From Candidatus Omnitrophota bacterium (GTDB lineage: Bacteria > Omnitrophota > Gorgyraeia > Gygaellales > Profunditerraquicolaceae), in contig JBAXLM010000002.1 of the NCBI GenBank assembly GCA_037134795.1, positions 1-60,055 of the forward strand: a stretch of DNA of 60,055 bases, given 5' to 3'. The notes under the pieces are model-generated. The model searched no databases, had not been told where the DNA came from, and saw only the letters and a list, made by a program, of their open reading frames with translations. Made by a program: the position numbers and the translations under genes. Shown here in pieces: positions 1-60,055 of the stretch. The stretch's first letter is position 1. Each line of letters opens with the position of its first letter.

Positions 1-45
1 GGCAGTCCTGCGAAGCGAAGCGTAGCAGGGCCACTCTCCGCCACC
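1..45 (+). ncRNA. Possible 3' end of a structured RNA (SRP/4.5S-like), truncated by the window edge
   Basis: GC-rich island ending in GCCACCA within AT-rich DNA. GGCAG...GTAGC-AGGGCC loosely resembles the 3' strand of E. coli 4.5S RNA (AAGGCAG...GTAGCTGGCAGGGCC). It does not fold as a tRNA or tmRNA T-arm plus acceptor. Only a fragment is visible. Confidence 0.25.
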
Positions 46-96
46 ATCAATTTACGTAGAAGTGGCGATGCAGCTATAAAGGAAGCCCTTCCGAAT

Positions 97-387
97 ATGA
101 ACGAGCGAAGAAAATTCACGCGTATTCCATTTTCATCAGGAGTAACTTACGAACTTTCAAATGCACCAAAAACCAAGACTTCTATAGGTAAAAATATCAG
201 TCGGGGCGGTGTATGTTTTTATAGCCATGAATTTATCCTAAAAGAGAGCGTGCTAAAGATAAATTTCACATTAAAAAAGTACCCTTATGGAGCTTTTGTC
301 AAAGTAGCTTGGGTAAGAGAAGATGCTGCTAATGATAGATATGAAGTTGGCACGGAATTTATAGAAACCAAAAAAGTTGACGATTAA
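97..387 (+). CDS. Stand-alone PilZ domain protein (c-di-GMP receptor)
   Basis: 96 aa. Has the RxxxR motif (RKFTR) near the N-terminus and the [D/N]xSxxG motif (NISRGG). Confidence 0.75.
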   Translation: MNERRKFTRIPFSSGVTYELSNAPKTKTSIGKNISRGGVCFYSHEFILKESVLKINFTLKKYPYGAFVKVAWVREDAANDRYEVGTEFIETKKVDD

Positions 388-405
388 GAAGCGGAGAACG
401 CTACC

Positions 406-1677
406 CTAATTTTTTATAATTCTTTTTGCAAGTTTATTAATAATAAGGGAAGTAGCAATAAATACCCCACCCTCAATTAACACCGTTGAAAGTGCTGCCC
501 CAAGATAAGAGTATCTCTCTATTAATAAAAAAATAAGCGGCAGGCCGATAATTGCCGCGATAATATGAATTCTGGCATAAATATCAGGTTTCCCGCTGAC
601 AAGCAGAAACTGCACCTTAAAGTTATTAGCACCTACAAAAAATACCGCCACAAGTAATAGTCTTAATGTAAGCACTACCTCTTTATAAGCAACCCCGCAG
701 GCTAAACTAATAATCCAAGGCGCAATTACAAATGCAATAGGCAGGCTGACTACAAAACCCAGGGTTATGTTATCCTGAATCCTATACATTATAGCAGTCG
801 CACGCTGTTTGTTTCTTACAAAAACCTTGCTTATTCTAGGATATACTGCCTGAGTAAAAGAGTTCATAGGAAAAGTCTGGATAACATTGGCAATTCTATC
901 CGCAATAAAGTAATAACCAGTAAGCACATTGTTGGTAAGCAAACCTACAGCAAAAATTCTTGTCGTAGTGTAAGCATTCACAGAAACAGCTGAGATAAAA
1001 ATATTCCAACCGGTTTTTAACTCATTTTTTATACCGATATAATTCTGCAAAATAAACTCTAATTTAAACTTTCTAAACGCGATATACAAACCCCAAATCC
1101 CACTAATAAGAAAGAGGCTTGAGTTTAATAGTGGCACAAGAAGATAATCTTGTGGGCTTTTTACCAAAACAAAAATTAGCACGGCATAAGTTAAACCCGC
1201 AATTACGTTAATTATGGTTATATAGCTCATTTTTTCTTTTCCTTGAAAAAACCATACAGGAAAGAGCGTATTGCCTAAAACGGCGCCAAAACTTAAAACA
1301 TAAACCAACCAGTCATTTTTGAATTTTGGTATAAAATGCAAAATGGAGAGAAGAATTAGGAAGCTAAAAAGCGCGAGCATAAGCTTAACCGTCATTACTG
1401 ATGAAAATATCGCGCTAACCTTTTTTTTATGCTCGCCAACCAGTGAAATTGCTCTGGTAGCTGAAAGGCTGAATCCGTAATCTGTGATAATCATGAAATA
1501 TTGAACCAGGCTTTGGGCAAAAGCAATTAAACCAAATTTCTCCATTCCGATTACACGGATCAAATACGGCAGGACAACTAAAGGCAATAAATAACTAATT
1601 CCTTGAAGAGTAGTAAGAGAGATAAAATTTTCGAGAACAATCTTTTTTTCGCGGTGAGTTACTATTTTAGGACTCAT
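406..1677 (-). CDS. Polysaccharide/O-antigen flippase (Wzx-like, MOP superfamily)
   Basis: 423 aa, highly hydrophobic multi-pass membrane protein with the typical Wzx N-terminus (VLENFISLTTLQGISYLLPLVVLPYLIRVIG.EKFG). It is the only minus-strand gene in the window. Confidence 0.7.
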   Translation of the reverse strand: MSPKIVTHREKKIVLENFISLTTLQGISYLLPLVVLPYLIRVIGMEKFGLIAFAQSLVQYFMIITDYGFSLSATRAISLVGEHKKKVSAIFSSVMTVKLMLALFSFLILLSILHFIPKFKNDWLVYVLSFGAVLGNTLFPVWFFQGKEKMSYITIINVIAGLTYAVLIFVLVKSPQDYLLVPLLNSSLFLISGIWGLYIAFRKFKLEFILQNYIGIKNELKTGWNIFISAVSVNAYTTTRIFAVGLLTNNVLTGYYFIADRIANVIQTFPMNSFTQAVYPRISKVFVRNKQRATAIMYRIQDNITLGFVVSLPIAFVIAPWIISLACGVAYKEVVLTLRLLLVAVFFVGANNFKVQFLLVSGKPDIYARIHIIAAIIGLPLIFLLIERYSYLGAALSTVLIEGGVFIATSLIINKLAKRIIKN

Positions 1678-1743
1678 TTTATTTAATCTACACTTTTATA
1701 AAAGAAAAGTCAACATTTGTTATATTTATGTTAAAATACTGCC

Positions 1744-2706
1744 ATGTTGAGTAAAATTATGGAAACAATTAAAAAGCATAAATTGATCCAAAGAAAAGAC
1801 CGTATCCTGGTTGCTGTTTCAGGGGGGCCAGATTCACTTGCGCTGCTGCTCAAATTAGCTAGCTTAAGAAATACCCTTGGGCTAACTTTACATATCGCGC
1901 ACTTAGACCATGGCTTGCGTAAAGATTCTAAAACAGACGCGCTTTTTGTAAAGCAATGGGCGGATAAGCTGAATATTCCCATAAAAATAGAAAGATTAGA
2001 TTCAAAAATAAATGACATTAAAGGTTCTTCAGAGGAGTTTCTTAGAGAAAAAAGGCAGGCTTTTCTGATTAAAACTGCCCAAAAAATTAAGGCTGATAAA
2101 GTTGCTTTAGGCCATAATCTTGATGATCAGGCAGAAACCGTATTAATGCGCCTGTTACGAGGAACTGGTTTATGCGGATTAAGCGGGATATCACCAAAGA
2201 GAATAATCAAAGGCGTAACTTTTATTCGTCCACTTTTAGAAACAAGGCGTCAGGAAATTGAAAGTTTTTTAAAACAAAGGAAAGTAAAACCGCGCCTAGA
2301 CCCCACAAATAGACAAGATCTGTTTTTTCGCAATAAAATACGGCTCAACTTAATTCCTTTGCTAAAACGTGCGTATAACCAAAATATTGTGGAAGTACTT
2401 GCAAATTTAGCTGAAAGCGCTTCGTACGATTACGAATACCTGAATCAGGTTGCCAGAAATAACCTAAAAAACTGCGGCAGCAAGCTTAATATAAAGAAAG
2501 TAAAAAAAATACACCCAGCTATTTTACGGCTTAAGATTAGGCAAAGTATCGCTTGCATTCAAGGAGACACGCGTAGAATAAGTTTTAAACATATCGAGGA
2601 AGTAGAGGACCTGCTTAATAACCGGCCAGAAGAATCTATTGTTGACCTTCCTAAAGGAATCTCCGTGCAAAAAGCGCGTAATTTCTTACGGTTTTACAGG
2701 CGCTAA
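1744..2706 (+). CDS. tilS: tRNA(Ile)-lysidine synthase, short form
   Basis: PP-loop motif VAVSGGPDSLALL, then HLDHGLR and ALGHNLDDQAET. Confidence 0.85.
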   Translation: MLSKIMETIKKHKLIQRKDRILVAVSGGPDSLALLLKLASLRNTLGLTLHIAHLDHGLRKDSKTDALFVKQWADKLNIPIKIERLDSKINDIKGSSEEFLREKRQAFLIKTAQKIKADKVALGHNLDDQAETVLMRLLRGTGLCGLSGISPKRIIKGVTFIRPLLETRRQEIESFLKQRKVKPRLDPTNRQDLFFRNKIRLNLIPLLKRAYNQNIVEVLANLAESASYDYEYLNQVARNNLKNCGSKLNIKKVKKIHPAILRLKIRQSIACIQGDTRRISFKHIEEVEDLLNNRPEESIVDLPKGISVQKARNFLRFYRR

Positions 2707-2719
2707 ATCCATAAATTAC

Positions 2720-2748
2720 TTGATTTTACATCTTTTTGTGGATATAAT
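2720..2748 (+). promoter_or_regulatory. Sigma-70-type promoter upstream of ftsH
   Basis: TTGATT, 17 nt spacer, TATAAT. A GGAG Shine-Dalgarno precedes the ATG at 2798. Confidence 0.5.
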
Positions 2749-2797
2749 AAAAACCTAAACTTTATTTAAAAATTTATTTAAAATTGGAGAATTAAAA

Positions 2798-4654
2798 ATG
2801 CCCCCGCAGAATAAACCTAAATCAAATAAAAACAATATATTTAAGCGCTTTCCTCTTGGTTGGCTTTTGGTTTTTTTCCTTTTTATCATGCTTTTGAATT
2901 CCTTCAACAGCATACCCATAACTGGCATCCCTAAAGAAATTTCGTATAGCAAATTTTACCTTGTTTTAAAAAACAGCCCTGACACAATAAAGCAAGTTAC
3001 TAAAACTGAAACCATCTTACAGGGTGAATTTACGGATAATACAAAGTTTTTTGTAAATATGCCAGAGAGCGACCCGGATATGCTTACGCTCATGCGCCAG
3101 AATTTAAAAAATTTCGATATTAAACCCGCGCGTACATTTTGGGTTTCTTTGTTATTTAATCTAGGCCCAATACTGCTACTGATTTTCTTTTGGTGGATGA
3201 TGGCTGCTCGCGGTGAACAATTAGGTAACAAAATCATGACTTTCGGAAAAGTTAAGTCAAAAATTCAAGGTGAAACAGAAAAAACTACTTTTAATGACGT
3301 TGCCGGAGTTGATGAGGCTAAAGAAGAACTAACGGAAGTTATTGAATTTCTTAAAGATCCTAAAAAATTTCAAAGGTTGGGAGGGAAAATCCCCAAGGGT
3401 GTTCTGCTCATTGGGCCACCGGGTTGCGGTAAAACTTTAATTGCCAGAGCAGTGGCAGGAGAAGCAGGAGTGCCTTTTTTTAGTATATCAGGCTCAGATT
3501 TTGTAGAAATGTTTGTAGGTGTAGGGGCAAGCCGAGTAAGAGACCTCTTTGGCCAAGGCCGTAAAGCTGGAAAAGTTTCAGGTAAAGGGGCAATAATCTT
3601 TATCGACGAAATTGATGCTGTGGGCCGGCTGCGTTTTTCAGGAATCGGGGGAGGCAACGACGAACGCGAACAGACGCTTAATCAATTACTAGTTGAGATG
3701 GATGGCTTTGACGCGCAACAAGGTTTAATTCTAATTGCCGCAACAAACCGCCCAGACACATTAGATCCCGCGCTCTTGCGTCCAGGAAGGTTTGATCGTA
3801 CTATTATCGTAAGCTTACCGGACATTTTGGGGCGCGAAGCAATATTAAAAGTACATACTCGAAAAATCAAACTCGCCGAATCAGTTAACCTCAAATCTGT
3901 GGCCAGCCAAACTCCGGGTTTTTCTGGAGCGGACCTTGCGAATCTATGCAACGAAGCTGCGCTTATGGCCGCACGCAATAACAAAGAAGCAGTAGAAGAA
4001 ATAGATTTAGATAAATCAGTTGAAAGAGTGCTAATGGGCCCGGAAAAGAAAAGCCACATTATGTCTAAAAAAGAAAAAGAGATTACTGCCTTGCATGAAT
4101 CCGGGCATGCCTTGCTTTCCTTGCTCTTACCGGAAGTCAATCCTTTGAAAAAAGTCTCAATTATTCCTCGTGGGCTGGCAGGTGGTTATACCTTTACCCC
4201 TCCCTTAGAAGATAGGCATTACTGGACTAAAAAGGAATTGCTCTCAGAGATTACCATGATACTAGGTGGCCGGGCTTCAGAACAAATTAATTTAAACGAA
4301 GTTACTACTGGAGCGCAAAATGATTTAGAGGTAGCTACCGGTATGGCTAGGCGTATGGTTACGCAATTCGGAATGTCGGAAAAACTAGGCAACCTAACCT
4401 TAGGAAGAAGAGAAGGCTTGGTATTTTTAGGACGCGACATTATGGAAGAGAGAAACTATAGTGAGCAGACTGCTCAAACTATCGATGAGGAAGTAAAAAA
4501 GATTACCCATGACGCTTACGACAAAGCAATAAACCTCTTAAGAAACAACTTAGATAAACTTAAACTACTTTCAGACTCCTTGCTGGAAAAAGAGGTTTTA
4601 AGCGGAACAGAAGTAAAACGTATACTGGGAATTGAAAAAAGCGATTTGGTTTAA
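2798..4654 (+). CDS. ftsH: ATP-dependent zinc metalloprotease FtsH
   Basis: N-terminal TM helices, Walker A GPPGCGKT, Walker [13 protein letters not shown] region, zinc motif HESGHAL. Confidence 0.95.
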
Positions 4655-4658
4655 ATAA

Positions 4659-5870
4659 ATGCGTATCTTCCGATTTAGTTGCCGAAAAGAAGTAGAGAAT
4701 ATTATGCATGATATCGGAGTTGATCCTTACGGGATCAAGATCATGCTGCCTAAAACTTCAGCATTTTTAATCCACTTAAACTCAATATCAAATATTTCCG
4801 CTAATATTATTAAACAAGAGATGCTTTCTTTAGGGGCAGACGCGGCATTAGCCAGAGGAGCGCTTAGCGGAAAACTTAAGAAAACTGATTGCCTGATAAT
4901 TGGCCGACTAGACCAATTAAACACCCTAACGCATAAATTAAAACTTCAGCCTTTTGGTTTATTAAAATTAGCTCGCGAACTAGATCAAAATATTAAAAAC
5001 TATTCCTCAGATGATTTTACTTTAAAACTGGGGAAATATTCCTTAAAACTAAAAGAAAAAACGCACATTATGGGGATAATCAATGTTACCCCGGATTCAT
5101 TCAGCGGTGATGGTTTATATAATTCAGAATCCAAGGATTACCGTAAACTTGCTTTGATAAAAGCAGAACAAATGCTTAAAGAGGGGGCGGATATAATCGA
5201 TATTGGTGGGCAATCCAGCCGGCCAGGGGCAAAAAGTATTAGCATAAAAGAAGAAATGTCGCGCACGATTGCCGTGGTAAAACTTTTGGCAAAGAGAATT
5301 AACGCGCCAATTTCTATTGATACTACTAGGGCAGCCATTGCTAAAGCTGCTTTTGATAATGGGGCAGTAATGCTTAACGACATTTCAGGGCTAAGAAACA
5401 ATCAGCTGACGCGTATTGCAGCTGATTATGACGTTGCCGTAGTAATCATGCATATGCTAGGGGTACCTCTGAATATGCAAAAAGTAATTGCCTACGAATC
5501 TTTCATGGATGATGTAACTACTTACCTTAAGCAAGCTATAAAGCGCGCAGAATCATACGGAATAAAACCAAATAAGATTGTTGTTGACCCTGGAATCGGA
5601 TTTGGCAAAACATTAGAACACAATCTTCAAATTTTAAAAAAATTGGCTGATTTTAAAATATTAGGCAAACCGATACTCCTAGGGCCTTCACGAAAATCAT
5701 TTATCGGTAAAATCTTGGGAACAAATATACAAAATAGAACTATAGGCACACTGGCAACTTGCGTAGTGGCAGCCCAACGTGGCGCCCATATATTACGCGT
5801 ACATGATGTCTTAGAGGTTAACCAGGCACTTAGAATTGTTCAAGCAATAGGAAAAAATATTAATGCATAA
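4659..5870 (+). CDS. folP: Dihydropteroate synthase with a ~135-aa N-terminal extension
   Basis: Pterin-binding domain starts at HIMGIINVTPDSFSGDG, followed by DIGGQSSRPG and DPGIGFGK. The N-terminal extension resembles the extra domain I recall in some long-form FolP proteins. Confidence 0.9.
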   Translation: MRIFRFSCRKEVENIMHDIGVDPYGIKIMLPKTSAFLIHLNSISNISANIIKQEMLSLGADAALARGALSGKLKKTDCLIIGRLDQLNTLTHKLKLQPFGLLKLARELDQNIKNYSSDDFTLKLGKYSLKLKEKTHIMGIINVTPDSFSGDGLYNSESKDYRKLALIKAEQMLKEGADIIDIGGQSSRPGAKSISIKEEMSRTIAVVKLLAKRINAPISIDTTRAAIAKAAFDNGAVMLNDISGLRNNQLTRIAADYDVAVVIMHMLGVPLNMQKVIAYESFMDDVTTYLKQAIKRAESYGIKPNKIVVDPGIGFGKTLEHNLQILKKLADFKILGKPILLGPSRKSFIGKILGTNIQNRTIGTLATCVVAAQRGAHILRVHDVLEVNQALRIVQAIGKNINA

Positions 5871-6624
5871 TTTAATTCTAAATTGGAGAATATTGACCGA
5901 GGTTGTAATTCTTTGGTTTGTCATCTACCAGATAATGCTTTTTTTTGAAGGCAGGAGCGCTTTGCAAGTATTACGCGGCATAACTATCTTAGTGTTTGCA
6001 TTCTTTATTTTCCAAAAATTTGATTTTCTGGTATTAAACTGGCTGCTGAAAAAACTTTTTGGGATTTCGGTGATCGCTTTATTAATTATTTTTCATCCCG
6101 AAATCAGGCAAGGACTTGCCCAGTTAGGCAAAAGGAAATTTTTTAAAAACAATTTAAATGAAGAAGAAACAGGCCTTGCGATTAAACAAATCGCGGAAGC
6201 TTGTGAAAACCTGGCAAAAAATAAACTGGGCGGTTTAATTGCTATTAAAAAAAATGACTCGCTGGCTTCCTATATCCAAAGTGGCGAGATCGTAGACTCA
6301 CGAATATCTGCGAATTTAATACAAGCAATTTTTACCCCCAATAATCCACTACATGACGGAGGATTAATAATTCAAGATGAGCGCATTGCGGCAGCAAGCT
6401 GTATTCTGCCTCTAACTACAAATCAAGAACTAAGCCGAGTTTTTGGTACGCGCCATCGTGCCGCGCTAGGCTTAAGTGAAGAAACAGATGCTATAGTAAT
6501 TGTTGTTTCCGAAGAACGCTGTGATATATCCATAATTTACCGTAAAAAATTTTACAAAGATTTGAGCAAACTAGAGTTAGAATTAAAAATAAAGAAGTTA
6601 ATTGAGATTAAAAATGATGAGTAA
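5863..6624 (+). CDS. cdaA: Diadenylate cyclase CdaA (membrane-anchored DAC domain)
   Basis: Three N-terminal hydrophobic helices. DAC motifs LHDGGLII and GTRHRAALGLSEETDAIVIVVSEE. Confidence 0.9.
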   Translation: MHNLILNWRILTEVVILWFVIYQIMLFFEGRSALQVLRGITILVFAFFIFQKFDFLVLNWLLKKLFGISVIALLIIFHPEIRQGLAQLGKRKFFKNNLNEEETGLAIKQIAEACENLAKNKLGGLIAIKKNDSLASYIQSGEIVDSRISANLIQAIFTPNNPLHDGGLIIQDERIAAASCILPLTTNQELSRVFGTRHRAALGLSEETDAIVIVVSEERCDISIIYRKKFYKDLSKLELELKIKKLIEIKNDE

Positions 6625-6751
6625 AGAAAAACTTAACATACTTCACCGTTTAACGCATTTAGTTACAAACCATCCTTGGCTAAAAATCATTTCCTTAGCT
6701 TTAGCAATAATTGTTTGGTTTTATGTTTCAGGAGAGAAAATTTACTACTGA
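6614..6751 (+). CDS. 45-aa single-TM micro-ORF, possible remnant of the CdaR/YbbR regulator N-terminus
   Basis: Its ATG overlaps the end of cdaA, and its stop lies 1 nt before the pdxJ ATG. The peptide MMSKEKLNILHRLTHLVTNHPWLKIISLALAIIVWFYVSGEKIYY looks like the N-terminal anchor of YbbR-domain proteins, which normally follow cdaA. No YbbR domains follow it. Confidence 0.3.
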   Translation: MMSKEKLNILHRLTHLVTNHPWLKIISLALAIIVWFYVSGEKIYY

Positions 6752-6752
6752 T

Positions 6753-7466
6753 ATGCCTAAACTAGGTGTAAATATTGACCATGTAGCAACTTTACGCCAG
6801 GCGCGGCGTGGATCTATGCCTGATCCTGTATATGCAGCATATCTATGTGAAGTTGCGGGAGCAGACAGCATAGTGGCGCACTTAAGGAAGGACCGCAGGC
6901 ATATCCAAGACAAAGATATTAAATCTTTAAGAAAAAAAATAAAAACTAAGCTTAATCTTGAAATGTCCATTGCGCCTGAAATAGTAAGTATTGCCTGTAA
7001 GATTAAACCTTATCAAGCTACCTTTGTACCAGAGCGAAGAGAAGAGTTAACCACTGAAGGGGGGTTAAATGTTATAGCTAACGCTAAGAAAATTGCTGCT
7101 GCTTTATCAAAGTTAAAAAAAGCAGGTATTTTTGTAAGCTTATTCATAGACCCTGATTTCAAACAAATCGCTGCCGCGAAACAGGTGGGCGCGAGAATAG
7201 TTGAATTACACACCGGCCGTTTTGCTAACGCTAAGAATAATTTACAAAAGAAAAAGTTTCTTAATGAAATTAAGGCCGCTGTTAGCTATGCTTTAGCTAA
7301 AGGCCTGAAAGTTTTTGCTGGACATGGGCTAAATTATAGTAACGTCAAACTTATTGCTAAGATTAAAGGCATAGAAGAGCTTAATATTGGTTATTCCATT
7401 ATTTGCAAAGCGCTATATATAGGTTTGCCAAACGCAGTTAGGCAGATGCGAGGGCTAATAAGATAA
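6753..7466 (+). CDS. pdxJ: Pyridoxine 5'-phosphate synthase
   Basis: MPKLGVNIDHVATLRQARR..., EL(H)TG and GHGLNY motifs. The start was moved to the internal ATG that matches the family N-terminus. Confidence 0.9.
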   Translation: MPKLGVNIDHVATLRQARRGSMPDPVYAAYLCEVAGADSIVAHLRKDRRHIQDKDIKSLRKKIKTKLNLEMSIAPEIVSIACKIKPYQATFVPERREELTTEGGLNVIANAKKIAAALSKLKKAGIFVSLFIDPDFKQIAAAKQVGARIVELHTGRFANAKNNLQKKKFLNEIKAAVSYALAKGLKVFAGHGLNYSNVKLIAKIKGIEELNIGYSIICKALYIGLPNAVRQMRGLIR

Positions 7467-7822
7467 TGCTTATCGGTACGGGAGTAGATATTACTGAAGT
7501 AAGGCGAATACGGCAGGCAGTTGAAAAATGGGGCGATGATTTTCTAAAACGGGTTTTTACTAAAGCTGAGTTAGTAAGCGCTAAAACCAAAACAAGCTTT
7601 TATCAGCATTTAGCTGGCAGATTTGCCGCTAAAGAAGCAATTTTTAAAGCAGCAGGAGATAATAAGCTTTCCTGGCAGGATATTCAGATACATAATGATA
7701 GAGAAGGCAAACCTGTTTGTCTATTTCTTAACGGTCGGGGTAAAAATATAACTGCGTGCATTTCGATTTCGCACGTTAAAACTTATGCGGTTGCCAACGC
7801 GATTGTTACAAAGAAAAGTTAA
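7466..7822 (+). CDS. acpS: Holo-[acyl-carrier-protein] synthase
   Basis: 118 aa. IGTGVDITEVRRI and FAAKEA motifs. Confidence 0.9.
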   Translation: MLIGTGVDITEVRRIRQAVEKWGDDFLKRVFTKAELVSAKTKTSFYQHLAGRFAAKEAIFKAAGDNKLSWQDIQIHNDREGKPVCLFLNGRGKNITACISISHVKTYAVANAIVTKKS

Positions 7823-8639
7823 AACTCATAAAGGTAATTACGGCCATATTTTGATTTTGGCTGGATCTAGCAGATTTTCAGGTGCGGCACTTTTATGCGC
7901 GGAAGCAGCTATGCGTTGTGGCGCTGGTTTAGTAACATTGGGTGTACCAAAAAGCATTAATCTCGGTATTATAAAATCTAAACCGAGGGAGGTCATGAGT
8001 TTACCACTGAAAGAAACTAGAGATGGAACATTAAGCTTACTAGCTTTTGCTAAAATAGCATTAATACTCAAACGCATTAATGTATTAATTATCGGCCCGG
8101 GATTAGGAGAGCATAAATCAACCTATGCTTTGATAAGAAAAATTATCAGTAGTTGCCAACATCCTATGGTTATTGACGCGGACGCGCTTAATGCTTTAAA
8201 TAATAATTTAGGAATATTGAAAAGACACGTTTTTGAAATCGTGCTTACTCCGCATGAAAAAGAGATTTCTCGGCTTTTTAATTTAAGTATGCAGCAAGTA
8301 GGCAAGAGAAGAATATTGATTGCGCAAAAGTACGCGAAATATTATAATAGTGTAATTATCCTTAAAGGCCACAATAGTATTGTAGCTAACCCTAATGGAA
8401 AATCTTATATAAATAAGAGTGGCAATCCCGGGATGGCTACAGCCGGAAGCGGGGATGTGCTTAGCGGCGTGGTAGGCGGATTCCTAGCCCAAGGATTAGA
8501 TGCTTTTACTGCTGCTAAATACGCTACGTTTATTCATGGCTTAGCCGGAGATATAGCAGCAAAAGATAAAACGCAAATGGGATTAATCGCATCGGACATC
8601 ATCAATCGAATTCCGGATGCGTTAAAAATGTGTAGTTAA
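7785..8639 (+). CDS. nnrD: ADP-dependent NAD(P)H-hydrate dehydratase (YjeF C-terminal type, no epimerase domain)
   Basis: THKGNYGHILILAGS, and GMATAGSGDVLSGVVGG near the C-terminus. Overlaps acpS by 38 nt. Confidence 0.85.
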   Translation: MRLPTRLLQRKVKTHKGNYGHILILAGSSRFSGAALLCAEAAMRCGAGLVTLGVPKSINLGIIKSKPREVMSLPLKETRDGTLSLLAFAKIALILKRINVLIIGPGLGEHKSTYALIRKIISSCQHPMVIDADALNALNNNLGILKRHVFEIVLTPHEKEISRLFNLSMQQVGKRRILIAQKYAKYYNSVIILKGHNSIVANPNGKSYINKSGNPGMATAGSGDVLSGVVGGFLAQGLDAFTAAKYATFIHGLAGDIAAKDKTQMGLIASDIINRIPDALKMCS

Positions 8640-8640
8640 T

Positions 8641-8713
8641 GCCGGCGTAGCTCAGTTGGTAGAGCAATTGTTTTGTAAACAAAAGGTCGGGGGTTCGATT
8701 CCTCTCGCCGGCT
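8641..8713 (+). tRNA. tRNA-Thr (anticodon UGU)
   Basis: Manual cloverleaf: acceptor GCCGGCG/CGCCGGC, D arm GCTC-AGTTGGTA-GAGC, anticodon loop TT-TGT-AA, T arm GGGGG-TTCGATT-CCTCT. No encoded CCA. Confidence 0.9.
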
Positions 8714-8717
8714 GTAT

Positions 8718-8950
8718 AAAGTTAAAAGTCAAAAGTAAAAAGTCAAAAGTAAAAAGTCTAATGACAAATGAAAAAATCCAAAATTCAAAATAAATGCAAA
8801 ATTCTAATATCAAATATCAAAACAAAGGTTTTATCATTTGTCATTTGAATTTATTTTGAATTTTGTGCTTTGATCTTTGAGTTTTGACTTGTGGTTTTGA
8901 CTTTTTCGTTTTAACTTTTGACTTTACAATGTTTTAACTTTTGACTTTAA
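8718..8950. repeat. A-rich/T-rich palindromic spacer element built on NAAAAGT heptamers (family copy 1)
   Basis: 8722-8758 is five tandem NAAAAGT heptamers (TAAAAGT CAAAAGT AAAAAGT CAAAAGT AAAAAGT). 8869-8950 carries the complementary ACTTTTN-type run (TTGACTTGTGGTTTTGACTTTTTCGTTTTAACTTTTGAC...). Inner inverted repeats are ATGACAAATGA/TCATTTGTCAT and AAAATTCAAAATAAAT/ATTTATTTTGAATTTT. Confidence 0.8.
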
Positions 8951-8954
8951 ATTC

Positions 8955-9037
8955 GGGCAGGTACCCAAGTGGCCAAAGGGGACAGACTGTAAATCTGTTG
9001 CACCTGTGCTTCAGAGGTTCGAATCCTCTCCTGCCCA
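8955..9037 (+). tRNA. tRNA-Tyr (anticodon GUA), long variable arm
   Basis: Acceptor GGGCAGG/CCTGCCC, anticodon stem ACAGA/TCTGT with loop CT-GTA-AA, long variable arm, T loop TTCGAAT. Confidence 0.9.
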
Positions 9038-9039
9038 TT

Positions 9040-9118
9040 AGATCAGAACTAAGAGCTAAGAACTAAGAGCTAAGAAAAAATGGCGCAAAATTTTTCTTAA
9101 ATCTTAATTCTTAGATCT
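9040..9118. repeat. Palindromic spacer with a 14-nt tandem repeat (GAACTAAGAGCTAA x2)
   Basis: AGATCAGAACTAAGAGCTAAGAACTAAGAGCTAAGAAAAAA ... TTTTTCTTAAATCTTAATTCTTAGATCT. The arms are imperfect reverse complements. Confidence 0.7.
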
Positions 9119-9126
9119 GCACTACT

Positions 9127-9197
9127 GCGGGAGTAGTTCAGTGGTAGAACAATAGCCTTCCAAGCTATGAATGGGGGTTCGATTCCCCTCTCCCGCT
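9127..9197 (+). tRNA. tRNA-Gly (anticodon UCC)
   Basis: Acceptor GCGGGAG/CTCCCGC, anticodon stem ATAGC/GCTAT with loop CT-TCC-AA, T arm GGGGG-TTCGATT-CCCCT. Confidence 0.9.
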
Positions 9198-9209
9198 TTA
9201 AAACAGAAA

Positions 9210-10664
9210 ATGAAAATAACTATTGAAGAAACTAAAGAGATGCTTCATAAATTACTCGATAACTCAGGCGTAATTATGCTTTACTTGGATAATCATGAAA
9301 ACGTTATTTTCTGCAATAAAAAATTAAAAGATATAACTGGCCTTAATCACGAACAAATCATCGGTAAAAACTGGCTTAGTATATTATTCCGCAACAAAAA
9401 TAGCATCATAAAAAAGGATTTGCTCAAAGCAGTCATGGATGATTCCATGAAGTATAAAAGAGGCAAGGATTTTGAAGGAGCCATCCTGGATAAGGAAGGT
9501 AACGAAAGGTTTATTGCATGGAATCTCACTCCAATTCAGGCTGAAAATAACCAGATCGAAGGAAACATATTGGTCGGACACGATATTACTGAGACCAAAG
9601 AAAGAGAATCTTCGTTAAAAAATATCGGGGAAACGTTAAAGAATATCTTTTCCGGAATAAAAGAATATGCCTTATATTTGATTAACCTGGATGGGAATAT
9701 CACCTATTTTGGTATGGGTTCAGAAACAATGCTAGGCTGGAACAAACGAGACATCATTTTTAAACACGTTTCCATTCTGCACAATTTTGACTCTGCGGCT
9801 AATTTACAATCTATTCTGGAAAACGTACGCAATTTCGGTAAATATGAAACTGAAATAGACCTAGTTACTAAAGCTAACGGAACTATTCCGGTAATTTTAA
9901 CCGTTAATCAATTTCTGGATTCAACCGGAAAGCTCTCAGGTTATATTTTTATCGCAAAAGATATCACTGAAAGAAAAAAATTAGAATATCAGATATTCCA
10001 AGCGGAAAAATTAGCAGCCTTAGGCCAACTTTCCGCGGGTATGGCGCATGAAATTAATAACCCTCTTTTTGTTATATCCGGAAGATTGGAAATGCTCAAA
10101 GATGAACGGCTTAACCAAAAAGTTAAAAACAGCCTTAATTTAATCGGCGCTCAAACTGACCGTATTCGTAAACTTGTCGATAGAATTTTAAAATTTTCGC
10201 GTAAAACAACCCCCACTTTTGAAGCAATTGCGATAAACGATGCCATTGAGTTAGTTTTACCGCTTATTTACTATAATAATCTTCCAATGTCTAAAATTGA
10301 AATAAAGAAAAACTTTGAAAAGGAGATGCCTAAAATAAAGGGGGACCTGCACCAGCTGCAGGAAGTTTTTCTTAACCTTCTCATAAACGCTTGTCAATCC
10401 ATGCCAAGCGGCGGAGTAATTGAAATTACCACAAGCAATTTTCAGAATCTTTATGCACAAATACAAATTAGCGATACGGGAACGGGAGTACCGCCAAGCC
10501 AACTAAAAAACATTTTTATGCCTTTTTTTTCAACGAAACACGACGGTACTGGGTTAGGCTTATCAATTTGTCATAACATTATTAAAAATCATAACGGATC
10601 AATTGAATTAAAAAGCCAAGTTAATCAAGGGACAACTTTTACGATTAAATTACCTTTTAACTAA
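9210..10664 (+). CDS. PAS-PAS sensor histidine kinase (cytoplasmic)
   Basis: Two PAS-like segments, H-box AAGMAHEINNPL, N-box NLLINACQSM, G-boxes DTGTGV and GTGLGLSI. The ORF-track start at 9171 lies inside tRNA-Gly, so the start was moved to the ATG at 9210. Confidence 0.85.
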   Translation: MKITIEETKEMLHKLLDNSGVIMLYLDNHENVIFCNKKLKDITGLNHEQIIGKNWLSILFRNKNSIIKKDLLKAVMDDSMKYKRGKDFEGAILDKEGNERFIAWNLTPIQAENNQIEGNILVGHDITETKERESSLKNIGETLKNIFSGIKEYALYLINLDGNITYFGMGSETMLGWNKRDIIFKHVSILHNFDSAANLQSILENVRNFGKYETEIDLVTKANGTIPVILTVNQFLDSTGKLSGYIFIAKDITERKKLEYQIFQAEKLAALGQLSAGMAHEINNPLFVISGRLEMLKDERLNQKVKNSLNLIGAQTDRIRKLVDRILKFSRKTTPTFEAIAINDAIELVLPLIYYNNLPMSKIEIKKNFEKEMPKIKGDLHQLQEVFLNLLINACQSMPSGGVIEITTSNFQNLYAQIQISDTGTGVPPSQLKNIFMPFFSTKHDGTGLGLSICHNIIKNHNGSIELKSQVNQGTTFTIKLPFN

Positions 10665-10675
10665 GGGGAGGGGCG

Positions 10676-11065
10676 ATGGTTTACAAGATTTTAATAGTTG
10701 ACGATGAAGAAGCAGTAAGAGATTTGTTTTCTGAACTGTTAAAAAAGGAAGGGTATAAAACAAATACCTGCGCTACTGGAGAGGAAACGTTAGAGCTACT
10801 TAAAAAAGAAAACTTTGACGTGGTTCTTTTGGATATCAAATTACCCGGTGTAAGCGGATTAGAGGTTCTAAAAAATATACGAGATAGCTATTCTAATCTT
10901 CCAGTAGTTATGATTACCGGATTCGGCTACGATGAAGATTTGATTAGTAAAACAAAACAACTTGGATGCTCAGGATATATCGGTAAAAATATGCCCATAT
11001 CACAAATAATAACTACCTTTAAACAATTTGTTAAAAGCGCCAAAGAAAACGGGAGTAACACTTAA
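10676..11065 (+). CDS. Single-domain response regulator (CheY-like receiver)
   Basis: 129 aa. ILIVDDEE acidic pocket, phospho-acceptor context VVLLDIKLPG, conserved T (MITG) and K (GKNMP). Confidence 0.85.
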   Translation: MVYKILIVDDEEAVRDLFSELLKKEGYKTNTCATGEETLELLKKENFDVVLLDIKLPGVSGLEVLKNIRDSYSNLPVVMITGFGYDEDLISKTKQLGCSGYIGKNMPISQIITTFKQFVKSAKENGSNT

Positions 11066-11066
11066 T

Positions 11067-11816
11067 ATGAGCGATGAATTTTTAAAACCTGTTTACATAG
11101 ATGCTTTTGATTTAGATGATGCGTGGTTTCAATGCTTATCCGCGATATTAGATAAGGGCCATGCTTATACAATCACCCGCGGAAGCTATGAGGGACAAAA
11201 ACGCTTAGAATTTGATTTTGTTTCCGTAAGGGTGCGTAAGCCCAATCACCAAATAATCCCAATTATTCCGGAAGGCATGAATATCCCCGCACCAACAGAT
11301 ATGAATTACATTCAAGGATATTTGAGTTACTTGCTTACTGGAGCAAAGACAGAAACCGAAGATTATACTTATGGAGAAAGGTTAGTGGATCCTAAGGTGA
11401 GAATTTCGCAAACCTTAGACGGTAAAGAACTAACGCATGATATGCCTTTAAATGTTAATCAGATAGAAGAAGTGATAAAAATGTACAAAGAAAACGGGCC
11501 AGGAACTAACCAAGCGGTGATGGAAATCGGCATGCCCTCAGATATTACATTAGTCGATCCGCCATGCTTAAGGTTAATTGATACGCGCCTGCGTTACGGG
11601 AAACTTCATTTTATTCTATACTTTCGCTCCTGGGATCTTTGGGGAGGCTTTCCTTCTAATTTAGGCGGGCTACAACTGGTCAAACAATATATGGCTGAAG
11701 AGATCGGGGTTGATGACGGCGAAATTATTGCTGTAAGCAAAGGGTTGCATCTTTATGATTACGCCTGGGACTTAGCAAAATTAAGAACAAATAAAAATAA
11801 TTTAGTGATAAAATAA
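11067..11816 (+). CDS. Thymidylate synthase-like protein (ThyA superfamily, archaeal/methanogen-like short form)
   Basis: Catalytic-Cys context DPPCLRL (ThyA has PPCH), FRSWDLWGGFPSNL (ThyA has RSxDxxLGxPFNI), and YTYGERL. The start was moved to the ATG at 11067, just after the receiver gene stop. Confidence 0.55.
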   Translation: MSDEFLKPVYIDAFDLDDAWFQCLSAILDKGHAYTITRGSYEGQKRLEFDFVSVRVRKPNHQIIPIIPEGMNIPAPTDMNYIQGYLSYLLTGAKTETEDYTYGERLVDPKVRISQTLDGKELTHDMPLNVNQIEEVIKMYKENGPGTNQAVMEIGMPSDITLVDPPCLRLIDTRLRYGKLHFILYFRSWDLWGGFPSNLGGLQLVKQYMAEEIGVDDGEIIAVSKGLHLYDYAWDLAKLRTNKNNLVIK

Positions 11817-11821
11817 AGATA

Positions 11822-12820
11822 ATGCGCAAACTAAAGATTTCTGTGTTAGGCGATGGGGGATGGGGGACAACATTAGCTATACTACTTTCTAGTAAAAGCT
11901 ATGCCGTTACCCTTTGGGGTGCTTTTGAAAATTATACTAAGACTATGGCTAAAAACCGGTTAAACTCTAAATTTTTACCTGGAATACGCATCCCTAGAAA
12001 AATCGAAATCACTAGCGATCTTAAAAAAGCTATTTTTTGCAAAGATATTATTGTTTTAGCCATTCCTTCGCAGTATACACGAAATATATTGAAAAGAATT
12101 AAGGGCAATTTTAGTAAAAATACAATTTTCTTAAGCGTTACTAAGGGCATCGAAATAAAATCTTTGAAACGAATCTCGGAAATAATTAATTCAGAATTAG
12201 GCTCAGTTAAATTAGCAGTGCTATCCGGCCCGACTATAGCCGGCGAAGTAGCCAAAGGTATCCCAACAGCAGCTGTCATCGCTTCTAGCAACAAAAAAGT
12301 ACGTAAATTATTACAAACCATATTTAATACAGAAAGATTCCGCGTATACACTAATCCGGATGTTATAGGAGTAGAATTAGGAGGAAGTTTAAAAAACGTA
12401 ATAGCTATTGCCTGTGGCGTATCCGATGGTTTGGGGTTTGGCTCTAATACTAAAGCAGCAATACTGGCGCGTGGTTTAGCTGAAATCTCTAGATTAGGTA
12501 AGAAAATGGGCGCAACTTTAGAAACTTTTAGCGGAATAAGCGGATTGGGCGACCTTGTAACTACATGTATAAGTAAACAGAGCAGAAATCGATTTGTAGG
12601 AGAACAGATTGGTAAAGGAAAGGCCTTGAAAGAGATTTATAAACATATGCAAATGGTAGCCGAAGGTGTGCCTACAGCAAAATCTGCCTTTGCCTTAAGT
12701 AAAAAATACAAAGTAGATATGCCTATAACAAAAGAAGTGTATAAATTATTATATCAGGGCAAAACACCTTCAAAAGCAGTAAACGATTTGATGACGAGAA
12801 AAAGCAAGGAAGAGATATAG
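11822..12820 (+). CDS. gpsA: NAD(P)H-dependent glycerol-3-phosphate dehydrogenase
   Basis: ISVLGDGGWGTTLA Rossmann motif, plus GSLKNVIAIA.G and GLGDLVTTC motifs. Confidence 0.9.
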   Translation: MRKLKISVLGDGGWGTTLAILLSSKSYAVTLWGAFENYTKTMAKNRLNSKFLPGIRIPRKIEITSDLKKAIFCKDIIVLAIPSQYTRNILKRIKGNFSKNTIFLSVTKGIEIKSLKRISEIINSELGSVKLAVLSGPTIAGEVAKGIPTAAVIASSNKKVRKLLQTIFNTERFRVYTNPDVIGVELGGSLKNVIAIACGVSDGLGFGSNTKAAILARGLAEISRLGKKMGATLETFSGISGLGDLVTTCISKQSRNRFVGEQIGKGKALKEIYKHMQMVAEGVPTAKSAFALSKKYKVDMPITKEVYKLLYQGKTPSKAVNDLMTRKSKEEI

Positions 12821-12841
12821 CGGGGCACGCAAAATATAATA

Positions 12842-12916
12842 CGGGGCGTGGCTCAGTTTGGCTAGAGCGCTTGAATGGGGTTCAAGAGGTCGACAGTTCA
12901 AATCTGTCCGCCCCGA
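12842..12916 (+). tRNA. tRNA-Pro (anticodon GGG)
   Basis: Acceptor CGGGGCG/CGCCCCG, anticodon stem CTTGA/TCAAG with loop AT-GGG-GT, T arm GACAG-TTCAAAT-CTGTC. Confidence 0.85.
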
Positions 12917-12961
12917 CTTATTAAGAAGTAAAATTGATCCATTAAAAAGGAGACGTATTAA

Positions 12962-13318
12962 ATGGCTAATTACTCAGGACTAGAGAAAAGAAAATACCCA
13001 AGAGCAAACGGCAGGTTTATTGTTTCGTATAGAATTTTAGAGAATGACACAACCACTGATATAACCCAAACCAAAAATTTATGTTTAGGTGGAATGCTGC
13101 TCACGACGAATTGTAAATTTCCAATCGGGACAATCTTAGACCTTGAGATCCGCTTACCTTTTGATCCAAACCCGATTAAGCTGATTAGCAGAGTTTTAGA
13201 ATCCAGAGAAATTACCAAAGATATTATTTATGATACAAGGCTTATTTTTCTATCGATCGATGAAAAACACCATAAGGTAATTAATGAAACCGTCAGCTAT
13301 TATCTTAAGAAAGGGTAA
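12962..13318 (+). CDS. Stand-alone PilZ domain protein
   Basis: 118 aa. RxxxR motif (RKYPR) and NLCLGG (variant of [D/N]xSxxG). AAGGAG Shine-Dalgarno upstream. Confidence 0.65.
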   Translation: MANYSGLEKRKYPRANGRFIVSYRILENDTTTDITQTKNLCLGGMLLTTNCKFPIGTILDLEIRLPFDPNPIKLISRVLESREITKDIIYDTRLIFLSIDEKHHKVINETVSYYLKKG

Positions 13319-13321
13319 TTT

Positions 13322-14617
13322 ATGAAGAAAATAAATATCGGCCTAATTGGTTTCGGTAATGTTGGATGTGGGGTCGTGAAAATCCTTCAACAAAGAAAGG
13401 CTTTTCTTGCTCAAAAAATCGGGATTGAAATCGCTATAAAAAAAATCTGCGATAAAGATACTGCAAAAAAAAGAGATGTTTTGATAGATAAATCTTTACT
13501 GACCAGTGATGCCAATTTAGTTCTTAACGACCCGTCGATTGATATTGTTGTAGAATTAATGGGAGGGACTACTCTCGCGAAAGATTATATATTAAGCGCT
13601 TTAAAGAAGGGAAAACATGTTGTTACCGCAAACAAAGCTTTGCTTGCTGAGCATGGCTTAGAGTTATTTGCGGAAGCATCCGAAAGAGGCAAAAATATTT
13701 ACTTTGAGGCTTCAGTAGGGGCGGGTATACCGATAATAAAATCAATAAGAGAAGGTTTGATAGCGAATAAATTTAGTTGTGTCTTTGGAATTGTTAACGG
13801 CACGTCAAACTACGTGCTTACGCAAATGTCTGATGAAAACTGTACTTTCTCAACTGCCCTCAGCGCGGCGCAAGCAAAGGGTTTTGCCGAAAAAGACCCC
13901 AGTTTAGATATTCAAGGCATTGACTCAGCGCATAAATTAGTATTACTGACTTACTTAGCATTTGGAAGAATAGTCAACCTTAAGGATATATTTATTGAAG
14001 GCATATCTCATATATCCTTGGCAGATATAAATTACGCCAAAGAGTTAGGATACACAATAAAGCTACTTGCCATTGCAAAAAAAGAAGGCAATGAACTAGA
14101 AGTTCGAGTACATCCAACTTTCTTGCCACAAGAACACCTGTTGTCTTCAGTAGATGGAGTTTTTAATGCTATTTATGTATCCAGCGACTTAGCAGGCGAT
14201 CTTATGTTTTACGGGCCAGGAGCAGGCCAATTATCTGCTGCTTCAGCGGTTGTTTCGGATATAGTTGACCTTACTCAAGATATAAAAGCCGGCCTATTCC
14301 GTCCGACCTTAAATACCGTAGAAGATAATTTAATTAAAGGTTTACGCAAAATAGATGAATTTGAAAATAAATACTATATACGTATTATGGCAATAGATAA
14401 ACCCGGGGTATTAGCTAAAATATCAGGAATTTTGGCAAAATACGGCATTAGTATTGCTTCCGTAACACAAAAGGAGAAATTAAAATCACAAGTTGTCCCA
14501 GTAGTTATGATCACCCACCAGGCAAAAGAAAAAAGCCTGCGCAACGCCTTAAAGATGATTGATAAATTAACCGATATTAAGGAAAAATCTATAGCTATAA
14601 GAATTGAGGGCGTTTAG
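13322..14617 (+). CDS. hom: Homoserine dehydrogenase with C-terminal ACT domain
   Basis: IGLIGFGNVG Rossmann motif, ANK, GAGIPII, and DKPGVLAKISGILAKYGISIASV (ACT). Confidence 0.9.
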   Translation: MKKINIGLIGFGNVGCGVVKILQQRKAFLAQKIGIEIAIKKICDKDTAKKRDVLIDKSLLTSDANLVLNDPSIDIVVELMGGTTLAKDYILSALKKGKHVVTANKALLAEHGLELFAEASERGKNIYFEASVGAGIPIIKSIREGLIANKFSCVFGIVNGTSNYVLTQMSDENCTFSTALSAAQAKGFAEKDPSLDIQGIDSAHKLVLLTYLAFGRIVNLKDIFIEGISHISLADINYAKELGYTIKLLAIAKKEGNELEVRVHPTFLPQEHLLSSVDGVFNAIYVSSDLAGDLMFYGPGAGQLSAASAVVSDIVDLTQDIKAGLFRPTLNTVEDNLIKGLRKIDEFENKYYIRIMAIDKPGVLAKISGILAKYGISIASVTQKEKLKSQVVPVVMITHQAKEKSLRNALKMIDKLTDIKEKSIAIRIEGV

Positions 14618-14622
14618 TAAAG

Positions 14623-15693
14623 ATGAAAAACTATGGTATAATTGAAAAATATAAAAAATATTTACCCGTCGGGCAAACAACCCCAATAATTACTTTAAAT
14701 GAAGGCAATACTCCCTTGGTTTTTGCCAGTTATTTGAGTAAATTGGCGGGTGAAAACTTCGAGGTGTATCTAAAATGCGAAGGAGCTAACCCTACAGGTT
14801 CATTTAAAGACCGCGGAATGACCTTAGCTATATCCAAGGCTTGTGAAGAAAAAGCTACCGCGGTTATCTGCGCATCAACGGGTAATACTTCTGCATCTGC
14901 CGCGGCATATTCGGCTCGCGCCGGTATAAAATGTATTGTGCTTATTCCTAACGGAGCAATTGCGCTAGGAAAACTTAGCCAAGCATTAATCCACGGGGCA
15001 GAGGTCTTGGCAATAAGCGGAAATTTTGATACGGCCTTAGAATTAGCTAAAGAGATTAGTTTAAAATACCCAGTAACTCTTGTTAACTCTCTTAATCCCT
15101 TTCGCATCGAAGGACAAAAAACCGGTAGTTTTGAAATATGTGATTACCTTGGAGAGGCTCCAGATTTCCAAATTATGCCAGTAGGAAACGCAGGAAATAT
15201 CACTGCTTATTGGAAAGGATATAAAGAATACAAATCAGGAGGGCTCAGCAAGAAACTTCCTGGTATGCTGGGTTTTCAAGCAGAAGGCGCTTGTCCTATA
15301 GTAAAAAATAAACCTATTAAGTATCCTAAAACAATTGCCACTGCCATTCAAATAGGAAACCCGGCAAGCTGGAAAAGTGCGCTAGAGGCACGCGATGAAT
15401 CTAATGGGCTAATTGATTCAGTAACTGATGCCCAAATCTTAGCAGCTTATAAAATTCTAGCAGTTAAAGAAGGCGTGTTTGCTGAACCAGCCTCAGCAGC
15501 ATGCATTGCTGGACTATTAAAATTAATCAAAAATGGATATTTTAGAAAAATTAATACTACTAACAAATGTAAAATTGTGTGTATATTAACCGGACACGGT
15601 TTAAAGGATCCGGAAAGAGCCATAAAAAGCGTAAAAAAACCAAAACTACTTAGGCCTAACATTAAAACGATATTAAAAGAGATTGGATACTAA
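14623..15693 (+). CDS. thrC: Threonine synthase
   Basis: PLP-lysine motif NPTGSFKDRG, plus ASTGNTSAS and GNAGN. Confidence 0.9.
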   Translation: MKNYGIIEKYKKYLPVGQTTPIITLNEGNTPLVFASYLSKLAGENFEVYLKCEGANPTGSFKDRGMTLAISKACEEKATAVICASTGNTSASAAAYSARAGIKCIVLIPNGAIALGKLSQALIHGAEVLAISGNFDTALELAKEISLKYPVTLVNSLNPFRIEGQKTGSFEICDYLGEAPDFQIMPVGNAGNITAYWKGYKEYKSGGLSKKLPGMLGFQAEGACPIVKNKPIKYPKTIATAIQIGNPASWKSALEARDESNGLIDSVTDAQILAAYKILAVKEGVFAEPASAACIAGLLKLIKNGYFRKINTTNKCKIVCILTGHGLKDPERAIKSVKKPKLLRPNIKTILKEIGY

Positions 15694-16333
15694 TTTAAAA
15701 GGAAAAAAGGTTTTAATAACCTCTGGGCCCACTTGGGTGGCAATAGATAGCGTAAGGGTTATAAGTAATACTGCAACTGGTGAAACCGGAATCGAGTTAG
15801 CTAAAAAATTTATTCAACAAGGCTGCAGGGTTACTCTTTTGTTAGGCCCGGTTAACATCGCTAGCTTAGATAACAAAATAAAGGTAAAACGTTTTTCATT
15901 TTTTAAAGAGTTAAATACTTTATTAAAAAGCGAACTTAAGAAAGATTTCGATATTGTAATTCAATCCGCTGCAATAAGCGATTTTGCTCCTAAGCTCTCT
16001 GATAATAAGAAAATAAGCTCAGGATGCAAAAAGCTTAAACTTATACTTAAACCGACAGTTAAAATTATTAATTGTTTACGTAAGCTTAAACCAAATGCAT
16101 TTCTGATAGGTTTTAAATTTGAGCCACACTTTAAAGCTAGGGAACTTATTAAAAAAACACGTAACCTTATTGAATCAGCTAATCTAGATTTAGCAGTAGG
16201 TAACAACTTGCTTAATAAACAATATAGCGCGTATCTTGTAAATAAAACAGGCGCATGCGGCCCATTTTTATCAAAACCGGCAATGGTTAACAATTTAATT
16301 AAATTAATCGAGAGAAAATATGCCGCAAACTAA
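15683..16333 (+). CDS. coaB: Phosphopantothenate-cysteine ligase, monofunctional (CoaB domain only)
   Basis: VLITSGPTWVAIDSVRVISNTATGETG matches the CoaB consensus (TxGGTxExIDxVRxIxNxSSGxxG). No CoaC flavoprotein half is present. Confidence 0.75.
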   Translation: MDTNLKGKKVLITSGPTWVAIDSVRVISNTATGETGIELAKKFIQQGCRVTLLLGPVNIASLDNKIKVKRFSFFKELNTLLKSELKKDFDIVIQSAAISDFAPKLSDNKKISSGCKKLKLILKPTVKIINCLRKLKPNAFLIGFKFEPHFKARELIKKTRNLIESANLDLAVGNNLLNKQYSAYLVNKTGACGPFLSKPAMVNNLIKLIERKYAAN

Positions 16334-17534
16334 GTACATTGTTTTAGTTGCAGACGGAATGGCAGATTACCCAATCCCAGAGTTAGGATTACGTACCCCT
16401 TTAGAGGCAGCGCGTACTCCGAATATGGATTTTATCGCTAAAAGCGGCTTGGTGGGGCAAGCCAAGACTATTCCCAATAAGATGAGCCCCGCATCCGACG
16501 TAGCTAATCTTTCAATATTAGGATATGACCCCAAAAAATATTATTCAGGCAGGGGCCCCTTAGAAGCTGCTAATCTTGGCATAGAATTAGAAGACGACGA
16601 CGTTGTCTTCCGCTGTAATTTAATTACTGCCGGTGATGATATTTTACTTGATTATAGCTCTGGGCACATCAAATCAAAAGAAGCGGATCAATTGATCAAA
16701 TTCATTGACCAAAAGTTAGGTAACAATAAATTAAGATTTTTTCCCGGAGTAAGCTATCGGCACCTGCTTTTAGTCAAGCGTGGAGCTGAATTAAAGTTAG
16801 AGTCCTTAATTTGCCACGCGCCACACGATATCACGGGGATGAATATCAGTAAAAACCTGCCTAGGGGTGATAACGCAGATTTAATTATAAAACTTATGCT
16901 TGATTCTCGCCAAATACTAAACAATCACGAGATTAATCAAGTGCGTTTAGACTTAAAGGAGAACCCAGGTAATATGATTTGGCTGTGGGGCCAAGGTAAA
17001 AAAACAAATATGCCTAAATTCCTAGATAAATTTGGGTTATCAGGAAGCGTTATATCCGCAGTCGACTTAATCAAAGGGCTGGGAAGGCTTCTTGGCCTGG
17101 AAGTAATTAATGTGATAGGGGCAACTGGTTATTATGATACCGATTACGAAGCGAAAGCCAGAGCGGCAATTAAATCTCTAAAAAAACATAACTTTACTTT
17201 TGTGCATGTAGAAGCACCGGATGAAGCCGGACATAATGGTGATCTACGGGAAAAACTTACAGCTATTGAACGATTTGATCAACTAGTCGTAGGAACAATA
17301 TTAGAATATTGTAAAGAAAAAAACGATTTTCGTATTATGGTTTTACCTGATCACGCTACACCGCTATCACTAAAAACACACACCTCAGAAGCAATTCCCT
17401 TTGCAATGTGCGGGAATGGTATCATTGCTAAAGGTTTTAATAGTTATAGTGAGAAAGAAGCGCAAAAATCAGAACTTTATTTTGAAAATGGGTATGAACT
17501 AATGAATTATTTCTTAAATACCCCGCGCTTATAA
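16320..17534 (+). CDS. Archaeal-type cofactor-independent phosphoglycerate mutase family protein (ApgM-like); possible non-orthologous homoserine kinase
   Basis: 404 aa. N-terminal VLVADGMAD metal-site motif and HVEAPDEAGHNGD...DH.TP (alkaline-phosphatase superfamily). Sits between thrC/coaB and lysC. Confidence 0.7.
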   Translation: MPQTKYIVLVADGMADYPIPELGLRTPLEAARTPNMDFIAKSGLVGQAKTIPNKMSPASDVANLSILGYDPKKYYSGRGPLEAANLGIELEDDDVVFRCNLITAGDDILLDYSSGHIKSKEADQLIKFIDQKLGNNKLRFFPGVSYRHLLLVKRGAELKLESLICHAPHDITGMNISKNLPRGDNADLIIKLMLDSRQILNNHEINQVRLDLKENPGNMIWLWGQGKKTNMPKFLDKFGLSGSVISAVDLIKGLGRLLGLEVINVIGATGYYDTDYEAKARAAIKSLKKHNFTFVHVEAPDEAGHNGDLREKLTAIERFDQLVVGTILEYCKEKNDFRIMVLPDHATPLSLKTHTSEAIPFAMCGNGIIAKGFNSYSEKEAQKSELYFENGYELMNYFLNTPRL

Positions 17535-17543
17535 GGAGAACGA

Positions 17544-18767
17544 ATGATGCATAAAGGTTTAGTTGTGCAAAAATATGGAGGTTCATCCGTAGCAAATGTC
17601 GAGCGCATACAAAAGGTAGCGCAAAGGATAGTTAGTTATCGAAAAAAAGGCTACGCTCTGGTCATAGTTGTATCTGCTTTAGGTGATACTACTGATGAAT
17701 TAGTTACGCTAGCTAATAAAATCAATACCAACCCTTCAGAGCGTGAGATGGATATGCTGCTTTCTACAGGAGAACAGATATCAGTCGCGCTTTTAGCTAT
17801 GGCTATTCACAAATTAGGGATTGAAGCTATCTCATTTACCGGTGCCCAAGTAGGCATTATTACTGATACAAGCCATACTCGCGCCAGGATTATAAAAATA
17901 AATACCGATAAAATTAGAGCAGAATTAAAAAAAGGTAAGATAGTTATTGTTGCCGGTTTTCAGGGAGTAACTTTAGATCAAGATATAACTACCCTAGGTA
18001 GAGGCGGTTCAGATTTGACTGCTGTAGCTTTAGCTAAAGAATTAGGCGCAGATTCCTGTGAAATCTACACTGATGTTGAAGGTATTTATACTACTGACCC
18101 ACGGATTGAGCCAAAGGCTAAAAAGATTAACGCGATCACTTATGATGAGATGCTTGAAATGGCTTCACTTGGCGCGCAAGTTATGCAAGCCCGGTCTATT
18201 GAAGTAGCTAAAAAATTCAACGTACCTTTACATGTACGCTCTTCGTTTTCAACAAGTTGCGGAACAATGATTATCAAGGAGGTAGATAAGATGGAAGATG
18301 TGGTAGTGAGCGGAATAACCTTAAATAAAAACGAGGCTAAAATTACGCTTTGTGGGGTTTCTGATAAACCTGGAATTGCCGTAAGGTTATTTAAGCATCT
18401 AGCCGAGGCAGAAGTAAGTGTTGATATGATCGTGCAAAACGTAAGCCATACCCGGCTAACTGATATATCATTTACAATTGCTAAAAGCGACTGCGCAAAA
18501 GCAAGCAAAATAACTAAAAAGGTAGCCCGGGACATCGCTGCAGGCGAAGTTCTCTTAAATGAAGATATCGCTCGAGTTTCCATTGTAGGCGTGGGCATGA
18601 AATCGCATCACGGCGTTGCCGCGAAGATGTTCGGGATAATGGCAGCTAACAAAATTAATATTGAGATGATCTCAACAAGCGATATTAGTATATCTTGTAT
18701 TATAAAAAAGAAATTTGCTGAAATAGCGGTAAGGAAATTACACGCGGAGTTTGGATTAAGCCTTTAA
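17544..18767 (+). CDS. lysC: Aspartate kinase with two ACT domains
   Basis: VVQKYGGSSV, VVSA.GDTTDEL, GRGGSDLTA, TDVEGIYTTDPR. Confidence 0.92.
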   Translation: MMHKGLVVQKYGGSSVANVERIQKVAQRIVSYRKKGYALVIVVSALGDTTDELVTLANKINTNPSEREMDMLLSTGEQISVALLAMAIHKLGIEAISFTGAQVGIITDTSHTRARIIKINTDKIRAELKKGKIVIVAGFQGVTLDQDITTLGRGGSDLTAVALAKELGADSCEIYTDVEGIYTTDPRIEPKAKKINAITYDEMLEMASLGAQVMQARSIEVAKKFNVPLHVRSSFSTSCGTMIIKEVDKMEDVVVSGITLNKNEAKITLCGVSDKPGIAVRLFKHLAEAEVSVDMIVQNVSHTRLTDISFTIAKSDCAKASKITKKVARDIAAGEVLLNEDIARVSIVGVGMKSHHGVAAKMFGIMAANKINIEMISTSDISISCIIKKKFAEIAVRKLHAEFGLSL

Positions 18768-18779
18768 TCGAGGGTTACT

Positions 18780-20345
18780 ATGGAAAGAATAAAATTATAC
18801 GACACCACATTACGTGACGGTTCGCAAGGGGAAGGGATTTCTTATTCAGTAATGGATAAAATCCGCATTGCCGAAGAATTAGATAAAATCGGCATTGACT
18901 TTATCGAGGGAGGCTGGCCAGGATCAAACCCTAAAGACCGCGAATTTTTCTTAAAGATAAGCCAACGTAAACTTAAAAATTCAAAAATTGCTGCTTTTAG
19001 CATGACCCGCAGGCCGAACATCGCAGCAAAAGAAGACAACAACATACTTGCCCTTTTAAAATCTAACGCGCAAGTAATCACCATCGTTGGCAAAACCTGG
19101 GATTTTCATGTAACGGCCGTCTTAAAAACAACATTGGATGAAAATCTAGCCATGATTAAAGACACGGTAAATTTCTTAGTTAAAAAGGGCTTGCCTGTAA
19201 TTTATGATGCTGAACATTTTTTTGACGCTTATAAGGCAAACAAAGATTATGCTTTAAAAACATTGTTAAGTGCCCAAGAGGCGGGAGCCCAATCAATTTG
19301 CTTATGTGACACTAACGGCGGGACACTTACCACGGAAGTAATAAACGTAATAACTGAAGTTAAAAGTAAAATTAAAATCGATCTGGGCATCCATTGCCAT
19401 AATGACGCGGGTGTAGCTGTTGCTAACTCCTTGGCAGCTGTAGAGGCTGGCGCGACTATGGTACAAGGAACTATTAACGGATATGGAGAACGCTGCGGCA
19501 ATGCTGATTTAATAACCATTATTGCTAATTTAAAATTAAAGCTCAAAATTGACTGTATCTCAGATGAAAAACTAAAACAGCTGACTCATTTATCGCATTT
19601 TGTCAGCGAAATTAGTAATATGCGCGCAAAAAACGAACAACCTTTTGTGGGGGATTCAGCTTTTGCCCATAAAGGCGGTATGCATATTAATGCCATAATG
19701 AAAAACCCATTGTCTTACGAACATATTGATCCGTCTTGCGTGGGGAACCGGCGACGCATCCTGGTTTCTGAATTAGGAGGAAAAACCGGAATCTTGCTAA
19801 GAGCAAAAGATTTAAGCTATGATTTAAGCAAGGAAGACCCGCAAACTAAAAAAATACTGGAATTAGTACAATCGCTTGAACATCAGGGATTTCAATTTGA
19901 AGCTGCCGAAGCATCTTTTCAGATATTAATGCAAAAGTCGTTAAAAAAATATAAGAAGTTTTTTGAACTAGAAGGTTTTAAAGTAGTTATTGAAAAACAC
20001 TCAAATAATAAAATTACCTCTGAAGCGGTGATTAAGCTAAAGGTAAAAGGGGTTAAAGAGCATACTGCTGCTGAAGGCGATGGCCCGATTAACGCATTAG
20101 ACAATGCCCTACGCAAGGCCTTAAAGGATTTCTACCCGACTCTAGCTTCAATGCATTTATCTGACTTTAAGGTGCGCGTTCTAGATGGAAAAGCAGGCAC
20201 CGCCGCAAAAGTACGCGTGTTAATCCAATCCCAGGATAAATTAGATATCTGGGATACCATCGGTGTGCATGAAAATATAATAGAAGCCAGTTGGCAAGCT
20301 TTAGTTGACAGCGTAGAGTATAAGCTTCTTAAAGATAATCAATGA
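18780..20345 (+). CDS. cimA: Citramalate synthase / LeuA-related (CimA-type)
   Basis: LYDTTLRDGSQGEGISYS, IEGGWPGSNPKD, HCHND, plus a C-terminal LeuA-dimer-like domain. The ~520 aa length and N-terminus fit the citramalate synthase subfamily. Specificity is inferred. Confidence 0.65.
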   Translation: MERIKLYDTTLRDGSQGEGISYSVMDKIRIAEELDKIGIDFIEGGWPGSNPKDREFFLKISQRKLKNSKIAAFSMTRRPNIAAKEDNNILALLKSNAQVITIVGKTWDFHVTAVLKTTLDENLAMIKDTVNFLVKKGLPVIYDAEHFFDAYKANKDYALKTLLSAQEAGAQSICLCDTNGGTLTTEVINVITEVKSKIKIDLGIHCHNDAGVAVANSLAAVEAGATMVQGTINGYGERCGNADLITIIANLKLKLKIDCISDEKLKQLTHLSHFVSEISNMRAKNEQPFVGDSAFAHKGGMHINAIMKNPLSYEHIDPSCVGNRRRILVSELGGKTGILLRAKDLSYDLSKEDPQTKKILELVQSLEHQGFQFEAAEASFQILMQKSLKKYKKFFELEGFKVVIEKHSNNKITSEAVIKLKVKGVKEHTAAEGDGPINALDNALRKALKDFYPTLASMHLSDFKVRVLDGKAGTAAKVRVLIQSQDKLDIWDTIGVHENIIEASWQALVDSVEYKLLKDNQ

Positions 20346-23035
20346 GCGAAGAACTTTCCAAGCAGTATAATCCAAAAGAAATTGAAGATAAGTGGTATAA
20401 GTACTGGGAAGATAATAACCTTTTTGCCGCAAAACCCGCTTTAGATAAATCTAGCTATAGCATAGTTATCCCCCCGCCTAATGTAACTGGCGCCCTGCAT
20501 ATGGGCCATGCCCTCAATAATACCATCCAGGATATTTTAATCCGCTACCAAAGAATGAAAGGGAAAAATGTTCTTTGGATGCCAGGAACTGACCATGCTG
20601 GTATTGCCACGCAAAATGTCGTAGAAAAAACATTGGCTAAAGAAGGATTAAAACGCCAGGATTTAGGCCGAGATAAATTTATCGAAAGAGTTTGGCAGTG
20701 GAAAGAACTTTACGGCTCAACTATAATCCGCCAGCTAAAAAAACTCGGCGCATCATGCGATTGGAGCCGCCTACGCTTTACCATGGACTGCGAATATTCT
20801 ATTGCCGTTACGGAAGTTTTTGTGAGGCTTTATGAAAAGAAATTAATTTATAGAGGAACATATATTATTAACTGGTGCCCAAGATGCCTTACTGCGTTAA
20901 GTGATGAAGAAGCCGCGCATAAGGAACTCCAGGGCAGCCTCTACTATCTAAAATACCCTCTAAAAGATAACCCAAAAGAATTTATCAAGGTTGCTACAAC
21001 ACGGCCCGAAACTATGCTAGGAGATACTGCCGTAGCAGTCAACCCTAAAGATAAGCGCTACAAGAAATATATCGGCAAAATCTTGATACTCCCTTTAATG
21101 AACAGGCAGATAAAAATCATTGCAGATACCCTGGTAGATATGGAATTTGGCACGGGTGCCGTAAAAGTTACTCCGGCACATGACCCTAACGATTACATGC
21201 TTGGGAAAAAACATAATTTAGAGTTTATTAATGTGCTCTCGCCTGACGGGACGATGAATGCAGCAGCTGAAAAGTTCTGCGGGCTTGATCGCTTTATTGC
21301 AAGAGAGAAAATCGTAGAAGAGTTAAGATCAATGGGATTACTGGAAAAAATCCAGCCGCACACACTTTCCGCAGGGCATTGCTATCGCTGTCACACATTA
21401 GTTGAACCATACCTATCAAAACAATGGTTTGTAAAGATGAAGCCTTTGGCAAAGCCCGCAATAGCAGCAGTCAAAAAAGGGCATATCAAATTTCATCCTG
21501 AGCGTTGGCAAAAAGTTTACCTAAACTGGATGGAAAATATCCAAGATTGGTGCATCTCACGGCAAATCTGGTGGGGGCACCGCATTCCTGTGTATTATTG
21601 CAAGGAATGCCAGGTAGGGAAATCTCAAATAAATTCAAAATTCAAAAGTCAAAAGTCAAAAATAGAAAACGGGGTAATCGTATCCCGGACAAAACCAGAT
21701 AAATGCCCTAAATGCGGATCAATAGAATTAACCCAAGATGAAGATGTTTTGGATACCTGGTTTTCCAGTTGGCTTTGGCCATTTGCTACCCTTTATTGGC
21801 CTAAAGAAAACGCTGACTTAAAATATTTTTACCCAACTGCGACCCTAGTAACCGCGCCTGAAATTATCTTTTTCTGGGTAGCGCGTATGATTATGGCGGG
21901 GTTAGAATTTAAAAAACAGATCCCTTTTAAAGATGTCTATATTCATGGCACCGTACGTGACATTGAAGGCAAAAAAATGTCCAAATCATTGGGCAATATT
22001 ATCGATCCCCTTGAAATTATTTCGCAATACGGTACTTGCGCTTTACGCTTCAGTATAATCTCCATAACCGCGTGCGGCCAGGATGTATACTTATCTAAAG
22101 AAAAGTTTGAACAAGGAAGAAATTTCGCCAATAAAATCTGGAATGCCTCACGCTTTATCTTAATGAATCTTAATCCTGATGACGTAGCTGTGGATTTATG
22201 CGTTTTCTTTAAGCAAGAAAAACTGGATATTGTTAACCGCTGGATATTAAGCCGTTTTTACACGACGCTGGAAAAGGTGGGAAAAGAACTCGACAACTTT
22301 AAATTTAATGAAGCAGCGAATAGTTTATACGCGTTCTTCTGGCATGAATTCTGCGACTGGTATATAGAATTAGCCAAGCCTCAAATACTTGAGAAAAATA
22401 CACAAGTAGTAATGTTTAAAATCTTAGAAAAATATTTAAGGATTTTGCATCCGTTTATGCCTTTTATCACGGAAGAAATTTGGCAAAAGTTACCCGGGGC
22501 AAAAGGCTCTATCATGCAACAAACCTGGCCGCATCTACAAAATGAGTTAATCAATAAAAATGATGAAGAACAGATGCAGCTAGCTTTTGATATTATTAAT
22601 ACTATTAGAAATATGCGCCAAGAGCTTGAAGTTGATTTAACCAGCCGCATTGAAATCAAACTTACGCCCGCAAATAAAGAGGGACGGGATTCGCTTGAGC
22701 AACTAATTCCTTATATAAAAAACCTGGCCAAAATTGAAAACTTGATATTTTCTGAAAAATATATTGTTCAGAAAAATGAATACGCTTGTGTGCTTAAAAA
22801 TATGCATATTGTGATGCCTTTGCAGGGGATTGTAGACGCGGAAGAAATTTACAAAAAAAACCAGGCAAAAATCGATAAGCTGAAGTTTGAAATAAAGAAT
22901 AAGGAAACTATGCTGGCAAATAAAGACTTCTTAGGCAGAGCACCGAAGGAAATTGTGGATACTGAGAAAACAAAATTGAATGATATGCACCAGCAGATTG
23001 TAAAACTAGAAGCGATTAAAAATGGCTTACGCTAA
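20342..23035 (+). CDS. valS: Valyl-tRNA synthetase
   Basis: PPPNVTGALHMGH (HIGH), KMSKSLGN (KMSKS), editing domain, C-terminal coiled coil. Confidence 0.95.
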   Translation: MSEELSKQYNPKEIEDKWYKYWEDNNLFAAKPALDKSSYSIVIPPPNVTGALHMGHALNNTIQDILIRYQRMKGKNVLWMPGTDHAGIATQNVVEKTLAKEGLKRQDLGRDKFIERVWQWKELYGSTIIRQLKKLGASCDWSRLRFTMDCEYSIAVTEVFVRLYEKKLIYRGTYIINWCPRCLTALSDEEAAHKELQGSLYYLKYPLKDNPKEFIKVATTRPETMLGDTAVAVNPKDKRYKKYIGKILILPLMNRQIKIIADTLVDMEFGTGAVKVTPAHDPNDYMLGKKHNLEFINVLSPDGTMNAAAEKFCGLDRFIAREKIVEELRSMGLLEKIQPHTLSAGHCYRCHTLVEPYLSKQWFVKMKPLAKPAIAAVKKGHIKFHPERWQKVYLNWMENIQDWCISRQIWWGHRIPVYYCKECQVGKSQINSKFKSQKSKIENGVIVSRTKPDKCPKCGSIELTQDEDVLDTWFSSWLWPFATLYWPKENADLKYFYPTATLVTAPEIIFFWVARMIMAGLEFKKQIPFKDVYIHGTVRDIEGKKMSKSLGNIIDPLEIISQYGTCALRFSIISITACGQDVYLSKEKFEQGRNFANKIWNASRFILMNLNPDDVAVDLCVFFKQEKLDIVNRWILSRFYTTLEKVGKELDNFKFNEAANSLYAFFWHEFCDWYIELAKPQILEKNTQVVMFKILEKYLRILHPFMPFITEEIWQKLPGAKGSIMQQTWPHLQNELINKNDEEQMQLAFDIINTIRNMRQELEVDLTSRIEIKLTPANKEGRDSLEQLIPYIKNLAKIENLIFSEKYIVQKNEYACVLKNMHIVMPLQGIVDAEEIYKKNQAKIDKLKFEIKNKETMLANKDFLGRAPKEIVDTEKTKLNDMHQQIVKLEAIKNGLR
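21627..21665. repeat. Heptamer-repeat-like sequence in-frame within valS
   Basis: AAATAAATTCAAAATTCAAAAGTCAAAAGTCAAAAATAG encodes SQINSKFKSQKSKIE between the two Cys pairs CKEC and CPKC. It shares the AAAATTCAAAA and AAAAGTCAAAAGT strings with the intergenic elements at 8718-8950 and 56977-57106. Confidence 0.5.
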
Positions 23036-23900
23036 ACATTTTTTATCTAAAAATAAGCCTGAGATCAACCCTAAAACGATTGCGGCCTTTATAAAACAAG
23101 CTTTACTGGAAGATATCGGCAGCAAAGATATCACCACTCAGCTTTGCATTGAAAAGAATAAAAAAATCCAAGCGAAAATTATCGCCAAAGAAAATTTTAT
23201 ACTTTGCGGAGTTTTAATCGCTGAAAAGGTATTTAAAATTGTTGACCCCGGCTTAAAATTCAAAACGATAATTAAAGAAGGAGCTCAGGTTAAAAATAAA
23301 CAAACCATTGCTGTCATATCAGGGTCTGCCAGGAGCATTCTTACCGCGGAGAGAGTAAGCCTGAACCTCTTATCCTTTTTAAGCGGAATTGCCACTAAAA
23401 CCCATAAATTTGTAAAAAAGATCCACCCTTTTAAAACAAAAATTACCGATACACGTAAAACCTTACCAAGCTTAAGGCAAGTACAAAAATACGCGGTAAG
23501 AATCGGAGGCGGATATAACCATAGGATGTGCCTGGATGAGATGATCTTAATCAAAGATAACCATATCAAGGCTGCTGACAGGTGTATCGGCTTGTTAAAA
23601 ATCCCTAAAAAAGAAAAAATTGAGATTGAAGTTCAAAATCTTAATGAGTTTAAGAAGGCTTTGCAATTAAAGCCTGCCATTATCATGCTGGATAATATGA
23701 AAATTAAGGATATTAAAAAAGCAATGTCTATCCCGCATCAATTAACTAAACTTGAGGCAAGCGGTGGCATATGCCTGAAAAATATAAAAAAATACGCCGC
23801 AACAGGAGTTGATATAATTTCCGTCGGAGAACTAACGGATTCAATTACATCCGTAGATATCTCTCTTGATGTGCATTCCTTATGCAAAGATTTAAGCTAA
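23022..23900 (+). CDS. nadC: Nicotinate-nucleotide pyrophosphorylase (carboxylating)
   Basis: TAERVSLN, DTRKT.P, VRIGGG.NHR, IMLDN motifs. Confidence 0.88.
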   Translation: MAYAKHFLSKNKPEINPKTIAAFIKQALLEDIGSKDITTQLCIEKNKKIQAKIIAKENFILCGVLIAEKVFKIVDPGLKFKTIIKEGAQVKNKQTIAVISGSARSILTAERVSLNLLSFLSGIATKTHKFVKKIHPFKTKITDTRKTLPSLRQVQKYAVRIGGGYNHRMCLDEMILIKDNHIKAADRCIGLLKIPKKEKIEIEVQNLNEFKKALQLKPAIIMLDNMKIKDIKKAMSIPHQLTKLEASGGICLKNIKKYAATGVDIISVGELTDSITSVDISLDVHSLCKDLS

Positions 23901-25861
23901 TCAGCAAATTCTCTCCACTTGGCGATCAGCCTAAAGCAATTAATGAGCTTACTAAAACAATTAACGCTAAAAAACGTTACTCCACGCTTTTAGGCGTTAC
24001 GGGAAGCGGAAAAACTTTTACCTTAGCCAACACTATTGCTAAAACAAACTTACCCACCTTAATAATTTCACACAACAAAACACTAGCTGCTCAGCTTTAT
24101 TCTGAATTCCTTGAGTTTTTTCCGTATAACGCGGTAGAATATTTTGTAAGTTATTACGACTACTACCAGCCAGAAGCATACCTGCCCCAAACAGATACTT
24201 ATATTGAGAAAGATTCCTCTATTAATGAGCAACTTGACCGATTGCGCCTAAGCGCTACAACTTCATTAATGAGCCGGCCAGATTGTATTGTTATAGCCTC
24301 GGTCTCCTGTATCTATAATTTAGGTTCACCGCAAGATTACCAAGAACAGCTAGTAATTATAAACAAAACTCAGGAAATTACGCGTGAAGCATTAATCGAT
24401 AAATTTATTCAAATCCAATATGAACGCAATGATTACGAGTTTAATCGCGGAAAGATTAGAGTACGTGGGGATGTAGTTGAGATATTCCCTTCTTATTGGG
24501 AAAAAGCTGTACGCATAGAGTTAAACGCGTCAGGTATAGAAAAAATCTCGATAATTAATCCAATAAGCGCTAAAGTTATAAACCAGGTTGAGAAAATTGC
24601 CATTTATCCGGCAAAACATTTTATTGTCTCTAAAGATAAAACAGTGGAAGCGATAAAATCAATAAGAGAGGAACTGGCTGAGCAACTTAAAAATTTAAAA
24701 AGTGAGAACAAGCTACTCCAAGCAAACCGACTGGAATCGCGTACAAACTATGATTTAGAAATGCTTAAAGAAATCGGCTACTGCCATGGTATTGAAAACT
24801 ATTCCCGTCACATAAGTGGCAGGCCAAGTGGAAGCCGCCCATATTCCATGATAGATTATTTTCCCGGGGACTTCTTAACTATAATTGACGAATCGCATGT
24901 TACTATCCCGCAAATAAGGGGAATGTACGCCGGAGACCAAGCAAGAAAAAAAACCTTAGTTGATTACGGATTCAGGCTTCCTTCATGCCTAGATAACCGG
25001 CCTTTGAAGTTTAACGAATTTAATGAAATCGTAAAACAGGTAGTGTTCGTTTCGGCAACCCCGGATAAGTATGAACTAAGCTTAAGCGAAAACAAGGTTA
25101 TCCAACAAATCATCCGGCCCACAGGACTGCTTGACCCCGAGATCATCGTCAAACCAACAGAAGGCCAGATTGAGGATTTAATCAATGAAATAAAAACACG
25201 CGCTAAGAATAATGAACGAGTTTTGGTAACCACGCTTACTAAAAGAATGTCCGAAGACCTGGCTAATTATTTAACAAATGCCGGATTAAAAGTCAAATAC
25301 TTGCACTCTGAAATAAAAACTATTACGCGTTCACAGATATTAAAAGAGTTACGCCTTAAGAAATTTGACTGTTTGGTGGGGATAAACTTACTACGCGAAG
25401 GTTTGGATTTACCCGAAGTATCCCTCGTGGCGATATTAGATGCTGATAAAGAGGGCTTTTTACGTTCCGCGACCAGCCTTATTCAAGTAGGGGGACGCGC
25501 CGCGCGAAATATTAATGGAACGGTAATTATGTATGCTGACAGGATAACCTCGTCGATGAGAAAAGCAATCAGTGAAAGCAGGCAGAGAAGAAAGTTACAG
25601 CTTGAATTTAATCAGAAAAATGCGATCACTCCTAAATCCATCAAAAAATCAATCAAACAGGGGATTGAAAACTTAGAAGCTGCCTCTGAATTCGTTCAAG
25701 GGCTTAGCGGAGAGCCGCTTGAAAAATACCAGTTGCATAAATATATCCTTGAGCTAGAATATGAAATGGAATTAGCTGCACGTAACCTGCAATTTGAAAA
25801 AGCAGTTATTTTAAGAGACAAAGTTAAAGAATTAAAAGTAATGACAAATGTTAAAAAGTAA
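23882..25861 (+). CDS. uvrB: Excinuclease ABC subunit B
   Basis: GDQP.AI, GVTGSGKT Walker A, DESH, C-terminal UVR domain (LEYEMELAARNLQFEKAVILRD). Confidence 0.95.
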   Translation: MQRFKLISKFSPLGDQPKAINELTKTINAKKRYSTLLGVTGSGKTFTLANTIAKTNLPTLIISHNKTLAAQLYSEFLEFFPYNAVEYFVSYYDYYQPEAYLPQTDTYIEKDSSINEQLDRLRLSATTSLMSRPDCIVIASVSCIYNLGSPQDYQEQLVIINKTQEITREALIDKFIQIQYERNDYEFNRGKIRVRGDVVEIFPSYWEKAVRIELNASGIEKISIINPISAKVINQVEKIAIYPAKHFIVSKDKTVEAIKSIREELAEQLKNLKSENKLLQANRLESRTNYDLEMLKEIGYCHGIENYSRHISGRPSGSRPYSMIDYFPGDFLTIIDESHVTIPQIRGMYAGDQARKKTLVDYGFRLPSCLDNRPLKFNEFNEIVKQVVFVSATPDKYELSLSENKVIQQIIRPTGLLDPEIIVKPTEGQIEDLINEIKTRAKNNERVLVTTLTKRMSEDLANYLTNAGLKVKYLHSEIKTITRSQILKELRLKKFDCLVGINLLREGLDLPEVSLVAILDADKEGFLRSATSLIQVGGRAARNINGTVIMYADRITSSMRKAISESRQRRKLQLEFNQKNAITPKSIKKSIKQGIENLEAASEFVQGLSGEPLEKYQLHKYILELEYEMELAARNLQFEKAVILRDKVKELKVMTNVKK

Positions 25862-25907
25862 AAAGGTAAAAATAAAAAGTAAAAACTACAGTCAAAATTC
25901 ATTTGTC
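25822..25907. repeat. Heptamer-repeat family copy overlapping the uvrB 3' end
   Basis: AAGTTAAAGAATTAAAAGTAATGACAAATGTTAAAAAGTAAAAAGGTAAAAATAAAAAGTAAAAACTACAGTCAAAATTCATTTGTC. Shares AAAAGT(C)TAATGACAAATG with 8750-8771. Has the inverted repeat GACAAATG/CATTTGTC. Confidence 0.6.
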
Positions 25908-25918
25908 CTTAAAATTAT

Positions 25919-26668
25919 ATGTTGTTAGCTATCGACATAGGCAATACCAATATTACCTGTGGGATATTTAAAGGAGCTAAAATTATACATACCTTTGATA
26001 TTCCCACCTGCGCATATAACATCAAGAAACTAAAAGCCAATTTAGGAAAGCTTAATCCGGTTGACGCTTTGATTTGCAGTGTTGTGCCTAAGACAACCCA
26101 AGTTATTACAAAAGACTTAACTAAACTAATTGGCAAGAAACCTTATATAATAGGTAAGAATATTCAGGTACCCATAAAAAACCGCTACCGGAACCCAAGC
26201 CAAGTCGGCCAGGACCGCTTAGTGAACGCCTACGCGGGATTAATTTTTTACGGTACGCCTTTGATTATCATCGATTCCGGGACAGCTTTGACTTTCGACG
26301 TAATTTCTAAACAGGAGGCATATTTAGGAGGCTTGATTCTTCCGGGACTGGGAATTTCTCTAGCTGCCTTAAATGAAAAAACCGCACTGCTTCCGCGGAT
26401 TAAGCTACAATACCCCAAAGAGCTTATCGGAACTGATACAATAAGCAGCATATTAAGCGGAGTAGTTATTGGTGCGGGCGTTCTTGCCAGTGGTTTAGCA
26501 AGCAGGATTAAGCGTAAAATCGGAAAACATACCCAGATTATCGGCACAGGAGGAAGCATTAATTTAGTCAAAAAGTACTCTGATATAAGCATAAAAATCG
26601 ACCGTAATCTAACTTTAAAAGGGCTTAGCCTTATTTATGAAAATGAAATCAAAAATCGTGATTTTTAG
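25919..26668 (+). CDS. coaX: Type III pantothenate kinase
   Basis: LLAIDIGNTNI, IIDSGTA.TFD, and GTGG near the C-terminus. Confidence 0.88.
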   Translation: MLLAIDIGNTNITCGIFKGAKIIHTFDIPTCAYNIKKLKANLGKLNPVDALICSVVPKTTQVITKDLTKLIGKKPYIIGKNIQVPIKNRYRNPSQVGQDRLVNAYAGLIFYGTPLIIIDSGTALTFDVISKQEAYLGGLILPGLGISLAALNEKTALLPRIKLQYPKELIGTDTISSILSGVVIGAGVLASGLASRIKRKIGKHTQIIGTGGSINLVKKYSDISIKIDRNLTLKGLSLIYENEIKNRDF

Positions 26669-27260
26669 GGCCTGCGTAATAACTGCCTGTTTTTTATGTA
26701 TCCTTGGGCTTGAAAAGCCTTTTTGTGAAGAACAAGGCAACTCTAGTGAGAAAAATGATACGGCTAAAGTTAATTTTGAACAAGCGCTTAAGAATCATGA
26801 CGCACAAAAACAAAGAGAGCAGGAAGAGTTGATTATTAAGCTAAATTTTCGCTTAGGCCAAGCAACAGAAAATTGGATAAATACGGCTAAAAAAGATAAA
26901 ACAGGTAAATTGAATACGCGGCTTGAGCAGGAGTGGGAAAAGCTTTCACTATTTCCACCGGGGCATTACGAATACTACTTAAGAGGGCATAAATATGAAG
27001 TAGTTAAAAGTGATGTAATCAAAACAGATTCCCTTGTTTCTTTTTATATCGCCGCGGTAATTGTACAAGAAACATTGTACGTTGAAAAAAATCATCCTCC
27101 GAATATCAGTGATATTAGCCCGTATTTTTACACAGTTAGTACCAACTACACACTGAATTTCGAATACAAAAACGAAAAATTTATCTTAACCAGCAGCGAT
27201 AGCAAAATCGTATCCAGTGAAAACGATTGTCCTGATGAATTTAAAAAGTTTCGATCATAA
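26637..27260 (+). CDS. Hypothetical exported protein
   Basis: N-terminal hydrophobic signal-like segment ([19 protein letters not shown]). No recognisable domain. Confidence 0.5.
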
Positions 27261-27274
27261 ATAATAAAAAACTC

Positions 27275-27302
27275 TTGACAAGAAATTTTTTTTATCTATA
27301 AT
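27275..27302 (+). promoter_or_regulatory. Consensus sigma-70 promoter of groES-groEL
   Basis: TTGACA (27275-27280), 16 nt spacer, TATAAT (27297-27302). Confidence 0.8.
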
Positions 27303-27328
27303 TAGCACTCTAGAGAAAAGAGTGCTAA
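27302..27328 (+). promoter_or_regulatory. CIRCE operator (HrcA binding site)
   Basis: Perfect match to TTAGCACTC-N9-GAGTGCTAA, abutting the -10 box. Confidence 0.92.
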
Positions 27329-27390
27329 TAGAATAAGTCCTCGCACAAAGAAGTATTTGGCGGGATAAATCATTTAAAGGAGGAGGCAAG

Positions 27391-27681
27391 ATGGAGATTA
27401 AACCATTGGGTGATCGTATCGTGGTTAAACCTTTAGAAGCAGAAAATAAAAGTAAGGGCGGAATTGTACTGCCTGATACTGCCAAAGAAAAACCACAAGA
27501 AGCTAAAGTTGTAGCAGTAGGAAAAGGCAAGGTGCTAGAAAATGGCACTGTGCAAGCGCCAGAAGTAAAAGTAGGGGATAAGGTTTTATTCGGAAAATAT
27601 TCCGGGAATGAAATTACCACTAAAGAAGGCGAAGAGTTGTTAATCTTACGCGAAGACGACATTTTAGCAATTATTAAGTAA
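27391..27681 (+). CDS. groES: Co-chaperonin GroES
   Basis: 96 aa. [11 protein letters not shown] and GGIVLPD mobile loop. GGAGG Shine-Dalgarno. Confidence 0.97.
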
Positions 27682-27732
27682 CTTATCCTGACGAAGCTTT
27701 GAGCCGGGACAACATATCTAAGAGGAGGATGT

Positions 27733-29376
27733 ATGGCAAAGCAATTATTGTATAGTGATGATGCGCGCCGCAAGATTTTAAGAGGCATCGAGCAGCTAGC
27801 AGCAGCTGTAAAAGTAACCTTAGGCCCAAAAGGGCGCAATGTAGTAATTGACAAAAAGTTTGGTTCTCCCACAATTACAAAAGACGGAGTTACCGTAGCC
27901 AAGGAAATTGATTTAGAGGATCCTTTTGAAAATATGGGCGCTCAGATGGTCAAAGAAGTCGCGGAAAAAACTTCCGATATCGCGGGTGACGGAACTACCA
28001 CTGCTACTGTCTTAGCTGAAGCAATCTATCGCGAAGGATTAAAAAATGTAACTGCCGGATCAAATCCCATGATGTTAAAACGCGGAATTGAAAAAGCGGT
28101 TGAGAAAATAGTTGAAGAGCTGGGTAAACTTTCTACTCCTATTAAAGATAAAAAAGAGATCTCTCAAGTTGCAAGTATCGCGGCTAATTCCGACACCGCT
28201 ATCGGTGAATTAATTGCCGAAGCAATGGATAAAGTCGGTAAAGACGGGGTGATCACGGTTGAAGAAGCAAAATCTACCGCTACAACTCTCGAGGTTGTCG
28301 AAGGTATGCAATTTGACCAGGGATACTTATCTCCATATTTTGTAACTGACGCGGAAAGAATGGAAGTTCTTTTAGAAGATCCTTATATTCTCATTTATGA
28401 GAAAAAAATATCTTCAATTAAAGATATCCTTCCTTTATTAGAAAAGATCGCTCGCGTCGGAAAACCATTATTGATCATTGCCGAAGAAGTAGATGGTGAA
28501 GCCTTGGCAACTTTAGTGGTTAACAAAATCCGCGGCACCTTTGTTGCTTGCGCGGTAAAAGCTCCGGGTTATGGTGATAGGCGTAAAGCTATGCTTGAAG
28601 ATATCGCTATTTTAACCGGAGGAAAAGCATTAACCGAAGATCTAGGCATTAAGTTAGAAAATATTGAAGTGGAAGACCTAGGAAGAGCAAAAAAAGTTAA
28701 AATTGACAAAGAAAATTCTACTATTGTCGAAGGCGCGGGCAAAAACGCAGCAATCAACGCAAGAATTGCCCAATTAAAGAAACAAATTGAAGATACCGAT
28801 TCAGATTATGACAAAGAAAAACTACAAGAACGCCTGGCTAAATTAGCTGGTGGCGTCGCGGTAATTAATGTAGGTGCTGCTACGGAAACCGAGATGAAAG
28901 AAAAGAAAGCCCGAGTTGAAGATGCCTTACATGCAACGCGCGCAGCTACTCAAGAAGGAATCGTTCCAGGCGGCGGAGTAGCTTTTATCCGTACTATTGC
29001 TGCTTTAGATAAACTAAAGCTTGAAGGTGATGAGAAAATAGGCGTTAATATTGTAAAGCGCGCTATTGAAGAGCCCTTAAGGCAGATCGCTCAAAATGCA
29101 GGCCTAGAAGGTTCAGTAGTTGTGCAAAGAATCAAACAGGAAAAAACCAATATTGGTTACGATGTTAGCCAGGATGCTTATGTAGATATGATTGAAGCTG
29201 GCGTAATTGATCCCACAAAAGTAACTCGTTCAGCATTGCAAAATGCTGCCAGTATTGCCGCACTATTACTCACAACTGAAGCTTTAATTGTGGATAAGCC
29301 TGAAAAAGACGAGAAGATGCCTATGATGCCACCCGGAGGCGGTATGGGAGGAATGGGCGGCGGAGGAATGTATTAA
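27733..29376 (+). CDS. groEL: Chaperonin GroEL
   Basis: [26 protein letters not shown]-terminal GGM repeats. Confidence 0.98.
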
Positions 29377-29412
29377 AAAACAGTAAATAGTTGTTAGCAG
29401 ATAGAGTAAAAA

Positions 29413-29449
29413 GCAAAAGGCGTAGATAAAATCTACGCCTTTTGCTTTT
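29413..29449 (+). terminator. Rho-independent terminator after groEL
   Basis: Perfect 15-bp stem GCAAAAGGCGTAGAT / ATCTACGCCTTTTGC with a 3-nt loop, followed by TTTT. Confidence 0.85.
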
Positions 29450-29485
29450 AGGCCTGAACCAAACAGTAAAAAAATAGTAAAAAAC

Positions 29486-29514
29486 TTGACAAATTCAGTT
29501 CAGCATGTTATATT
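29486..29514 (+). promoter_or_regulatory. Consensus sigma-70 promoter of the giant gene
   Basis: TTGACA (29486-29491), 17 nt spacer, TATATT (29509-29514), preceded by TG (extended -10). About 125-nt leader before the TTG start. Confidence 0.7.
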
Positions 29515-29516
29515 TT

Positions 29517-29528
29517 ACCTAATTAGGT
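29517..29528. promoter_or_regulatory. Perfect 12-bp palindrome at the predicted transcription start (candidate operator)
   Basis: ACCTAATTAGGT lies 3-14 nt downstream of the -10 hexamer. Confidence 0.3.
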
Positions 29529-29640
29529 GAAATTCGTTAAATAATCAAACCAAACCGAGAAGAGTCATATCGGTTTTCTTTTGTCCAGGTTTTAAAGTAT
29601 TTTAAAAAGTATTTAATAACTTTGCTTAAAAAGAAAGGGG

Positions 29641-29724
29641 TTGAAAAAAATGTGGCGTAAAATTTCTTCCATTTTAGTTGCCTTCTGCTTACTCTTCCAA
29701 CAGTTAGGTTTTGCCAGCATGGCT
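29641..29724 (+). other. Predicted Sec signal peptide or N-terminal membrane anchor of the giant protein
   Basis: MKKMWRK (basic n-region), ISSILVAFCLLFQQLGF (hydrophobic core), ASMA (small residues at -3/-1). Confidence 0.6.
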
Positions 29725-32700
29725 ACGGAACTTAACCTTGCCGGGCATTTAAGTAAGATGTCCAGCGCCTTTACGCCTGACAGATTTCGGCCGATACATA
29801 TCAGGTTTTTCTCTTATGACACGCTTAATGACAATATCAAGGTTATGCTGGATAAAGGCGATGTCAAAAACCTTAAAGAAAGCCAGATTAATGCCTCAAC
29901 TCAAGAACTAATAAATTACTTTTTAGTGGGAGTCAGCCTTCCTGATAATAAATTCTGGGTGAATTTACGCCCGGATTCAGAAGATAACATTATAGATAAC
30001 TGGTTAGCTAAGACTGAAGTGGGAAAAATTATGCTTGAGGCTGACCTGCAGTTAAAGAAAGATACCGCTGAATTTACTTCGCCGCAAACTACTGAAGGGA
30101 GGCTTTACTGGAGCAAACTTTACCAGAAAGCTGCCGAGCTCTATGGAAATCAAGAAGTAAACATACCTACCCTAACTCGTCCCTGGATCGTGCCTAATGA
30201 AATAATTGTCCGCGAGTCCGGAGATAGCGCTTATATTTATAAAGCCACCTTAAAAGTAATGTTAGAGCAGGATTTTCTTAAAGATTCCAGCGTTTACAAT
30301 TTTAAGGATGAACGCGCCAAGGCTTTAAACGAATATTCTTCCCAACTTATCCGCGAAATCATAATTCCTAAACTAACGCAGGAAGTTAATCTCTCTAAAC
30401 GTTATGCCCCTTTAAGGCAAGTATATTATTCCATCATTCTCTCCCGCTGGTTTAAATCCAGATTTTCCAATCAAACTGGTTCTTACGCCTCGCGTATTGA
30501 TAAAAGAGACCTTACTGGCCTGGTTTCCGCGACGGCCTGGTCTAAAACTGCTTATTTTGACGCTTACAAGAAATCATTCGCGCAAGGTGAATACAATATT
30601 AAGGAAACAGTACATACTCCCACAGGCCAGGTAATTAGGTCTTATTTTTCCGGAGGCATGGATTTCGCGGCTATGACAATCAACGGAACCAATATTACCA
30701 GCAGCCCAATTGCCACCGCGCTGATGAAAGCCGGATTAGTTACGCCAGGTACGCCTGAGTCAACAAGCAGCCCGGTATCTATAGAGGTAAGAGGAATAAA
30801 CAGTCTTAAAGGCCTGGTAGATGCTCAAAATATTGATTCCGGCATTATGGTCATGGACTGGAATGTAATGCGTAAAGATCTGGGTGAAGATAGTAAACTT
30901 GCGCGTATTTTTGATTCAATTGATGCGATTGATGAGGCATTTAATAAGTTAGGCCTTCAATACCTATTTGCCATTACTCATGCAGAGAGGCCACAGGAAG
31001 AGAAAGATCCTCAAATACGATTTGATAAATTCAGTTTAGTACCCATCGTCAATAAAGCTAAAGAAATTTTGGCCAAGAAAGGGTTAAGTAATGTTGAAGT
31101 TGTAATGCTTCCTTTTGATTTAGATGAAGCGGGAAGGATCGTCAAGGAATCTATAGCAAAAGCTGATGGAAAGAAAATAATGTTTATATTTGAGAATATA
31201 AGGTTATACAAGCAAGAACAACTCGTTGCCGATAAAACGGCATCGTTTGCGCAAAAGTCAGAAGTAGTTAAAACCAGAAAAGCCTTTGAAGAAAAAATTA
31301 TTAATGTCACCGGAAGGGCCGTTGACAAGCTGGTTTATATCTCTGAAGCTTTTGATAAAGCGCATCGCGGTGAAGAAGCATCTATGGAAATGGCCTGGCT
31401 TTTTCCGGAGGAGAATCGCGCCGCAGGCCCCAAGTTTGGCAAAGATATACAATCAGTGCTTAGTTTTCAGTTGCGTATTACCGGGTCTTTAAGCGCTATG
31501 TTCGGAGGGGCTAAATTTGATAAATATGACGCATTCGGTAAATTAGCTGAGGCGATCGCTAAATCCAAAGGCAAGCTCATGATAGTGGGCGCGCAGCTTA
31601 ATGCTTATATTAAGTCGCAAAATATGGAGACTGGTAAATCATTGCTCCCGAACGCAAGCGACCAGAAAAAAGTAGATAAGGGCATTGAAGCTATGAATAA
31701 ATCCGGAGTAGCAATACTTTTACCGGAAGATTTAATTGTTGAAGGCAGGGCAGAATCCGTGGCATTAAACGCCCTTACTACCGAAGACGTGCAGATTGAT
31801 ATAGGAGACAAAGCAATTGAACAGGATGTAAATTATATAAATAGCCTTAAGAAAGGCGACGGGCTGATCTTAAACGGAGGCGCCGGAATTTTTGACAGAG
31901 CTACCGGTTCAAAAAAAGGAACAGTCGCGCTAATAGTAGCGGCAAATGAAGCTGCCAAAAGAGGGGTTGCGGTAATAGCCGCAGGCGGCGATATGTATAA
32001 CGCGGTGCAACTAGTAATTAAAGAAGCTCCCGGTTTTGAACTTGATCCTACCTTTGAGATTTCAACGGGAGGCGGTTCTTTATTAACTTCTTTAGCTAAG
32101 GGTATTGCTAATCTTCCGACGGTACGGGCAGTGCTTAAAATGGATCCCACTCAGGGGCTGCATGATATTTATTCATCTGTTAAAGAAGCGTTCCCCCAGG
32201 CAATAGTATTAAATACCGTGACTACCCTCGCGGAAGATTCCTCAATCAACGGCGACGAAGCCAACAGAAAAGCGTTATTGGACCCATTCAGGTCAATCGC
32301 CGGAACAATGAATATCGTCATACCCGACGGTCCGTTAGACATACGGCCAAACCTTATTTATGACGGCGCATTTATGCCGGTAGTGGTATTGGCGCAAAAT
32401 GTGCCGGACGCGCTTAAAGCGAAGATGGACGCTGCCAAAGATTCAACGGCAGTCTCCGATACTCTAGTTGAATACGTTAAGCCATTCTTTGCGGCTTCAG
32501 ATGTAAATATGAATACGGTTACAAAGGATAAACTACGCTCATCAAAATTAGACCCGTCGAAATTAGGGGCAGCTTCGGTGGATATCTCCGCTATGAAAGG
32601 CACCAAGTCAGAAAACGGAGATCTATTATTCTATGTGCCTGTATGGTCTAAACGCAGCGTTGCAGCAATGGATACTTTGAATGAAAAAATCAGCGCTGAC

Positions 32701-35448
32701 CTTAAGGCGCAAGCTCCTTCAATTGCAGCTTTACTGGAAGAAACTAGAGCGCCCCTTAGCTGGCCGAAAGAAGCTTTGGTTATCTCTAATTCAGAGGCAG
32801 CGTTACAATCTTTTGCCCAGTACGCGCCTCTATTTTTTGATGAATTTTCTAAAGGAGACCTAACTCATGCAGTCTTGTTACGGGAAATAATTTCTAATTT
32901 AGAGCCGCAGACATTTGTAAATCCCGAAGGAATCACGATTGACGAACTTATGGGAGATTTTATTTCTACTAAAGATAAGGACGCCAAAATCCCCGGGATA
33001 GGCAAGAACCTGCTTGCTTTTAAGAGCCGTATCAATACCCTGCAGCAGCTGTCGTTCTTCCTGTACATCGTGGCAAATCCGCAGGTTGACGCTACTACTA
33101 ATGCAGCAATTCCCGTTAAAGACGCAATTTTACAAAATGAAATTGTGGGTTTTTATGCCCGCACTTACAGGTATTTACTTGAGATAGCCCAGAATAATTT
33201 TAATAGCGCCAAAGAACTTGACGGTTTAAGGGATGAGATCGGAAGCAACGCGCAACGTTTAAACAAATCCTTGCGCGACAGCGACGCACTTGAAATAAGC
33301 AAAGCGACCGCAAAACAGCTGATCGATCACCTCACAGCTAAAGGAGTAGCTCTTAATCAAGCGGAAAAAGATAATCTGGCTAAAGTATTCGCTTATTATG
33401 AAAACAACGTTTTTGCCTATGACATCCTTATGTTGGCAGGATTATTAAGAGAGGATACGTTTATTGCCAGCTTCAGGCACCTGGCGTTGGATAATCCCAA
33501 ACAGGTTTTGCCTTCGCAAAAACCGTATGAAGCAATTGACGGTACTGGCCAAATCGGGAGCGTTGCTATTGCTCTGCGTTTTGCCAGCGATATCGACGCC
33601 CAGGAACCGGGTTATGAGGGTAAATATTTACTAAGGACGACTAAACTTAAAGGAGAGACAACGAATGAAAAATTTGCATCCGCTGTAAAGGTAGCTGTTG
33701 AATCTTTCAGCGACCCGATTATAAAAAGTTCAGAATTAAAAATAAGGACCGGGGATGGTTCAAGGCAATTAGTTGCCGACCTGGTAGCAAGCGGACGCAT
33801 TCAGTTTAAGGCTACTGACCAGGTAATATTGAGCAGGCTCGATTTCCAGGATCCGATATACGTGCAAAGTGTTTATCCCGTGGAGATCGTATTGGATGGT
33901 AAAAAAGTAGGCGTAATAAACTTCTTGGACATCACTCAGTTTGAAGCTGGATATAAAGAAGTGGCCACAAACAGAAGCCTGCCTGTTTTAGTGAATATCC
34001 CTCGTCCCATGATCATACGCGAAGCTAATGGTAAAGAGATATATTTTTCTTTAATAGTTGACGCTACTCCGGGAGGAGTTAATATCGGTAACCTGCAACT
34101 TACAGAAGCGGCAGCGCAAGGTAAGCCTAAACTTGACGGCCCTCCGTTATTTAAGTTTACCGGTAAATACGCTTTGGAAAATGAAACAAGCGCCGTAGAA
34201 GGAGACGCAGCCGTAGAGTTGATACGTTTGAAAGAAATCTTACAACAGACAGAAGCAAAACGCCTGCCTCAAGGCGGCAACGAATCATTTATTTACGTAA
34301 AAGCCCAAATACCTTCCAAATTAATCTTACCTGACGCGTTGGGCGGCTCAATCAATTTTATGGGTAAATATTTGCATAAGATCGCGCATGTTAAAGAATC
34401 AGGGGCACAGTTCATTTCAACTACTTCATGCTCTACTAACGGCGAAAGCTATATTACTCTCGCCTTATCGGCATTCGCAGGTAAGTTCGGTTTAAATAAG
34501 ATCGCTAAGGCAGGCCCCACGTATCATATGTATACGAGCGGCGACAGCAAAAAAGGCCTTTTCGGCGACCTTAATGAAAAAACTACCGGAGCTGCAAAAG
34601 GAGTAAGAGAGCATCTGCTTCTTGACGCGATATACGGGGCAATGCGTACTCCGACCGCGTATACTAACGGTCAAACTGATTTAAAAGGCGGTTCGCTATT
34701 TTATCTTTCCGTATTGTTGCCACAGAATATTCAGGAAAGCCTAGTCCGTAAGTATATCGCCAGGGTTGCAAGCGAGTACCCGGAGATGCTAAAACTCTTT
34801 ACCGAAGCGGACAAAGTCAACGGACGCTACACGCATGAAAATACAATATTCGGCCAGCGCACAGGTTCAATCCTCTATGAGGATTATATCAACCAGGTAG
34901 CAGGGCCTTTGTATACGTTGTTAGTCGGTTACGATAATGAGATGAGTTTCTCATTCAAGATGCAGGAACTTATTACGCAGTTTCTGCGTATCAAGGCGCG
35001 CCAGAAAGATTCAGTTATCCTGGCGCAATTAGCTCCTTTATCCAATACCGAAGAAAAAACAGCTAGCTCAGCAATTACAGATAACGATAAAAAGGGCGGT
35101 ATTGATTTCCGTGCCGCAGCCCTGACAATCAAATATCAGCCGATGGGTAATTTTGCCAGCCTAAACCCGAAACTTCCGGTTTTAAATGCGGCAGAGTTGG
35201 CTGTTTTTGATATTGAAAAAGAGCTCTCCGGAATAGAGAGGCTAGTGGATAGCCAGATGGTTCCTTCCGGTGAGAGAATCAAAGAAGTTTTAGCAGCCTG
35301 CTCGCAAAAGGGAGAACTGGGAGCTAATAAAGAACGCCTTATGGTATTACTGGTAAAAATGGGGATATTGGAAGAGACCCAGTGCTGTCTGCAAGAGGCT
35401 AGCCAGGAATATAAGGAAGCATTGGTTCTGGCGGATTCCTTAGTATAA
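29641..35448 (+). CDS. Giant (1,935 aa) signal-peptide-bearing multidomain protein with embedded PGK-like and GAPDH-like modules
   Basis: Uninterrupted 5.8 kb ORF in AT-rich DNA. TTG start 8 nt after an AAAGGGG Shine-Dalgarno. Own promoter and terminator. See the sub-features below for domain evidence. Confidence 0.9.
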   Translation: MKKMWRKISSILVAFCLLFQQLGFASMATELNLAGHLSKMSSAFTPDRFRPIHIRFFSYDTLNDNIKVMLDKGDVKNLKESQINASTQELINYFLVGVSLPDNKFWVNLRPDSEDNIIDNWLAKTEVGKIMLEADLQLKKDTAEFTSPQTTEGRLYWSKLYQKAAELYGNQEVNIPTLTRPWIVPNEIIVRESGDSAYIYKATLKVMLEQDFLKDSSVYNFKDERAKALNEYSSQLIREIIIPKLTQEVNLSKRYAPLRQVYYSIILSRWFKSRFSNQTGSYASRIDKRDLTGLVSATAWSKTAYFDAYKKSFAQGEYNIKETVHTPTGQVIRSYFSGGMDFAAMTINGTNITSSPIATALMKAGLVTPGTPESTSSPVSIEVRGINSLKGLVDAQNIDSGIMVMDWNVMRKDLGEDSKLARIFDSIDAIDEAFNKLGLQYLFAITHAERPQEEKDPQIRFDKFSLVPIVNKAKEILAKKGLSNVEVVMLPFDLDEAGRIVKESIAKADGKKIMFIFENIRLYKQEQLVADKTASFAQKSEVVKTRKAFEEKIINVTGRAVDKLVYISEAFDKAHRGEEASMEMAWLFPEENRAAGPKFGKDIQSVLSFQLRITGSLSAMFGGAKFDKYDAFGKLAEAIAKSKGKLMIVGAQLNAYIKSQNMETGKSLLPNASDQKKVDKGIEAMNKSGVAILLPEDLIVEGRAESVALNALTTEDVQIDIGDKAIEQDVNYINSLKKGDGLILNGGAGIFDRATGSKKGTVALIVAANEAAKRGVAVIAAGGDMYNAVQLVIKEAPGFELDPTFEISTGGGSLLTSLAKGIANLPTVRAVLKMDPTQGLHDIYSSVKEAFPQAIVLNTVTTLAEDSSINGDEANRKALLDPFRSIAGTMNIVIPDGPLDIRPNLIYDGAFMPVVVLAQNVPDALKAKMDAAKDSTAVSDTLVEYVKPFFAASDVNMNTVTKDKLRSSKLDPSKLGAASVDISAMKGTKSENGDLLFYVPVWSKRSVAAMDTLNEKISADLKAQAPSIAALLEETRAPLSWPKEALVISNSEAALQSFAQYAPLFFDEFSKGDLTHAVLLREIISNLEPQTFVNPEGITIDELMGDFISTKDKDAKIPGIGKNLLAFKSRINTLQQLSFFLYIVANPQVDATTNAAIPVKDAILQNEIVGFYARTYRYLLEIAQNNFNSAKELDGLRDEIGSNAQRLNKSLRDSDALEISKATAKQLIDHLTAKGVALNQAEKDNLAKVFAYYENNVFAYDILMLAGLLREDTFIASFRHLALDNPKQVLPSQKPYEAIDGTGQIGSVAIALRFASDIDAQEPGYEGKYLLRTTKLKGETTNEKFASAVKVAVESFSDPIIKSSELKIRTGDGSRQLVADLVASGRIQFKATDQVILSRLDFQDPIYVQSVYPVEIVLDGKKVGVINFLDITQFEAGYKEVATNRSLPVLVNIPRPMIIREANGKEIYFSLIVDATPGGVNIGNLQLTEAAAQGKPKLDGPPLFKFTGKYALENETSAVEGDAAVELIRLKEILQQTEAKRLPQGGNESFIYVKAQIPSKLILPDALGGSINFMGKYLHKIAHVKESGAQFISTTSCSTNGESYITLALSAFAGKFGLNKIAKAGPTYHMYTSGDSKKGLFGDLNEKTTGAAKGVREHLLLDAIYGAMRTPTAYTNGQTDLKGGSLFYLSVLLPQNIQESLVRKYIARVASEYPEMLKLFTEADKVNGRYTHENTIFGQRTGSILYEDYINQVAGPLYTLLVGYDNEMSFSFKMQELITQFLRIKARQKDSVILAQLAPLSNTEEKTASSAITDNDKKGGIDFRAAALTIKYQPMGNFASLNPKLPVLNAAELAVFDIEKELSGIERLVDSQMVPSGERIKEVLAACSQKGELGANKERLMVLLVKMGILEETQCCLQEASQEYKEALVLADSLV
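30841..32130 (+). other. Phosphoglycerate kinase-like module (aa ~401-830)
   Basis: Collinear matches to PGK signatures: VMDWNVM (RVDFNVP), ITHAERPQ (SHLGRPK), FSLVPIVNKAKEIL (YSLAPVA..L.ELL), FENIRLY (ENLRF), SEAFDKAHRGEEAS (DAFGTAHRAHAS), GGAKFDKY (GGAKVSDKI), DIGDKA (DIGPKT), LNGGAGIFD (WNGPMGVFE), GT, IAAGGDM (IGGGDS), ISTGGGSLL (STGGGASLE). Confidence 0.8.
33529..34980 (+). other. Class-I GAPDH-like module (aa ~1297-1780) with a large insertion in the NAD-binding half
   Basis: IDGTGQIGSVAIALRF (GINGFGRIGR), FISTTSCSTNGESY (IISNASCTTNCLAP; catalytic Cys codon at 34429-34431), PTYHMYTSGD (TVHAxTxxQ; His retained), TTGAAKGV (STGAAKAV), MRTPT (RVPT), VGYDNEMSFS (WYDNEWGYS). Confidence 0.75.
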
Positions 35449-35472
35449 GATAGAATTCTTGCGGTTCTTAAA

Positions 35473-35503
35473 AACCCCGGGCTTAGTTAACCCGGGGTTT
35501 TTA
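35473..35503 (+). terminator. Rho-independent terminator after the giant gene
   Basis: AACCCCGGG / CCCGGGGTT 9-bp GC-rich stem, 9-nt loop, then TTTT. Confidence 0.85.
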
Positions 35504-35536
35504 TTAATACCGTAAGCTCATCAAATAAAATAAATA

Positions 35537-35565
35537 TTGACAAACTCACCGCTTAGGTGTAAAAT
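35537..35565 (+). promoter_or_regulatory. Sigma-70 promoter of the guaB-like/guaA operon
   Basis: TTGACA (35537-35542), 17 nt spacer, TAAAAT (35560-35565), with TG upstream (extended -10). Confidence 0.7.
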
Positions 35566-35657
35566 TTAATATCTTTTCGTAATTACTCATCAAAACCGAG
35601 CAAAAAGTCGTAAATTATTGAAAAACAATAACTTACATACCATAGGAGAGACTTAAA

Positions 35658-36818
35658 ATGGCAGAATGGATAGGTATAGGCAGGCGCGCAAGAAGATGCT
35701 ATGGATTTGATGAGATTGCTTTAGTCCCCGGTGCACAAACCGTAAATCCCAATGAAGTTGACATAAGCTTTAAATTTGGGGATAAAAAATTTAAGATACC
35801 TATCCTTGCTGCTGCTATGGATGGAGTTGTCGATGTGAAATTTGCCATTGAAATGTCCCGCTTAGGGGCAATCGCGGTTTTAAATTTAGACGGTATCCAA
35901 ACGCGCTATGAAGATCCCGATGAAGTGCTGCAAGAGATTGCCAAAGCTACCCCGCAAAAAGCTACAGAGTTAATCCAAAAAGTTTACACCACTCCGATTA
36001 AAGAAAAACTCGTCTCAAAAAGAGTAGCCCAGATAAAAAAAGCAAAAGCTACCGCGGTAGTCAGCTGTATTCCAGCCAATGCTGAAAGATTCTCAAAACT
36101 CGCCATTGCTGCCGGAGCGGATATTTTTGTCTTGCAGTCAACAGTAACTACCACCAGGCATATCTCCACACAATACAAAGTGCTTGATTTGAATAAATTC
36201 TGTAAATCTATCTCCATCCCGATTATTCTAGGAAACTGCGTTACTTATGAAACAACTGTGGAACTTATGTCAACTGGCGCAAGCGGATTACTTATTGGCG
36301 TTGGCCCGGGAGCTGCTTGCACAACCCGCGGCGTATTGGGCATTGGCGTTCCGCAAGTAACCGCAACAGTAGATGCCGCAGGAGCACGCGACTTTTACTT
36401 TAAACGCACAGGAAAATATGTTTCTATTATTACTGATGGAGGGATGAATCGCGGTGGAGATGTTTGCAAAGCCTTTGCCTGCGGAGCGGACGCGGTGATG
36501 ATCGGGTCAAGTTTCGCGCGCGCCTGCGAGGCACCGGGAAGAGGATTCCATTGGGGAATGGCTACTTCACATGTTAATCTACCACGTGGTACCCGTATAC
36601 AAGTGGGCACAACCGGGTCATTAAAAGAGATTCTTTTAGGCCCGGCGAAAACAGATGACGGCTCGCAGAACCTTATTGGTGCTTTAAAAACATCCATGGG
36701 TTCACTTGGAGCATCAAACCTTAAAGAAATGCATGACGTAGAAATTATTATCGCACCATCAATCCAGACTGAAGGTAAGATATTTCAGGTAGGCCAAAAA
36801 GTAGGAATGGGAAAATGA
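35658..36818 (+). CDS. IMP dehydrogenase family protein, CBS-less GuaB3-like form with the catalytic Cys retained
   Basis: 386 aa. The N-terminus [20 protein letters not shown] resembles mycobacterial GuaB3-type proteins. [20 protein letters not shown] matches the IMPDH active-site loop (GIGPGSICTTR). No CBS pair. Stop overlaps the guaA start. Confidence 0.7.
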
Positions 36819-38356
36819 CCAGGCAAACAATATTAATCTTAGATTTCGGTTCACAATACACCCAGTTAATCGCGCGCCGTGTCAGGGAAAGCAAAGTATT
36901 CTCTAAAATTATTCCCTATAACACGCCGGCAAGTGAAATTGCCGCGTTAAATCCTAAAGGGTTGATTCTTTCCGGTGGGCCCGCTTCAGTGGTTGATAAA
37001 AAATCACCTTATCCTGACAAGGGTATTTTTAAACTTGGTGTTCCAATACTTGGAATTTGTTATGGGATGCAGGCTATCTGCGAAATGCTCGGGGGAAAAG
37101 TAAAACACACCCGGGAACGCGAATACGGTAAAGTCGAGCTGTTCGTGGATGATAACCGTGATCTTTTTAGCCATATGCCAGGCAATTTTACTTGTTGGGC
37201 CAGCCACGGTGATTACGTAACTAAAATGCCCGCGGGATTCCATACCAGCGCGCACACTACCAACACCCCGATCGCGGCTATATCTAATCAAAAAAGAAAA
37301 ATATTTGCCGTACAGTTCCATCCGGAAGTAACGCATACAGAAAAAGGTAATCAAATCTTAAGTAATTTCTTATTTAAATCCTGCGGCTGCCTAAGCAGAT
37401 GGACTATGCAATCGTTTATTAAAGAAGCTATCGCCAATATTAAAATTACAGTTGGTAAAGATAAAATGGTCCTGGGCTTAAGCGGCGGAGTAGATTCTTC
37501 TGTAGCTGCTTTGCTTATTCACAAAGCCATTGGAAAAAATTCACGCTGTATTTTTATCGATAACGGTTTGCTAAGAAAAGGCGAAGCTGAACAGATCAAA
37601 GCCGTATTTAAAAACTTATACCACCTTAATTTAAGTTATGTAGATAGAAGCAAAAGATTCCTTGACCGCCTAAAGGGAATAACCGATCCGGAAGAAAAAA
37701 GAAAAATAATTGGCGATGAATTCGTTAAAGTATTCGAAGAAGAAGCCAAAAAGATCAAAGGCGTGAAATTCCTAGGCCAAGGCACTCTTTATCCGGATGT
37801 CATTGAATCCATTTCTCCGACAGGTGGCCCCAGCAGAAAAATCAAAAGCCATCATAATGTGGGTGGGTTACCCGCGCATATGCATCTAAAATTAATTGAA
37901 CCGTTAAGAGAATTATTTAAAGATGAGGCGCGAGAAATTGGAAGGCAGTTAGGATTACCTGAAAATATTATTTTACGGCAGCCATTTCCCGGGCCAGGCT
38001 TAGCCGTAAGAATTATCGGAGAGATAACCAGAGAGCGCCTTGAACTTTTACGCGAAGCGGATAAACGCGTAATTGAAGAGATCTCTAAAGCAGGGCTTTA
38101 TGAACAGATCTGGCAATCTTTTGCCATATTATTACCAATAAAAAGCGTAGGCATCATGGGTGATGAACGTACTTATGAAAATGTCGCGGCACTGCGCTGC
38201 GTCTCCAGTTTTGATGGCATGACTGCCGACTGGGTAAAACTTCCTTATGAGGTAATGGAGAGAATCTCTAACCGCATTATCAATGAAGTTAAAGGAATTA
38301 ATCGGGTTGTTTACGATATCAGCTCTAAACCTCCAGCTACGATTGAATGGGAATAA
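36815..38356 (+). CDS. guaA: GMP synthase (glutamine-hydrolysing)
   Basis: GATase ILGICYGMQ and QFHPE, ATP-PPase [12 protein letters not shown]-terminal IEWE. Confidence 0.95.
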
Positions 38357-38358
38357 CT

Positions 38359-38455
38359 TTAAGTTTAAAGTAAAAACGAAAAAGTTAAAGCTACAACCTA
38401 AAAGTCAAAAGTTTTAACTTTTAACTTGTGGTTTTACCTTTTTACTTTTAAGCTT
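38359..38455. repeat. Heptamer-repeat family palindromic element (copy between guaA and dnaE)
   Basis: AAAGTAAAAACGAAAAAGTTAAAGCTACAACCTAAAAGTCAAAAG / CTTTTAACTTGTGGTTTTACCTTTTTACTTT are imperfect reverse complements. Shares the TTGTGGTTTTRAC.TTTTT core with copies at 8890-8925 and 57071-57100. Confidence 0.75.
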
Positions 38456-38467
38456 TCCGTTTAAAAT

Positions 38468-41400
38468 ATGCCAAGAAGTGAATTCATCCATCTGCACCTG
38501 CATACCCAATTCAGCCTTCTCGACGGAGCCTGCCGTATACCTGAAATCTTAAGCATCGCTAAAAGCTTCAAAATGGATTCTTTGGCTATTACTGACCATG
38601 GAAACATGTTCGGAGCAATTGATTTCTATTTGGAAGCCCAAAAAGCAGGAATCAAGCCGATTATCGGCTGCGAAGTTTACGTTGCCCCGCAAAGCAGATT
38701 AAATAAAAGTTCAAGCAGCATTATCGATGCGGCGCACCATTTAATTCTTTTAGCCCGCAATGAAGAAGGCTACCGCAATTTAATGAAATTGGTTTCTATC
38801 GGATACCTCGAAGGATTTTACTATCGGCCCAGAATTGACAAAGAAGTATTAGCGCAACATGCCAAAGGCCTGATTGCGTCATCAGCTTGCTTAAAAGGTG
38901 AAATCAGCGTGCTCCTAACGCAAAAACGTTTTAATGACGCCTTGAAAATTGCGGATACTTATCAAAATATCCTCGGGAAAGGAAATTTCTATTTAGAAAT
39001 TCAATCTAACTCTATAGCCGAACAAAAAATTGTTAATGAAGGGATGATTAAAATATCTAAGGAGTTGGGTATTCCTTTAGTCGCTACGAATGACGTACAT
39101 TATCCGACAAAAGATAAAGCTACCGCGCATGAAGCACTGCTATGTATCCAAACACAAACTACGCTTGATGACCCTAACCGTATGCGTTTCCAAGGAGATG
39201 ATTTTTATTTCCGCTCACCTGAAGAGATGATTAAACTTTTCCAACATTGCCCGGAAGCGATAAAGAACACATTAGAAATTGCTGAACGTTGTAACTTAGA
39301 GCTGGATTTCTCGCAAATGCATTTACCTAAATATTTTCCTCCTAAAAATCAAGATAAAGAAGAATTCCTGCTGGAACTTTGTGAAAAAGGAATGCTGGAG
39401 AAGGAACTAAAGCTAGATCCGGAAGCTGCCAAACGGCTTGACCATGAACTCAAAATTATTAAAGATATGGGATTCATCAGTTATTTTCTCATTGTCTGGG
39501 ATTTTATTCATTATGCCAAAAGCCAGGGTATTCCTGTCGGGCCAGGCAGAGGCTCAGCAGCAGGAAGTTTAGTCAGCTTTCTTTTGGGGATCACTGACCT
39601 TAACCCTTTAAAGTACGGGCTGCTTTTTGAAAGATTTCTAAATCCCGAACGTATGGGGCTACCTGACATAGATATTGATTTCTGTTACGAACGTAGAAAC
39701 GAAGTCATTGATTATGTAACCAAAAAATACGGCCAGGAAAATGTCGCTCAAATTATCACTTTTGGAACTATGCAAGCTAGAGCCGTATTAAGAGATGTGG
39801 GCAGAGTAATGGGAGTTGCCTACGCGGATGTCGACCGTATCGCAAAAATGATTCCCGCTGAATTAGATATAACTTTAAAGAAGGCTTTAGAAAGTGAACC
39901 TGAATTAAACAGCCTTTATAAAAATGACCCTCAAATAACCAAATTGATCAACACTGCTTTATCATTAGAAGGCCTAAACCGGCACGCTTCCATCCATGCT
40001 GCAGGAGTAGTAATCTCAGATAAGCCTTTGAATAATTACACGCCTATCTTTAAAACTGCTGATGACCAGATCACCACGGGTTACAGTATGGGAATATTAG
40101 AGAAGATCGGTTTACTTAAAGTTGATTTTCTGGGATTAAGAACGCTTACGGTTATTGATGAAACCTTAAAGCTGATCAAAAAAACGCGTAACATTGAAAT
40201 TGATCTTGAGAAATTACCGCTAGATGATAAAAACACTTATAATTTACTAGCAACAAGCCACACAATAGGAATATTCCAGATAGAAAGTTCAGGGATGCGC
40301 GACCTGCTTAAAAAACTTATTCCTGAACGTTTTGAGGATTTAATCGCGCTCCTGGCTTTATACCGGCCGGGCCCAATAGGCTCAGGTATGCTTGATGATT
40401 TTATGAAGCGCAAACACGGAGTAATCCCAATAAAATATGAACACCCCAAGTTAGAGCCTATTTTAAAAGAAACCTACGGAATTATGGTTTACCAGGAACA
40501 GATCATGCAAATCGCCTCAACTTTGGCAGGATTTTCTCTAGCTCAAGCAGATATTTTACGCAAAGCCATGGGTAAAAAAATACCTGAGGTTATGGAAAAA
40601 GAAAGGAAGAATTTCTTAACCGGCTGTATTCGTAATGGAATAAGGGAAAGCAGCGCCAGCAAGATATTTGACTTGATTGAATATTTCTCTGGATATGGCT
40701 TCAATAAATCCCACTCTACCGCCTATTCCCTGATTTCATACCGCACTGCTTATTTAAAAGCGAATTATCCTGTTGAATTTATGGCTGCTTTACTAACTTC
40801 AGAACGCGATAATACCGATAAAATTGTGGAGTATGTTGTTGAGGCAGGACGCATGGGCTTAACTGTCCTGCCTCCTGATATAAATGAAAGCGACGCGCTT
40901 TTTAAGGTAGTCGATGAAAAAACAATTAGTTTTGGATTATTAGCGATAAAAAACGTAGGGAAGGGGGCAGCAGAATCTATTTGTTGCGCCAGAGAAAAAG
41001 GCAAATACTTATCGCTTGAAGACCTCGCTACCCGCTTAGATTTAAGGCTGGCAAACCGTAAGGTTTTAGAAAGCTTGATAAAATGCGGTGCCATGGATTT
41101 TTTCGGTGTATCTCGTGCTAAAATGTTCGCCAGCCTTGATATAATACTTGAAAGCGCGCAAAAAGCACAAAAAGAAAAATCTAGCGGACAACTTTCATTC
41201 TTTGACCAAGCATATGATAATCCAGGATTTCAAAAAACAACTAACAGTTTACCTGATGTAAAAGAATGGGCTGAACCGCAATTACTCTCTTTTGAAAAAG
41301 ATATGCTCGGATTTTACGTTTCCGGCCATCCCTTGGCACGATATGCCAAACAACTAAAACGGTTTGTTTCCTGTTCCACGTCTAGCCTGCATGAACATAA

Positions 41401-41902
41401 AGACCAAGATACAATTAAAATCGTAGGGCTAATCGCTAAAATTAAACAAACAACCACGCGTGCCAAGCAAGAAAAAATGGCAATACTAAAACTTGAAGAC
41501 CTAAACGGCGCAGTAGAAGCCATAATCTTTCCGCGAGTTTATCAAAAAATCAGCAGTTATATGCAATTAAACACCATAGTACATATCCGCGGCATACTTA
41601 ATCTGAGAGAAGATACTCCAAAAATTATTGTTGAAGATCTTTTCCCGTTTGAAGAAATTTATAAGCTGATTACCGCAATGAATATTAACCTTTCCGGAAT
41701 AAGAGAGAATATCTTTGAAACCTTAAAAACCTTACTTAGCGATTACCGCGGTAATATTCCCGTATATTTACGCCTGGACACCCCAGCAAAATCTCGCGTG
41801 CAATTAGTTGTCGGGGAAGGGCTTTATGTTAATCCAACTGAAAAACTCATCACCGACCTAGATGAATTACTGGGTGAAGAAAAATTGTCTTTAGTGGTTT
41901 AA
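38468..41902 (+). CDS. dnaE: DNA polymerase III alpha subunit
   Basis: PHP domain FIHLHLHTQFSLLDG, catalytic core LPDIDIDF, OB fold near the C-terminus. 1,144 aa. Confidence 0.95.
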   Translation: MPRSEFIHLHLHTQFSLLDGACRIPEILSIAKSFKMDSLAITDHGNMFGAIDFYLEAQKAGIKPIIGCEVYVAPQSRLNKSSSSIIDAAHHLILLARNEEGYRNLMKLVSIGYLEGFYYRPRIDKEVLAQHAKGLIASSACLKGEISVLLTQKRFNDALKIADTYQNILGKGNFYLEIQSNSIAEQKIVNEGMIKISKELGIPLVATNDVHYPTKDKATAHEALLCIQTQTTLDDPNRMRFQGDDFYFRSPEEMIKLFQHCPEAIKNTLEIAERCNLELDFSQMHLPKYFPPKNQDKEEFLLELCEKGMLEKELKLDPEAAKRLDHELKIIKDMGFISYFLIVWDFIHYAKSQGIPVGPGRGSAAGSLVSFLLGITDLNPLKYGLLFERFLNPERMGLPDIDIDFCYERRNEVIDYVTKKYGQENVAQIITFGTMQARAVLRDVGRVMGVAYADVDRIAKMIPAELDITLKKALESEPELNSLYKNDPQITKLINTALSLEGLNRHASIHAAGVVISDKPLNNYTPIFKTADDQITTGYSMGILEKIGLLKVDFLGLRTLTVIDETLKLIKKTRNIEIDLEKLPLDDKNTYNLLATSHTIGIFQIESSGMRDLLKKLIPERFEDLIALLALYRPGPIGSGMLDDFMKRKHGVIPIKYEHPKLEPILKETYGIMVYQEQIMQIASTLAGFSLAQADILRKAMGKKIPEVMEKERKNFLTGCIRNGIRESSASKIFDLIEYFSGYGFNKSHSTAYSLISYRTAYLKANYPVEFMAALLTSERDNTDKIVEYVVEAGRMGLTVLPPDINESDALFKVVDEKTISFGLLAIKNVGKGAAESICCAREKGKYLSLEDLATRLDLRLANRKVLESLIKCGAMDFFGVSRAKMFASLDIILESAQKAQKEKSSGQLSFFDQAYDNPGFQKTTNSLPDVKEWAEPQLLSFEKDMLGFYVSGHPLARYAKQLKRFVSCSTSSLHEHKDQDTIKIVGLIAKIKQTTTRAKQEKMAILKLEDLNGAVEAIIFPRVYQKISSYMQLNTIVHIRGILNLREDTPKIIVEDLFPFEEIYKLITAMNINLSGIRENIFETLKTLLSDYRGNIPVYLRLDTPAKSRVQLVVGEGLYVNPTEKLITDLDELLGEEKLSLVV

Positions 41903-41905
41903 AGC

Positions 41906-41934
41906 TTGACACTCTAACTTTTTGCTGTTATTAT
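41906..41934 (+). promoter_or_regulatory. Sigma-70 promoter upstream of the HU/IHF-like gene
   Basis: TTGACA (41906-41911), 17 nt spacer, TATTAT (41929-41934), with TG upstream. Confidence 0.6.
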
Positions 41935-42002
41935 ACTTAGCATATTCACCCCGCGCTTATTTGTATTGCGCGGGTGTGCTTTCGTAAGCAAGGGGGTATC
42001 TG

Positions 42003-42275
42003 ATGACCAAGAAGGATATTGTTTTAAAAGTTTCGGATGCTACGAATTTAAAACAAATAGATGTAAAAAAAGTCGTGCAAAAAACCTTTGACTGTATTAT
42101 TGATTCTCTAGCCAGAGGCGAAAAAATTGAACTGCGCAACTTTGGTGTTTTTAAAATAAAGCAAAGGAGAAGCCGCACAGGTAGAAACCCGCGTACTAAC
42201 CAGGTGATTCCTGTCCCACCCAGAAAAGTTGTTGTCTTTAAAGCTGGCTTGGAAATGAAACAGAAGATCAGGTAA
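42003..42275 (+). CDS. HU/IHF family DNA-binding protein
   Basis: 90 aa. GFGVF-like NFGVFKIKQRRSRTGRNPRT...P beta-arm motif. Confidence 0.88.
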   Translation: MTKKDIVLKVSDATNLKQIDVKKVVQKTFDCIIDSLARGEKIELRNFGVFKIKQRRSRTGRNPRTNQVIPVPPRKVVVFKAGLEMKQKIR

Positions 42276-42298
42276 ACCAAAAAACCAAAAACTAACTC

Positions 42299-43537
42299 AT
42301 GTTTAAAAGAGTCCCAGGCACTAAAGATATTCTGCCTAATGAAGTAATTTCCTGGCAGTGGATTGAAACAATAGCTCGCAATATTTTCTCCCTTTATAAT
42401 TATCAGGAAATTCGTACTCCTTTAATCGAAGAGGCGGGGTTATTTAATCGCACTTTGGGAGAAAGTGCGGAAATTGTACAGAAACAGATGTTCCTCATAC
42501 ACAATCAAGAAGATACTTATGCTTTACGGCCTGAGGGCACTGCCGCGATTGTGCGTAGTTATTTAGAAAACAACTTAGATAAAACCAGTGGTTTTGCTAA
42601 ATTTTTTTATATTGGCCCAATGTTTCGCCTGGAGCGCCCGCAAAAAGGACGCTTACGTCAATTTCACCATATCGGCTGTGAAGTAATCGGTTCGCCCGAC
42701 GCGGGGTTAGATGTTGAGGTAATTGCTTTAGCAGAACATTTGCTTAAAAGCGTATCAATTGAAAATTATAAAATTAAAATTAACAGTTTAGGCTGCCCAA
42801 AAGATAAAGAAAAACTAACTTTAGCATTAAAAGAAGCGCTGCAAAAAAACATTAAAGAACTTTGCGCTGACTGTCAGGAACGAGTTAAGAAGAACGTACT
42901 AAGGGTGCTTGACTGTAAAAATGAGGTTTGCCAAAAGATTGTCCATGGGCTTTCGCTTAAATCAGCGCATCTTTGCCCAGAATGCTCAGCGAATTTCGAA
43001 GAAGTAAAAACAGGCTTAAAAAACTTAGATATCCCGTTTCAAGTCCAACCATATCTTGTACGCGGGCTAGATTACTACAACCGCACAGTATTTGAAATCA
43101 CTCACCCTGAACTAGGCAGCCAAGACGCTATCGGCGCAGGAGGCCGTTATAATAATTTGATACAAGAACTTGGAGGCCCGGATTTAGGAGGTATTGGCTT
43201 TGCTTTTGGCGTAGAAAGGCTGCTTTTGGCTGCCAAAAATATTCCTGCAAACCTGAATAATAATTTAGTTTATTTAATTTCATTGGGGGCGCAAGCAAAA
43301 TCTAATGGCGCCAAAATACTAAATTCATTACGCCTTAACGGCATACCGAGCGACACTGATTATTTAAATAAATCTTTAAAAGGGGCGATGCGCGCTGCTA
43401 ACGATGCGCATGCCAAATACGTGCTTATCTTAGGAGATGATGAGTTGAAGAAAAATATTATTACTCTCAAAGATATGTCCAGCGGTACACAGAGAGAACT
43501 AACTTTAGAAAATTTAATTAAAGAATTGAAATGTTAA
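42299..43537 (+). CDS. hisS: Histidyl-tRNA synthetase
   Basis: GTKD, LRPEGT, FRLERPQKGRLRQFHH, AIGAGGRY motifs. Confidence 0.93.
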   Translation: MFKRVPGTKDILPNEVISWQWIETIARNIFSLYNYQEIRTPLIEEAGLFNRTLGESAEIVQKQMFLIHNQEDTYALRPEGTAAIVRSYLENNLDKTSGFAKFFYIGPMFRLERPQKGRLRQFHHIGCEVIGSPDAGLDVEVIALAEHLLKSVSIENYKIKINSLGCPKDKEKLTLALKEALQKNIKELCADCQERVKKNVLRVLDCKNEVCQKIVHGLSLKSAHLCPECSANFEEVKTGLKNLDIPFQVQPYLVRGLDYYNRTVFEITHPELGSQDAIGAGGRYNNLIQELGGPDLGGIGFAFGVERLLLAAKNIPANLNNNLVYLISLGAQAKSNGAKILNSLRLNGIPSDTDYLNKSLKGAMRAANDAHAKYVLILGDDELKKNIITLKDMSSGTQRELTLENLIKELKC

Positions 43538-44934
43538 GGACACATACCTGCGGAGAACTTAAAAACGAAGATACGGGAAAGCAAGTTACGCTCTGCGGTT
43601 GGGTGGCCAAAAGACGCGATCACGGTAAGTTAATTTTCATTGATATACGTGACCGCTATGGTTTTACCCAAGTTGTTTTTATTCCTAAAGAATCCGGTGA
43701 AGCATACAAAATAGCCCAGGAACTTAGAAGTGAATTTGTGATTAAATTAACTGGCATAGTGAATAAGCGCCCCAATGGCACAATCAATGAAAAACTTGCA
43801 ACCGGAGAAATAGAGGTATTAGCGAAAGAGCTTGTTATATTAAACCCCAGCCTTACCCCGCCATTTGAAATCGAAGACGACACCCAGATAACTGAAGAGT
43901 TGCGGCTTAAATATCGCTACCTAGACTTACGAAGAACCAAGGTATTCAACAACCTCGTTTTAAGAAGCAATCTTTATAAAATTATCCGCGCATATTTAGG
44001 TGGACAAGATTTTATTGAATGCGAAACCCCGATACTTACCAAATCCACTCCCGAAGGAGCGCGAGATTATCTCGTGCCTTCACGCCTAGCTACGGGTAAA
44101 TTTTTTGCCTTGCCTCAATCTCCGCAATTATTTAAACAAATCCTTATGGTTGGTGGCATAGAAAAATACTACCAGATTGCCAAATGTTTCCGCGATGAAG
44201 ATTTACGTGCTGACCGTCAGCCAGAGTTTACTCAACTGGATATCGAAATGTCTTTCGTAGATGAAGAGGATATCTTTAGATTAACCGAAGGATTGATGAA
44301 ATTAGTTTTAAAAGAATTAAAAAACGTCGATATACAAACACCGTTTAAACGTATAAGCTATTCTGACGCCATGCTAAAATACGGATCAGATAAACCAGAT
44401 TTACGCACTGAAGTAAAAAATGATTTTGCCTTTTGCTGGGTAGTAGATTTCCCGCTTTTTAAATTTAATACCGAAGTTCAACGTTGGGAGAGCGAGCATC
44501 ATCCTTTTACTGCCCCAGTAGAAACCGATCTCGAAAATCTTGAAAAATCACCAGATAAAATAAAGTCTCGCTCCTATGACCTGGTTTTAAATGGGATGGA
44601 GTTAGGTAGCGGCTCTGTAAGAATCCACAGCCAAAAACTGCAAGAAAAGATCTTTGATATCATTGGCATAAAAAAAGAGGAGGCAGTCAAACGTTTCGGA
44701 TTTTTATTAGAAGCATTTCAATTCGGCGCACCACCACATGCCGGCGTTGCTTTTGGGTTAGATAGGCTTTTAACCATACTCTCCGGAGAAACAAGTATCC
44801 GTGAAGTAATTACCTTTCCTAAAACTTCAGCGGCATTTTGCCCATTAACTAACGCGCCTTCGGATGTAGAAGATAAACAATTAAAAGAACTAGGTTTAAC
44901 AATTAAAGGAGGGAAACAAAATGAACAGATTTAA
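43531..44934 (+). CDS. aspS: Aspartyl-tRNA synthetase, bacterial type but lacking the GAD insertion domain
   Basis: Bacterial-type N-terminus (LRTHTCGEL...GWV...RDHG.LIFIDIRDRYG.TQVV), FRDEDLRADRQPEFTQLD, GSGSVRIH, GLDRL. The sequence YGSDKPDLR runs directly into FCWVVDFPLF. 467 aa. Confidence 0.9.
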   Translation: MLRTHTCGELKNEDTGKQVTLCGWVAKRRDHGKLIFIDIRDRYGFTQVVFIPKESGEAYKIAQELRSEFVIKLTGIVNKRPNGTINEKLATGEIEVLAKELVILNPSLTPPFEIEDDTQITEELRLKYRYLDLRRTKVFNNLVLRSNLYKIIRAYLGGQDFIECETPILTKSTPEGARDYLVPSRLATGKFFALPQSPQLFKQILMVGGIEKYYQIAKCFRDEDLRADRQPEFTQLDIEMSFVDEEDIFRLTEGLMKLVLKELKNVDIQTPFKRISYSDAMLKYGSDKPDLRTEVKNDFAFCWVVDFPLFKFNTEVQRWESEHHPFTAPVETDLENLEKSPDKIKSRSYDLVLNGMELGSGSVRIHSQKLQEKIFDIIGIKKEEAVKRFGFLLEAFQFGAPPHAGVAFGLDRLLTILSGETSIREVITFPKTSAAFCPLTNAPSDVEDKQLKELGLTIKGGKQNEQI

Positions 44935-45466
44935 ATTGGCTGGAATTTGCGTAATAACATCAACATTAGCCTTATCCGGATGTGTGGCTAGAACCTATAA
45001 TTTAACCCGCGACAGGGTTGACCAAGACCTCACTTCTTCTGCAGGAAATCGCGGCTATATTATGGGAGTACCTCCCGAAGCAGGAGCGCGCAGCGGAAAA
45101 TCTACCCGCACTACCAGGGTTTTTGAAGTAGAGTTGGGGTTAGCTAAAAAATCTGACGTAAAATGCCCGTCTACTGCTCCATTAACAACTTATATTTCCG
45201 AGCCAACAATGATACAAGAAGCTAGAATTGAAAACGTAAACACAACTTTCGAGCAATACACTGTAACTAAAAACGATACCTTGCAAAAAATATCTCAGAA
45301 ATTTTACGGAACAACCAAAAATTGGCAGAAGATCTACGAAGCTAACAAGAATATTTTAAGCACTCCGAACAAACTTTACCCTGGCCAAACTTTAAATATT
45401 CCGTCTAGCTCAGGCCTAGGAACCGTATCTAAAAACTTGATAGAAACAGAAGAAAACCTTAAGTAA
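44921..45466 (+). CDS. LysM domain lipoprotein
   Basis: Lipobox LALSGC. C-terminal LysM YTVTKNDTLQKISQKFYG....W.KIYEANKN......LYPGQTLNIP. Confidence 0.8.
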   Translation: MNRFKLAGICVITSTLALSGCVARTYNLTRDRVDQDLTSSAGNRGYIMGVPPEAGARSGKSTRTTRVFEVELGLAKKSDVKCPSTAPLTTYISEPTMIQEARIENVNTTFEQYTVTKNDTLQKISQKFYGTTKNWQKIYEANKNILSTPNKLYPGQTLNIPSSSGLGTVSKNLIETEENLK

Positions 45467-45496
45467 TCGTTATATTAGTGGATAAAATCATTAATT

Positions 45497-46882
45497 TTGA
45501 ATCCCAAAAAGAAGAACAAGGGCTTTTTGGGATTCATGGCGTTGCATATGAAAAAGTTATTCGATAAAAATAAAGTTCTCCGGAGTTTCTCAAATAAAGG
45601 CTACCTACTTGGAATATGCATATTCATTTTCCTCTTTAGCCATATTATCCACGTAAACTTAGCTATTCCCTTTAGCTTAATTATTTTGTACGCCGGCTTT
45701 AACCAAAAATTCTCTAAAATGAAAAAAATAAAATCATCCAACTTGATTTTACTTTTCCTAATTTCATTTTCCTTAGGCTATTGCTTACTTTGGAATGGAT
45801 TATCGTTTTATTTTATCCCCATTACAATTATTCCTATGCTCGCAATACTGCTATTCAACAATATAGAAATTGCTTATTTCCTATCTTTAATAACTTCACT
45901 ATCCTTAGCATCACTTACTTCTGAGCCATTTAAAGCTTGGCTTATTTTCATAGTCTCAAGCATCATTGCGGTACTTCTGGCTAACGGGGCACGCAAACGC
46001 ACTACAGTTATCCGGGCAGGGGCAATAGCTGGAATAGTACAATTAATCACTTTAATTTTACTTGAACATTTCTTAATCCATAAGCCAGATAGATACCTAG
46101 TCATCTTAATAAGCGGCGTGGCTTCGGGAATAATTGTTTTAGGTGTTCTGCCGGTTTTTGAATACATTTTACAAAGAGTAACTAATATCAGCCTCCTGGA
46201 ATTAGCAGATTTGCATCATCCTGTTTTGCAGCGCTTGATCCTGGAGGCCCCCGGAACATACCATCATAGTTTAATCGTCGGTAACCTCGCGGATACGGCT
46301 TGCACGACAATTGGCGCAAATTCTCTGTTAGCTAGAATCGGCGCATATTACCACGATATCGGTAAGCTGGCAAAACCGGAGTACTTTATTGAAAACCAAG
46401 ATATAAAAAGAAATATGCACGACGCCTTATCGCCCACAATGAGCAAATTAATTATTATGAACCATGTTAAAGAAGGTTTGGAGTTGGCTAAAAAATATAA
46501 GCTCAGCCCCATACTTTGGGATTTTATCCAACAGCATCACGGCAGCAGCCTAGTTTACTATTTCTACCGCAGGGCAATAGAAGACAAAGAAGAGGACCAA
46601 GAGGTAACCGAAGAAGGCTTTCGCTATCCTGGCCCAAAACCAAGTACCAAAGAAACAGCTATCGTGCTTTTAGCAGATTCAGTTGAAGCAGCCACGCGCA
46701 CATTAAAAGGCCCCACTCCAACAAAAATAGAAGAAACAGTACGCAAAATTATAAACAATAAATTTATTGATTGCCAATTAGATGATTGCGATCTCACATT
46801 AAAAGATATCGAAAAGATATCCAGCGTTTTTATCAAAATCTTGATCGGCATTTACCACAGTCGCGCAAATTACCCCCAGTAA
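45497..46882 (+). CDS. 7TM-HD membrane phosphohydrolase (PgpH/YqfF-like, short form without the extracellular domain); start uncertain
   Basis: Multiple TM helices followed by an HD domain (HHSLIVGNLA...YYHDIGK...HH). Conserved pgpH-ybeY-...-recO neighbourhood. The TTG at 45497 or the ATG at 45536 are both possible starts. Confidence 0.75.
   Translation: MNPKKKNKGFLGFMALHMKKLFDKNKVLRSFSNKGYLLGICIFIFLFSHIIHVNLAIPFSLIILYAGFNQKFSKMKKIKSSNLILLFLISFSLGYCLLWNGLSFYFIPITIIPMLAILLFNNIEIAYFLSLITSLSLASLTSEPFKAWLIFIVSSIIAVLLANGARKRTTVIRAGAIAGIVQLITLILLEHFLIHKPDRYLVILISGVASGIIVLGVLPVFEYILQRVTNISLLELADLHHPVLQRLILEAPGTYHHSLIVGNLADTACTTIGANSLLARIGAYYHDIGKLAKPEYFIENQDIKRNMHDALSPTMSKLIIMNHVKEGLELAKKYKLSPILWDFIQQHHGSSLVYYFYRRAIEDKEEDQEVTEEGFRYPGPKPSTKETAIVLLADSVEAATRTLKGPTPTKIEETVRKIINNKFIDCQLDDCDLTLKDIEKISSVFIKILIGIYHSRANYPQ
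45499..45535 (+). other. Perfect 13-bp stem hairpin abutting an in-frame ATG of the HD gene
   Basis: GAATCCCAAAAAG, 11 nt loop, CTTTTTGGGATTC. An ATG follows immediately at 45536. There is no downstream T-run. Confidence 0.6.
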
Positions 46883-46890
46883 GAGAAGAA

Positions 46891-47310
46891 ATGCAAATTC
46901 TAATAAAAAATCTGCAAAATAAAGTTCCTCTTTATCCAAATAGGATAAAGAAGCTAATTTCTGGTATCTTGAAAGGAGAGAGAGTAAAAGAATCCGGCTG
47001 TATTAATATCTGTTTTGTGAATAACACATTGATAAAAAAATTTAATATTCAATTCCTTAAAAATACCAGCTCTACAGATGTTTTAGCCTTTAATCTTAGC
47101 GACCGAAAAAAGAACAAAATATTGCTGGCAGATATAATGATTTCCGCTGAAACTGCCATTACCCACGCACGTAAATTTAAAACCACGCCCAACTACGAAT
47201 TAATGCTCTATGTCGCCCATGGGATACTGCACATACTAGGGTATGACGATAGAAATAACACAGAAGCAAAACTTATGCGTAAAAAGGAAGCGGAATATGT
47301 CGATAGATAA
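46891..47310 (+). CDS. ybeY: Endoribonuclease YbeY
   Basis: 139 aa. TDVLAF and VAHGILHILGYDD (family motif HGxLHLxGYDH). The start was moved to the ATG at 46891, just after the upstream stop. Confidence 0.85.
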   Translation: MQILIKNLQNKVPLYPNRIKKLISGILKGERVKESGCINICFVNNTLIKKFNIQFLKNTSSTDVLAFNLSDRKKNKILLADIMISAETAITHARKFKTTPNYELMLYVAHGILHILGYDDRNNTEAKLMRKKEAEYVDR

Positions 47311-48052
47311 AGCTCAAGGATTACTCTTAATCAGAAGGGATTTCCGGGAAACCTCAATTATCGCGGAATTTTTTACCAAAGAATTCGGTAAAATCAGCGG
47401 CCTGCTAAAAGGAATACGCACTCAACCGGAAAAATTCGCCTCAAATCTAGAGCCATTCTCTCTAAATGAGATCATCTTTTATAGAAAAACACACTCATCA
47501 TTGCATCTAATAAGCCAGGCAGACAAATTAGATAACTTTACCCGCATACGGCAAAGTTTAGAAAAAACAACCATGGCCTCATTTATGATGGAGCTAGTTG
47601 CTTCGGTAATGCAGCCAGAAGATATAAATGAAGAGATATTTAACTTAAGCCTTTCCAGCCTTAAAGAATTAGAGACTAACTATAATCCTAATAAAATTAC
47701 AACCATATTTAAAATTAAAATGCTCGCGCTTTCCGGGTTTAAACCACACTTTGATTCTTGTGTATGCTGCTTGGATAAAATCATGGGGCAATCTAAATTT
47801 AGCCTTGCTTTAGGAGGCTTACTTTGCCCGCGTTGCATGCAAAAAGATCCAACTGCTCGCGCTATATTCCGCGGAACTGTTGCTACCATCCTGCATATTG
47901 AGAGAAACGATTTCCGCACCAGCCTTAATTTAGGGCTTAACCCTATGATAAAAAAAGAACTGGATCTGATTTTAAACGCATTCTTAAATTTTCATTTAGG
48001 AAAAGAATTAAAATCCCAAAAACTTTTGGATAAACTGGAGGTAGGGATATGA
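47297..48052 (+). CDS. recO: DNA repair protein RecO
   Basis: N-terminal OB region (AQGLLLIRRDFRETS.I...FT.EFGKISG), Cys4 zinc finger CVCC...CPRC. Start at the ATG at 47297. Confidence 0.85.
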   Translation: MSIDKAQGLLLIRRDFRETSIIAEFFTKEFGKISGLLKGIRTQPEKFASNLEPFSLNEIIFYRKTHSSLHLISQADKLDNFTRIRQSLEKTTMASFMMELVASVMQPEDINEEIFNLSLSSLKELETNYNPNKITTIFKIKMLALSGFKPHFDSCVCCLDKIMGQSKFSLALGGLLCPRCMQKDPTARAIFRGTVATILHIERNDFRTSLNLGLNPMIKKELDLILNAFLNFHLGKELKSQKLLDKLEVGI

Positions 48053-48975
48053 AAATTGTCATTGTAGGCCCAGGGGCAATGGGATGCTTATTTGGCGCTT
48101 TCTTATCAAAATCAAAAGAAGAAATTTGGTTATTAGATAAATTTAAAGAACGCGCGGCGAAAATTAACGAAAACGGAATATCTTTAGAAGGCGTATCCGG
48201 CAGTTGGCAGGCAAAAATTAAGACGACAGCTAACCCGCAAGATATTGGCACTAGCGACTTAATACTTATCTGCGTAAAATCTTTCAATACTAAACAAGCT
48301 ATAGAACAAATTATGCCTCTACTGGGCAAAAACACTAAAATATTAACACTACAAAATGGCATAGGCAATATTGAAGTTATCGCTGAATTAACCGCGGAAG
48401 ATAGAGTGATTGGAGGAGTAACCAACGAGGGAGCTACCTTAATTGATATTGGGAAAGTCCACCATGCAGGAAGAGGACAGACAATTATCGGAATGATTGA
48501 CGGCAAAACCCCGGTTGAGATGCGTGGAATTCGCGAGATATTTAACAAGGTTGGTTTTGATACCAAGATGTCCCGCGATATAAAAAGCCTTATCTGGAGT
48601 AAGTTAATTATTAATGTAGGCATCAACGCTTTAACTGCAATTACTCGTTTACCGAATGGGAAACTTACTGAATTCGAAGGCACTAAACGCATCTTGCGAG
48701 ACGCGGTTACGGAAGCCGCGCGCATCGCAAAAAGAAAACGCATAAAATTAATTTACGACGATCCTTTAGCAAAGGTAGAAGCGGTTTGCGAAGGGACATC
48801 TGCTAACCTTTCCTCAATGCTTCAGGATGTCTTAAAAAAGAAACGCACAGAAATTAATTTTATTAACGGCGTAATTGTCCGGCTTGGCCAAGAATTAGGC
48901 ATTGACGTACCAACAAACAAGTTTTTAGTAGATCTGGTCAAAACAATCGAAACCAGTTACGCACAATCTGTGTAG
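48049..48975 (+). CDS. panE: 2-dehydropantoate 2-reductase
   Basis: MKIVIVGPGAMG Rossmann motif, conserved K (WSKLIINVGINALTA), SMLQD. Confidence 0.85.
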   Translation: MKIVIVGPGAMGCLFGAFLSKSKEEIWLLDKFKERAAKINENGISLEGVSGSWQAKIKTTANPQDIGTSDLILICVKSFNTKQAIEQIMPLLGKNTKILTLQNGIGNIEVIAELTAEDRVIGGVTNEGATLIDIGKVHHAGRGQTIIGMIDGKTPVEMRGIREIFNKVGFDTKMSRDIKSLIWSKLIINVGINALTAITRLPNGKLTEFEGTKRILRDAVTEAARIAKRKRIKLIYDDPLAKVEAVCEGTSANLSSMLQDVLKKKRTEINFINGVIVRLGQELGIDVPTNKFLVDLVKTIETSYAQSV

Positions 48976-49090
48976 ACAGTGTACGTAAGCGTTTAACAGC
49001 ACACTAGTTATGAAACAAATATTTGGGTAAGAGAAAAAGGTATTTGTTCTGTAACTAACTGTGCTGCAATATGTTGCGTACACTGTCTAC
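48972..49090. repeat. 119-nt imperfect palindromic element with 14-bp perfect terminal inverted repeats
   Basis: GTAGACAGTGTACG (48972-48985) pairs with CGTACACTGTCTAC (49077-49090). Inner paired blocks are CAGCACA/TGTGCTG, TAGTTA/TAACTA and GAAACAAATA/TATTTGTTC, around a purine-rich ~19-nt loop. It contains the panE stop codon and the first ATG of the apbE ORF. Confidence 0.8.
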
Positions 49091-50042
49091 AATACTTATG
49101 GCTTATAGTAAAAGAAATCGTAAATATTTATTGGTGTTACTGATAGCCGGATGGGCGATCACTTTAGGCTACAAACATTTTTCCCTCCGGATACCTGAAA
49201 AACATTTATATCATGACAACCGCATTCTTATGGGTACATTCTGGGAGGTTACATCCCCGGAAAAACAAGCAAGCGCGATTGTTTTCGCAGAAGTTGAGCG
49301 CCTTGAACAACTGTTTAGCAAATATATCCCGACAAGTGAAGTATCTGTACTTAACCGTGCGGGAAAATTAAAGGTAAGCCCCGATACATTTTATATTATA
49401 AAAAAATCAAAAGAATTTTACCAGCTTACTGATGGCGCATTTGATATCTCAGTCGCTCCGCTTGTTGAGCTTTGGGGGTTTTCTAACCTTAAAACAAAAG
49501 TACCTACTATAGAAGAAATCAACTCCACCCTTAAAGTAATAGGAAGTGATAAAATTATTTTGCATGAAAATGATTCTATGGTAGAATTTAAGCTTCCTGA
49601 AATGAAAATCGACCTTGGCGGGATAGCTAAAGGATACGCGTTAGATTGCGCAATAAAGAAGCTTAAGGAGAATAAAATTAACAGTTGCCTTATTAATGCC
49701 GGCGGACAAGTTTATGCTTTAGGAAATAAATTCTCTTCACCCTGGAAGATCGCGATCAAAAATCCGCGTAAGCCTGCTGTTTTAGAAACGCTGGAATTAA
49801 ATAATCAATCCGCATCTACCAGCGGAGATTACGAACAGTTTTTTTTAAAAGATGGAAAACGTTACTGTCACATTATAAACCCTAAAACGGGTTACCCTGC
49901 AGATACACAGATTACTTCTGTAACTATAATTGCAGATCAAGGCTTAACTGCTGATGTTCTATCTACAGCAATATTTGTATTAGGCAAAAAAAGAGGGGAA
50001 GCTTTAGCTAAACAATTTACTAATATAGAAATTAAAGAATGA
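49071..50042 (+). CDS. apbE: FAD:protein FMN transferase (ApbE family); the start may be the ATG at 49098
   Basis: N-terminal hydrophobic anchor. MGT, FDISVAPL, DLGGIAKGYA, STSGDYE...HIINP.TG motifs. Confidence 0.85.
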   Translation: MLRTLSTILMAYSKRNRKYLLVLLIAGWAITLGYKHFSLRIPEKHLYHDNRILMGTFWEVTSPEKQASAIVFAEVERLEQLFSKYIPTSEVSVLNRAGKLKVSPDTFYIIKKSKEFYQLTDGAFDISVAPLVELWGFSNLKTKVPTIEEINSTLKVIGSDKIILHENDSMVEFKLPEMKIDLGGIAKGYALDCAIKKLKENKINSCLINAGGQVYALGNKFSSPWKIAIKNPRKPAVLETLELNNQSASTSGDYEQFFLKDGKRYCHIINPKTGYPADTQITSVTIIADQGLTADVLSTAIFVLGKKRGEALAKQFTNIEIKE

Positions 50043-51328
50043 ATTACCTGCCTAAGAAATTTATCTTCCTTTACTACATCATCAATCTACCGGTAATTGA
50101 TTCACTTACCGGAAAGAAGATCGGCCGCGTTATTGACCTAGCCGCGACACTTAAAGAAATGTACCCTAAAGTAACCGGATTGATTATGCGTAATAAGAAA
50201 AATAAAAAGATTTATCTACCCTGGAACAGCGTAAAAATGCTGGTGGAAGAAAAAGGGATTTTTATTGAAAATTTTCTGGCTGTCGCGCAAAATGAATTTA
50301 ACCCAAAAGAAAATGAAATCCTGCTTAAAGAAACTTTTTGGGATAAACAGATAGTCGATATTCACGGTTCAAAGGTAGTCCGCATTAATGACCTGCATCT
50401 TTTAAGAGAAGGGCTGGACTTTTGGGTAGTGCATATGGATATTGGCATTACCGGATTACTACGCAGGTTAGGTTGTATCAAAATATTCGAGTTCATTATA
50501 AAACTTGTTTCTTCATATGAAATGGAAGACAGGATTATTTCGTGGAAAGATGTTCAGCCAATAAACGGGCCTATAGGAAACGATGCCTTATCTTTAAAAG
50601 TGCACCATTCAAAACTAGCGGAATTGCATCCGGCTGATATCGCCGATATTATTATTGACCTTGGCACGGAAGAAAGGCTGAATATTCTTAGGTCTATGGA
50701 TAAAGTTACAGCTGCTAACACTATTCAGGAATTACCCTTAAAAGTACGCTTACAGGTTGCCGAATTACTTGACCAAAAACTCCTTGCGGAAATTATAAAT
50801 GAAATGGCTATCGACGAAGTGGTGGATTTATTCTCACAATTGCCTAAAAAAAGAGTTTCTGTGTTATTTTCCCGTTTATCGCAGGAAAAGGTTGCACAAA
50901 TCTCTAGTTTACTCAGCCATGATGATGATATAGCAGGCAGTATTATGAACACTGACTTTATTTGCGTCAAACACAGTATGAGCGCGGCAGCTGCTTTAGA
51001 AAAAACAAAAAAAGAATCCACGCGGAAAAAAGAATCCTATTATATTTACGTGCTTGATGATACTGATTTACTGGTAGGAGTGATAACTTTACAACAGCTG
51101 CTTACAGTTGCCCCGGAAAAAATTGTCTCTGAATTCATGCGTAAACGCATTGCTAAAGTAAAAATAAAAACAAAAATTAAAGATGTGGCTGAGGTTTTCT
51201 ATAAATACGATTTTACGGTTGTGCCGGTAATTGACAAACTCGGAAAAATCCAGGGGATAATTACAATGAAGGACGCCTTTGAATCAGTATTTCACCAGAT
51301 CCGCAAAGAAACGGAACAGACACAATGA
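50039..51328 (+). CDS. Soluble PRC-barrel / MgtE-N / CBS-pair protein (MgtE cytoplasmic module without the channel domain)
   Basis: MgtE_N-like segment LAELHPADIADIIIDLGTEERLNILRSMD, then two CBS-like repeats (IMNTDFICV..., VVPVIDKLGKIQGIITMKD). No TM segments. The stop overlaps the downstream transporter start (ATGA). Confidence 0.7.
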   Translation: MNYLPKKFIFLYYIINLPVIDSLTGKKIGRVIDLAATLKEMYPKVTGLIMRNKKNKKIYLPWNSVKMLVEEKGIFIENFLAVAQNEFNPKENEILLKETFWDKQIVDIHGSKVVRINDLHLLREGLDFWVVHMDIGITGLLRRLGCIKIFEFIIKLVSSYEMEDRIISWKDVQPINGPIGNDALSLKVHHSKLAELHPADIADIIIDLGTEERLNILRSMDKVTAANTIQELPLKVRLQVAELLDQKLLAEIINEMAIDEVVDLFSQLPKKRVSVLFSRLSQEKVAQISSLLSHDDDIAGSIMNTDFICVKHSMSAAAALEKTKKESTRKKESYYIYVLDDTDLLVGVITLQQLLTVAPEKIVSEFMRKRIAKVKIKTKIKDVAEVFYKYDFTVVPVIDKLGKIQGIITMKDAFESVFHQIRKETEQTQ

Positions 51329-52605
51329 AACTTTGGGATAAAATAAAAGAAAAACCGATAATTCGAAACCTGATAATATTTCTCGCTGTCCTAGGGCCAG
51401 GAATCGTCACCGGTAGCGTAGATAATGACGCCGGAGGAATTACTACCTATTCGGTTGCCGGAGCAATCTTTGGCTATAAACTTTTATGGACACTCATCCC
51501 GTCTTTTATAATTTTAGCAGTAGTCCAGGAAATGAATGCCCGAATGGGAATTGTTACCGGCAAAGGCTTAGCTGACCTTATCCGGGAAAATTTCGGGGTT
51601 AAAATTACATTTTTTATATTCTTAGGGCTGCTTGCCGCGGATATCGGAAATACCGCAACAGAATTTGCCGGCGTAGCCGGAAGTATGGATGTCTTTGGAA
51701 TAAGCAAGTATGTCTCAGTGCCCCTAACCGCATTTGCCGTATGGATACTCGTAGTAAAAGGAAACTACAAAACCTCAGAAAGAATATTTTTGCTTTTTAG
51801 TTTTTGCTTATTATCTTATATCGTATCCGCGATCCTTGCCAAACCAGATTGGCATCAAATCAGTGCGGCTATTATAAAACCAGCTATGCATATAAATAAA
51901 GAATATCTGGGCATGATTTTAGGTATTGTGGGAACCACCATTGCTCCCTGGATGCAATTCTATATGCAATCGGCAGTTATCGAAAAGAGGATCAAAATAG
52001 AAGATTATAAATTTGTCGTAGCTGATGTAATTATTGGATGTATCGCGACAGTAGTCGTAGCATTCTTTATTATTGTCGCATGTGCCGCGACATTGCATCA
52101 AAACGGAATAGTGATAAATGAAGCTCGCGACGCAGCAATAGCCTTAAAACCATTTGCCGGTATATTTGCTTCACAATTATTTGCCTTTGGATTATTTGTT
52201 GCTTCGGTATTTTCAGCGACAATTCTTCCTTTAGCTACAGCATTTTACGTCTGCGAGGCGTTTGGCTTTGAAGGGGGAATAAATAAAAAAATAAATGAAG
52301 CCCCGCAATTCTACGCCCTATTCACCTTTATTATTCTGTTTTCCGTAATTATTATCCTCATACCTAATGCGCCGCTGATTACCATAACCATCTGGTCACA
52401 GATAATCAATGCCATGCTGCTGCCTATAGTACTTATCTCCATGATCACCATGGTGAATAATAAAAAGATTATGGGAAAATACACTAATAACAAATTTCAA
52501 AATAGCGTGGGCTGGCTGACTACTATAATCCTGATCGCGCTAACGATTATGCTTATAGTTTCACCATTAATAAATTACCTGCACAAATTTTTCCTTAGGA
52601 ACTAA
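51325..52605 (+). CDS. NRAMP/SLC11-family transporter with an NRMT-like (Mg2+-type) binding-site signature
   Basis: 426 aa, ~11 TM helices. The TM1 motif reads D-A-G-G (codons 51427-51438) where canonical NRAMPs have D-P-G-N. The TM6 motif reads G-T-T-I-A-P-W (51931-51951) where canonical NRAMPs have G-A-x-x-M-P-H. Confidence 0.75.
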   Translation: MKLWDKIKEKPIIRNLIIFLAVLGPGIVTGSVDNDAGGITTYSVAGAIFGYKLLWTLIPSFIILAVVQEMNARMGIVTGKGLADLIRENFGVKITFFIFLGLLAADIGNTATEFAGVAGSMDVFGISKYVSVPLTAFAVWILVVKGNYKTSERIFLLFSFCLLSYIVSAILAKPDWHQISAAIIKPAMHINKEYLGMILGIVGTTIAPWMQFYMQSAVIEKRIKIEDYKFVVADVIIGCIATVVVAFFIIVACAATLHQNGIVINEARDAAIALKPFAGIFASQLFAFGLFVASVFSATILPLATAFYVCEAFGFEGGINKKINEAPQFYALFTFIILFSVIIILIPNAPLITITIWSQIINAMLLPIVLISMITMVNNKKIMGKYTNNKFQNSVGWLTTIILIALTIMLIVSPLINYLHKFFLRN

Positions 52606-52606
52606 A

Positions 52607-53443
52607 ATGGACGCTAGAATTACTGTTGATAAAATTATTTCCTTAAAAAACAAGCGCAAAATCACCATGCTTACTGCTTACGATTACCCAATCGCAAGCT
52701 TAGTAGACAAAGCAGGAATTGATATAATTCTCGTGGGAGATTCCCTGGCTAATGTTGTGCTGGGATTGGAATCCACGACTCAGGTGGGAATGGCGGAAAT
52801 GTTGCATCATGCTAAAGCTGTTACCCGCGCCGTAAAAAACAGCCTGGTTGTCGGGGATATGCCTTATGATTCCTATCAGATAAATTCAAATGAATGCGTG
52901 AAAAACGCTAAAAGATTTATCCAGGAAGCTAACTGCCAAGCAGTAAAATTAGAATGGTTTGAGCATTGTTTAGAGGTAACTGAACAGATTATTAACGCGG
53001 GCATACCTGTAATGGGGCATATCGGATTAACTCCCCAAACTGTAGACAAAATTGGCGGCTTTATTGTACAAGGTAAAAACGCAGAAGCGGCCAGAAAATT
53101 AATAAATCAAGCGGTAGAGCTCCAGAAGAAGGGATGCTTTGCCATTGTTTTAGAGTGCGTCCCGGATAAAATTGCCGAACTTATCACTAAAAAGATAAGC
53201 ATTCCCACCATTGGCATTGGAGCAGGAGTAAATTGCGATGGCCAAGTCTTAGTTATCAACGATATGCTCGGGCTTTTCCAAAGATATACACCGAAATTTG
53301 TTAAAAAATATATTGATCTTGCGGCGTTAATTTCAAAAGCTTTAGAAGATTTTAAAAATGAAGTCTCCTTAGAAAAATTCCCTACTCACGAACACTCTTT
53401 TACTATTCCAGAAGAAGAGCTTAAAAAGATAAATGAAAACTAA
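52607..53443 (+). CDS. panB: 3-methyl-2-oxobutanoate hydroxymethyltransferase
   Basis: ITMLTAYDYP, LVGDSL, VKLE, IGIGAG..CDGQVLV motifs. Confidence 0.92.
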   Translation: MDARITVDKIISLKNKRKITMLTAYDYPIASLVDKAGIDIILVGDSLANVVLGLESTTQVGMAEMLHHAKAVTRAVKNSLVVGDMPYDSYQINSNECVKNAKRFIQEANCQAVKLEWFEHCLEVTEQIINAGIPVMGHIGLTPQTVDKIGGFIVQGKNAEAARKLINQAVELQKKGCFAIVLECVPDKIAELITKKISIPTIGIGAGVNCDGQVLVINDMLGLFQRYTPKFVKKYIDLAALISKALEDFKNEVSLEKFPTHEHSFTIPEEELKKINEN

Positions 53444-54149
53444 ACGGTTAACTAAATTTATAATTAGTATACCGGTGTTTTTGCTGGCCTTACTTTTTGT
53501 AATCAAATTTGCCGGACCGAACATTTTAAAGCAGTATATTTCTTACGGCATCGGGGAATGCCTTAACATTCCTATCCTATGCATGCAGCCAGATGAAAAA
53601 ATTTTCTCACCTATTATTAGCCCGGAATATTTAAATAGCTTAGTCCCGCAAAAATTCCCTAAAATGTCTATCTCTGCCCCCAAAGGCTTTACTTTGGTGC
53701 AAGAATTAGTAAAAAAAGTTTACTACAAAAAAAGGCATGCTTTTAATCAGGCAACGATCTACCTTTTGCGCCAAGAGCCCTTCGCCTTTATTAAACTTTA
53801 TCCAGATGTACAAAAACAAGGCGTAAAAGATAACTACGAATTCATACGCAGGCTTATGTACGCTAACCTTGAAAAGACAGAAAATATTACTGACGCTTTC
53901 TTCGTAATTATGAAAAGCGTGTTTACGCCAGATATAGGAAATCAGAGTACTGCCAAAATGATTAGATTCACAATCAATAATAAATCAGGGTATATAAACT
54001 ACACTATGGCTAAACCGGTTAACTATTTCGATTGTAATGTACTTGATGCCCAAGGAAATTTTTTCAAGGTATACATAAAGGATACCGGCGCGCAACTTGA
54101 CTTAAACAAGGTCTACGGGATACTCTCCACCATAAAACCTGTTGATTAG
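53433..54149 (+). CDS. Hypothetical membrane-anchored protein
   Basis: Single N-terminal TM helix (FIISIPVFLLALLFVIKF). No recognised domain. Confidence 0.5.
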   Translation: MKTKRLTKFIISIPVFLLALLFVIKFAGPNILKQYISYGIGECLNIPILCMQPDEKIFSPIISPEYLNSLVPQKFPKMSISAPKGFTLVQELVKKVYYKKRHAFNQATIYLLRQEPFAFIKLYPDVQKQGVKDNYEFIRRLMYANLEKTENITDAFFVIMKSVFTPDIGNQSTAKMIRFTINNKSGYINYTMAKPVNYFDCNVLDAQGNFFKVYIKDTGAQLDLNKVYGILSTIKPVD

Positions 54150-54179
54150 CCCAAAATCGCGCTTTTGTGAATTAAATTA

Positions 54180-54207
54180 TTGACACCCGTAATTTATACT
54201 ATATAAT
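54180..54207 (+). promoter_or_regulatory. Consensus sigma-70 promoter of the PilZ-PilT gene
   Basis: TTGACA (54180-54185), 16 nt spacer, TATAAT (54202-54207). GGAAGGAG Shine-Dalgarno ahead of the TTG start at 54264. Confidence 0.7.
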
Positions 54208-54263
54208 TTATGCATAAGGTTTTCTAAAATTATGGCTACGGAAAACATAGGAAGGAGTTAACT

Positions 54264-55649
54264 TTGTTTACATTCGGAGCAAATAAAAGAGAAAATTACC
54301 GTACTTTTTTAAATATTCCCTTTACCTTTGATAAAACTGATCCGCTAAGTAAAACGGTTACTACTAAAACCCAGATCATCAGGGATATAAGCGAAGACGG
54401 CTTATACTTTACATCGGATGAGGTTTTTCCGCTTGGTACGGAATTAAAAATTAAATTTCAACTTCCAAATAACGATACTATTATAAACGCAACTATAAAA
54501 GTGTTGCGAATCGAAACACCTGAATTAGAAAAATTCAACATCGGGGCATGTTTTTCCTCTATCAGCGAAATAGATAAAGAGAGAATAAAAAAACTGATTG
54601 AACGCATAAATATTAATAATTTACTGGGATTAGCTATTAAAAATAATGCCTCTGATTTACACCTACTTGTAAACCAATCTCCGATTATACGCGTTGACAG
54701 CGAACTTGTAGCTCTTGAGATGCAGCCATTTTTGCCGGAAGAAATCAAACAATTACTTTATAGCATAATGAGCAAGCAGCAAATCGCGGTATTTGAAAAA
54801 GATAAAGAGCTTGATTTTGGAATACAATATGATACGCGAACCCGCTTCCGCGTTAATCTACATCAACAAAAAGGTTTTCTCGAAGCCGCCTTTAGGTTAA
54901 TAAACACAAGAGAATTTTCCTACGAGGAACTGAATATTCCCAATGTTATAAAAGACCTTACCAGGCAGAGGGAAGGATTAATCCTGGTAATAGGGCCAAC
55001 AAGCTCAGGGAAAAGTACTACAATTTCGGCAATGGTTGATCTAATTAATCACGAAAGAAAAGCAATTATTGTTACTTTGGAAAGGCCCATAGAATATGTG
55101 CATACTAACATAAAAAGCATTATTAAGCAGCGAGAGGTAGGAATAGATACCAATTCTTTTGCCTCTGCCATAAAAAGCACTTTAAGGCAGGATCCTAACA
55201 TAATAATCGTCGGAGAGCTGGACGACATGGAAACCATCGGTACCGCTTTGATCGCCGCGGAAGCAGGGTATTTAGTTATCGCTTCCTTTCATGCTCCCAG
55301 TACCATCCAGTCAATAGACAGGCTGGCAAATATGTTTCCGCCAGATCATCGCAAAAAAATCTTAAACCAAATATCTGGATGCCTTAATGCGGTAATTTCC
55401 CAATTATTAATACCTAAAATTAATAAAAAAGGAAGAGTCCTGGCTTGCGAGATACTCATCGCTAATGATGCAGTCAAAAGAAATATCCGTAAGGATGAAT
55501 TATCTCAGATCTCTAATATTATACAAACAGGCAAAGCCTTCAAGATGCAATCAATGACAGAATCAATTACGAAAATTTACGAAGATGGAATTATCGATGG
55601 AACGACCATGGAATACTATACAAAAGAAACTAAAGATCTTCACGAATAA
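54264..55649 (+). CDS. pilT: PilT-family type IV pilus retraction ATPase with an N-terminal PilZ domain
   Basis: PilZ motifs RENYR (RxxxR) and DISEDG (DxSxxG) in the first ~110 aa. Then a full PilT: ASDLHLLVNQSPIIRVD, Walker A GPTSSGKSTT, Walker B IIIVGELDD, and the AVKRNIRKDELSQI..IIQTG signature region. Confidence 0.85.
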   Translation: MFTFGANKRENYRTFLNIPFTFDKTDPLSKTVTTKTQIIRDISEDGLYFTSDEVFPLGTELKIKFQLPNNDTIINATIKVLRIETPELEKFNIGACFSSISEIDKERIKKLIERININNLLGLAIKNNASDLHLLVNQSPIIRVDSELVALEMQPFLPEEIKQLLYSIMSKQQIAVFEKDKELDFGIQYDTRTRFRVNLHQQKGFLEAAFRLINTREFSYEELNIPNVIKDLTRQREGLILVIGPTSSGKSTTISAMVDLINHERKAIIVTLERPIEYVHTNIKSIIKQREVGIDTNSFASAIKSTLRQDPNIIIVGELDDMETIGTALIAAEAGYLVIASFHAPSTIQSIDRLANMFPPDHRKKILNQISGCLNAVISQLLIPKINKKGRVLACEILIANDAVKRNIRKDELSQISNIIQTGKAFKMQSMTESITKIYEDGIIDGTTMEYYTKETKDLHE

Positions 55650-55683
55650 TATCTATCGCTAAATTAATCAATAAATAAGGATA

Positions 55684-56976
55684 ATGGAAAAAATTGTTTC
55701 ATTATGTAAGCGCCGTGGCTTTATTTTTCAGGGAAGCGAAATTTACGGCGGACTAGCTAATACCTGGGATTACGGCCCTTACGGAGTAGAATTAAAAAAT
55801 AATCTTAAACGTGCCTGGTGGAAAGCCTGTGTCTACGAAAGAAACGACATCTTTGGCATGGACGCGGCAATCCTGATGCATCCTAAAGTCTGGGAGGGCA
55901 GCGGGCATGTTGAAAATTTCTTTGATTTAAAAAGTGACTGCAAAGGTTGTAAAAAACGGTTTAAAACCGAAGACCTAAAAAATAAAACTAAATGCCCGGA
56001 ATGCTCTGGCGACCTCACAGAATCCCGCCCATTTAATTTAATGTACAAAACTCACCAGGGGCCGGTAGAGGATGCCTCTAATGCCATTTACCTTAGGCCT
56101 GAAACTGCCCAAGGAATGTTCGTAAATTTCCAAAATATCTTAGACTCAAAGCACCCTAAACTTCCTTTTGGTTTAGCCCAGATCGGTAAATCATTCCGCA
56201 ACGAAATTACTCCAGGAAATTTTACTTTCCGCACCCGCGAATTTGAACAGATGGAAGTTGAGTATTTTTGCCGCCCTCAAGATGCAGATAAAATTTATGC
56301 GGAATGGATAGAGGAAAGATTTAATTGGTATTTGGGCTTAGGCATAAAAAAAGAAAACCTGCGTAAACGCGAACATGCCAAAGATGAGTTAGCCCATTAT
56401 GCTTTAGGTTGCACGGACATCGAATATAATTTTCCCTTTGGCTGGAGCGAATTAGAGGGGATTGCCAACCGCACAGATTACGATCTTAAACAGCACTCTA
56501 AATCCAGCGGCAAAGAATTAGTTTATTTTGATGACCAGAGTAAAGAAAGATTCTTTCCTTATATAATAGAACCAAGCGGCGGAGTAGATCGAAGTGTTTT
56601 AGCTCTATTAGTTGATGCCTACCATGAGGAGAAAGTAAAAGAAGATACCCGCGTGGTCTTAAAATTAAATAAGGATCTTGCCCCGACAAAAGTAGCAATT
56701 TTACCATTGTTGCGTAACCGGCCGGAAATTGTGGAGTTAGCTAAAAAAATCTCCCAGGATTTAAAAAAATCTTTTACCGTTGCTTATGACGACACCGGTT
56801 CCATCGGTAAACTCTACCGTCGGCAAGATGAAGTCGGAACACTTTATTGTGTTACCATAGATGTGCAAACATTAGAAGACAAACAAGTAACTGTGCGCGA
56901 TCGGGACACAATGCAACAGGATAGAGTTTCAGTAGAGAAATTAAAGGAATTTTTAACGGATAAATTAACCGGTTAA
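55684..56976 (+). CDS. glyQS: Glycyl-tRNA synthetase (homodimeric GlyQS type)
   Basis: LCKRRGFIFQGSEIYGGL, FRNEITPGNFTFRTREFEQME, GGVDR motifs, and a CxxC...CxxC knuckle. Confidence 0.93.
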   Translation: MEKIVSLCKRRGFIFQGSEIYGGLANTWDYGPYGVELKNNLKRAWWKACVYERNDIFGMDAAILMHPKVWEGSGHVENFFDLKSDCKGCKKRFKTEDLKNKTKCPECSGDLTESRPFNLMYKTHQGPVEDASNAIYLRPETAQGMFVNFQNILDSKHPKLPFGLAQIGKSFRNEITPGNFTFRTREFEQMEVEYFCRPQDADKIYAEWIEERFNWYLGLGIKKENLRKREHAKDELAHYALGCTDIEYNFPFGWSELEGIANRTDYDLKQHSKSSGKELVYFDDQSKERFFPYIIEPSGGVDRSVLALLVDAYHEEKVKEDTRVVLKLNKDLAPTKVAILPLLRNRPEIVELAKKISQDLKKSFTVAYDDTGSIGKLYRRQDEVGTLYCVTIDVQTLEDKQVTVRDRDTMQQDRVSVEKLKEFLTDKLTG

Positions 56977-57106
56977 AATTCAAATAGCAAAAGTCAAAAT
57001 TCAAAAGTAAAAAGGCAAAACTAAAAGTTAAAAGTAAAAATTAGAATAGTGAAATAGTCTTGAGTTTTTAATTGTGGTTTTAACTTTTTCGTTTTTACTT
57101 TTTAGT
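56977..57106. repeat. Heptamer-repeat family palindromic element (copy between glyQS and ppdK)
   Basis: A-rich arm AAATTCAAATAGCAAAAGTCAAAATTCAAAAGTAAAAAGGCAAAACTAAAAGTTAAAAGTAAAAA. T-rich arm TTGAGTTTTTAATTGTGGTTTTAACTTTTTCGTTTTTACTTTTTAG. Confidence 0.75.
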
Positions 57107-57172
57107 TGGATTAATTTCTTAAGTTTGCGCTTTGTTATTTGTTATTAAAAGAAAGGACGGGTTTAAAAAGTA

Positions 57173-59902
57173 ATGGCAAAGAAATACGTTTATAGTTTCG
57201 GTGGCGGCAAAGGCGAAGGCAATGAAAGCATGAAAAATCTTCTGGGCGGTAAAGGCGCGAATTTAGCCGAGATGGCAGGAAACAAGAATTTGATGTTACC
57301 TGTTCCTCCGGGATTTACCTGCACCACAGAGGTTTGTATATATTATTACCAGAATAAAAAGAAATACCCTAAGGAATTAAAAGCACAGCTGCTCAAAGCC
57401 TTAGAAAAAATAGAAAAGCTAATGGAGCGAAAATTCGGAGATGCCTCTAACCCGCTTCTATTTTCAGTACGCTCAGGCGCTCGAAAATCCATGCCCGGGA
57501 TGATGGAAACAGTTTTAAATGTCGGGCTGACTGAAAAAACTATTCCCGGTTTAATTAAACAAAGTGGCGGAAACAGCCGTTTTGTTTATGACGCGTACCG
57601 CCGCCTGATCATGATGTACTCTGACGTAGTCATGGAAAAGGCTGCTGGCATCGAGCCAATTGGCGAAGAGGGAATTCGTAAGCAGCTAGAAAAAATTATG
57701 CTGAATATGAAAAAGGAGAAAAATTATACAACCGATACAGATTTAAAGGTTGATGATTTAAAAAAACTCTGCGCGCAATTTAAAGCAAAGATCAAAGAGG
57801 TACTGGGCAAAGAATTCCCTGATGAACCCATGGAGCAACTCTGGGGAGGTATTGGGGCAGTCTTTTCATCTTGGAATGGAAAACGCGCTATTAGCTACCG
57901 CAGGATTGAGAATATCCCGGATGCCTGGGGCACAGCAGTAAATGTGCAAACCATGGTTTTTGGGAATATGGGTAATGACTCAGCAACTGGAGTAGCCTTC
58001 ACGCGAAACCCGGGAAACGGTGAAAATAATTTTTATGGTGAATATTTAATTAACGCGCAAGGCGAAGATGTGGTTGCCGGCATACGCACACCCGCGCCAA
58101 TTAATGAATATTCCACGAGCAGCCATAACAAAGAACTGCTTACCTTAGAAAAAACAATGCCAAAAATTTACAAAGAGCTTTACCTAATACAGGACCGCCT
58201 TGAACAACACTACCATGATATGCAGGATATTGAGTTTACCATTGAAAAGGGCAAACTCTTTATGTTGCAGTGCCGCGTAGGTAAACGTAACGGCCCGGCA
58301 GCAGTGCGTATGGCTGTAGAGATGGTCAAAGAAAAAATGATTAAAAAAGAGCAGGCTGTCATGCGCGTAACCCCGTCACAGCTTGATGAGTTGCTACATC
58401 CGATCATTGACCCCAAAACTGAAATTACAGTCAAGCCTTTTGCTAAAGGGCTTCCAGCAGGCCCGGGTGGAGCAAGCGGACAGATTGTCTTCTCATCAAA
58501 CGACGCTGTAGTTTGGGCAAAAACCGGAAAAAAGGTAATTCTGGTGCGCGAAGAAACTAACCCTGAAGATGTAGAAGGTATGCGCGTAGCCCAGGCCATT
58601 CTTACTGCTCGCGGTGGCATGACTAGCCACGCGGCTTTAGTTGCCCGCGGCTGGGGAAAATGTTGTATTGTCGGATGTTCTGAAATGCATGTTGATATCG
58701 AAAAGAAAACTGTCCAAGTTGGCGGTAAAACACTAAAAGAGGGCGACTGGATCACTTTAAACGGAACTAAAGGCACAGTTTATGAGGGGCAACTGCCAAT
58801 GATAGACGCTGCCGAAGAAAATACCATGCTTTCTGAGTTTCTAAAAATGTGCGACGCGATAAAAGAAATGGGCGTACGCACCAACGCGGATACCCCGGAT
58901 GATGCCAAAAAAGCGCTTCAATTCGGAGCCGAAGGTATTGGGTTATTCAGGACCGAACATATGTTTTACGGTAAAGGCGCGGATGAGCCGCTTTTCTTAC
59001 TCCGCAAGATGATTGTTTCCAAAACAGTCGAAGAGAGAAAACAGGCTTTAGACGCGTTATTTCCATTTGTAAAAAAAGATATTAAAGGAACAATCGCAGC
59101 CATGGATGGTTTTGCTGTAGTAATCAGGTTGCTTGATCCGCCTTTACATGAATTTGTGCCACGCGAACAGGCAAAACTTGAACAATTAGCTAAGGATCTA
59201 AATATCAGTATGCAAGAGTTATCCAGAAGAGCAGAAGGGCTGCATGAATCAAACCCGATGATGGGCCACCGCGGTGTGCGCCTAGGCGTAACTTATCCTG
59301 AAGTAAGCGCCATGCAAATTCGCGCAATTTTTGAAGCTGCAGCTGAATTGGTTAAAGAAGGGAAAAATCCCTACCCAGAGATCATGATCCCGGTTGTCTG
59401 CGATGTAAAAGAACTGGACGATCAACTGGTGATTGCCAAAGAAATATATAAAGAGGTACTGGCAAAATATGGATTAAAGAAGATCAAACATCTTTTTGGA
59501 ACAATGATCGAGATTCCGCGCGCTGCTTTTGTCGCGGATAAACTGGCAACTGTCGCCCAATTCTTCTCCTTCGGAACCAATGATATGACCCAAATGGGTT
59601 TTGGTTTCTCAAGAGATGACATTGGAGGTTTCTTGCCGGAATATATAAAAAAAGGCATATTGCCGGAAGATCCATTTCAGAGTATTGACCAAGAAGGTAT
59701 CGGCGAACTGATTAAAATGGGAATCAAGCTCGGACGCAAAACCAACAAAAACCTTGAAATAGGCATCTGCGGAGAGCACGGCGGTGAACCTAAATCCGTG
59801 GAGTTCTGCCATAACGTAGGCATGGATTATGTCAGTTGCTCACCGTTTAGAGTTCCTATTGCAAAATTAGCAGCAGCGCAAGCTGTTTTAAAGAAGAAAT
59901 AA
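57173..59902 (+). CDS. ppdK: Pyruvate, phosphate dikinase
   Basis: 909 aa. LLGGKGANLAEM, phospho-His motif GGMTSHAALVARGWGK, C-terminal PEP-utilising domain with GICGE. Confidence 0.95.
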   Translation: MAKKYVYSFGGGKGEGNESMKNLLGGKGANLAEMAGNKNLMLPVPPGFTCTTEVCIYYYQNKKKYPKELKAQLLKALEKIEKLMERKFGDASNPLLFSVRSGARKSMPGMMETVLNVGLTEKTIPGLIKQSGGNSRFVYDAYRRLIMMYSDVVMEKAAGIEPIGEEGIRKQLEKIMLNMKKEKNYTTDTDLKVDDLKKLCAQFKAKIKEVLGKEFPDEPMEQLWGGIGAVFSSWNGKRAISYRRIENIPDAWGTAVNVQTMVFGNMGNDSATGVAFTRNPGNGENNFYGEYLINAQGEDVVAGIRTPAPINEYSTSSHNKELLTLEKTMPKIYKELYLIQDRLEQHYHDMQDIEFTIEKGKLFMLQCRVGKRNGPAAVRMAVEMVKEKMIKKEQAVMRVTPSQLDELLHPIIDPKTEITVKPFAKGLPAGPGGASGQIVFSSNDAVVWAKTGKKVILVREETNPEDVEGMRVAQAILTARGGMTSHAALVARGWGKCCIVGCSEMHVDIEKKTVQVGGKTLKEGDWITLNGTKGTVYEGQLPMIDAAEENTMLSEFLKMCDAIKEMGVRTNADTPDDAKKALQFGAEGIGLFRTEHMFYGKGADEPLFLLRKMIVSKTVEERKQALDALFPFVKKDIKGTIAAMDGFAVVIRLLDPPLHEFVPREQAKLEQLAKDLNISMQELSRRAEGLHESNPMMGHRGVRLGVTYPEVSAMQIRAIFEAAAELVKEGKNPYPEIMIPVVCDVKELDDQLVIAKEIYKEVLAKYGLKKIKHLFGTMIEIPRAAFVADKLATVAQFFSFGTNDMTQMGFGFSRDDIGGFLPEYIKKGILPEDPFQSIDQEGIGELIKMGIKLGRKTNKNLEIGICGEHGGEPKSVEFCHNVGMDYVSCSPFRVPIAKLAAAQAVLKKK

Positions 59903-59904
59903 CT

Positions 59905-60055
59905 ATGGAAGCATTAAAAACATACTTTAAAGAAGTCAGGCTTATCCCTCTTTTAACGGCTAAGCAAGAGATTGAGTTAAACAAGCTGATCCGCAAGGGG
60001 GATGAAGTAGCGCGCAAAGATATGATCCGCGCTAATCTTCGCCTGGTAATTAATA
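59905..60055 (+). CDS. Sigma-70 family sigma factor, N-terminal fragment (runs off the window)
   Basis: YFKEVRLIPLLTAKQEIEL......GDEVARKDMIRANLRLVI matches regions 1.2/2.1 of group 1-3 sigma factors. Confidence 0.7.
   Translation, partial: MEALKTYFKEVRLIPLLTAKQEIELNKLIRKGDEVARKDMIRANLRLVIN

Follow-up and report, generated by a model that had tools for sequence, protein, structure and literature searches.

A predicted exported protein joining phosphoglycerate kinase to a GAPDH-like module, with a head and tail shared across Omnitrophota

Organisation of the locus

We analysed a window of 60,055 nucleotides from a Candidatus Omnitrophota bacterium (GCA_037134795.1, JBAXLM010000002.1:1-60055), in which an earlier note had described a single unbroken ORF carrying phosphoglycerate kinase (PGK) and GAPDH signatures behind a signal-like N-terminus. 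The ORF is indeed uninterrupted, and a check of its sequence recovered every motif listed in that note, collinear and where it had placed them. The PGK motifs are VMDWNVM (aa 404), THAERP (446), ENIRL (518), FDKAHR (571), GGAKF (622), DIGDKA (720), GGAGIFD (746), AGGD (781) and STGGGS (808); the GAPDH motifs are GTGQIG (1301), TSCSTN (1595), TYHM (1627), TGAAKGV (1649), RTPT (1669) and YDNE (1764). The features are the following, with residues counted from the TTG at 29641.

29547..29649, + strand: 5′ leader of the gene itself, AT-rich and promoter-like, with the RBS AAAGGGG before the probable start ATG 29650
29641..35448, + strand: uninterrupted ORF, 1,935 aa including the TTG 29641 start
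29641..29721, + strand: predicted Sec-type signal peptide, aa 1-27
29722..30660, + strand: conserved family head ("N-dom"), aa 28-340, ending YFSGG
30661..30825, + strand: S/T/P/A/G-rich linker, aa 341-395, from a composition scan
30826..32145, + strand: PGK module, aa 396-835, with the Pfam match at aa 404-818
32146..33495, + strand: "Mid" module with no assigned function, aa 836-1285 (450 aa)
33496..34401, + strand: remodelled N-terminal half of the GAPDH-like module, aa 1286-1587
34402..35025, + strand: GAPDH-type catalytic domain, aa 1588-1779, and a helical tail to aa 1795
35026..35079, + strand: Linker 2, aa 1796-1813, ...TEEKTASSAITDNDKK, from the homolog alignment
35080..35448, + strand: conserved family tail ("C-dom"), aa 1814-1935 and stop codon, starting GGIDFR

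The ORF itself stands, with one probable correction: translation probably begins at ATG 29650 and not at TTG 29641, because both the position of the RBS and the homologs point there, and the predicted product would be 1,932 aa long and begin MWRK. The leader comes after the GroEL terminator hairpin, and upstream alignment revealed a common terminator, an AT-rich region and an AGGAGG-like RBS, followed by ATGTGGCGT. Starting 94 nt 5′ of the ORF, it has ~80% nucleotide identity to the leaders of family genes in loci L001, L003 and L007, which are paralogous or orthologous genes at a different chromosomal locus from that of the window gene. None of the 39 other ORFs of the window is a stand-alone gap, pgk or tpiA, as the earlier note had reported, and the stand-alone ppdK and the apgM-like gene that it mentioned are both present. 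The ~600 kb of related loci likewise showed neither pgk nor gap as a separate gene.

The PGK, Mid and GAPDH-like modules

Three cassettes make up the cargo of this protein: PGK, the 450-aa Mid module and a GAPDH-derived module. The identification of PGK is borne out far beyond chance, with a PF00162 match over aa 404-818 (E=1.4e-35; 123.5 bits, cut-off 27), and the module also matched the PDB PGKs 13pk and 3q3v. Alignment with canonical PGKs showed that most substrate residues are kept, as had been proposed: D, N, R38, H62/R65 (THAERP), R122 (ENIRL), AHR (R170), GGAK, GGD and STGGG. Two substitutions were found, namely the glutamate of GVFE replaced by aspartate and R21 by methionine, the latter being the change of the first basic-patch arginine (VMDWNVM) that had already been pointed out. 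The module contains no cysteine.

The GAPDH assignment holds for only one half of its module. Indeed, hhalign against family and E. coli GAPDHs gave 97.2% probability (E=4.5e-11) for aa 1588-1779 only, aligned to GapA 141-327, and all 26 of the 26 PDB matches of a 9-sequence profile are GAPDHs (best E-value 0.008). The catalytic Cys lies in TSCSTN (codon 34429-34431) and the catalytic His in TYHM. Their retention, claimed in the earlier note, extends to nine homologs, none of which departs from S-C-S-T, the His, TGAAKGV, the RTPT arginine or YDNE, and the catalytic residues do not vary among homologs 41-86% identical. However, the module fails the curated models: neither Gp_dh_N nor Gp_dh_C gave a Pfam match even at E<=10, and NCBIfam TIGR01534 reached 15 bits against a cut-off of 367. 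The N-terminal half has a Rossmann-like start (GTGQIG) followed by ~150-190 extra residues, in line with the ~150 noted before, and AF2 predicts a beta-alpha-beta start (pLDDT 64-94 over module residues 10-190). Homology of these ~300 aa to the GAPDH N-domain was not demonstrated (hhalign, 4.9% probability), and the weak Foldseek matches to GAPDH/E4PDH structures and NTF2-like epoxide hydrolases concern the whole module without being apportioned between its halves. Altogether, this cassette keeps the Cys-His pair and the phosphate-site residues, with a rebuilt dinucleotide-binding half and an S-loop shortened by ~12 residues (hhalign).

As for the Mid module, it is shared only with the homologs P0002-P0009; it had no Pfam or PDB match, even with a 9-sequence profile, and a homolog search with its alignment found nothing. 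The five segments of the earlier note thus take in this 450-aa stretch without detectable homology and a NAD-binding half that is not demonstrably GAPDH-like.

The rebuilt NAD half, the shortened S-loop and the unmet HMM thresholds raise the question of whether the glycolytic folds are non-catalytic and used for binding or as structural parts (adhesins of the moonlighting type, or coat material), with catalytic motifs that are relics. Moonlighting adhesins classically include GAPDH, enolase and PGK at the cell surface. The Met in place of the first PGK basic-patch Arg points the same way, as does locus L005, where the PGK has no AHR motif and an additional Cys-less GAPDH-like region follows a canonical GAPDH. 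Yet the Cys, the His, TGAAKGV, the RTPT Arg and YDNE are invariant down to 41% identity, most PGK ligand residues are kept, and the co-fusion of consecutive glycolytic steps recurs. Moreover, the only Cys in aa 28-1813, that is one in 1,786 residues, is the catalytic one (P~1e-8). We find a purely non-catalytic role improbable.

A conserved head and tail around variable cargo

The three cassettes are bracketed by a head and a tail. The head (~315 aa; motifs FWVNLRPD, DLQLKKDT, IPTLTRPWIVP, LRQVYYS and GEYN) is 55-86% identical in all 120 listed homologs irrespective of cargo, and matches at least 7,439 cluster representatives at E<=1e-3. In 150 of the 150 listed, the match begins no more than ~90 residues from the N-terminus, most often at residue 25-35. 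The mostly helical tail (~120 aa, starting GGIDF) is found in 117 of the 120 listed homologs. The head has no Pfam, NCBIfam or PDB sequence match and the tail no Pfam or NCBIfam match; Foldseek of the head model (AF2 pLDDT 79) found nothing in PDB or BFVD. A chimeric head+tail construct was modelled with pLDDT 79 and pTM 0.78, again with no structural neighbour in PDB or BFVD, and on this pTM the two probably fold together as one unit of a not-yet-seen fold. One member carries no cargo at all and consists of head, 90-aa linker and tail (537 aa).

Judging from these matches, the window gene is one member of a family that comprises at least 7,400 clusters at 50% identity and seems confined to Omnitrophota; the 39 genome loci recovered all belong to Omnitrophota MAGs or to unclassified/unverified MAGs. 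The PGK-GAPDH megaprotein that had looked singular is one of thousands of proteins with this head, and it shares the tail with nearly all the close relatives examined; the earlier note had recognised neither. Between head and tail, linkers rich in Ser, Thr, Pro and Ala join interchangeable cassettes, mostly enzymes of glycolysis, gluconeogenesis, the pentose-phosphate pathway and nucleotide metabolism, and the Pfam domains of the middle differ among homologs. Relatives fuse consecutive glycolytic enzymes in varying order (PGK-GAPDH, GAPDH-PGK-enolase, iPGM-GAPDH-TIM-PGK, FBA-GAPDH-TIM), which lends support to the proposed co-localisation of consecutive steps; since module order varies freely across the family, the "reverse of operon order" that had been remarked upon is without significance.

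The comparison with L005 revealed how cargo changes. This locus is syntenic with the window (UvrB-PanK-GroEL-[gene]-IMPDH-like-GuaA-DnaE, 62-87% amino acid identity), and its family gene carries a different PGK (24% identical) and a canonical GAPDH. By blastn, the two share homology at 27265-30712 and 35092-38361 and nothing between, placing the breakpoints at 30712/30713, in the linker after the head, and at 35091/35092, at the tail start. Because nucleotide homology stops at the end of the head and resumes at the start of the tail, the cargo at this locus has been swapped as a cassette. In L001, an extra ~670-nt module is inserted at Linker 2. A second conserved locus holds family genes of 956 to 3,600 aa in five genomes, and the head also opens ORFs of more than 3,700 aa adjoining gyrB-gyrA-glmS, which run past the retrieved DNA.

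The recurrence of the architecture also bears on the rival reading as an assembly chimera, of which the earlier note had warned, or as a one-off fusion; its one observed sign is a slightly higher GC over 30-38 kb (0.42-0.44 against ~0.38). However, the complete arrangement is found again in eight other, independent clusters (NCBI, JGI, ENA, Logan; 43-84% identity) and in MAG loci L001, L002 and L007, and an identical protein is recorded on two contigs. Mis-assembly was ruled out on these grounds, and the chance of such an artefact is negligible.

Signal peptide, cysteine exclusion and predicted export

The signal-like N-terminus described earlier has all the parts of a Sec-type signal peptide: an n-region KKMWRK, an h-region ISSILVAFCLLF and a c-region QQLGFA|S that obeys the -3/-1 rule. 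The sole hydrophobic segment of the whole protein is aa 11-29 (mean Kyte-Doolittle 1.75), behind KKMWRK. Among 172 family sequences the consensus is M-x-R-K-I-L-S-L-L-L-[CS]-F-x-L-L-F-Q-Q-x-G-F-A|Q, where G or S occupies -3 and A occupies -1, the median distance to the site being 25 aa; a signal peptide is present in every close member examined, and its cleavage region FQQxGFA|Q is unusually conserved.

The heads and the cargo of the family are nearly free of cysteine, at 0.05% and 0.21% respectively (178,473 residues); the figure is 1.20% for the other ORFs of the window and 1.25% for those ORFs of the loci that lie outside the family (Fisher p~1e-261), and neighbouring genes have ~1.2–1.4%. 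The tail is Cys-rich (2.16%). As a crude same-genome control, Cys makes up 0.67% of signal-peptide, 0.91% of membrane and 1.36% of cytosolic-type proteins. Depletion in head and cargo fits exported proteins, as a correlate of export and not a proof of it, and it suggests that the ATP-linked enzymes of the family work outside the cytoplasm. Between the two locations offered in the earlier note, the cysteine-exclusion signature favours the exported protein over the cytoplasmic membrane tether.

Several points count against export. PGK requires ADP/ATP, and GAPDH requires NAD(P) and phosphate; none of these is expected beyond the cytoplasm, nor should the outer membrane hold them back. Other family cargo is typically cytoplasmic (DnaJ, MutS domain V, MraZ, radical SAM, FHA, guanylate kinase, adenylate kinase), and the gene lies in a conserved housekeeping neighbourhood. 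Published reconstructions counted GAPDH, PGK and enolase in all 176 complete genomes; as no stand-alone genes were seen, family proteins may be the cell's only copies, as the earlier note had considered for a reduced genome.

These points would suit a metabolon on the cytoplasmic face, in which the hydrophobic N-terminus stays uncleaved as a membrane anchor (or acts as an SRP tag) and the bracket tethers the glycolytic enzymes, possibly the only ones, to the inner membrane face of a very small cell, with PGK and the GAPDH-like module channelling 1,3-bisphosphoglycerate in normal cytoplasmic glycolysis. The need of the cargo for ATP and NAD, the cytoplasmic type of the family cargo list, the housekeeping synteny, the strong promoter-like leader and the lack of stand-alone gap/pgk in the window or the ~600 kb of loci all agree with it; genome surveys count PGK, GAPDH and enolase as the glycolysis of the organism, and West-Roberts et al. 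(10.1101/2023.11.21.568195) doubted their own extracellular prediction for glycolytic domains. However, the positive n-region and the neutral downstream flank predict an N-in/C-out orientation and no second hydrophobic segment returns the chain, the good -3/-1 cleavage site is conserved, and the 5- to 25-fold Cys depletion of head and cargo has no cytoplasmic rationale. Moreover, the window's ppdK encodes a normal soluble protein that lacks an N-terminus of this kind. We regard a cytoplasmic metabolon as rather unlikely.

Another destination would be the prey or host of predatory Omnitrophota, into which head and tail, like those of polymorphic toxins or two-partner-secretion exoproteins, would traffic cytoplasm-type enzymes that redirect its metabolism. 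Omnitrophota have been proposed as predators or parasites, the prey cytoplasm would supply ATP and NAD, envelope transit could likewise select against cysteine, and conserved termini around variable, recombining cargo resemble polymorphic effector systems. Nevertheless, the cargo consists of ordered sets of consecutive pathway enzymes and not of toxins, and one member has no cargo. Furthermore, searches of the head and tail found no curated secretion domain, whether TPS, Rhs, T9SS-CTD or another, and the neighbours of family genes are housekeeping genes, with no recurrent secretion, immunity or chaperone gene. We consider an effector role improbable.

With somewhat better than even confidence, we favour a Sec-exported, envelope-located carrier that couples a GAPDH-like step to PGK; the fusion of PGK and a GAPDH-derived catalytic domain behind a signal peptide, as first proposed, is supported. 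The signal peptide would take the chain through Sec, and the bracket would be a shared targeting or assembly device that holds carriers together in the cell envelope, either in the periplasm or in a surface coat, possibly at prey contact. Triose phosphate oxidation and the ATP-forming PGK step would be physically coupled on one polypeptide, and recombination within the conserved bracket-coding DNA could generate new cargo combinations.

Comparison with known systems

The closest relatives in the literature are the Omnitrophota giant proteins, or "Archaeovorins" (West-Roberts et al. 2023 preprint, 10.1101/2023.11.21.568195; 2026 long-protein catalogue, 10.64898/2026.06.07.730766), whose N-terminal regions are said in both to "generally lack identifiable domains". 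Both sets come from the same phylum and share signal peptides and/or TM helices, metabolic domains predicted extracellular, and a range of domains (TIM, PGI, FBPase, PGM/PMM, FBA, PPDK, NUDIX, HEAT, TPR). The 2023 preprint had noted glycolytic domains predicted extracellular, a location that its authors find puzzling (10.1101/2023.11.21.568195), and public annotation already reads "phosphoglycerate kinase", so that the novelty first claimed for this ORF is weakened; in these papers (10.1101/2023.11.21.568195; 10.64898/2026.06.07.730766) we found no account of a bracket formed by head and tail, of cassettes being exchanged or of cysteine being excluded. The giant proteins treated there have at least 10,000-30,000 aa with many TM helices, whereas the window ORF has 1.9 kaa and a single hydrophobic segment, and PGK and GAPDH, present here as PGK and a GAPDH-like module, are not listed among their fused domains.

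Natural fusions of consecutive enzymes are known in PGK-TIM of Thermotoga maritima and TPI-GAPDH of stramenopiles, which are cytosolic or organellar bifunctional proteins. Like the window protein they join consecutive or neighbouring glycolytic steps on one polypeptide, but their catalytic domains are canonical and they have no signal peptide, bracket or 450-aa spacer.

Secreted modular systems offer a likeness of layout. Two-partner-secretion exoproteins combine a signal peptide, a TPS domain and a long variable passenger, T9SS cargo has a signal peptide and a C-terminal sorting domain, and cellulosomal dockerin enzymes and polymorphic toxins (CdiA, Rhs) are further cases. As in the Omnitrophota family, a signal peptide and conserved terminal modules surround variable cargo, exchanged by recombination at conserved borders, and one likely role is targeting or assembly in common. 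However, the Omnitrophota head and tail have no Pfam/NCBIfam match or Foldseek neighbour, no partner transporter or immunity gene adjoins family genes, and central-metabolic enzymes take the place of adhesins, glycanases and toxins.

Finally, the glycosome of kinetoplastids, a eukaryotic organelle derived from peroxisomes and served by PTS signals, sequesters from the cytosol GAPDH, PGK, aldolase, TIM, PGI, PPDK, adenylate kinase, glycerol kinase and pentose-phosphate enzymes. Its enzyme list overlaps strikingly with the cargo of the Omnitrophota family, for which a Sec signal and cysteine exclusion suggest no more than a possible compartment.

The reading frame and its modules

The gene consists of a single uninterrupted reading frame, as the earlier note had stated, and encodes 1,935 residues when read from TTG. 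AAAGGGG, its ribosome-binding site, lies immediately 5′ of this TTG at 29641, the identical protein is entered in the databases with 1,932 residues and the nearest homologs start with MWRK. Considering these three observations together, translation probably starts at the ATG at 29650 rather than at the TTG. All the PGK and GAPDH signature motifs that had been listed were recovered, collinear and at the positions given. The possibility that a mis-assembly had joined separate genes was raised from the outset. We give it practically no weight, as eight other protein clusters, drawn from four public sources, and three MAG loci show the same architecture, the clusters at 43-84% identity. The parts discussed below are as follows.

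29641..35448, + strand: the whole gene
aa 28-340: conserved head, directly after the signal peptide
aa 404-818: phosphoglycerate kinase (PGK) module, extent of the Pfam match
aa 836-1285: 'Mid' module
aa 1588-1779: catalytic half of the GAPDH-like module
last ~120 residues, from GGIDFR: conserved tail

The PGK module proved unambiguous. It matches Pfam PF00162 over both domains (123.5 bits for a gathering cut-off of 27; E=1.4e-35; profile positions 14-376 of 379), and it also matches solved PGK structures. Alignment with canonical PGKs shows that the D and N of RVDFN, Arg38, His62 and Arg65 (THAERP), Arg122 (ENIRL), AHR with Arg170, the GGAK lysine, GGD and STGGG are kept. Most of the predicted substrate residues thus appear to be retained, as had been proposed, the exceptions among the positions listed being the first basic-patch arginine (R21), which is indeed a methionine, and the Glu of GVFE, which is an Asp. 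In another family member of 2,513 aa (P0015), the PGK appears circularly permuted: roughly within aa 1215-1700, the C-domain motifs DIGPET, WNGPMG, GGGD and STGGGA precede the N-domain motifs RIDGNVP, THLGRP, ENFRF and DAF..DHRAH. Between the PGK and GAPDH-like modules, profile searches with the 450 residues of 'Mid' gave no credible match in the PDB (best E=1.9) and none in Pfam.

The second enzyme module had been described as a class-I GAPDH, of which only the catalytic domain stands, on profile-profile evidence. Pfam Gp_dh_N (PF00044) and Gp_dh_C (PF02800) gave no match at E<=10, and the score against NCBIfam TIGR01534 was 15.2 bits for a cut-off of 367.2, so that by curated criteria the module is outside type I GAPDH. 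All 26 PDB matches of a nine-homolog profile are GAPDHs, but with E>=0.008. Aligned by hhalign to the GAPDH modules of other family members together with E. coli GapA, aa 1588-1779 correspond to GapA 141-327 with 97.2% probability (E=4.5e-11). This homologous catalytic domain holds Cys149, His176, Thr179, Thr208-Gly209, Arg231 and Asn313-Glu314; nine homologs, down to 41% identity, all keep SCST, the His of HMYT, TGAAKGV, the Arg of RTPT and YDNE. In the same alignment the S-loop is ~12 residues shorter than that of GapA and the Arg195 region is missing.

The NAD-binding half could not be matched in this way. The preceding ~300 residues open with GxGxxG and a beta-alpha-beta unit that AlphaFold2 (AF2) predicts confidently, but hhalign against the GAPDH N-domain gave a probability of 4.9%, which is not significant. 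The extra residues reported for this half are present (~150-190 inserted), and the alignment suggests that strand 2 does not end in a conserved acidic residue. AF2 modelled the GAPDH-like module poorly from nine sequences (pLDDT 52), and the Foldseek matches of this model, E4P dehydrogenase/GAPDH and NTF2-like epoxide hydrolases, are weak hints. Since the catalytic half matches GAPDH and the NAD half shows no such similarity, we read the module as a GAPDH-derived catalytic domain placed on a rebuilt cofactor domain. In P0012, the family protein of the syntenic locus L005, a second region after a canonical GAPDH (aa ~1150-1470, ...LLSAVISMSTRPGG...) resembles by eye a degenerate GAPDH lacking the catalytic Cys, although E. 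coli GapA did not match it in BLAST; such a region, if real, might act as a pseudo-enzyme partner.

Two other genes of the window deserve a comment. The 'apgM-like' gene (16320-17534) combines PhosphMutase and Metalloenzyme matches and lies in a region (13322-18767) with homoserine dehydrogenase, a PALP-family enzyme (PF00291; possibly threonine synthase), a DFP-domain gene and aspartate kinase. From this context, we take it that it may be a PGM-family homoserine kinase analogue and not a glycolytic mutase. At 54264-55649 there is a T2SS/T4P-type ATPase (T2SSE) with an N-terminal PilZ domain; a preprint describes pilZ and genes for type II/IV secretion in the vicinity of Omnitrophota giant genes.

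A head/tail bracket shared by a large protein family

A feature of this protein overlooked in the earlier note is a conserved bracket around the enzymes. The 120 best homologs cover the query in a bimodal way, residues 1-345 and 1800-1935 being common to essentially all of them and the middle to nine. The head (motifs FWVNLRPD, DLQLKKDT, IPTLTRPWIVP, LRQVYYS, GEYN and YFSGG) is 55-86% identical among the best homologs, which are proteins of 1,079-3,347 aa, while the tail is found in 117 of the 120 and is 41-83% identical to that of other members. We define the family by a head right after the signal peptide, a GGID[FL] tail at the extreme C-terminus and variable cargo in between, all of which the window protein has. 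One cargo-less protein of 537 aa is made of the head, a 90-aa linker and the tail. In relatives, the glycolytic and sugar cargo includes enolase, GAPDH, TIM, both PGM types, PMM/PGM, two PGI types, FBA and FBPases, together with transaldolase, transketolase, phosphoketolase, PPDK/PEP synthase and sugar kinases; guanylate and adenylate kinases and NUDIX, HD, HEAT/TPR, DnaJ, FHA, MraZ and radical-SAM domains are also present.

An exhaustive HMMER search with the head returned 7,439 representatives of 50%-identity clusters, 5,594 of them at E<=1e-30. Among the 150 matches listed (410-6,439 aa), the head starts at most ~90 residues from the N-terminus, usually at residue 25-35. We recovered 39 genome loci, of which 34 are titled Candidatus Omnitrophota or Omnitrophica; four others come from one MAG titled 'bacterium' and one is titled 'Candidatus Elulimicrobium'. 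ORF clustering across these 39 loci revealed housekeeping synteny only, and a dedicated partner gene was rejected on this ground. Tandem head-to-tail arrays of two to three family genes occur at L008 1-15844, L027 6688-14110, L030 9770-16067 and L035.

In a divergent branch, heads that are 28-37% identical open ORFs of >3,680 aa that leave the fetched DNA. The C-termini of this branch (L021-L036) carry another conserved motif of ~65 aa, GGI[DNAST]L..(L)NLQIKRDG.G.PLP...Q......I.G..P.I..I.PV., with no match in Pfam or NCBIfam. Alignment of the main-branch tail with this motif is weak (hhalign, 10.7%) and limited to the GGID start, which at most suggests a common origin.

Neither head nor tail has a match in Pfam or NCBIfam at E<=10 or a profile match in the PDB, including in tests against TPS PF05860, the T9SS CTD models TIGR04183 and TIGR04131, dockerin, PEP-CTERM and similar models of Pfam and NCBIfam. 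AF2 modelled a chimera of the window's head and tail, with an alignment of 35 full-length relatives, at pLDDT 79 and pTM 0.78; for a construct of two parts, so high a pTM suggests that they fold as one unit. A Foldseek search of this model against the PDB and BFVD found no neighbour (best E=0.2). Whatever its cellular location, the bracket is a domain pair missing from Pfam, NCBIfam, the PDB and BFVD that defines no fewer than 7,400 protein clusters, the N-termini of proteins several thousand residues long among them.

Exchange of cargo at conserved loci

Three loci document how the bracket and its cargo vary. At the first, L005 (on a 385,813-bp MAG contig), the gene order is that of the window: UvrB, type III PanK, GroEL, the family gene, an IMPDH-like gene, GuaA and DnaE. 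Neighbouring proteins are 62-87% identical between the two, the head 81% and the tail 76%, but the cargo differs: L005 has a PGK of another lineage (24% identical, without the AHR motif), a canonical GAPDH (31% identical to GapA), a further Cys-less GAPDH-like region and another module. The DNA is collinear at ~73% over window positions 27265-30712 and 35092-38361 with nothing alike between, and one breakpoint lies ~17 residues past the head, the other at the residue preceding GGIDF.

Read from 94 nt before the ORF through to the stop codon, the window gene as a whole is ~80% identical to a gene that sits at a different conserved locus (L001), downstream of apparent 2-oxoacid:ferredoxin oxidoreductase and ferritin-like genes and upstream of apparent hisG-like and transketolase genes (judged from their N-termini). 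At this second locus, five related genomes have family genes of 956, 1,165, 2,022, 2,156 and 3,600 aa. A third locus, adjoining putative gyrB, gyrA, glmS and rsmI (by N-termini only; L011, L013, L014, L016, L017 and L019), holds head-bearing genes of 1,454 aa to >3,712 aa, the largest leaving the fetched DNA. From this size range, the giant genes of the phylum may be expanded members of the bracket family; a preprint places a giant gene ~100 kb from the origin. Because bracket DNA is conserved around differing cargo, bracket-coding DNA appears to behave as homology arms for cargo swaps. With breakpoints mapped at the base-pair level, this is a clean natural system of enzyme-cassette shuffling, independent of where in the cell the proteins reside.

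Family genes at differing chromosomal loci also share a similar upstream unit (window 29376-29650; L001-L004, L006, L007 and L010), in the order terminator hairpin (AGCCGAACTGA...TCAGTYCGGCTTTCTTTTTT), AT-rich promoter-like stretch, AGGAGG and ATGTGGCGT, while a second subfamily (L011, L013-L019) has ...CTTACCTATAATATATACTT...GGCTGATAAAC in common upstream. The family genes thus seem to carry along their own terminator, promoter and RBS leader. In the window, GC content is 0.42-0.44 over 30000-38000, covering the family gene and the guaB-like and guaA genes, versus 0.36-0.40 in most of the rest.

Signal peptide, cysteine content and cellular location

The N-terminus is predicted to be a textbook tripartite Sec signal. 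A heuristic scan of 172 family members (positive n-region, h-region of 7-15 residues, polar c-region, small residues at -3 and -1) found an R-K n-region, 12 hydrophobic residues, QQxGFA, G/S at -3 and A at -1, as expected of SPase I substrates. The family consensus, M-x-R-K-I-L-S-L-L-L-[CS]-F-x-L-L-F-Q-Q-x-G-F-A|Q, combines an unusually conserved c-region with a positive n-region and is followed by a neutral flank; the window protein contains no further hydrophobic segment. By inspection, we ruled out a Tat signal, the twin arginine not being conserved, and a lipoprotein signal, [LVI][ASTVI][GAS]C being absent.

The strongest additional clue to location is cysteine composition. The 1,935 residues include five cysteines, of which the signal peptide has one, the tail three and the intervening 1,786 residues one. 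Across the family, cysteine makes up 0.05% of heads, 0.21% of cargo (178,473 residues) and 2.16% of tails, versus 1.20% in the window's other 39 ORFs and 1.25% in 282 non-family ORFs of the loci (Fisher p~1e-261). Within the same genomes, a crude control put signal-peptide proteins at 0.67%, multi-TM proteins at 0.91% and cytosolic-type proteins at 1.36%. In work by Dutton and colleagues of 2008, cysteine is said to be excluded from exported proteins of bacteria without or with limited oxidative folding, and Daniels and colleagues reportedly found the same in 2010. The tail cysteines lie in the motifs AAC..., QCC or C..IC (window 35080-35445, as opposed to 29722-35079) and could serve tail-specific disulfide cross-linking, metal binding or covalent anchoring.

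The lone cysteine of the intervening residues is the catalytic Cys of the GAPDH-like module (P~1e-8 at local background). That the single one spared is catalytic argues that catalysis is selected in this module, and we consider it quite improbable that the folds are used non-catalytically, even with a rebuilt cofactor half and R21 of the PGK replaced.

We therefore lean, by a modest degree, towards an envelope carrier: the protein would leave the cytoplasm via Sec and reside in the envelope, the bracket would serve as a common device for targeting or assembly, and triose-phosphate oxidation by the GAPDH-like module would be coupled to ATP formation by the PGK. Three points disfavour an extracytoplasmic location, namely the cofactor needs of the cargo, the cytoplasmic kind of much of the family cargo and the housekeeping gene context. 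They would suit a tether of the cell's own glycolysis on the cytoplasmic face, which we find unlikely in view of the cysteine composition. The lack of stand-alone gap and pgk genes in the window and the related-locus DNA covered also points against export, as weak evidence. That the enzymes are delivered into prey as effectors we rate as improbable.

Searching for stand-alone PGKs with that of L005 as seed returned ten matches. On an ENA metagenome contig (L041 201-5660), a 529-aa PGK and a 1,248-aa PGI-PGM fusion have family-like signal N-termini (MRKILSLVILISFLSTNTGFSS) and no head domain. At L040 1-5807, a signal-less PGK of 419 aa, 54% identical to the PGK module of the L005 relative, adjoins an ORF, truncated at its 5′ end, with similarity to GapA's C-terminal half and a terminal TIM-like motif (AYEPRWALTGSG). 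Given the headless signal-like proteins in related lineages, the hydrophobic N-terminus, and not the head, would be the more general feature.

If the carrier is indeed exported and its enzymes are active, these bacteria would form ATP at the substrate level and convert sugar phosphates outside their cytoplasm, against textbook cell biology, with a bearing on how the ultra-small, probably predatory Omnitrophota feed. In a wider and more doubtful reading, a large share of Omnitrophota sugar-phosphate and nucleotide metabolism, including the ATP-forming GAPDH/PGK steps, might lie in the periplasm, in a surface coat or at a prey interface. Thousands of Sec-exported, cysteine-free carriers would then be assembled by their novel-fold bracket into a shared enzyme layer, a bacterial analogue of glycosome-like compartmentalised glycolysis or an 'external cytoplasm' digesting prey metabolites, and cassette recombination at the bracket borders would supply new pathway combinations.

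Comparison with known systems

Literature searches for the bracket motifs and for Omnitrophota glycolytic fusions yielded no description of the bracket, and public annotation names these proteins 'phosphoglycerate kinase'. In the 2026 preprint (10.64898/2026.06.07.730766), all 176 complete genomes are scored as having GAPDH, PGK and enolase, their fusion status being unstated; such scores may count exported or remodelled modules as cytoplasmic glycolysis.

Consecutive glycolytic enzymes are likewise fused in the PGK-TIM of Thermotoga and the TPI-GAPDH of stramenopiles. Secretion and conserved termini recall TPS exoproteins, and secreted modular proteins with conserved termini are also found among T9SS cargo, cellulosomal enzymes and polymorphic toxins, but the TPS, T9SS and dockerin models and those defining polymorphic toxins are all unmatched by the window protein. 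Archaeovorin-type giants have at least 30,000 aa, tens of TM helices, abundant HEAT repeats and divergent SecA-like domains, whereas the window ORF encodes 1,935 aa, has a single hydrophobic segment and matches neither HEAT nor SecA.

Among described proteins, the closest relatives are the giant proteins of Omnitrophota presented in two preprints (West-Roberts et al. 2023, 10.1101/2023.11.21.568195; 10.64898/2026.06.07.730766), in which we found no description of the bracket, PGK/GAPDH-like cargo, cassette exchange or the cysteine signature. Their metabolic domains overlap with the cargo described here, and in the fetched loci the head opens ORFs of >3,700 aa. The 2023 preprint reports TIM, PGI, FBPase, PGM and FBA in predicted extracellular parts of such giants, a prediction that its authors doubted. 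The localisation question raised by both preprints can now be tested on a small (1.9 kaa), expressible member.

Follow-up and report, generated by a model that had tools for sequence, protein, structure and literature searches.

Among bacterial Mg2+ importers, NRAMP-related Mg2+ transporters (NRMTs) make up a fourth class, and a partner protein accompanies them almost universally. EleNRMT is an uncoupled Mg2+/Mn2+ transporter in which T224 is critical for Mg2+, since its mutation abolishes Mg2+ transport and leaves Mn2+ transport intact (PMC8806188). Being driven by the membrane potential, an uncoupled carrier of this kind needs a brake, like the channels CorA and MgtE (PMC4072509, PMC8806188). 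Shin et al. 2014 (PLoS Genet 10:e1004429, PMC4072509) reported that a gene for an MgtE cytoplasmic domain adjoins most NrmT genes, and proposed that this "MgtE-like fragment" exerts cytoplasmic feedback regulation. The pairing of an NRMT with an MgtE-like partner was thus published in 2014 and is not new, and the idea that such a module regulates the permease also predates our analysis (PMC4072509); for the locus described here, we infer a regulatory role of this kind. When the A. capsulatum pair was co-expressed in B. subtilis, the partner was without effect, and the A. capsulatum homologue acted mainly as a Mn2+ transporter (PMC4072509). In MgtE, the cytosolic module to which the partner is homologous is an inhibitory sensor (PMC5882242), and ATP binds the CBS domain of Thermus thermophilus MgtE (TtMgtE), tuning its Mg2+ sensitivity (PMC5529423).

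The window analysed here, a stretch of 60,055 nucleotides from an Omnitrophota contig, carries one such pair. The partner gene (50039-51328, + strand), recognised from its ORF, Pfam, structure matches and AF2 modelling, encodes a soluble protein of 429 aa. It is followed by a gene for an NRMT-clade NRAMP transporter of 426 aa (51325-52605, +; ORF, Pfam Nramp and the match to 7QIA), and the two genes share an ATGA start/stop overlap (51325-51328, +). Upstream, apbE (49071-50042, +; ORF and Pfam) overlaps the start of the partner gene by another ATGA, while panB (52607-53443, +; ORF and Pfam) starts 1 nt past the NRMT stop codon, and panE (48049-48975) and panB bracket the apbE/partner/NRMT block. 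An earlier, sequence-only reading had given the same ORFs and overlap, to the nucleotide, and had placed the pair between panE/apbE and panB. Close Omnitrophota relatives have the same gene order from panE to panB. The 4-nt overlap suggests that partner and NRMT genes may be translationally coupled. Among related loci, the junction is a -4 overlap in 14, -1 in 6 and a gap of 0 to +5 in 12, and in Thermodesulfobacteriota the gaps measure 46-376 nt; the overlap is thus common in relatives and not universal.

With apbE overlapping the start of the partner gene, there is no room for a leader or riboswitch 5′ of it. A Mg2+ riboswitch at this locus was dropped as a candidate: no Rfam family passed its gathering threshold anywhere in the window, no M-box emerged when 47900-50300 was scanned by E-value, and the M-box model RF00380 had no match in the whole genome. 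A membrane microprotein beside the NRMT proved not applicable to this clade, as no conserved small hydrophobic ORF was found 3′ of the NRMT in 148 loci or within the partner-NRMT gaps of Thermodesulfobacteriota; the present window also has no space for one.

The transporter matches the Pfam Nramp family (PF01566) over profile positions 1-356 of 357 (E 5e-97). Its closest solved relative is EleNRMT (7QIA), to which residues 7-415 align gap-free (E 8.6e-112, 377 bits), whereas its best MntH match has an E-value of 3e-27, no MntH, DMT or NRAMP structure exceeds 99 bits, and on the NCBIfam MntH model it reaches 158.7, the cut-off being 430. In the 7QIA alignment, the TM1 metal-site motif D33-N-D35-A-G-G38 (51421-51438, +) sets D35 and G38 at EleNRMT D55 and G58, the TM6 motif G203-T204-T-I-A207-P-W (51931-51951, +) sets T204 and A207 at T224 and A227, and Q359 corresponds to Q379 of helix 10. 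All five EleNRMT site residues are therefore identical in the transporter. The sequence features of NRMT membership are present, with the Asn of the TM1 DPGN replaced by Gly and, in TM6, Ala by Thr and Met by Ala. DAGG together with GTT[IV][ACT]PWM recurs without exception in the 68 partner-linked transporters that are fully aligned across the motif region, and as sequence patterns these motifs are well beyond chance. Judged by bit scores and site residues rather than by a tree, the transporter belongs to the NRMT clade and is nearer to NRMTs than to the Mn2+/Fe2+ NRAMPs. The sequence-only reading had assigned it to the NRMTs from its D-A-G-G and G-T-T-I-A-P-W motifs, and had named clustering with Mn2+/Fe2+ NRAMPs as the outcome to check; the 7QIA match and the identical site residues uphold the assignment, and the bit-score comparison separates the transporter from the MntH/DMT/NRAMP group. 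In a profile search, this is the only Nramp gene of the genome.

The partner begins with two PRC barrels. The first, at residues ~8-76 (50060-50266, +), is supported by Pfam, AF2 and Foldseek, and its match to PF05239 (residues 9-72, E 4e-5, 23.9 bits against a cut-off of 21.2) was obtained with the N-terminus scanned alone. The second, with a helical hairpin insert, spans residues ~93-174 (50315-50560, +) and was identified through fold alone (AF2, pLDDT 87, and a match of the tandem to 8qzo in Foldseek). In the homologue alignments it is the best-conserved stretch of the protein, with the motif KVVR[VI]NDLH and the invariant residues D102, Q104, G110, R115, N117, D118, H132, R143, W169 and K170. 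The AF2 model of the N-terminus (pLDDT 87, pTM 0.81) found CdpB1/CdpB2, the reaction-centre H subunit (RC-H), RimM and PRC proteins in Foldseek; an ESM Atlas look-up returned generic PRC-barrel clusters and nothing more specific.

An MgtE_N domain follows at residues 196-297 (50624-50929, +; Pfam E 2e-21, genome profile search), then a CBS pair at residues ~300-416 (50936-51286, +; Pfam, MgtE alignment), and finally a C-terminal helix at residues 410-428 (51266-51322, +; AF2 secondary structure), located where MgtE has its plug helix and carrying the conserved acidic residues E424 and E426 by column counts. Among solved structures, the nearest relatives of the partner are cytosolic domains of MgtE (2YVY, E 1.7e-29), and Foldseek matches to 2zy9, 2yvy and 8gps reach E ~1e-20 and TM up to 0.93 (full-length AF2 model, pLDDT 80). 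The protein stops where TM1 of MgtE would start: its alignment to 2YVX runs to chain residue 274 (native 251), ~30 residues short of the five-helix pore domain. There is no TM-like segment, the top 19-residue Kyte-Doolittle mean being 1.32 with no window above 1.6, and Pfam found neither the MgtE membrane domain PF01769 nor any DNA-binding or enzymatic domain. Against TIGR00400, the partner reaches 142.8 bits, below the cut-off of 232.75, and covers only profile positions 23-252 of 450, and therefore it is not an MgtE channel. The domain series described from the sequence alone (a PRC-barrel-like N-terminus, MgtE_N and a CBS pair, with no membrane domain) thus holds, the PRC barrels being two.

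Site definitions for Mg2+ in TtMgtE were taken from PMC5882242 and residues were mapped through the 2YVY/2YVX alignment. D259 and D263 of the partner align with TtMgtE D91 (site Mg4) and D95 (site Mg6), and D391, D412 and E415 with D226, D247 and D250. Within the HMMER alignment of partner and MgtE, outside which two plug-helix ligands fall, five of the six cytosolic Mg2+-ligand positions are kept and are mostly conserved across 34 homologues (D259 in 28/34, D263 in 34/34). The D391 position is Asp in 16/34, and the position of E59 (Mg7) is lost in the partner and unconserved among its homologues.

The association of the two genes is close to obligatory. Of 72 partner loci flanked by enough DNA, 70 have an NRMT gene, which in 68 comes immediately downstream in the same orientation and in 2 lies upstream on the opposite strand. 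Conversely, 76 of the 77 NRMT loci that offer sufficient DNA have a full-length partner immediately upstream, and in a sample of 121 Omnitrophota genomes the pair is adjacent in all 10 that bear an NRMT. Conservation of the gene pair, a neighbourhood check suggested by the sequence-only reading, therefore stands at ~97-99% of loci in both directions and across more than ten phyla. Such adjacency, with the frequent start/stop overlap and the two gene orders, points to a joint function and would otherwise be very hard to explain. Partner and transporter lineages have sometimes been re-assorted; in genome G033 the NRMT is 76% identical to the one described here and the partner 29%, which speaks against tight co-evolution of an interface between the two. 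A search for longer homologues retrieved no fusion of NRMT and partner, which is weak negative evidence: the partner query gave none, and the six long proteins given by the NRMT query lack both MgtE_N and CBS; four of them show Nramp stretches alone in Pfam and two carry unrelated families.

In its own genome (~92.5% complete), the pair seems to be the cell's sole route of Mg2+ entry. No match was found there to PF01769 (MgtE channel), PF01544 (CorA), TIGR01524 (MgtA) or RF00380, and with 7.5% of the genome missing, another Mg2+ importer may lie in the unassembled part. As CorA, an MgtE channel, MgtA and a Mg2+ riboswitch are all lacking, the pair would be the only recognisable entry for Mg2+ and also its only visible control. 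Across the 121 Omnitrophota genomes, CorA and MgtE are both absent in 7 of the 10 with an NRMT, and 7 of the 12 lacking both channels have an NRMT. An apparent PRC-containing MgtE in a genome of the same genus (G095) proved to be a read-through artefact, the gene being a canonical 450-aa MgtE.

Taken as a member of the known NRMT operon type, the locus is probably best read as one of feedback control, in which an MgtE-type module restrains an NRMT carrier. The carrier is NRAMP-related and of the LeuT fold; by homology to EleNRMT, it would use the membrane potential to import Mg2+ in hydrated form, and Mn2+ as well, with no proton coupling. The partner represents the whole cytoplasmic assembly of a PRC-type MgtE, with two PRC barrels, N domain, CBS pair and plug-like helix, deprived of a pore. 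With the module locked in its compact state the carrier would be restrained, and falling Mg2+ would relax the module and allow uptake to restart. What we infer in this model is that the partner physically contacts the carrier and binds Mg2+, and in which direction regulation runs. A bolder form of it, which we regard as plausible and somewhat short of an even chance, is a detachable, non-covalent gate: an MgtE sensor module acting on an unrelated LeuT-fold carrier, the two serving as sole Mg2+ route and homeostat in reduced genomes with no CorA or MgtE, and the module itself being portable (on its own MgtE pore in Ktedonobacteria, with an NRMT elsewhere, and with both in L206-like forms).

Several observations run against gating. 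CabNRMT and EleNRMT both transport in the absence of a partner (PMC4072509, PMC8806188); in addition, the A. capsulatum co-expression was null, fusions are lacking, lineages have re-assorted, E59 is unconserved and D391 is variable.

The partner could instead be a positive or auxiliary factor, either a Mg2+ chaperone or buffer at the inner vestibule of the carrier or a stabilising subunit without which activity in the native host would be incomplete. "Metal chaperone activity" was listed as an alternative by Shin et al. (PMC4072509), the near-obligate synteny is compatible with any functional partnership, and Mg2+ awaiting delivery could sit at the acidic sites. However, the tested NRMTs function alone in heterologous cells and liposomes (PMC4072509, PMC8806188), the homologous MgtE module is an inhibitory sensor (PMC5882242), and a chaperone seems unneeded as free Mg2+ is millimolar, which makes this role unlikely.

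A still lower probability attaches to Mn2+, or both ions, as the main cargo, with Mn2+ or some other divalent ion as the signal for the partner, a possibility raised for the A. capsulatum pair. ACP_2977, which has an adjacent MgtE-like gene, fully rescued a Mn2+-transport mutant and only weakly a Mg2+-transport mutant (PMC4072509), and EleNRMT carries Mn2+ too (PMC8806188); yet no further Mg2+ importer is recognisable in the Omnitrophota genome, T204, the counterpart of the T224 whose mutation acts specifically on Mg2+, is present and invariant, and NRMT presence follows CorA/MgtE absence in the phylum sample.

Equally improbable, in our view, is that the CBS pair reads adenine nucleotides (ATP or Mg-ATP) and ties uptake to the energy state, instead of or besides free Mg2+. 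The precedent is ATP tuning in the TtMgtE CBS domain (PMC5529423), and two ATP-contact positions are retained and conserved among homologues of the partner, the Tyr Y335 (32/34) and the Phe that stacks, F392 (33/34). The remainder are altered, so the pocket is only partly kept: the adenine-reading Asn203 of TtMgtE is replaced by Arg (R in 20/34), Asp188 by Gln, and Arg187 by Gln (R in 22/34). That partner and NRMT are merely neighbours with no direct functional coupling, the partner acting on another target, agrees with the lack of fusions and with the tandem-PRC MgtE module also occurring on stand-alone MgtE channels with no nearby NRMT, but is made very improbable by 97-99% adjacency in both directions over more than ten phyla, by the frequent start/stop overlap and two gene orders, and by the lack of a DNA-binding or enzymatic domain in the partner (Pfam).

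The two proteins can be set against several kinds of described protein. EleNRMT (7QIA/7QIC/7QJI/7QJJ; Ramanadane et al. 2022, eLife, PMC8806188) has the same D, G, T, A and Q site residues as the Omnitrophota transporter and falls in the same length class, from which the same TM count is expected. Approximately half of the residues differ, and EleNRMT was studied without any partner, whereas the function of the Omnitrophota transporter is predicted from homology. The cytosolic domain of T. thermophilus MgtE (2YVY/2YVX/2ZY9/5X9G) resembles the partner in its N domain, CBS pair and following helix, in its fold (TM up to 0.85-0.93 on target) and in the acidic counterparts of D91, D95, D226, D247 and D250. 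In contrast, the partner lacks the pore domain and the E59 site and has ~190 additional N-terminal residues that form the two PRC barrels.

PRC-type full-length MgtE proteins (~595-656 aa: two PRC, MgtE_N, CBS and MgtE TM), such as that of Dictyobacter alpinus in the Ktedonobacteria, share this cytoplasmic architecture but have their own PF01769 membrane domain; in the literature searched, no account of MgtE, PRC barrel and CBS together was found. No NRMT lies within ~3 kb at 8 of 8 Ktedonobacteria loci of this type. A tandem PRC that serves as NRMT-specific docking adaptor is therefore rejected as stated, since the same module heads NRMT-free full-length MgtE channels. Archaeal CdpB1/CdpB2 (8QZO) is the best structural match to partner residues 1-178 (E 7e-5 over 140 aligned columns). 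PRC barrels such as those in CdpB1/CdpB2, the reaction-centre H subunit and RimM are protein-protein docking folds; at 14-16% identity and with unrelated biology (cell division, photosynthesis, ribosome maturation), the likeness is one of fold alone.

The nrmT operons of Shin et al. 2014 (C. acetobutylicum Ca_c0685; A. capsulatum ACP_2976/2977) share the gene order, and the feedback role proposed for them is identical to the one considered here (PMC4072509). Many of them, not all, have an upstream M-box, a non-defining feature, and the Omnitrophota locus has neither M-box nor leader; the C. acetobutylicum partner is split, whereas the Omnitrophota partner is a single 429-aa gene. The present locus is a clean natural case rather than a new kind of system: searches of this small genome turned up neither CorA, MgtE channel nor MgtA, and no riboswitch, and the partner would be the sole visible control on the uptake of Mg2+. 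Should the partner prove to be a gate, the sensor domain of a channel would be able to regulate an unrelated carrier in trans. To the operon type as described, our analysis adds a 92%-complete genome with no CorA, MgtE channel, MgtA or M-box, the retention of most MgtE Mg2+-ligand positions in the partner, and a tandem-PRC module shared with full-length MgtE channels that lack a nearby NRMT.

The partner, a pore-less MgtE cytoplasmic module (50039-51328, + strand, 429 aa), and the NRAMP-related Mg2+ transporter (NRMT) that follows it (51325-52605, + strand, 426 aa) were both recovered where the sequence-only reading had placed them, and the ATGA in which the stop of one overlaps the start of the other was read directly in the sequence (51325-51328, +). 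A second ATGA joins the partner to the upstream apbE (49071-50042, +), and panB starts 1 base past the transporter stop codon. The apbE/partner/NRMT block is part of a long gene string running in one direction; no terminator-like or strong promoter-like signals were found within it, and the first perfect sigma-70 consensus lies outside, at 54180. This element (54180-54207; 12/12, TTGACA, 16 nt, TATAAT) stands ahead of a PilZ-PilT gene at 54264, and no second perfect match occurs in the 8 kb that were scanned. Between panE and apbE lies a long hairpin (48971-49091) with sub-threshold microRNA-precursor matches only in Rfam. These matches reflect a long perfect hairpin of no known RNA family, which, upstream of the apbE-partner-NRMT-panB string, could be a terminator, attenuator or repeat element.

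The transporter is an Nramp protein by Pfam (E 5e-97). Its best match among all solved structures is the Eggerthella lenta NRMT (EleNRMT, 7QIA; E 8.6e-112, 377 bits, residues 7-415, gapless), against 99 bits for the top Mn2+/Fe2+ NRAMP, and the NCBIfam MntH model scored 158.7 for a cut-off of 430. EleNRMT is a proton-uncoupled Mg2+/Mn2+ transporter with demonstrated roles for D55, G58, T224, A227 and Q379, T224 being critical for Mg2+ (PMC8806188). All five are identical in the Omnitrophota protein (D35, G38, T204, A207, Q359). Because 7QIA scores far above the NRAMPs and these residues are kept, the NRMT assignment, initially made from motif substitutions, is solid by sequence. Among public proteins, two NRMT-like sequences of 806 and 944 aa (P0121, P0122) contain two or three Nramp stretches each, a pattern suggesting transporters in tandem or with partial duplication; another (P0125, 853 aa) has ~470 N-terminal residues without a Pfam match before its Nramp domain.

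Surveyed from both sides, the gene pair proved to be conserved elsewhere. Relatives of the partner occur in 147 species-level genomes, from which 80 loci were retained. An NRAMP homologue was present at 70 of the 80, directly downstream on the same strand in 68 and upstream on the opposite strand in 2; the other 10 comprised 8 loci truncated by a contig end and 2 true exceptions. DAGG and GTT[IV][ACT]PWM were found in 68/68 transporters with a fully aligned motif region. The transporter-motif survey detected NRMT in at least 598 genomes, and the best 80 loci, which include Bacteroidota, Ignavibacteriota, Clostridia, Bacilli, Nitrospirota, Acidobacteriota and Desulfobacterota, had a full-length partner with both PRC barrels directly upstream in 76 cases, leaving 3 without upstream DNA and 1 true exception. 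Partner-NRMT junctions measure -4, -1 or 0 to +5 nt in Omnitrophota, Elusimicrobiota and Spirochaetota, and 46-376 nt in Thermodesulfobacteriota. Among 121 Omnitrophota genomes, NRMT was present in 10 and adjoined by the partner in 10/10.

Pairwise identities of partner and NRMT are correlated overall (r = 0.82). The locus L084 (G033:C8:217600-221200) comes from a different Omnitrophota family; its NRMT shares 76% identity with that of the window, but the adjacent partner, of the same architecture, only 29-31% with its counterpart, which suggests that partner and transporter lineages have sometimes been re-assorted and can be swapped. Four Omnitrophota genomes of another family (G036, G038, G044, G118) carry NRMTs of a deep branch, 35% identical and with unchanged DNDAGG and GTTIAPWM motifs, in reversed order: at L085 (G036:C2:196000-200200) the transporter is followed after ~220 nt by a 449-aa PRC+MgtE_N+CBS partner, and the other three share this order. 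CorA is also present in all four. Pantoate genes are linked to the pair in two distant phyla, as panE-apbE-partner-NRMT-panB in the Omnitrophota clade (window 48049-53443) and as partner-NRMT-panE(-panB) in nine Thermodesulfobacteriota loci (L054, L057, L063, L065, L066, L070, L076, L078, L080); no such link was seen among the loci examined from Bacteroidota, Clostridia and Chloroflexota.

Pfam recognized MgtE_N at partner residues 196-297 and two CBS domains, together with a PRC barrel at residues 9-72 when the N-terminus was scanned by itself. The nearest solved relatives, by sequence (2YVY, E 1.7e-29) and by fold, are MgtE cytosolic domains. The AlphaFold model, built from 34 homologues (pLDDT 80), begins with two beta barrels (residues 8-76 and 93-174), of which the second includes a helical hairpin. 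A disordered stretch (176-193) links them to the helical N domain, which is followed by the CBS pair and by a C-terminal helix (410-428) where MgtE has its plug helix. The protein ends at the point where MgtE TM1 starts, and no hydrophobic segment was found in it. Residues 1-178 modelled separately are compact and confident (pLDDT 87, pTM 0.81), with the tandem PRC-barrel pair CdpB1/CdpB2 as top structural match, followed by reaction-centre H subunits, RimM and single PRC proteins. Since this model matches tandem PRC proteins, the earlier description of the N-terminus as PRC-barrel-like is borne out, with two barrels, the second being the most conserved part of the partner.

A tandem PRC profile retrieved 2122 representative proteins at E up to 0.001, mostly of 415-450 aa; some, of 593-656 aa, combine two PRC barrels, MgtE_N and CBS with the MgtE membrane domain. 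Full-length proteins of this kind (about 600-680 aa) occur in Ktedonobacteria including Dictyobacter alpinus (L174, L176, L177, L189, L196, L200, L232, L236), with no NRMT found within ~3 kb at 8/8 loci. In Actinomycetota, L206 holds a 626-aa reading frame with a TM tail and an NRMT 1 nt downstream. The full-length channels share the architecture of the partner and differ from it in having the membrane domain; the partner therefore represents a PRC-type MgtE with its cytoplasmic half complete. The proposal that the PRC barrels form an NRMT-specific docking adaptor was withdrawn as stated, since the module also occurs on MgtE channels without a nearby NRMT.

The genome assembly (1.28 Mb, 91 contigs) is 92.5% complete, and on that assembly rests the absence of other importers: no MgtE pore domain, CorA, MgtA-type ATPase or M-box was found. 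It encodes one Nramp (the NRMT gene), one MgtE_N (the partner) and one CNNM/CorC-type protein. Apart from the NRMT, the gene for the last (G000:C8:25848-26390, - strand; PF01595, E 5.5e-55) was the sole Mg2+-related transporter gene found. In the 121-genome Omnitrophota sample, 7 of the 10 genomes with an NRMT have neither CorA nor MgtE, and NRMT is present in 7/12 genomes lacking both (Fisher's test, p ~1e-6, descriptive only because related genomes are not independent). Since this absence tracks NRMT, the transporter looks like a replacement Mg2+ route in these lineages, which favours Mg2+ over Mn2+ as its physiological substrate here. Because the partner gene overlaps apbE, there is no space ahead of it for a leader, riboswitch or mini-ORF, and any Mg2+-responsive control would therefore have to be exerted by proteins.

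Ligand residues of the T. thermophilus channel TtMgtE (Maruyama et al. 2018, PMC5882242) were transferred to the partner via a HMMER alignment, and conservation was counted in 34 homologues. D91 and D95 correspond to D259 (D in 28/34) and D263 (34/34), D226 to D391 (D 16/34, N 11/34, G 7/34), D247 to D412 (D in 28/34) and D250 to E415 (E 26/34, D 2/34); E59 corresponds to the variable N227. The C-terminal helix has conserved acidic E424 and E426 near the E258 and D259 positions, the alignment past residue 416 being approximate. ATP contacts in TtMgtE include Y170, F227, R187, D188 and N203 (PMC5529423); the first two are retained as Y335 and F392, and the others are Q, Q and R. By this mapping the Mg2+-sensing apparatus is largely, and the nucleotide pocket only partly, preserved.

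The best-supported reading is the one already published, and we consider it probable: the partner would be a cytoplasmic Mg2+-dependent brake acting on the uncoupled NRMT carrier. It might instead be an auxiliary factor or chaperone, which seems unlikely. A mainly Mn2+ system is a still more doubtful reading here, set beside the distribution of CorA and MgtE. Nucleotide sensing by the partner is similarly doubtful, with two ATP contacts kept and three replaced. Mere adjacency without functional coupling is highly improbable next to a pairing that recurs across phyla.

The interpretation of the pair is partly supported, as a rediscovery of a published pairing. Most NrmT genes adjoin a homologue of the MgtE cytoplasmic domain, and the same M-box riboswitch often covers this MgtE-like gene (Shin et al. 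2014, PMC4072509), for which the authors proposed feedback control from the cytoplasm. When they co-expressed the A. capsulatum pair, the partner gave no extra Mg2+ rescue, and the transporter acted mainly as a Mn2+ importer. The partner is not discussed in Ramanadane et al. 2022 (PMC8806188), Cellier 2022 nowhere mentions MgtE or CBS, and no paper in the library searched combines MgtE, PRC-barrel and CBS. Whereas published nrmT operons are often under an M-box, the Omnitrophota locus has neither M-box nor leader. To the known system it adds a genome in which no other Mg2+ importer was found, a layout without space for RNA-level control, a PRC module that is not NRMT-specific, and signs of occasional re-assortment of partner and transporter.
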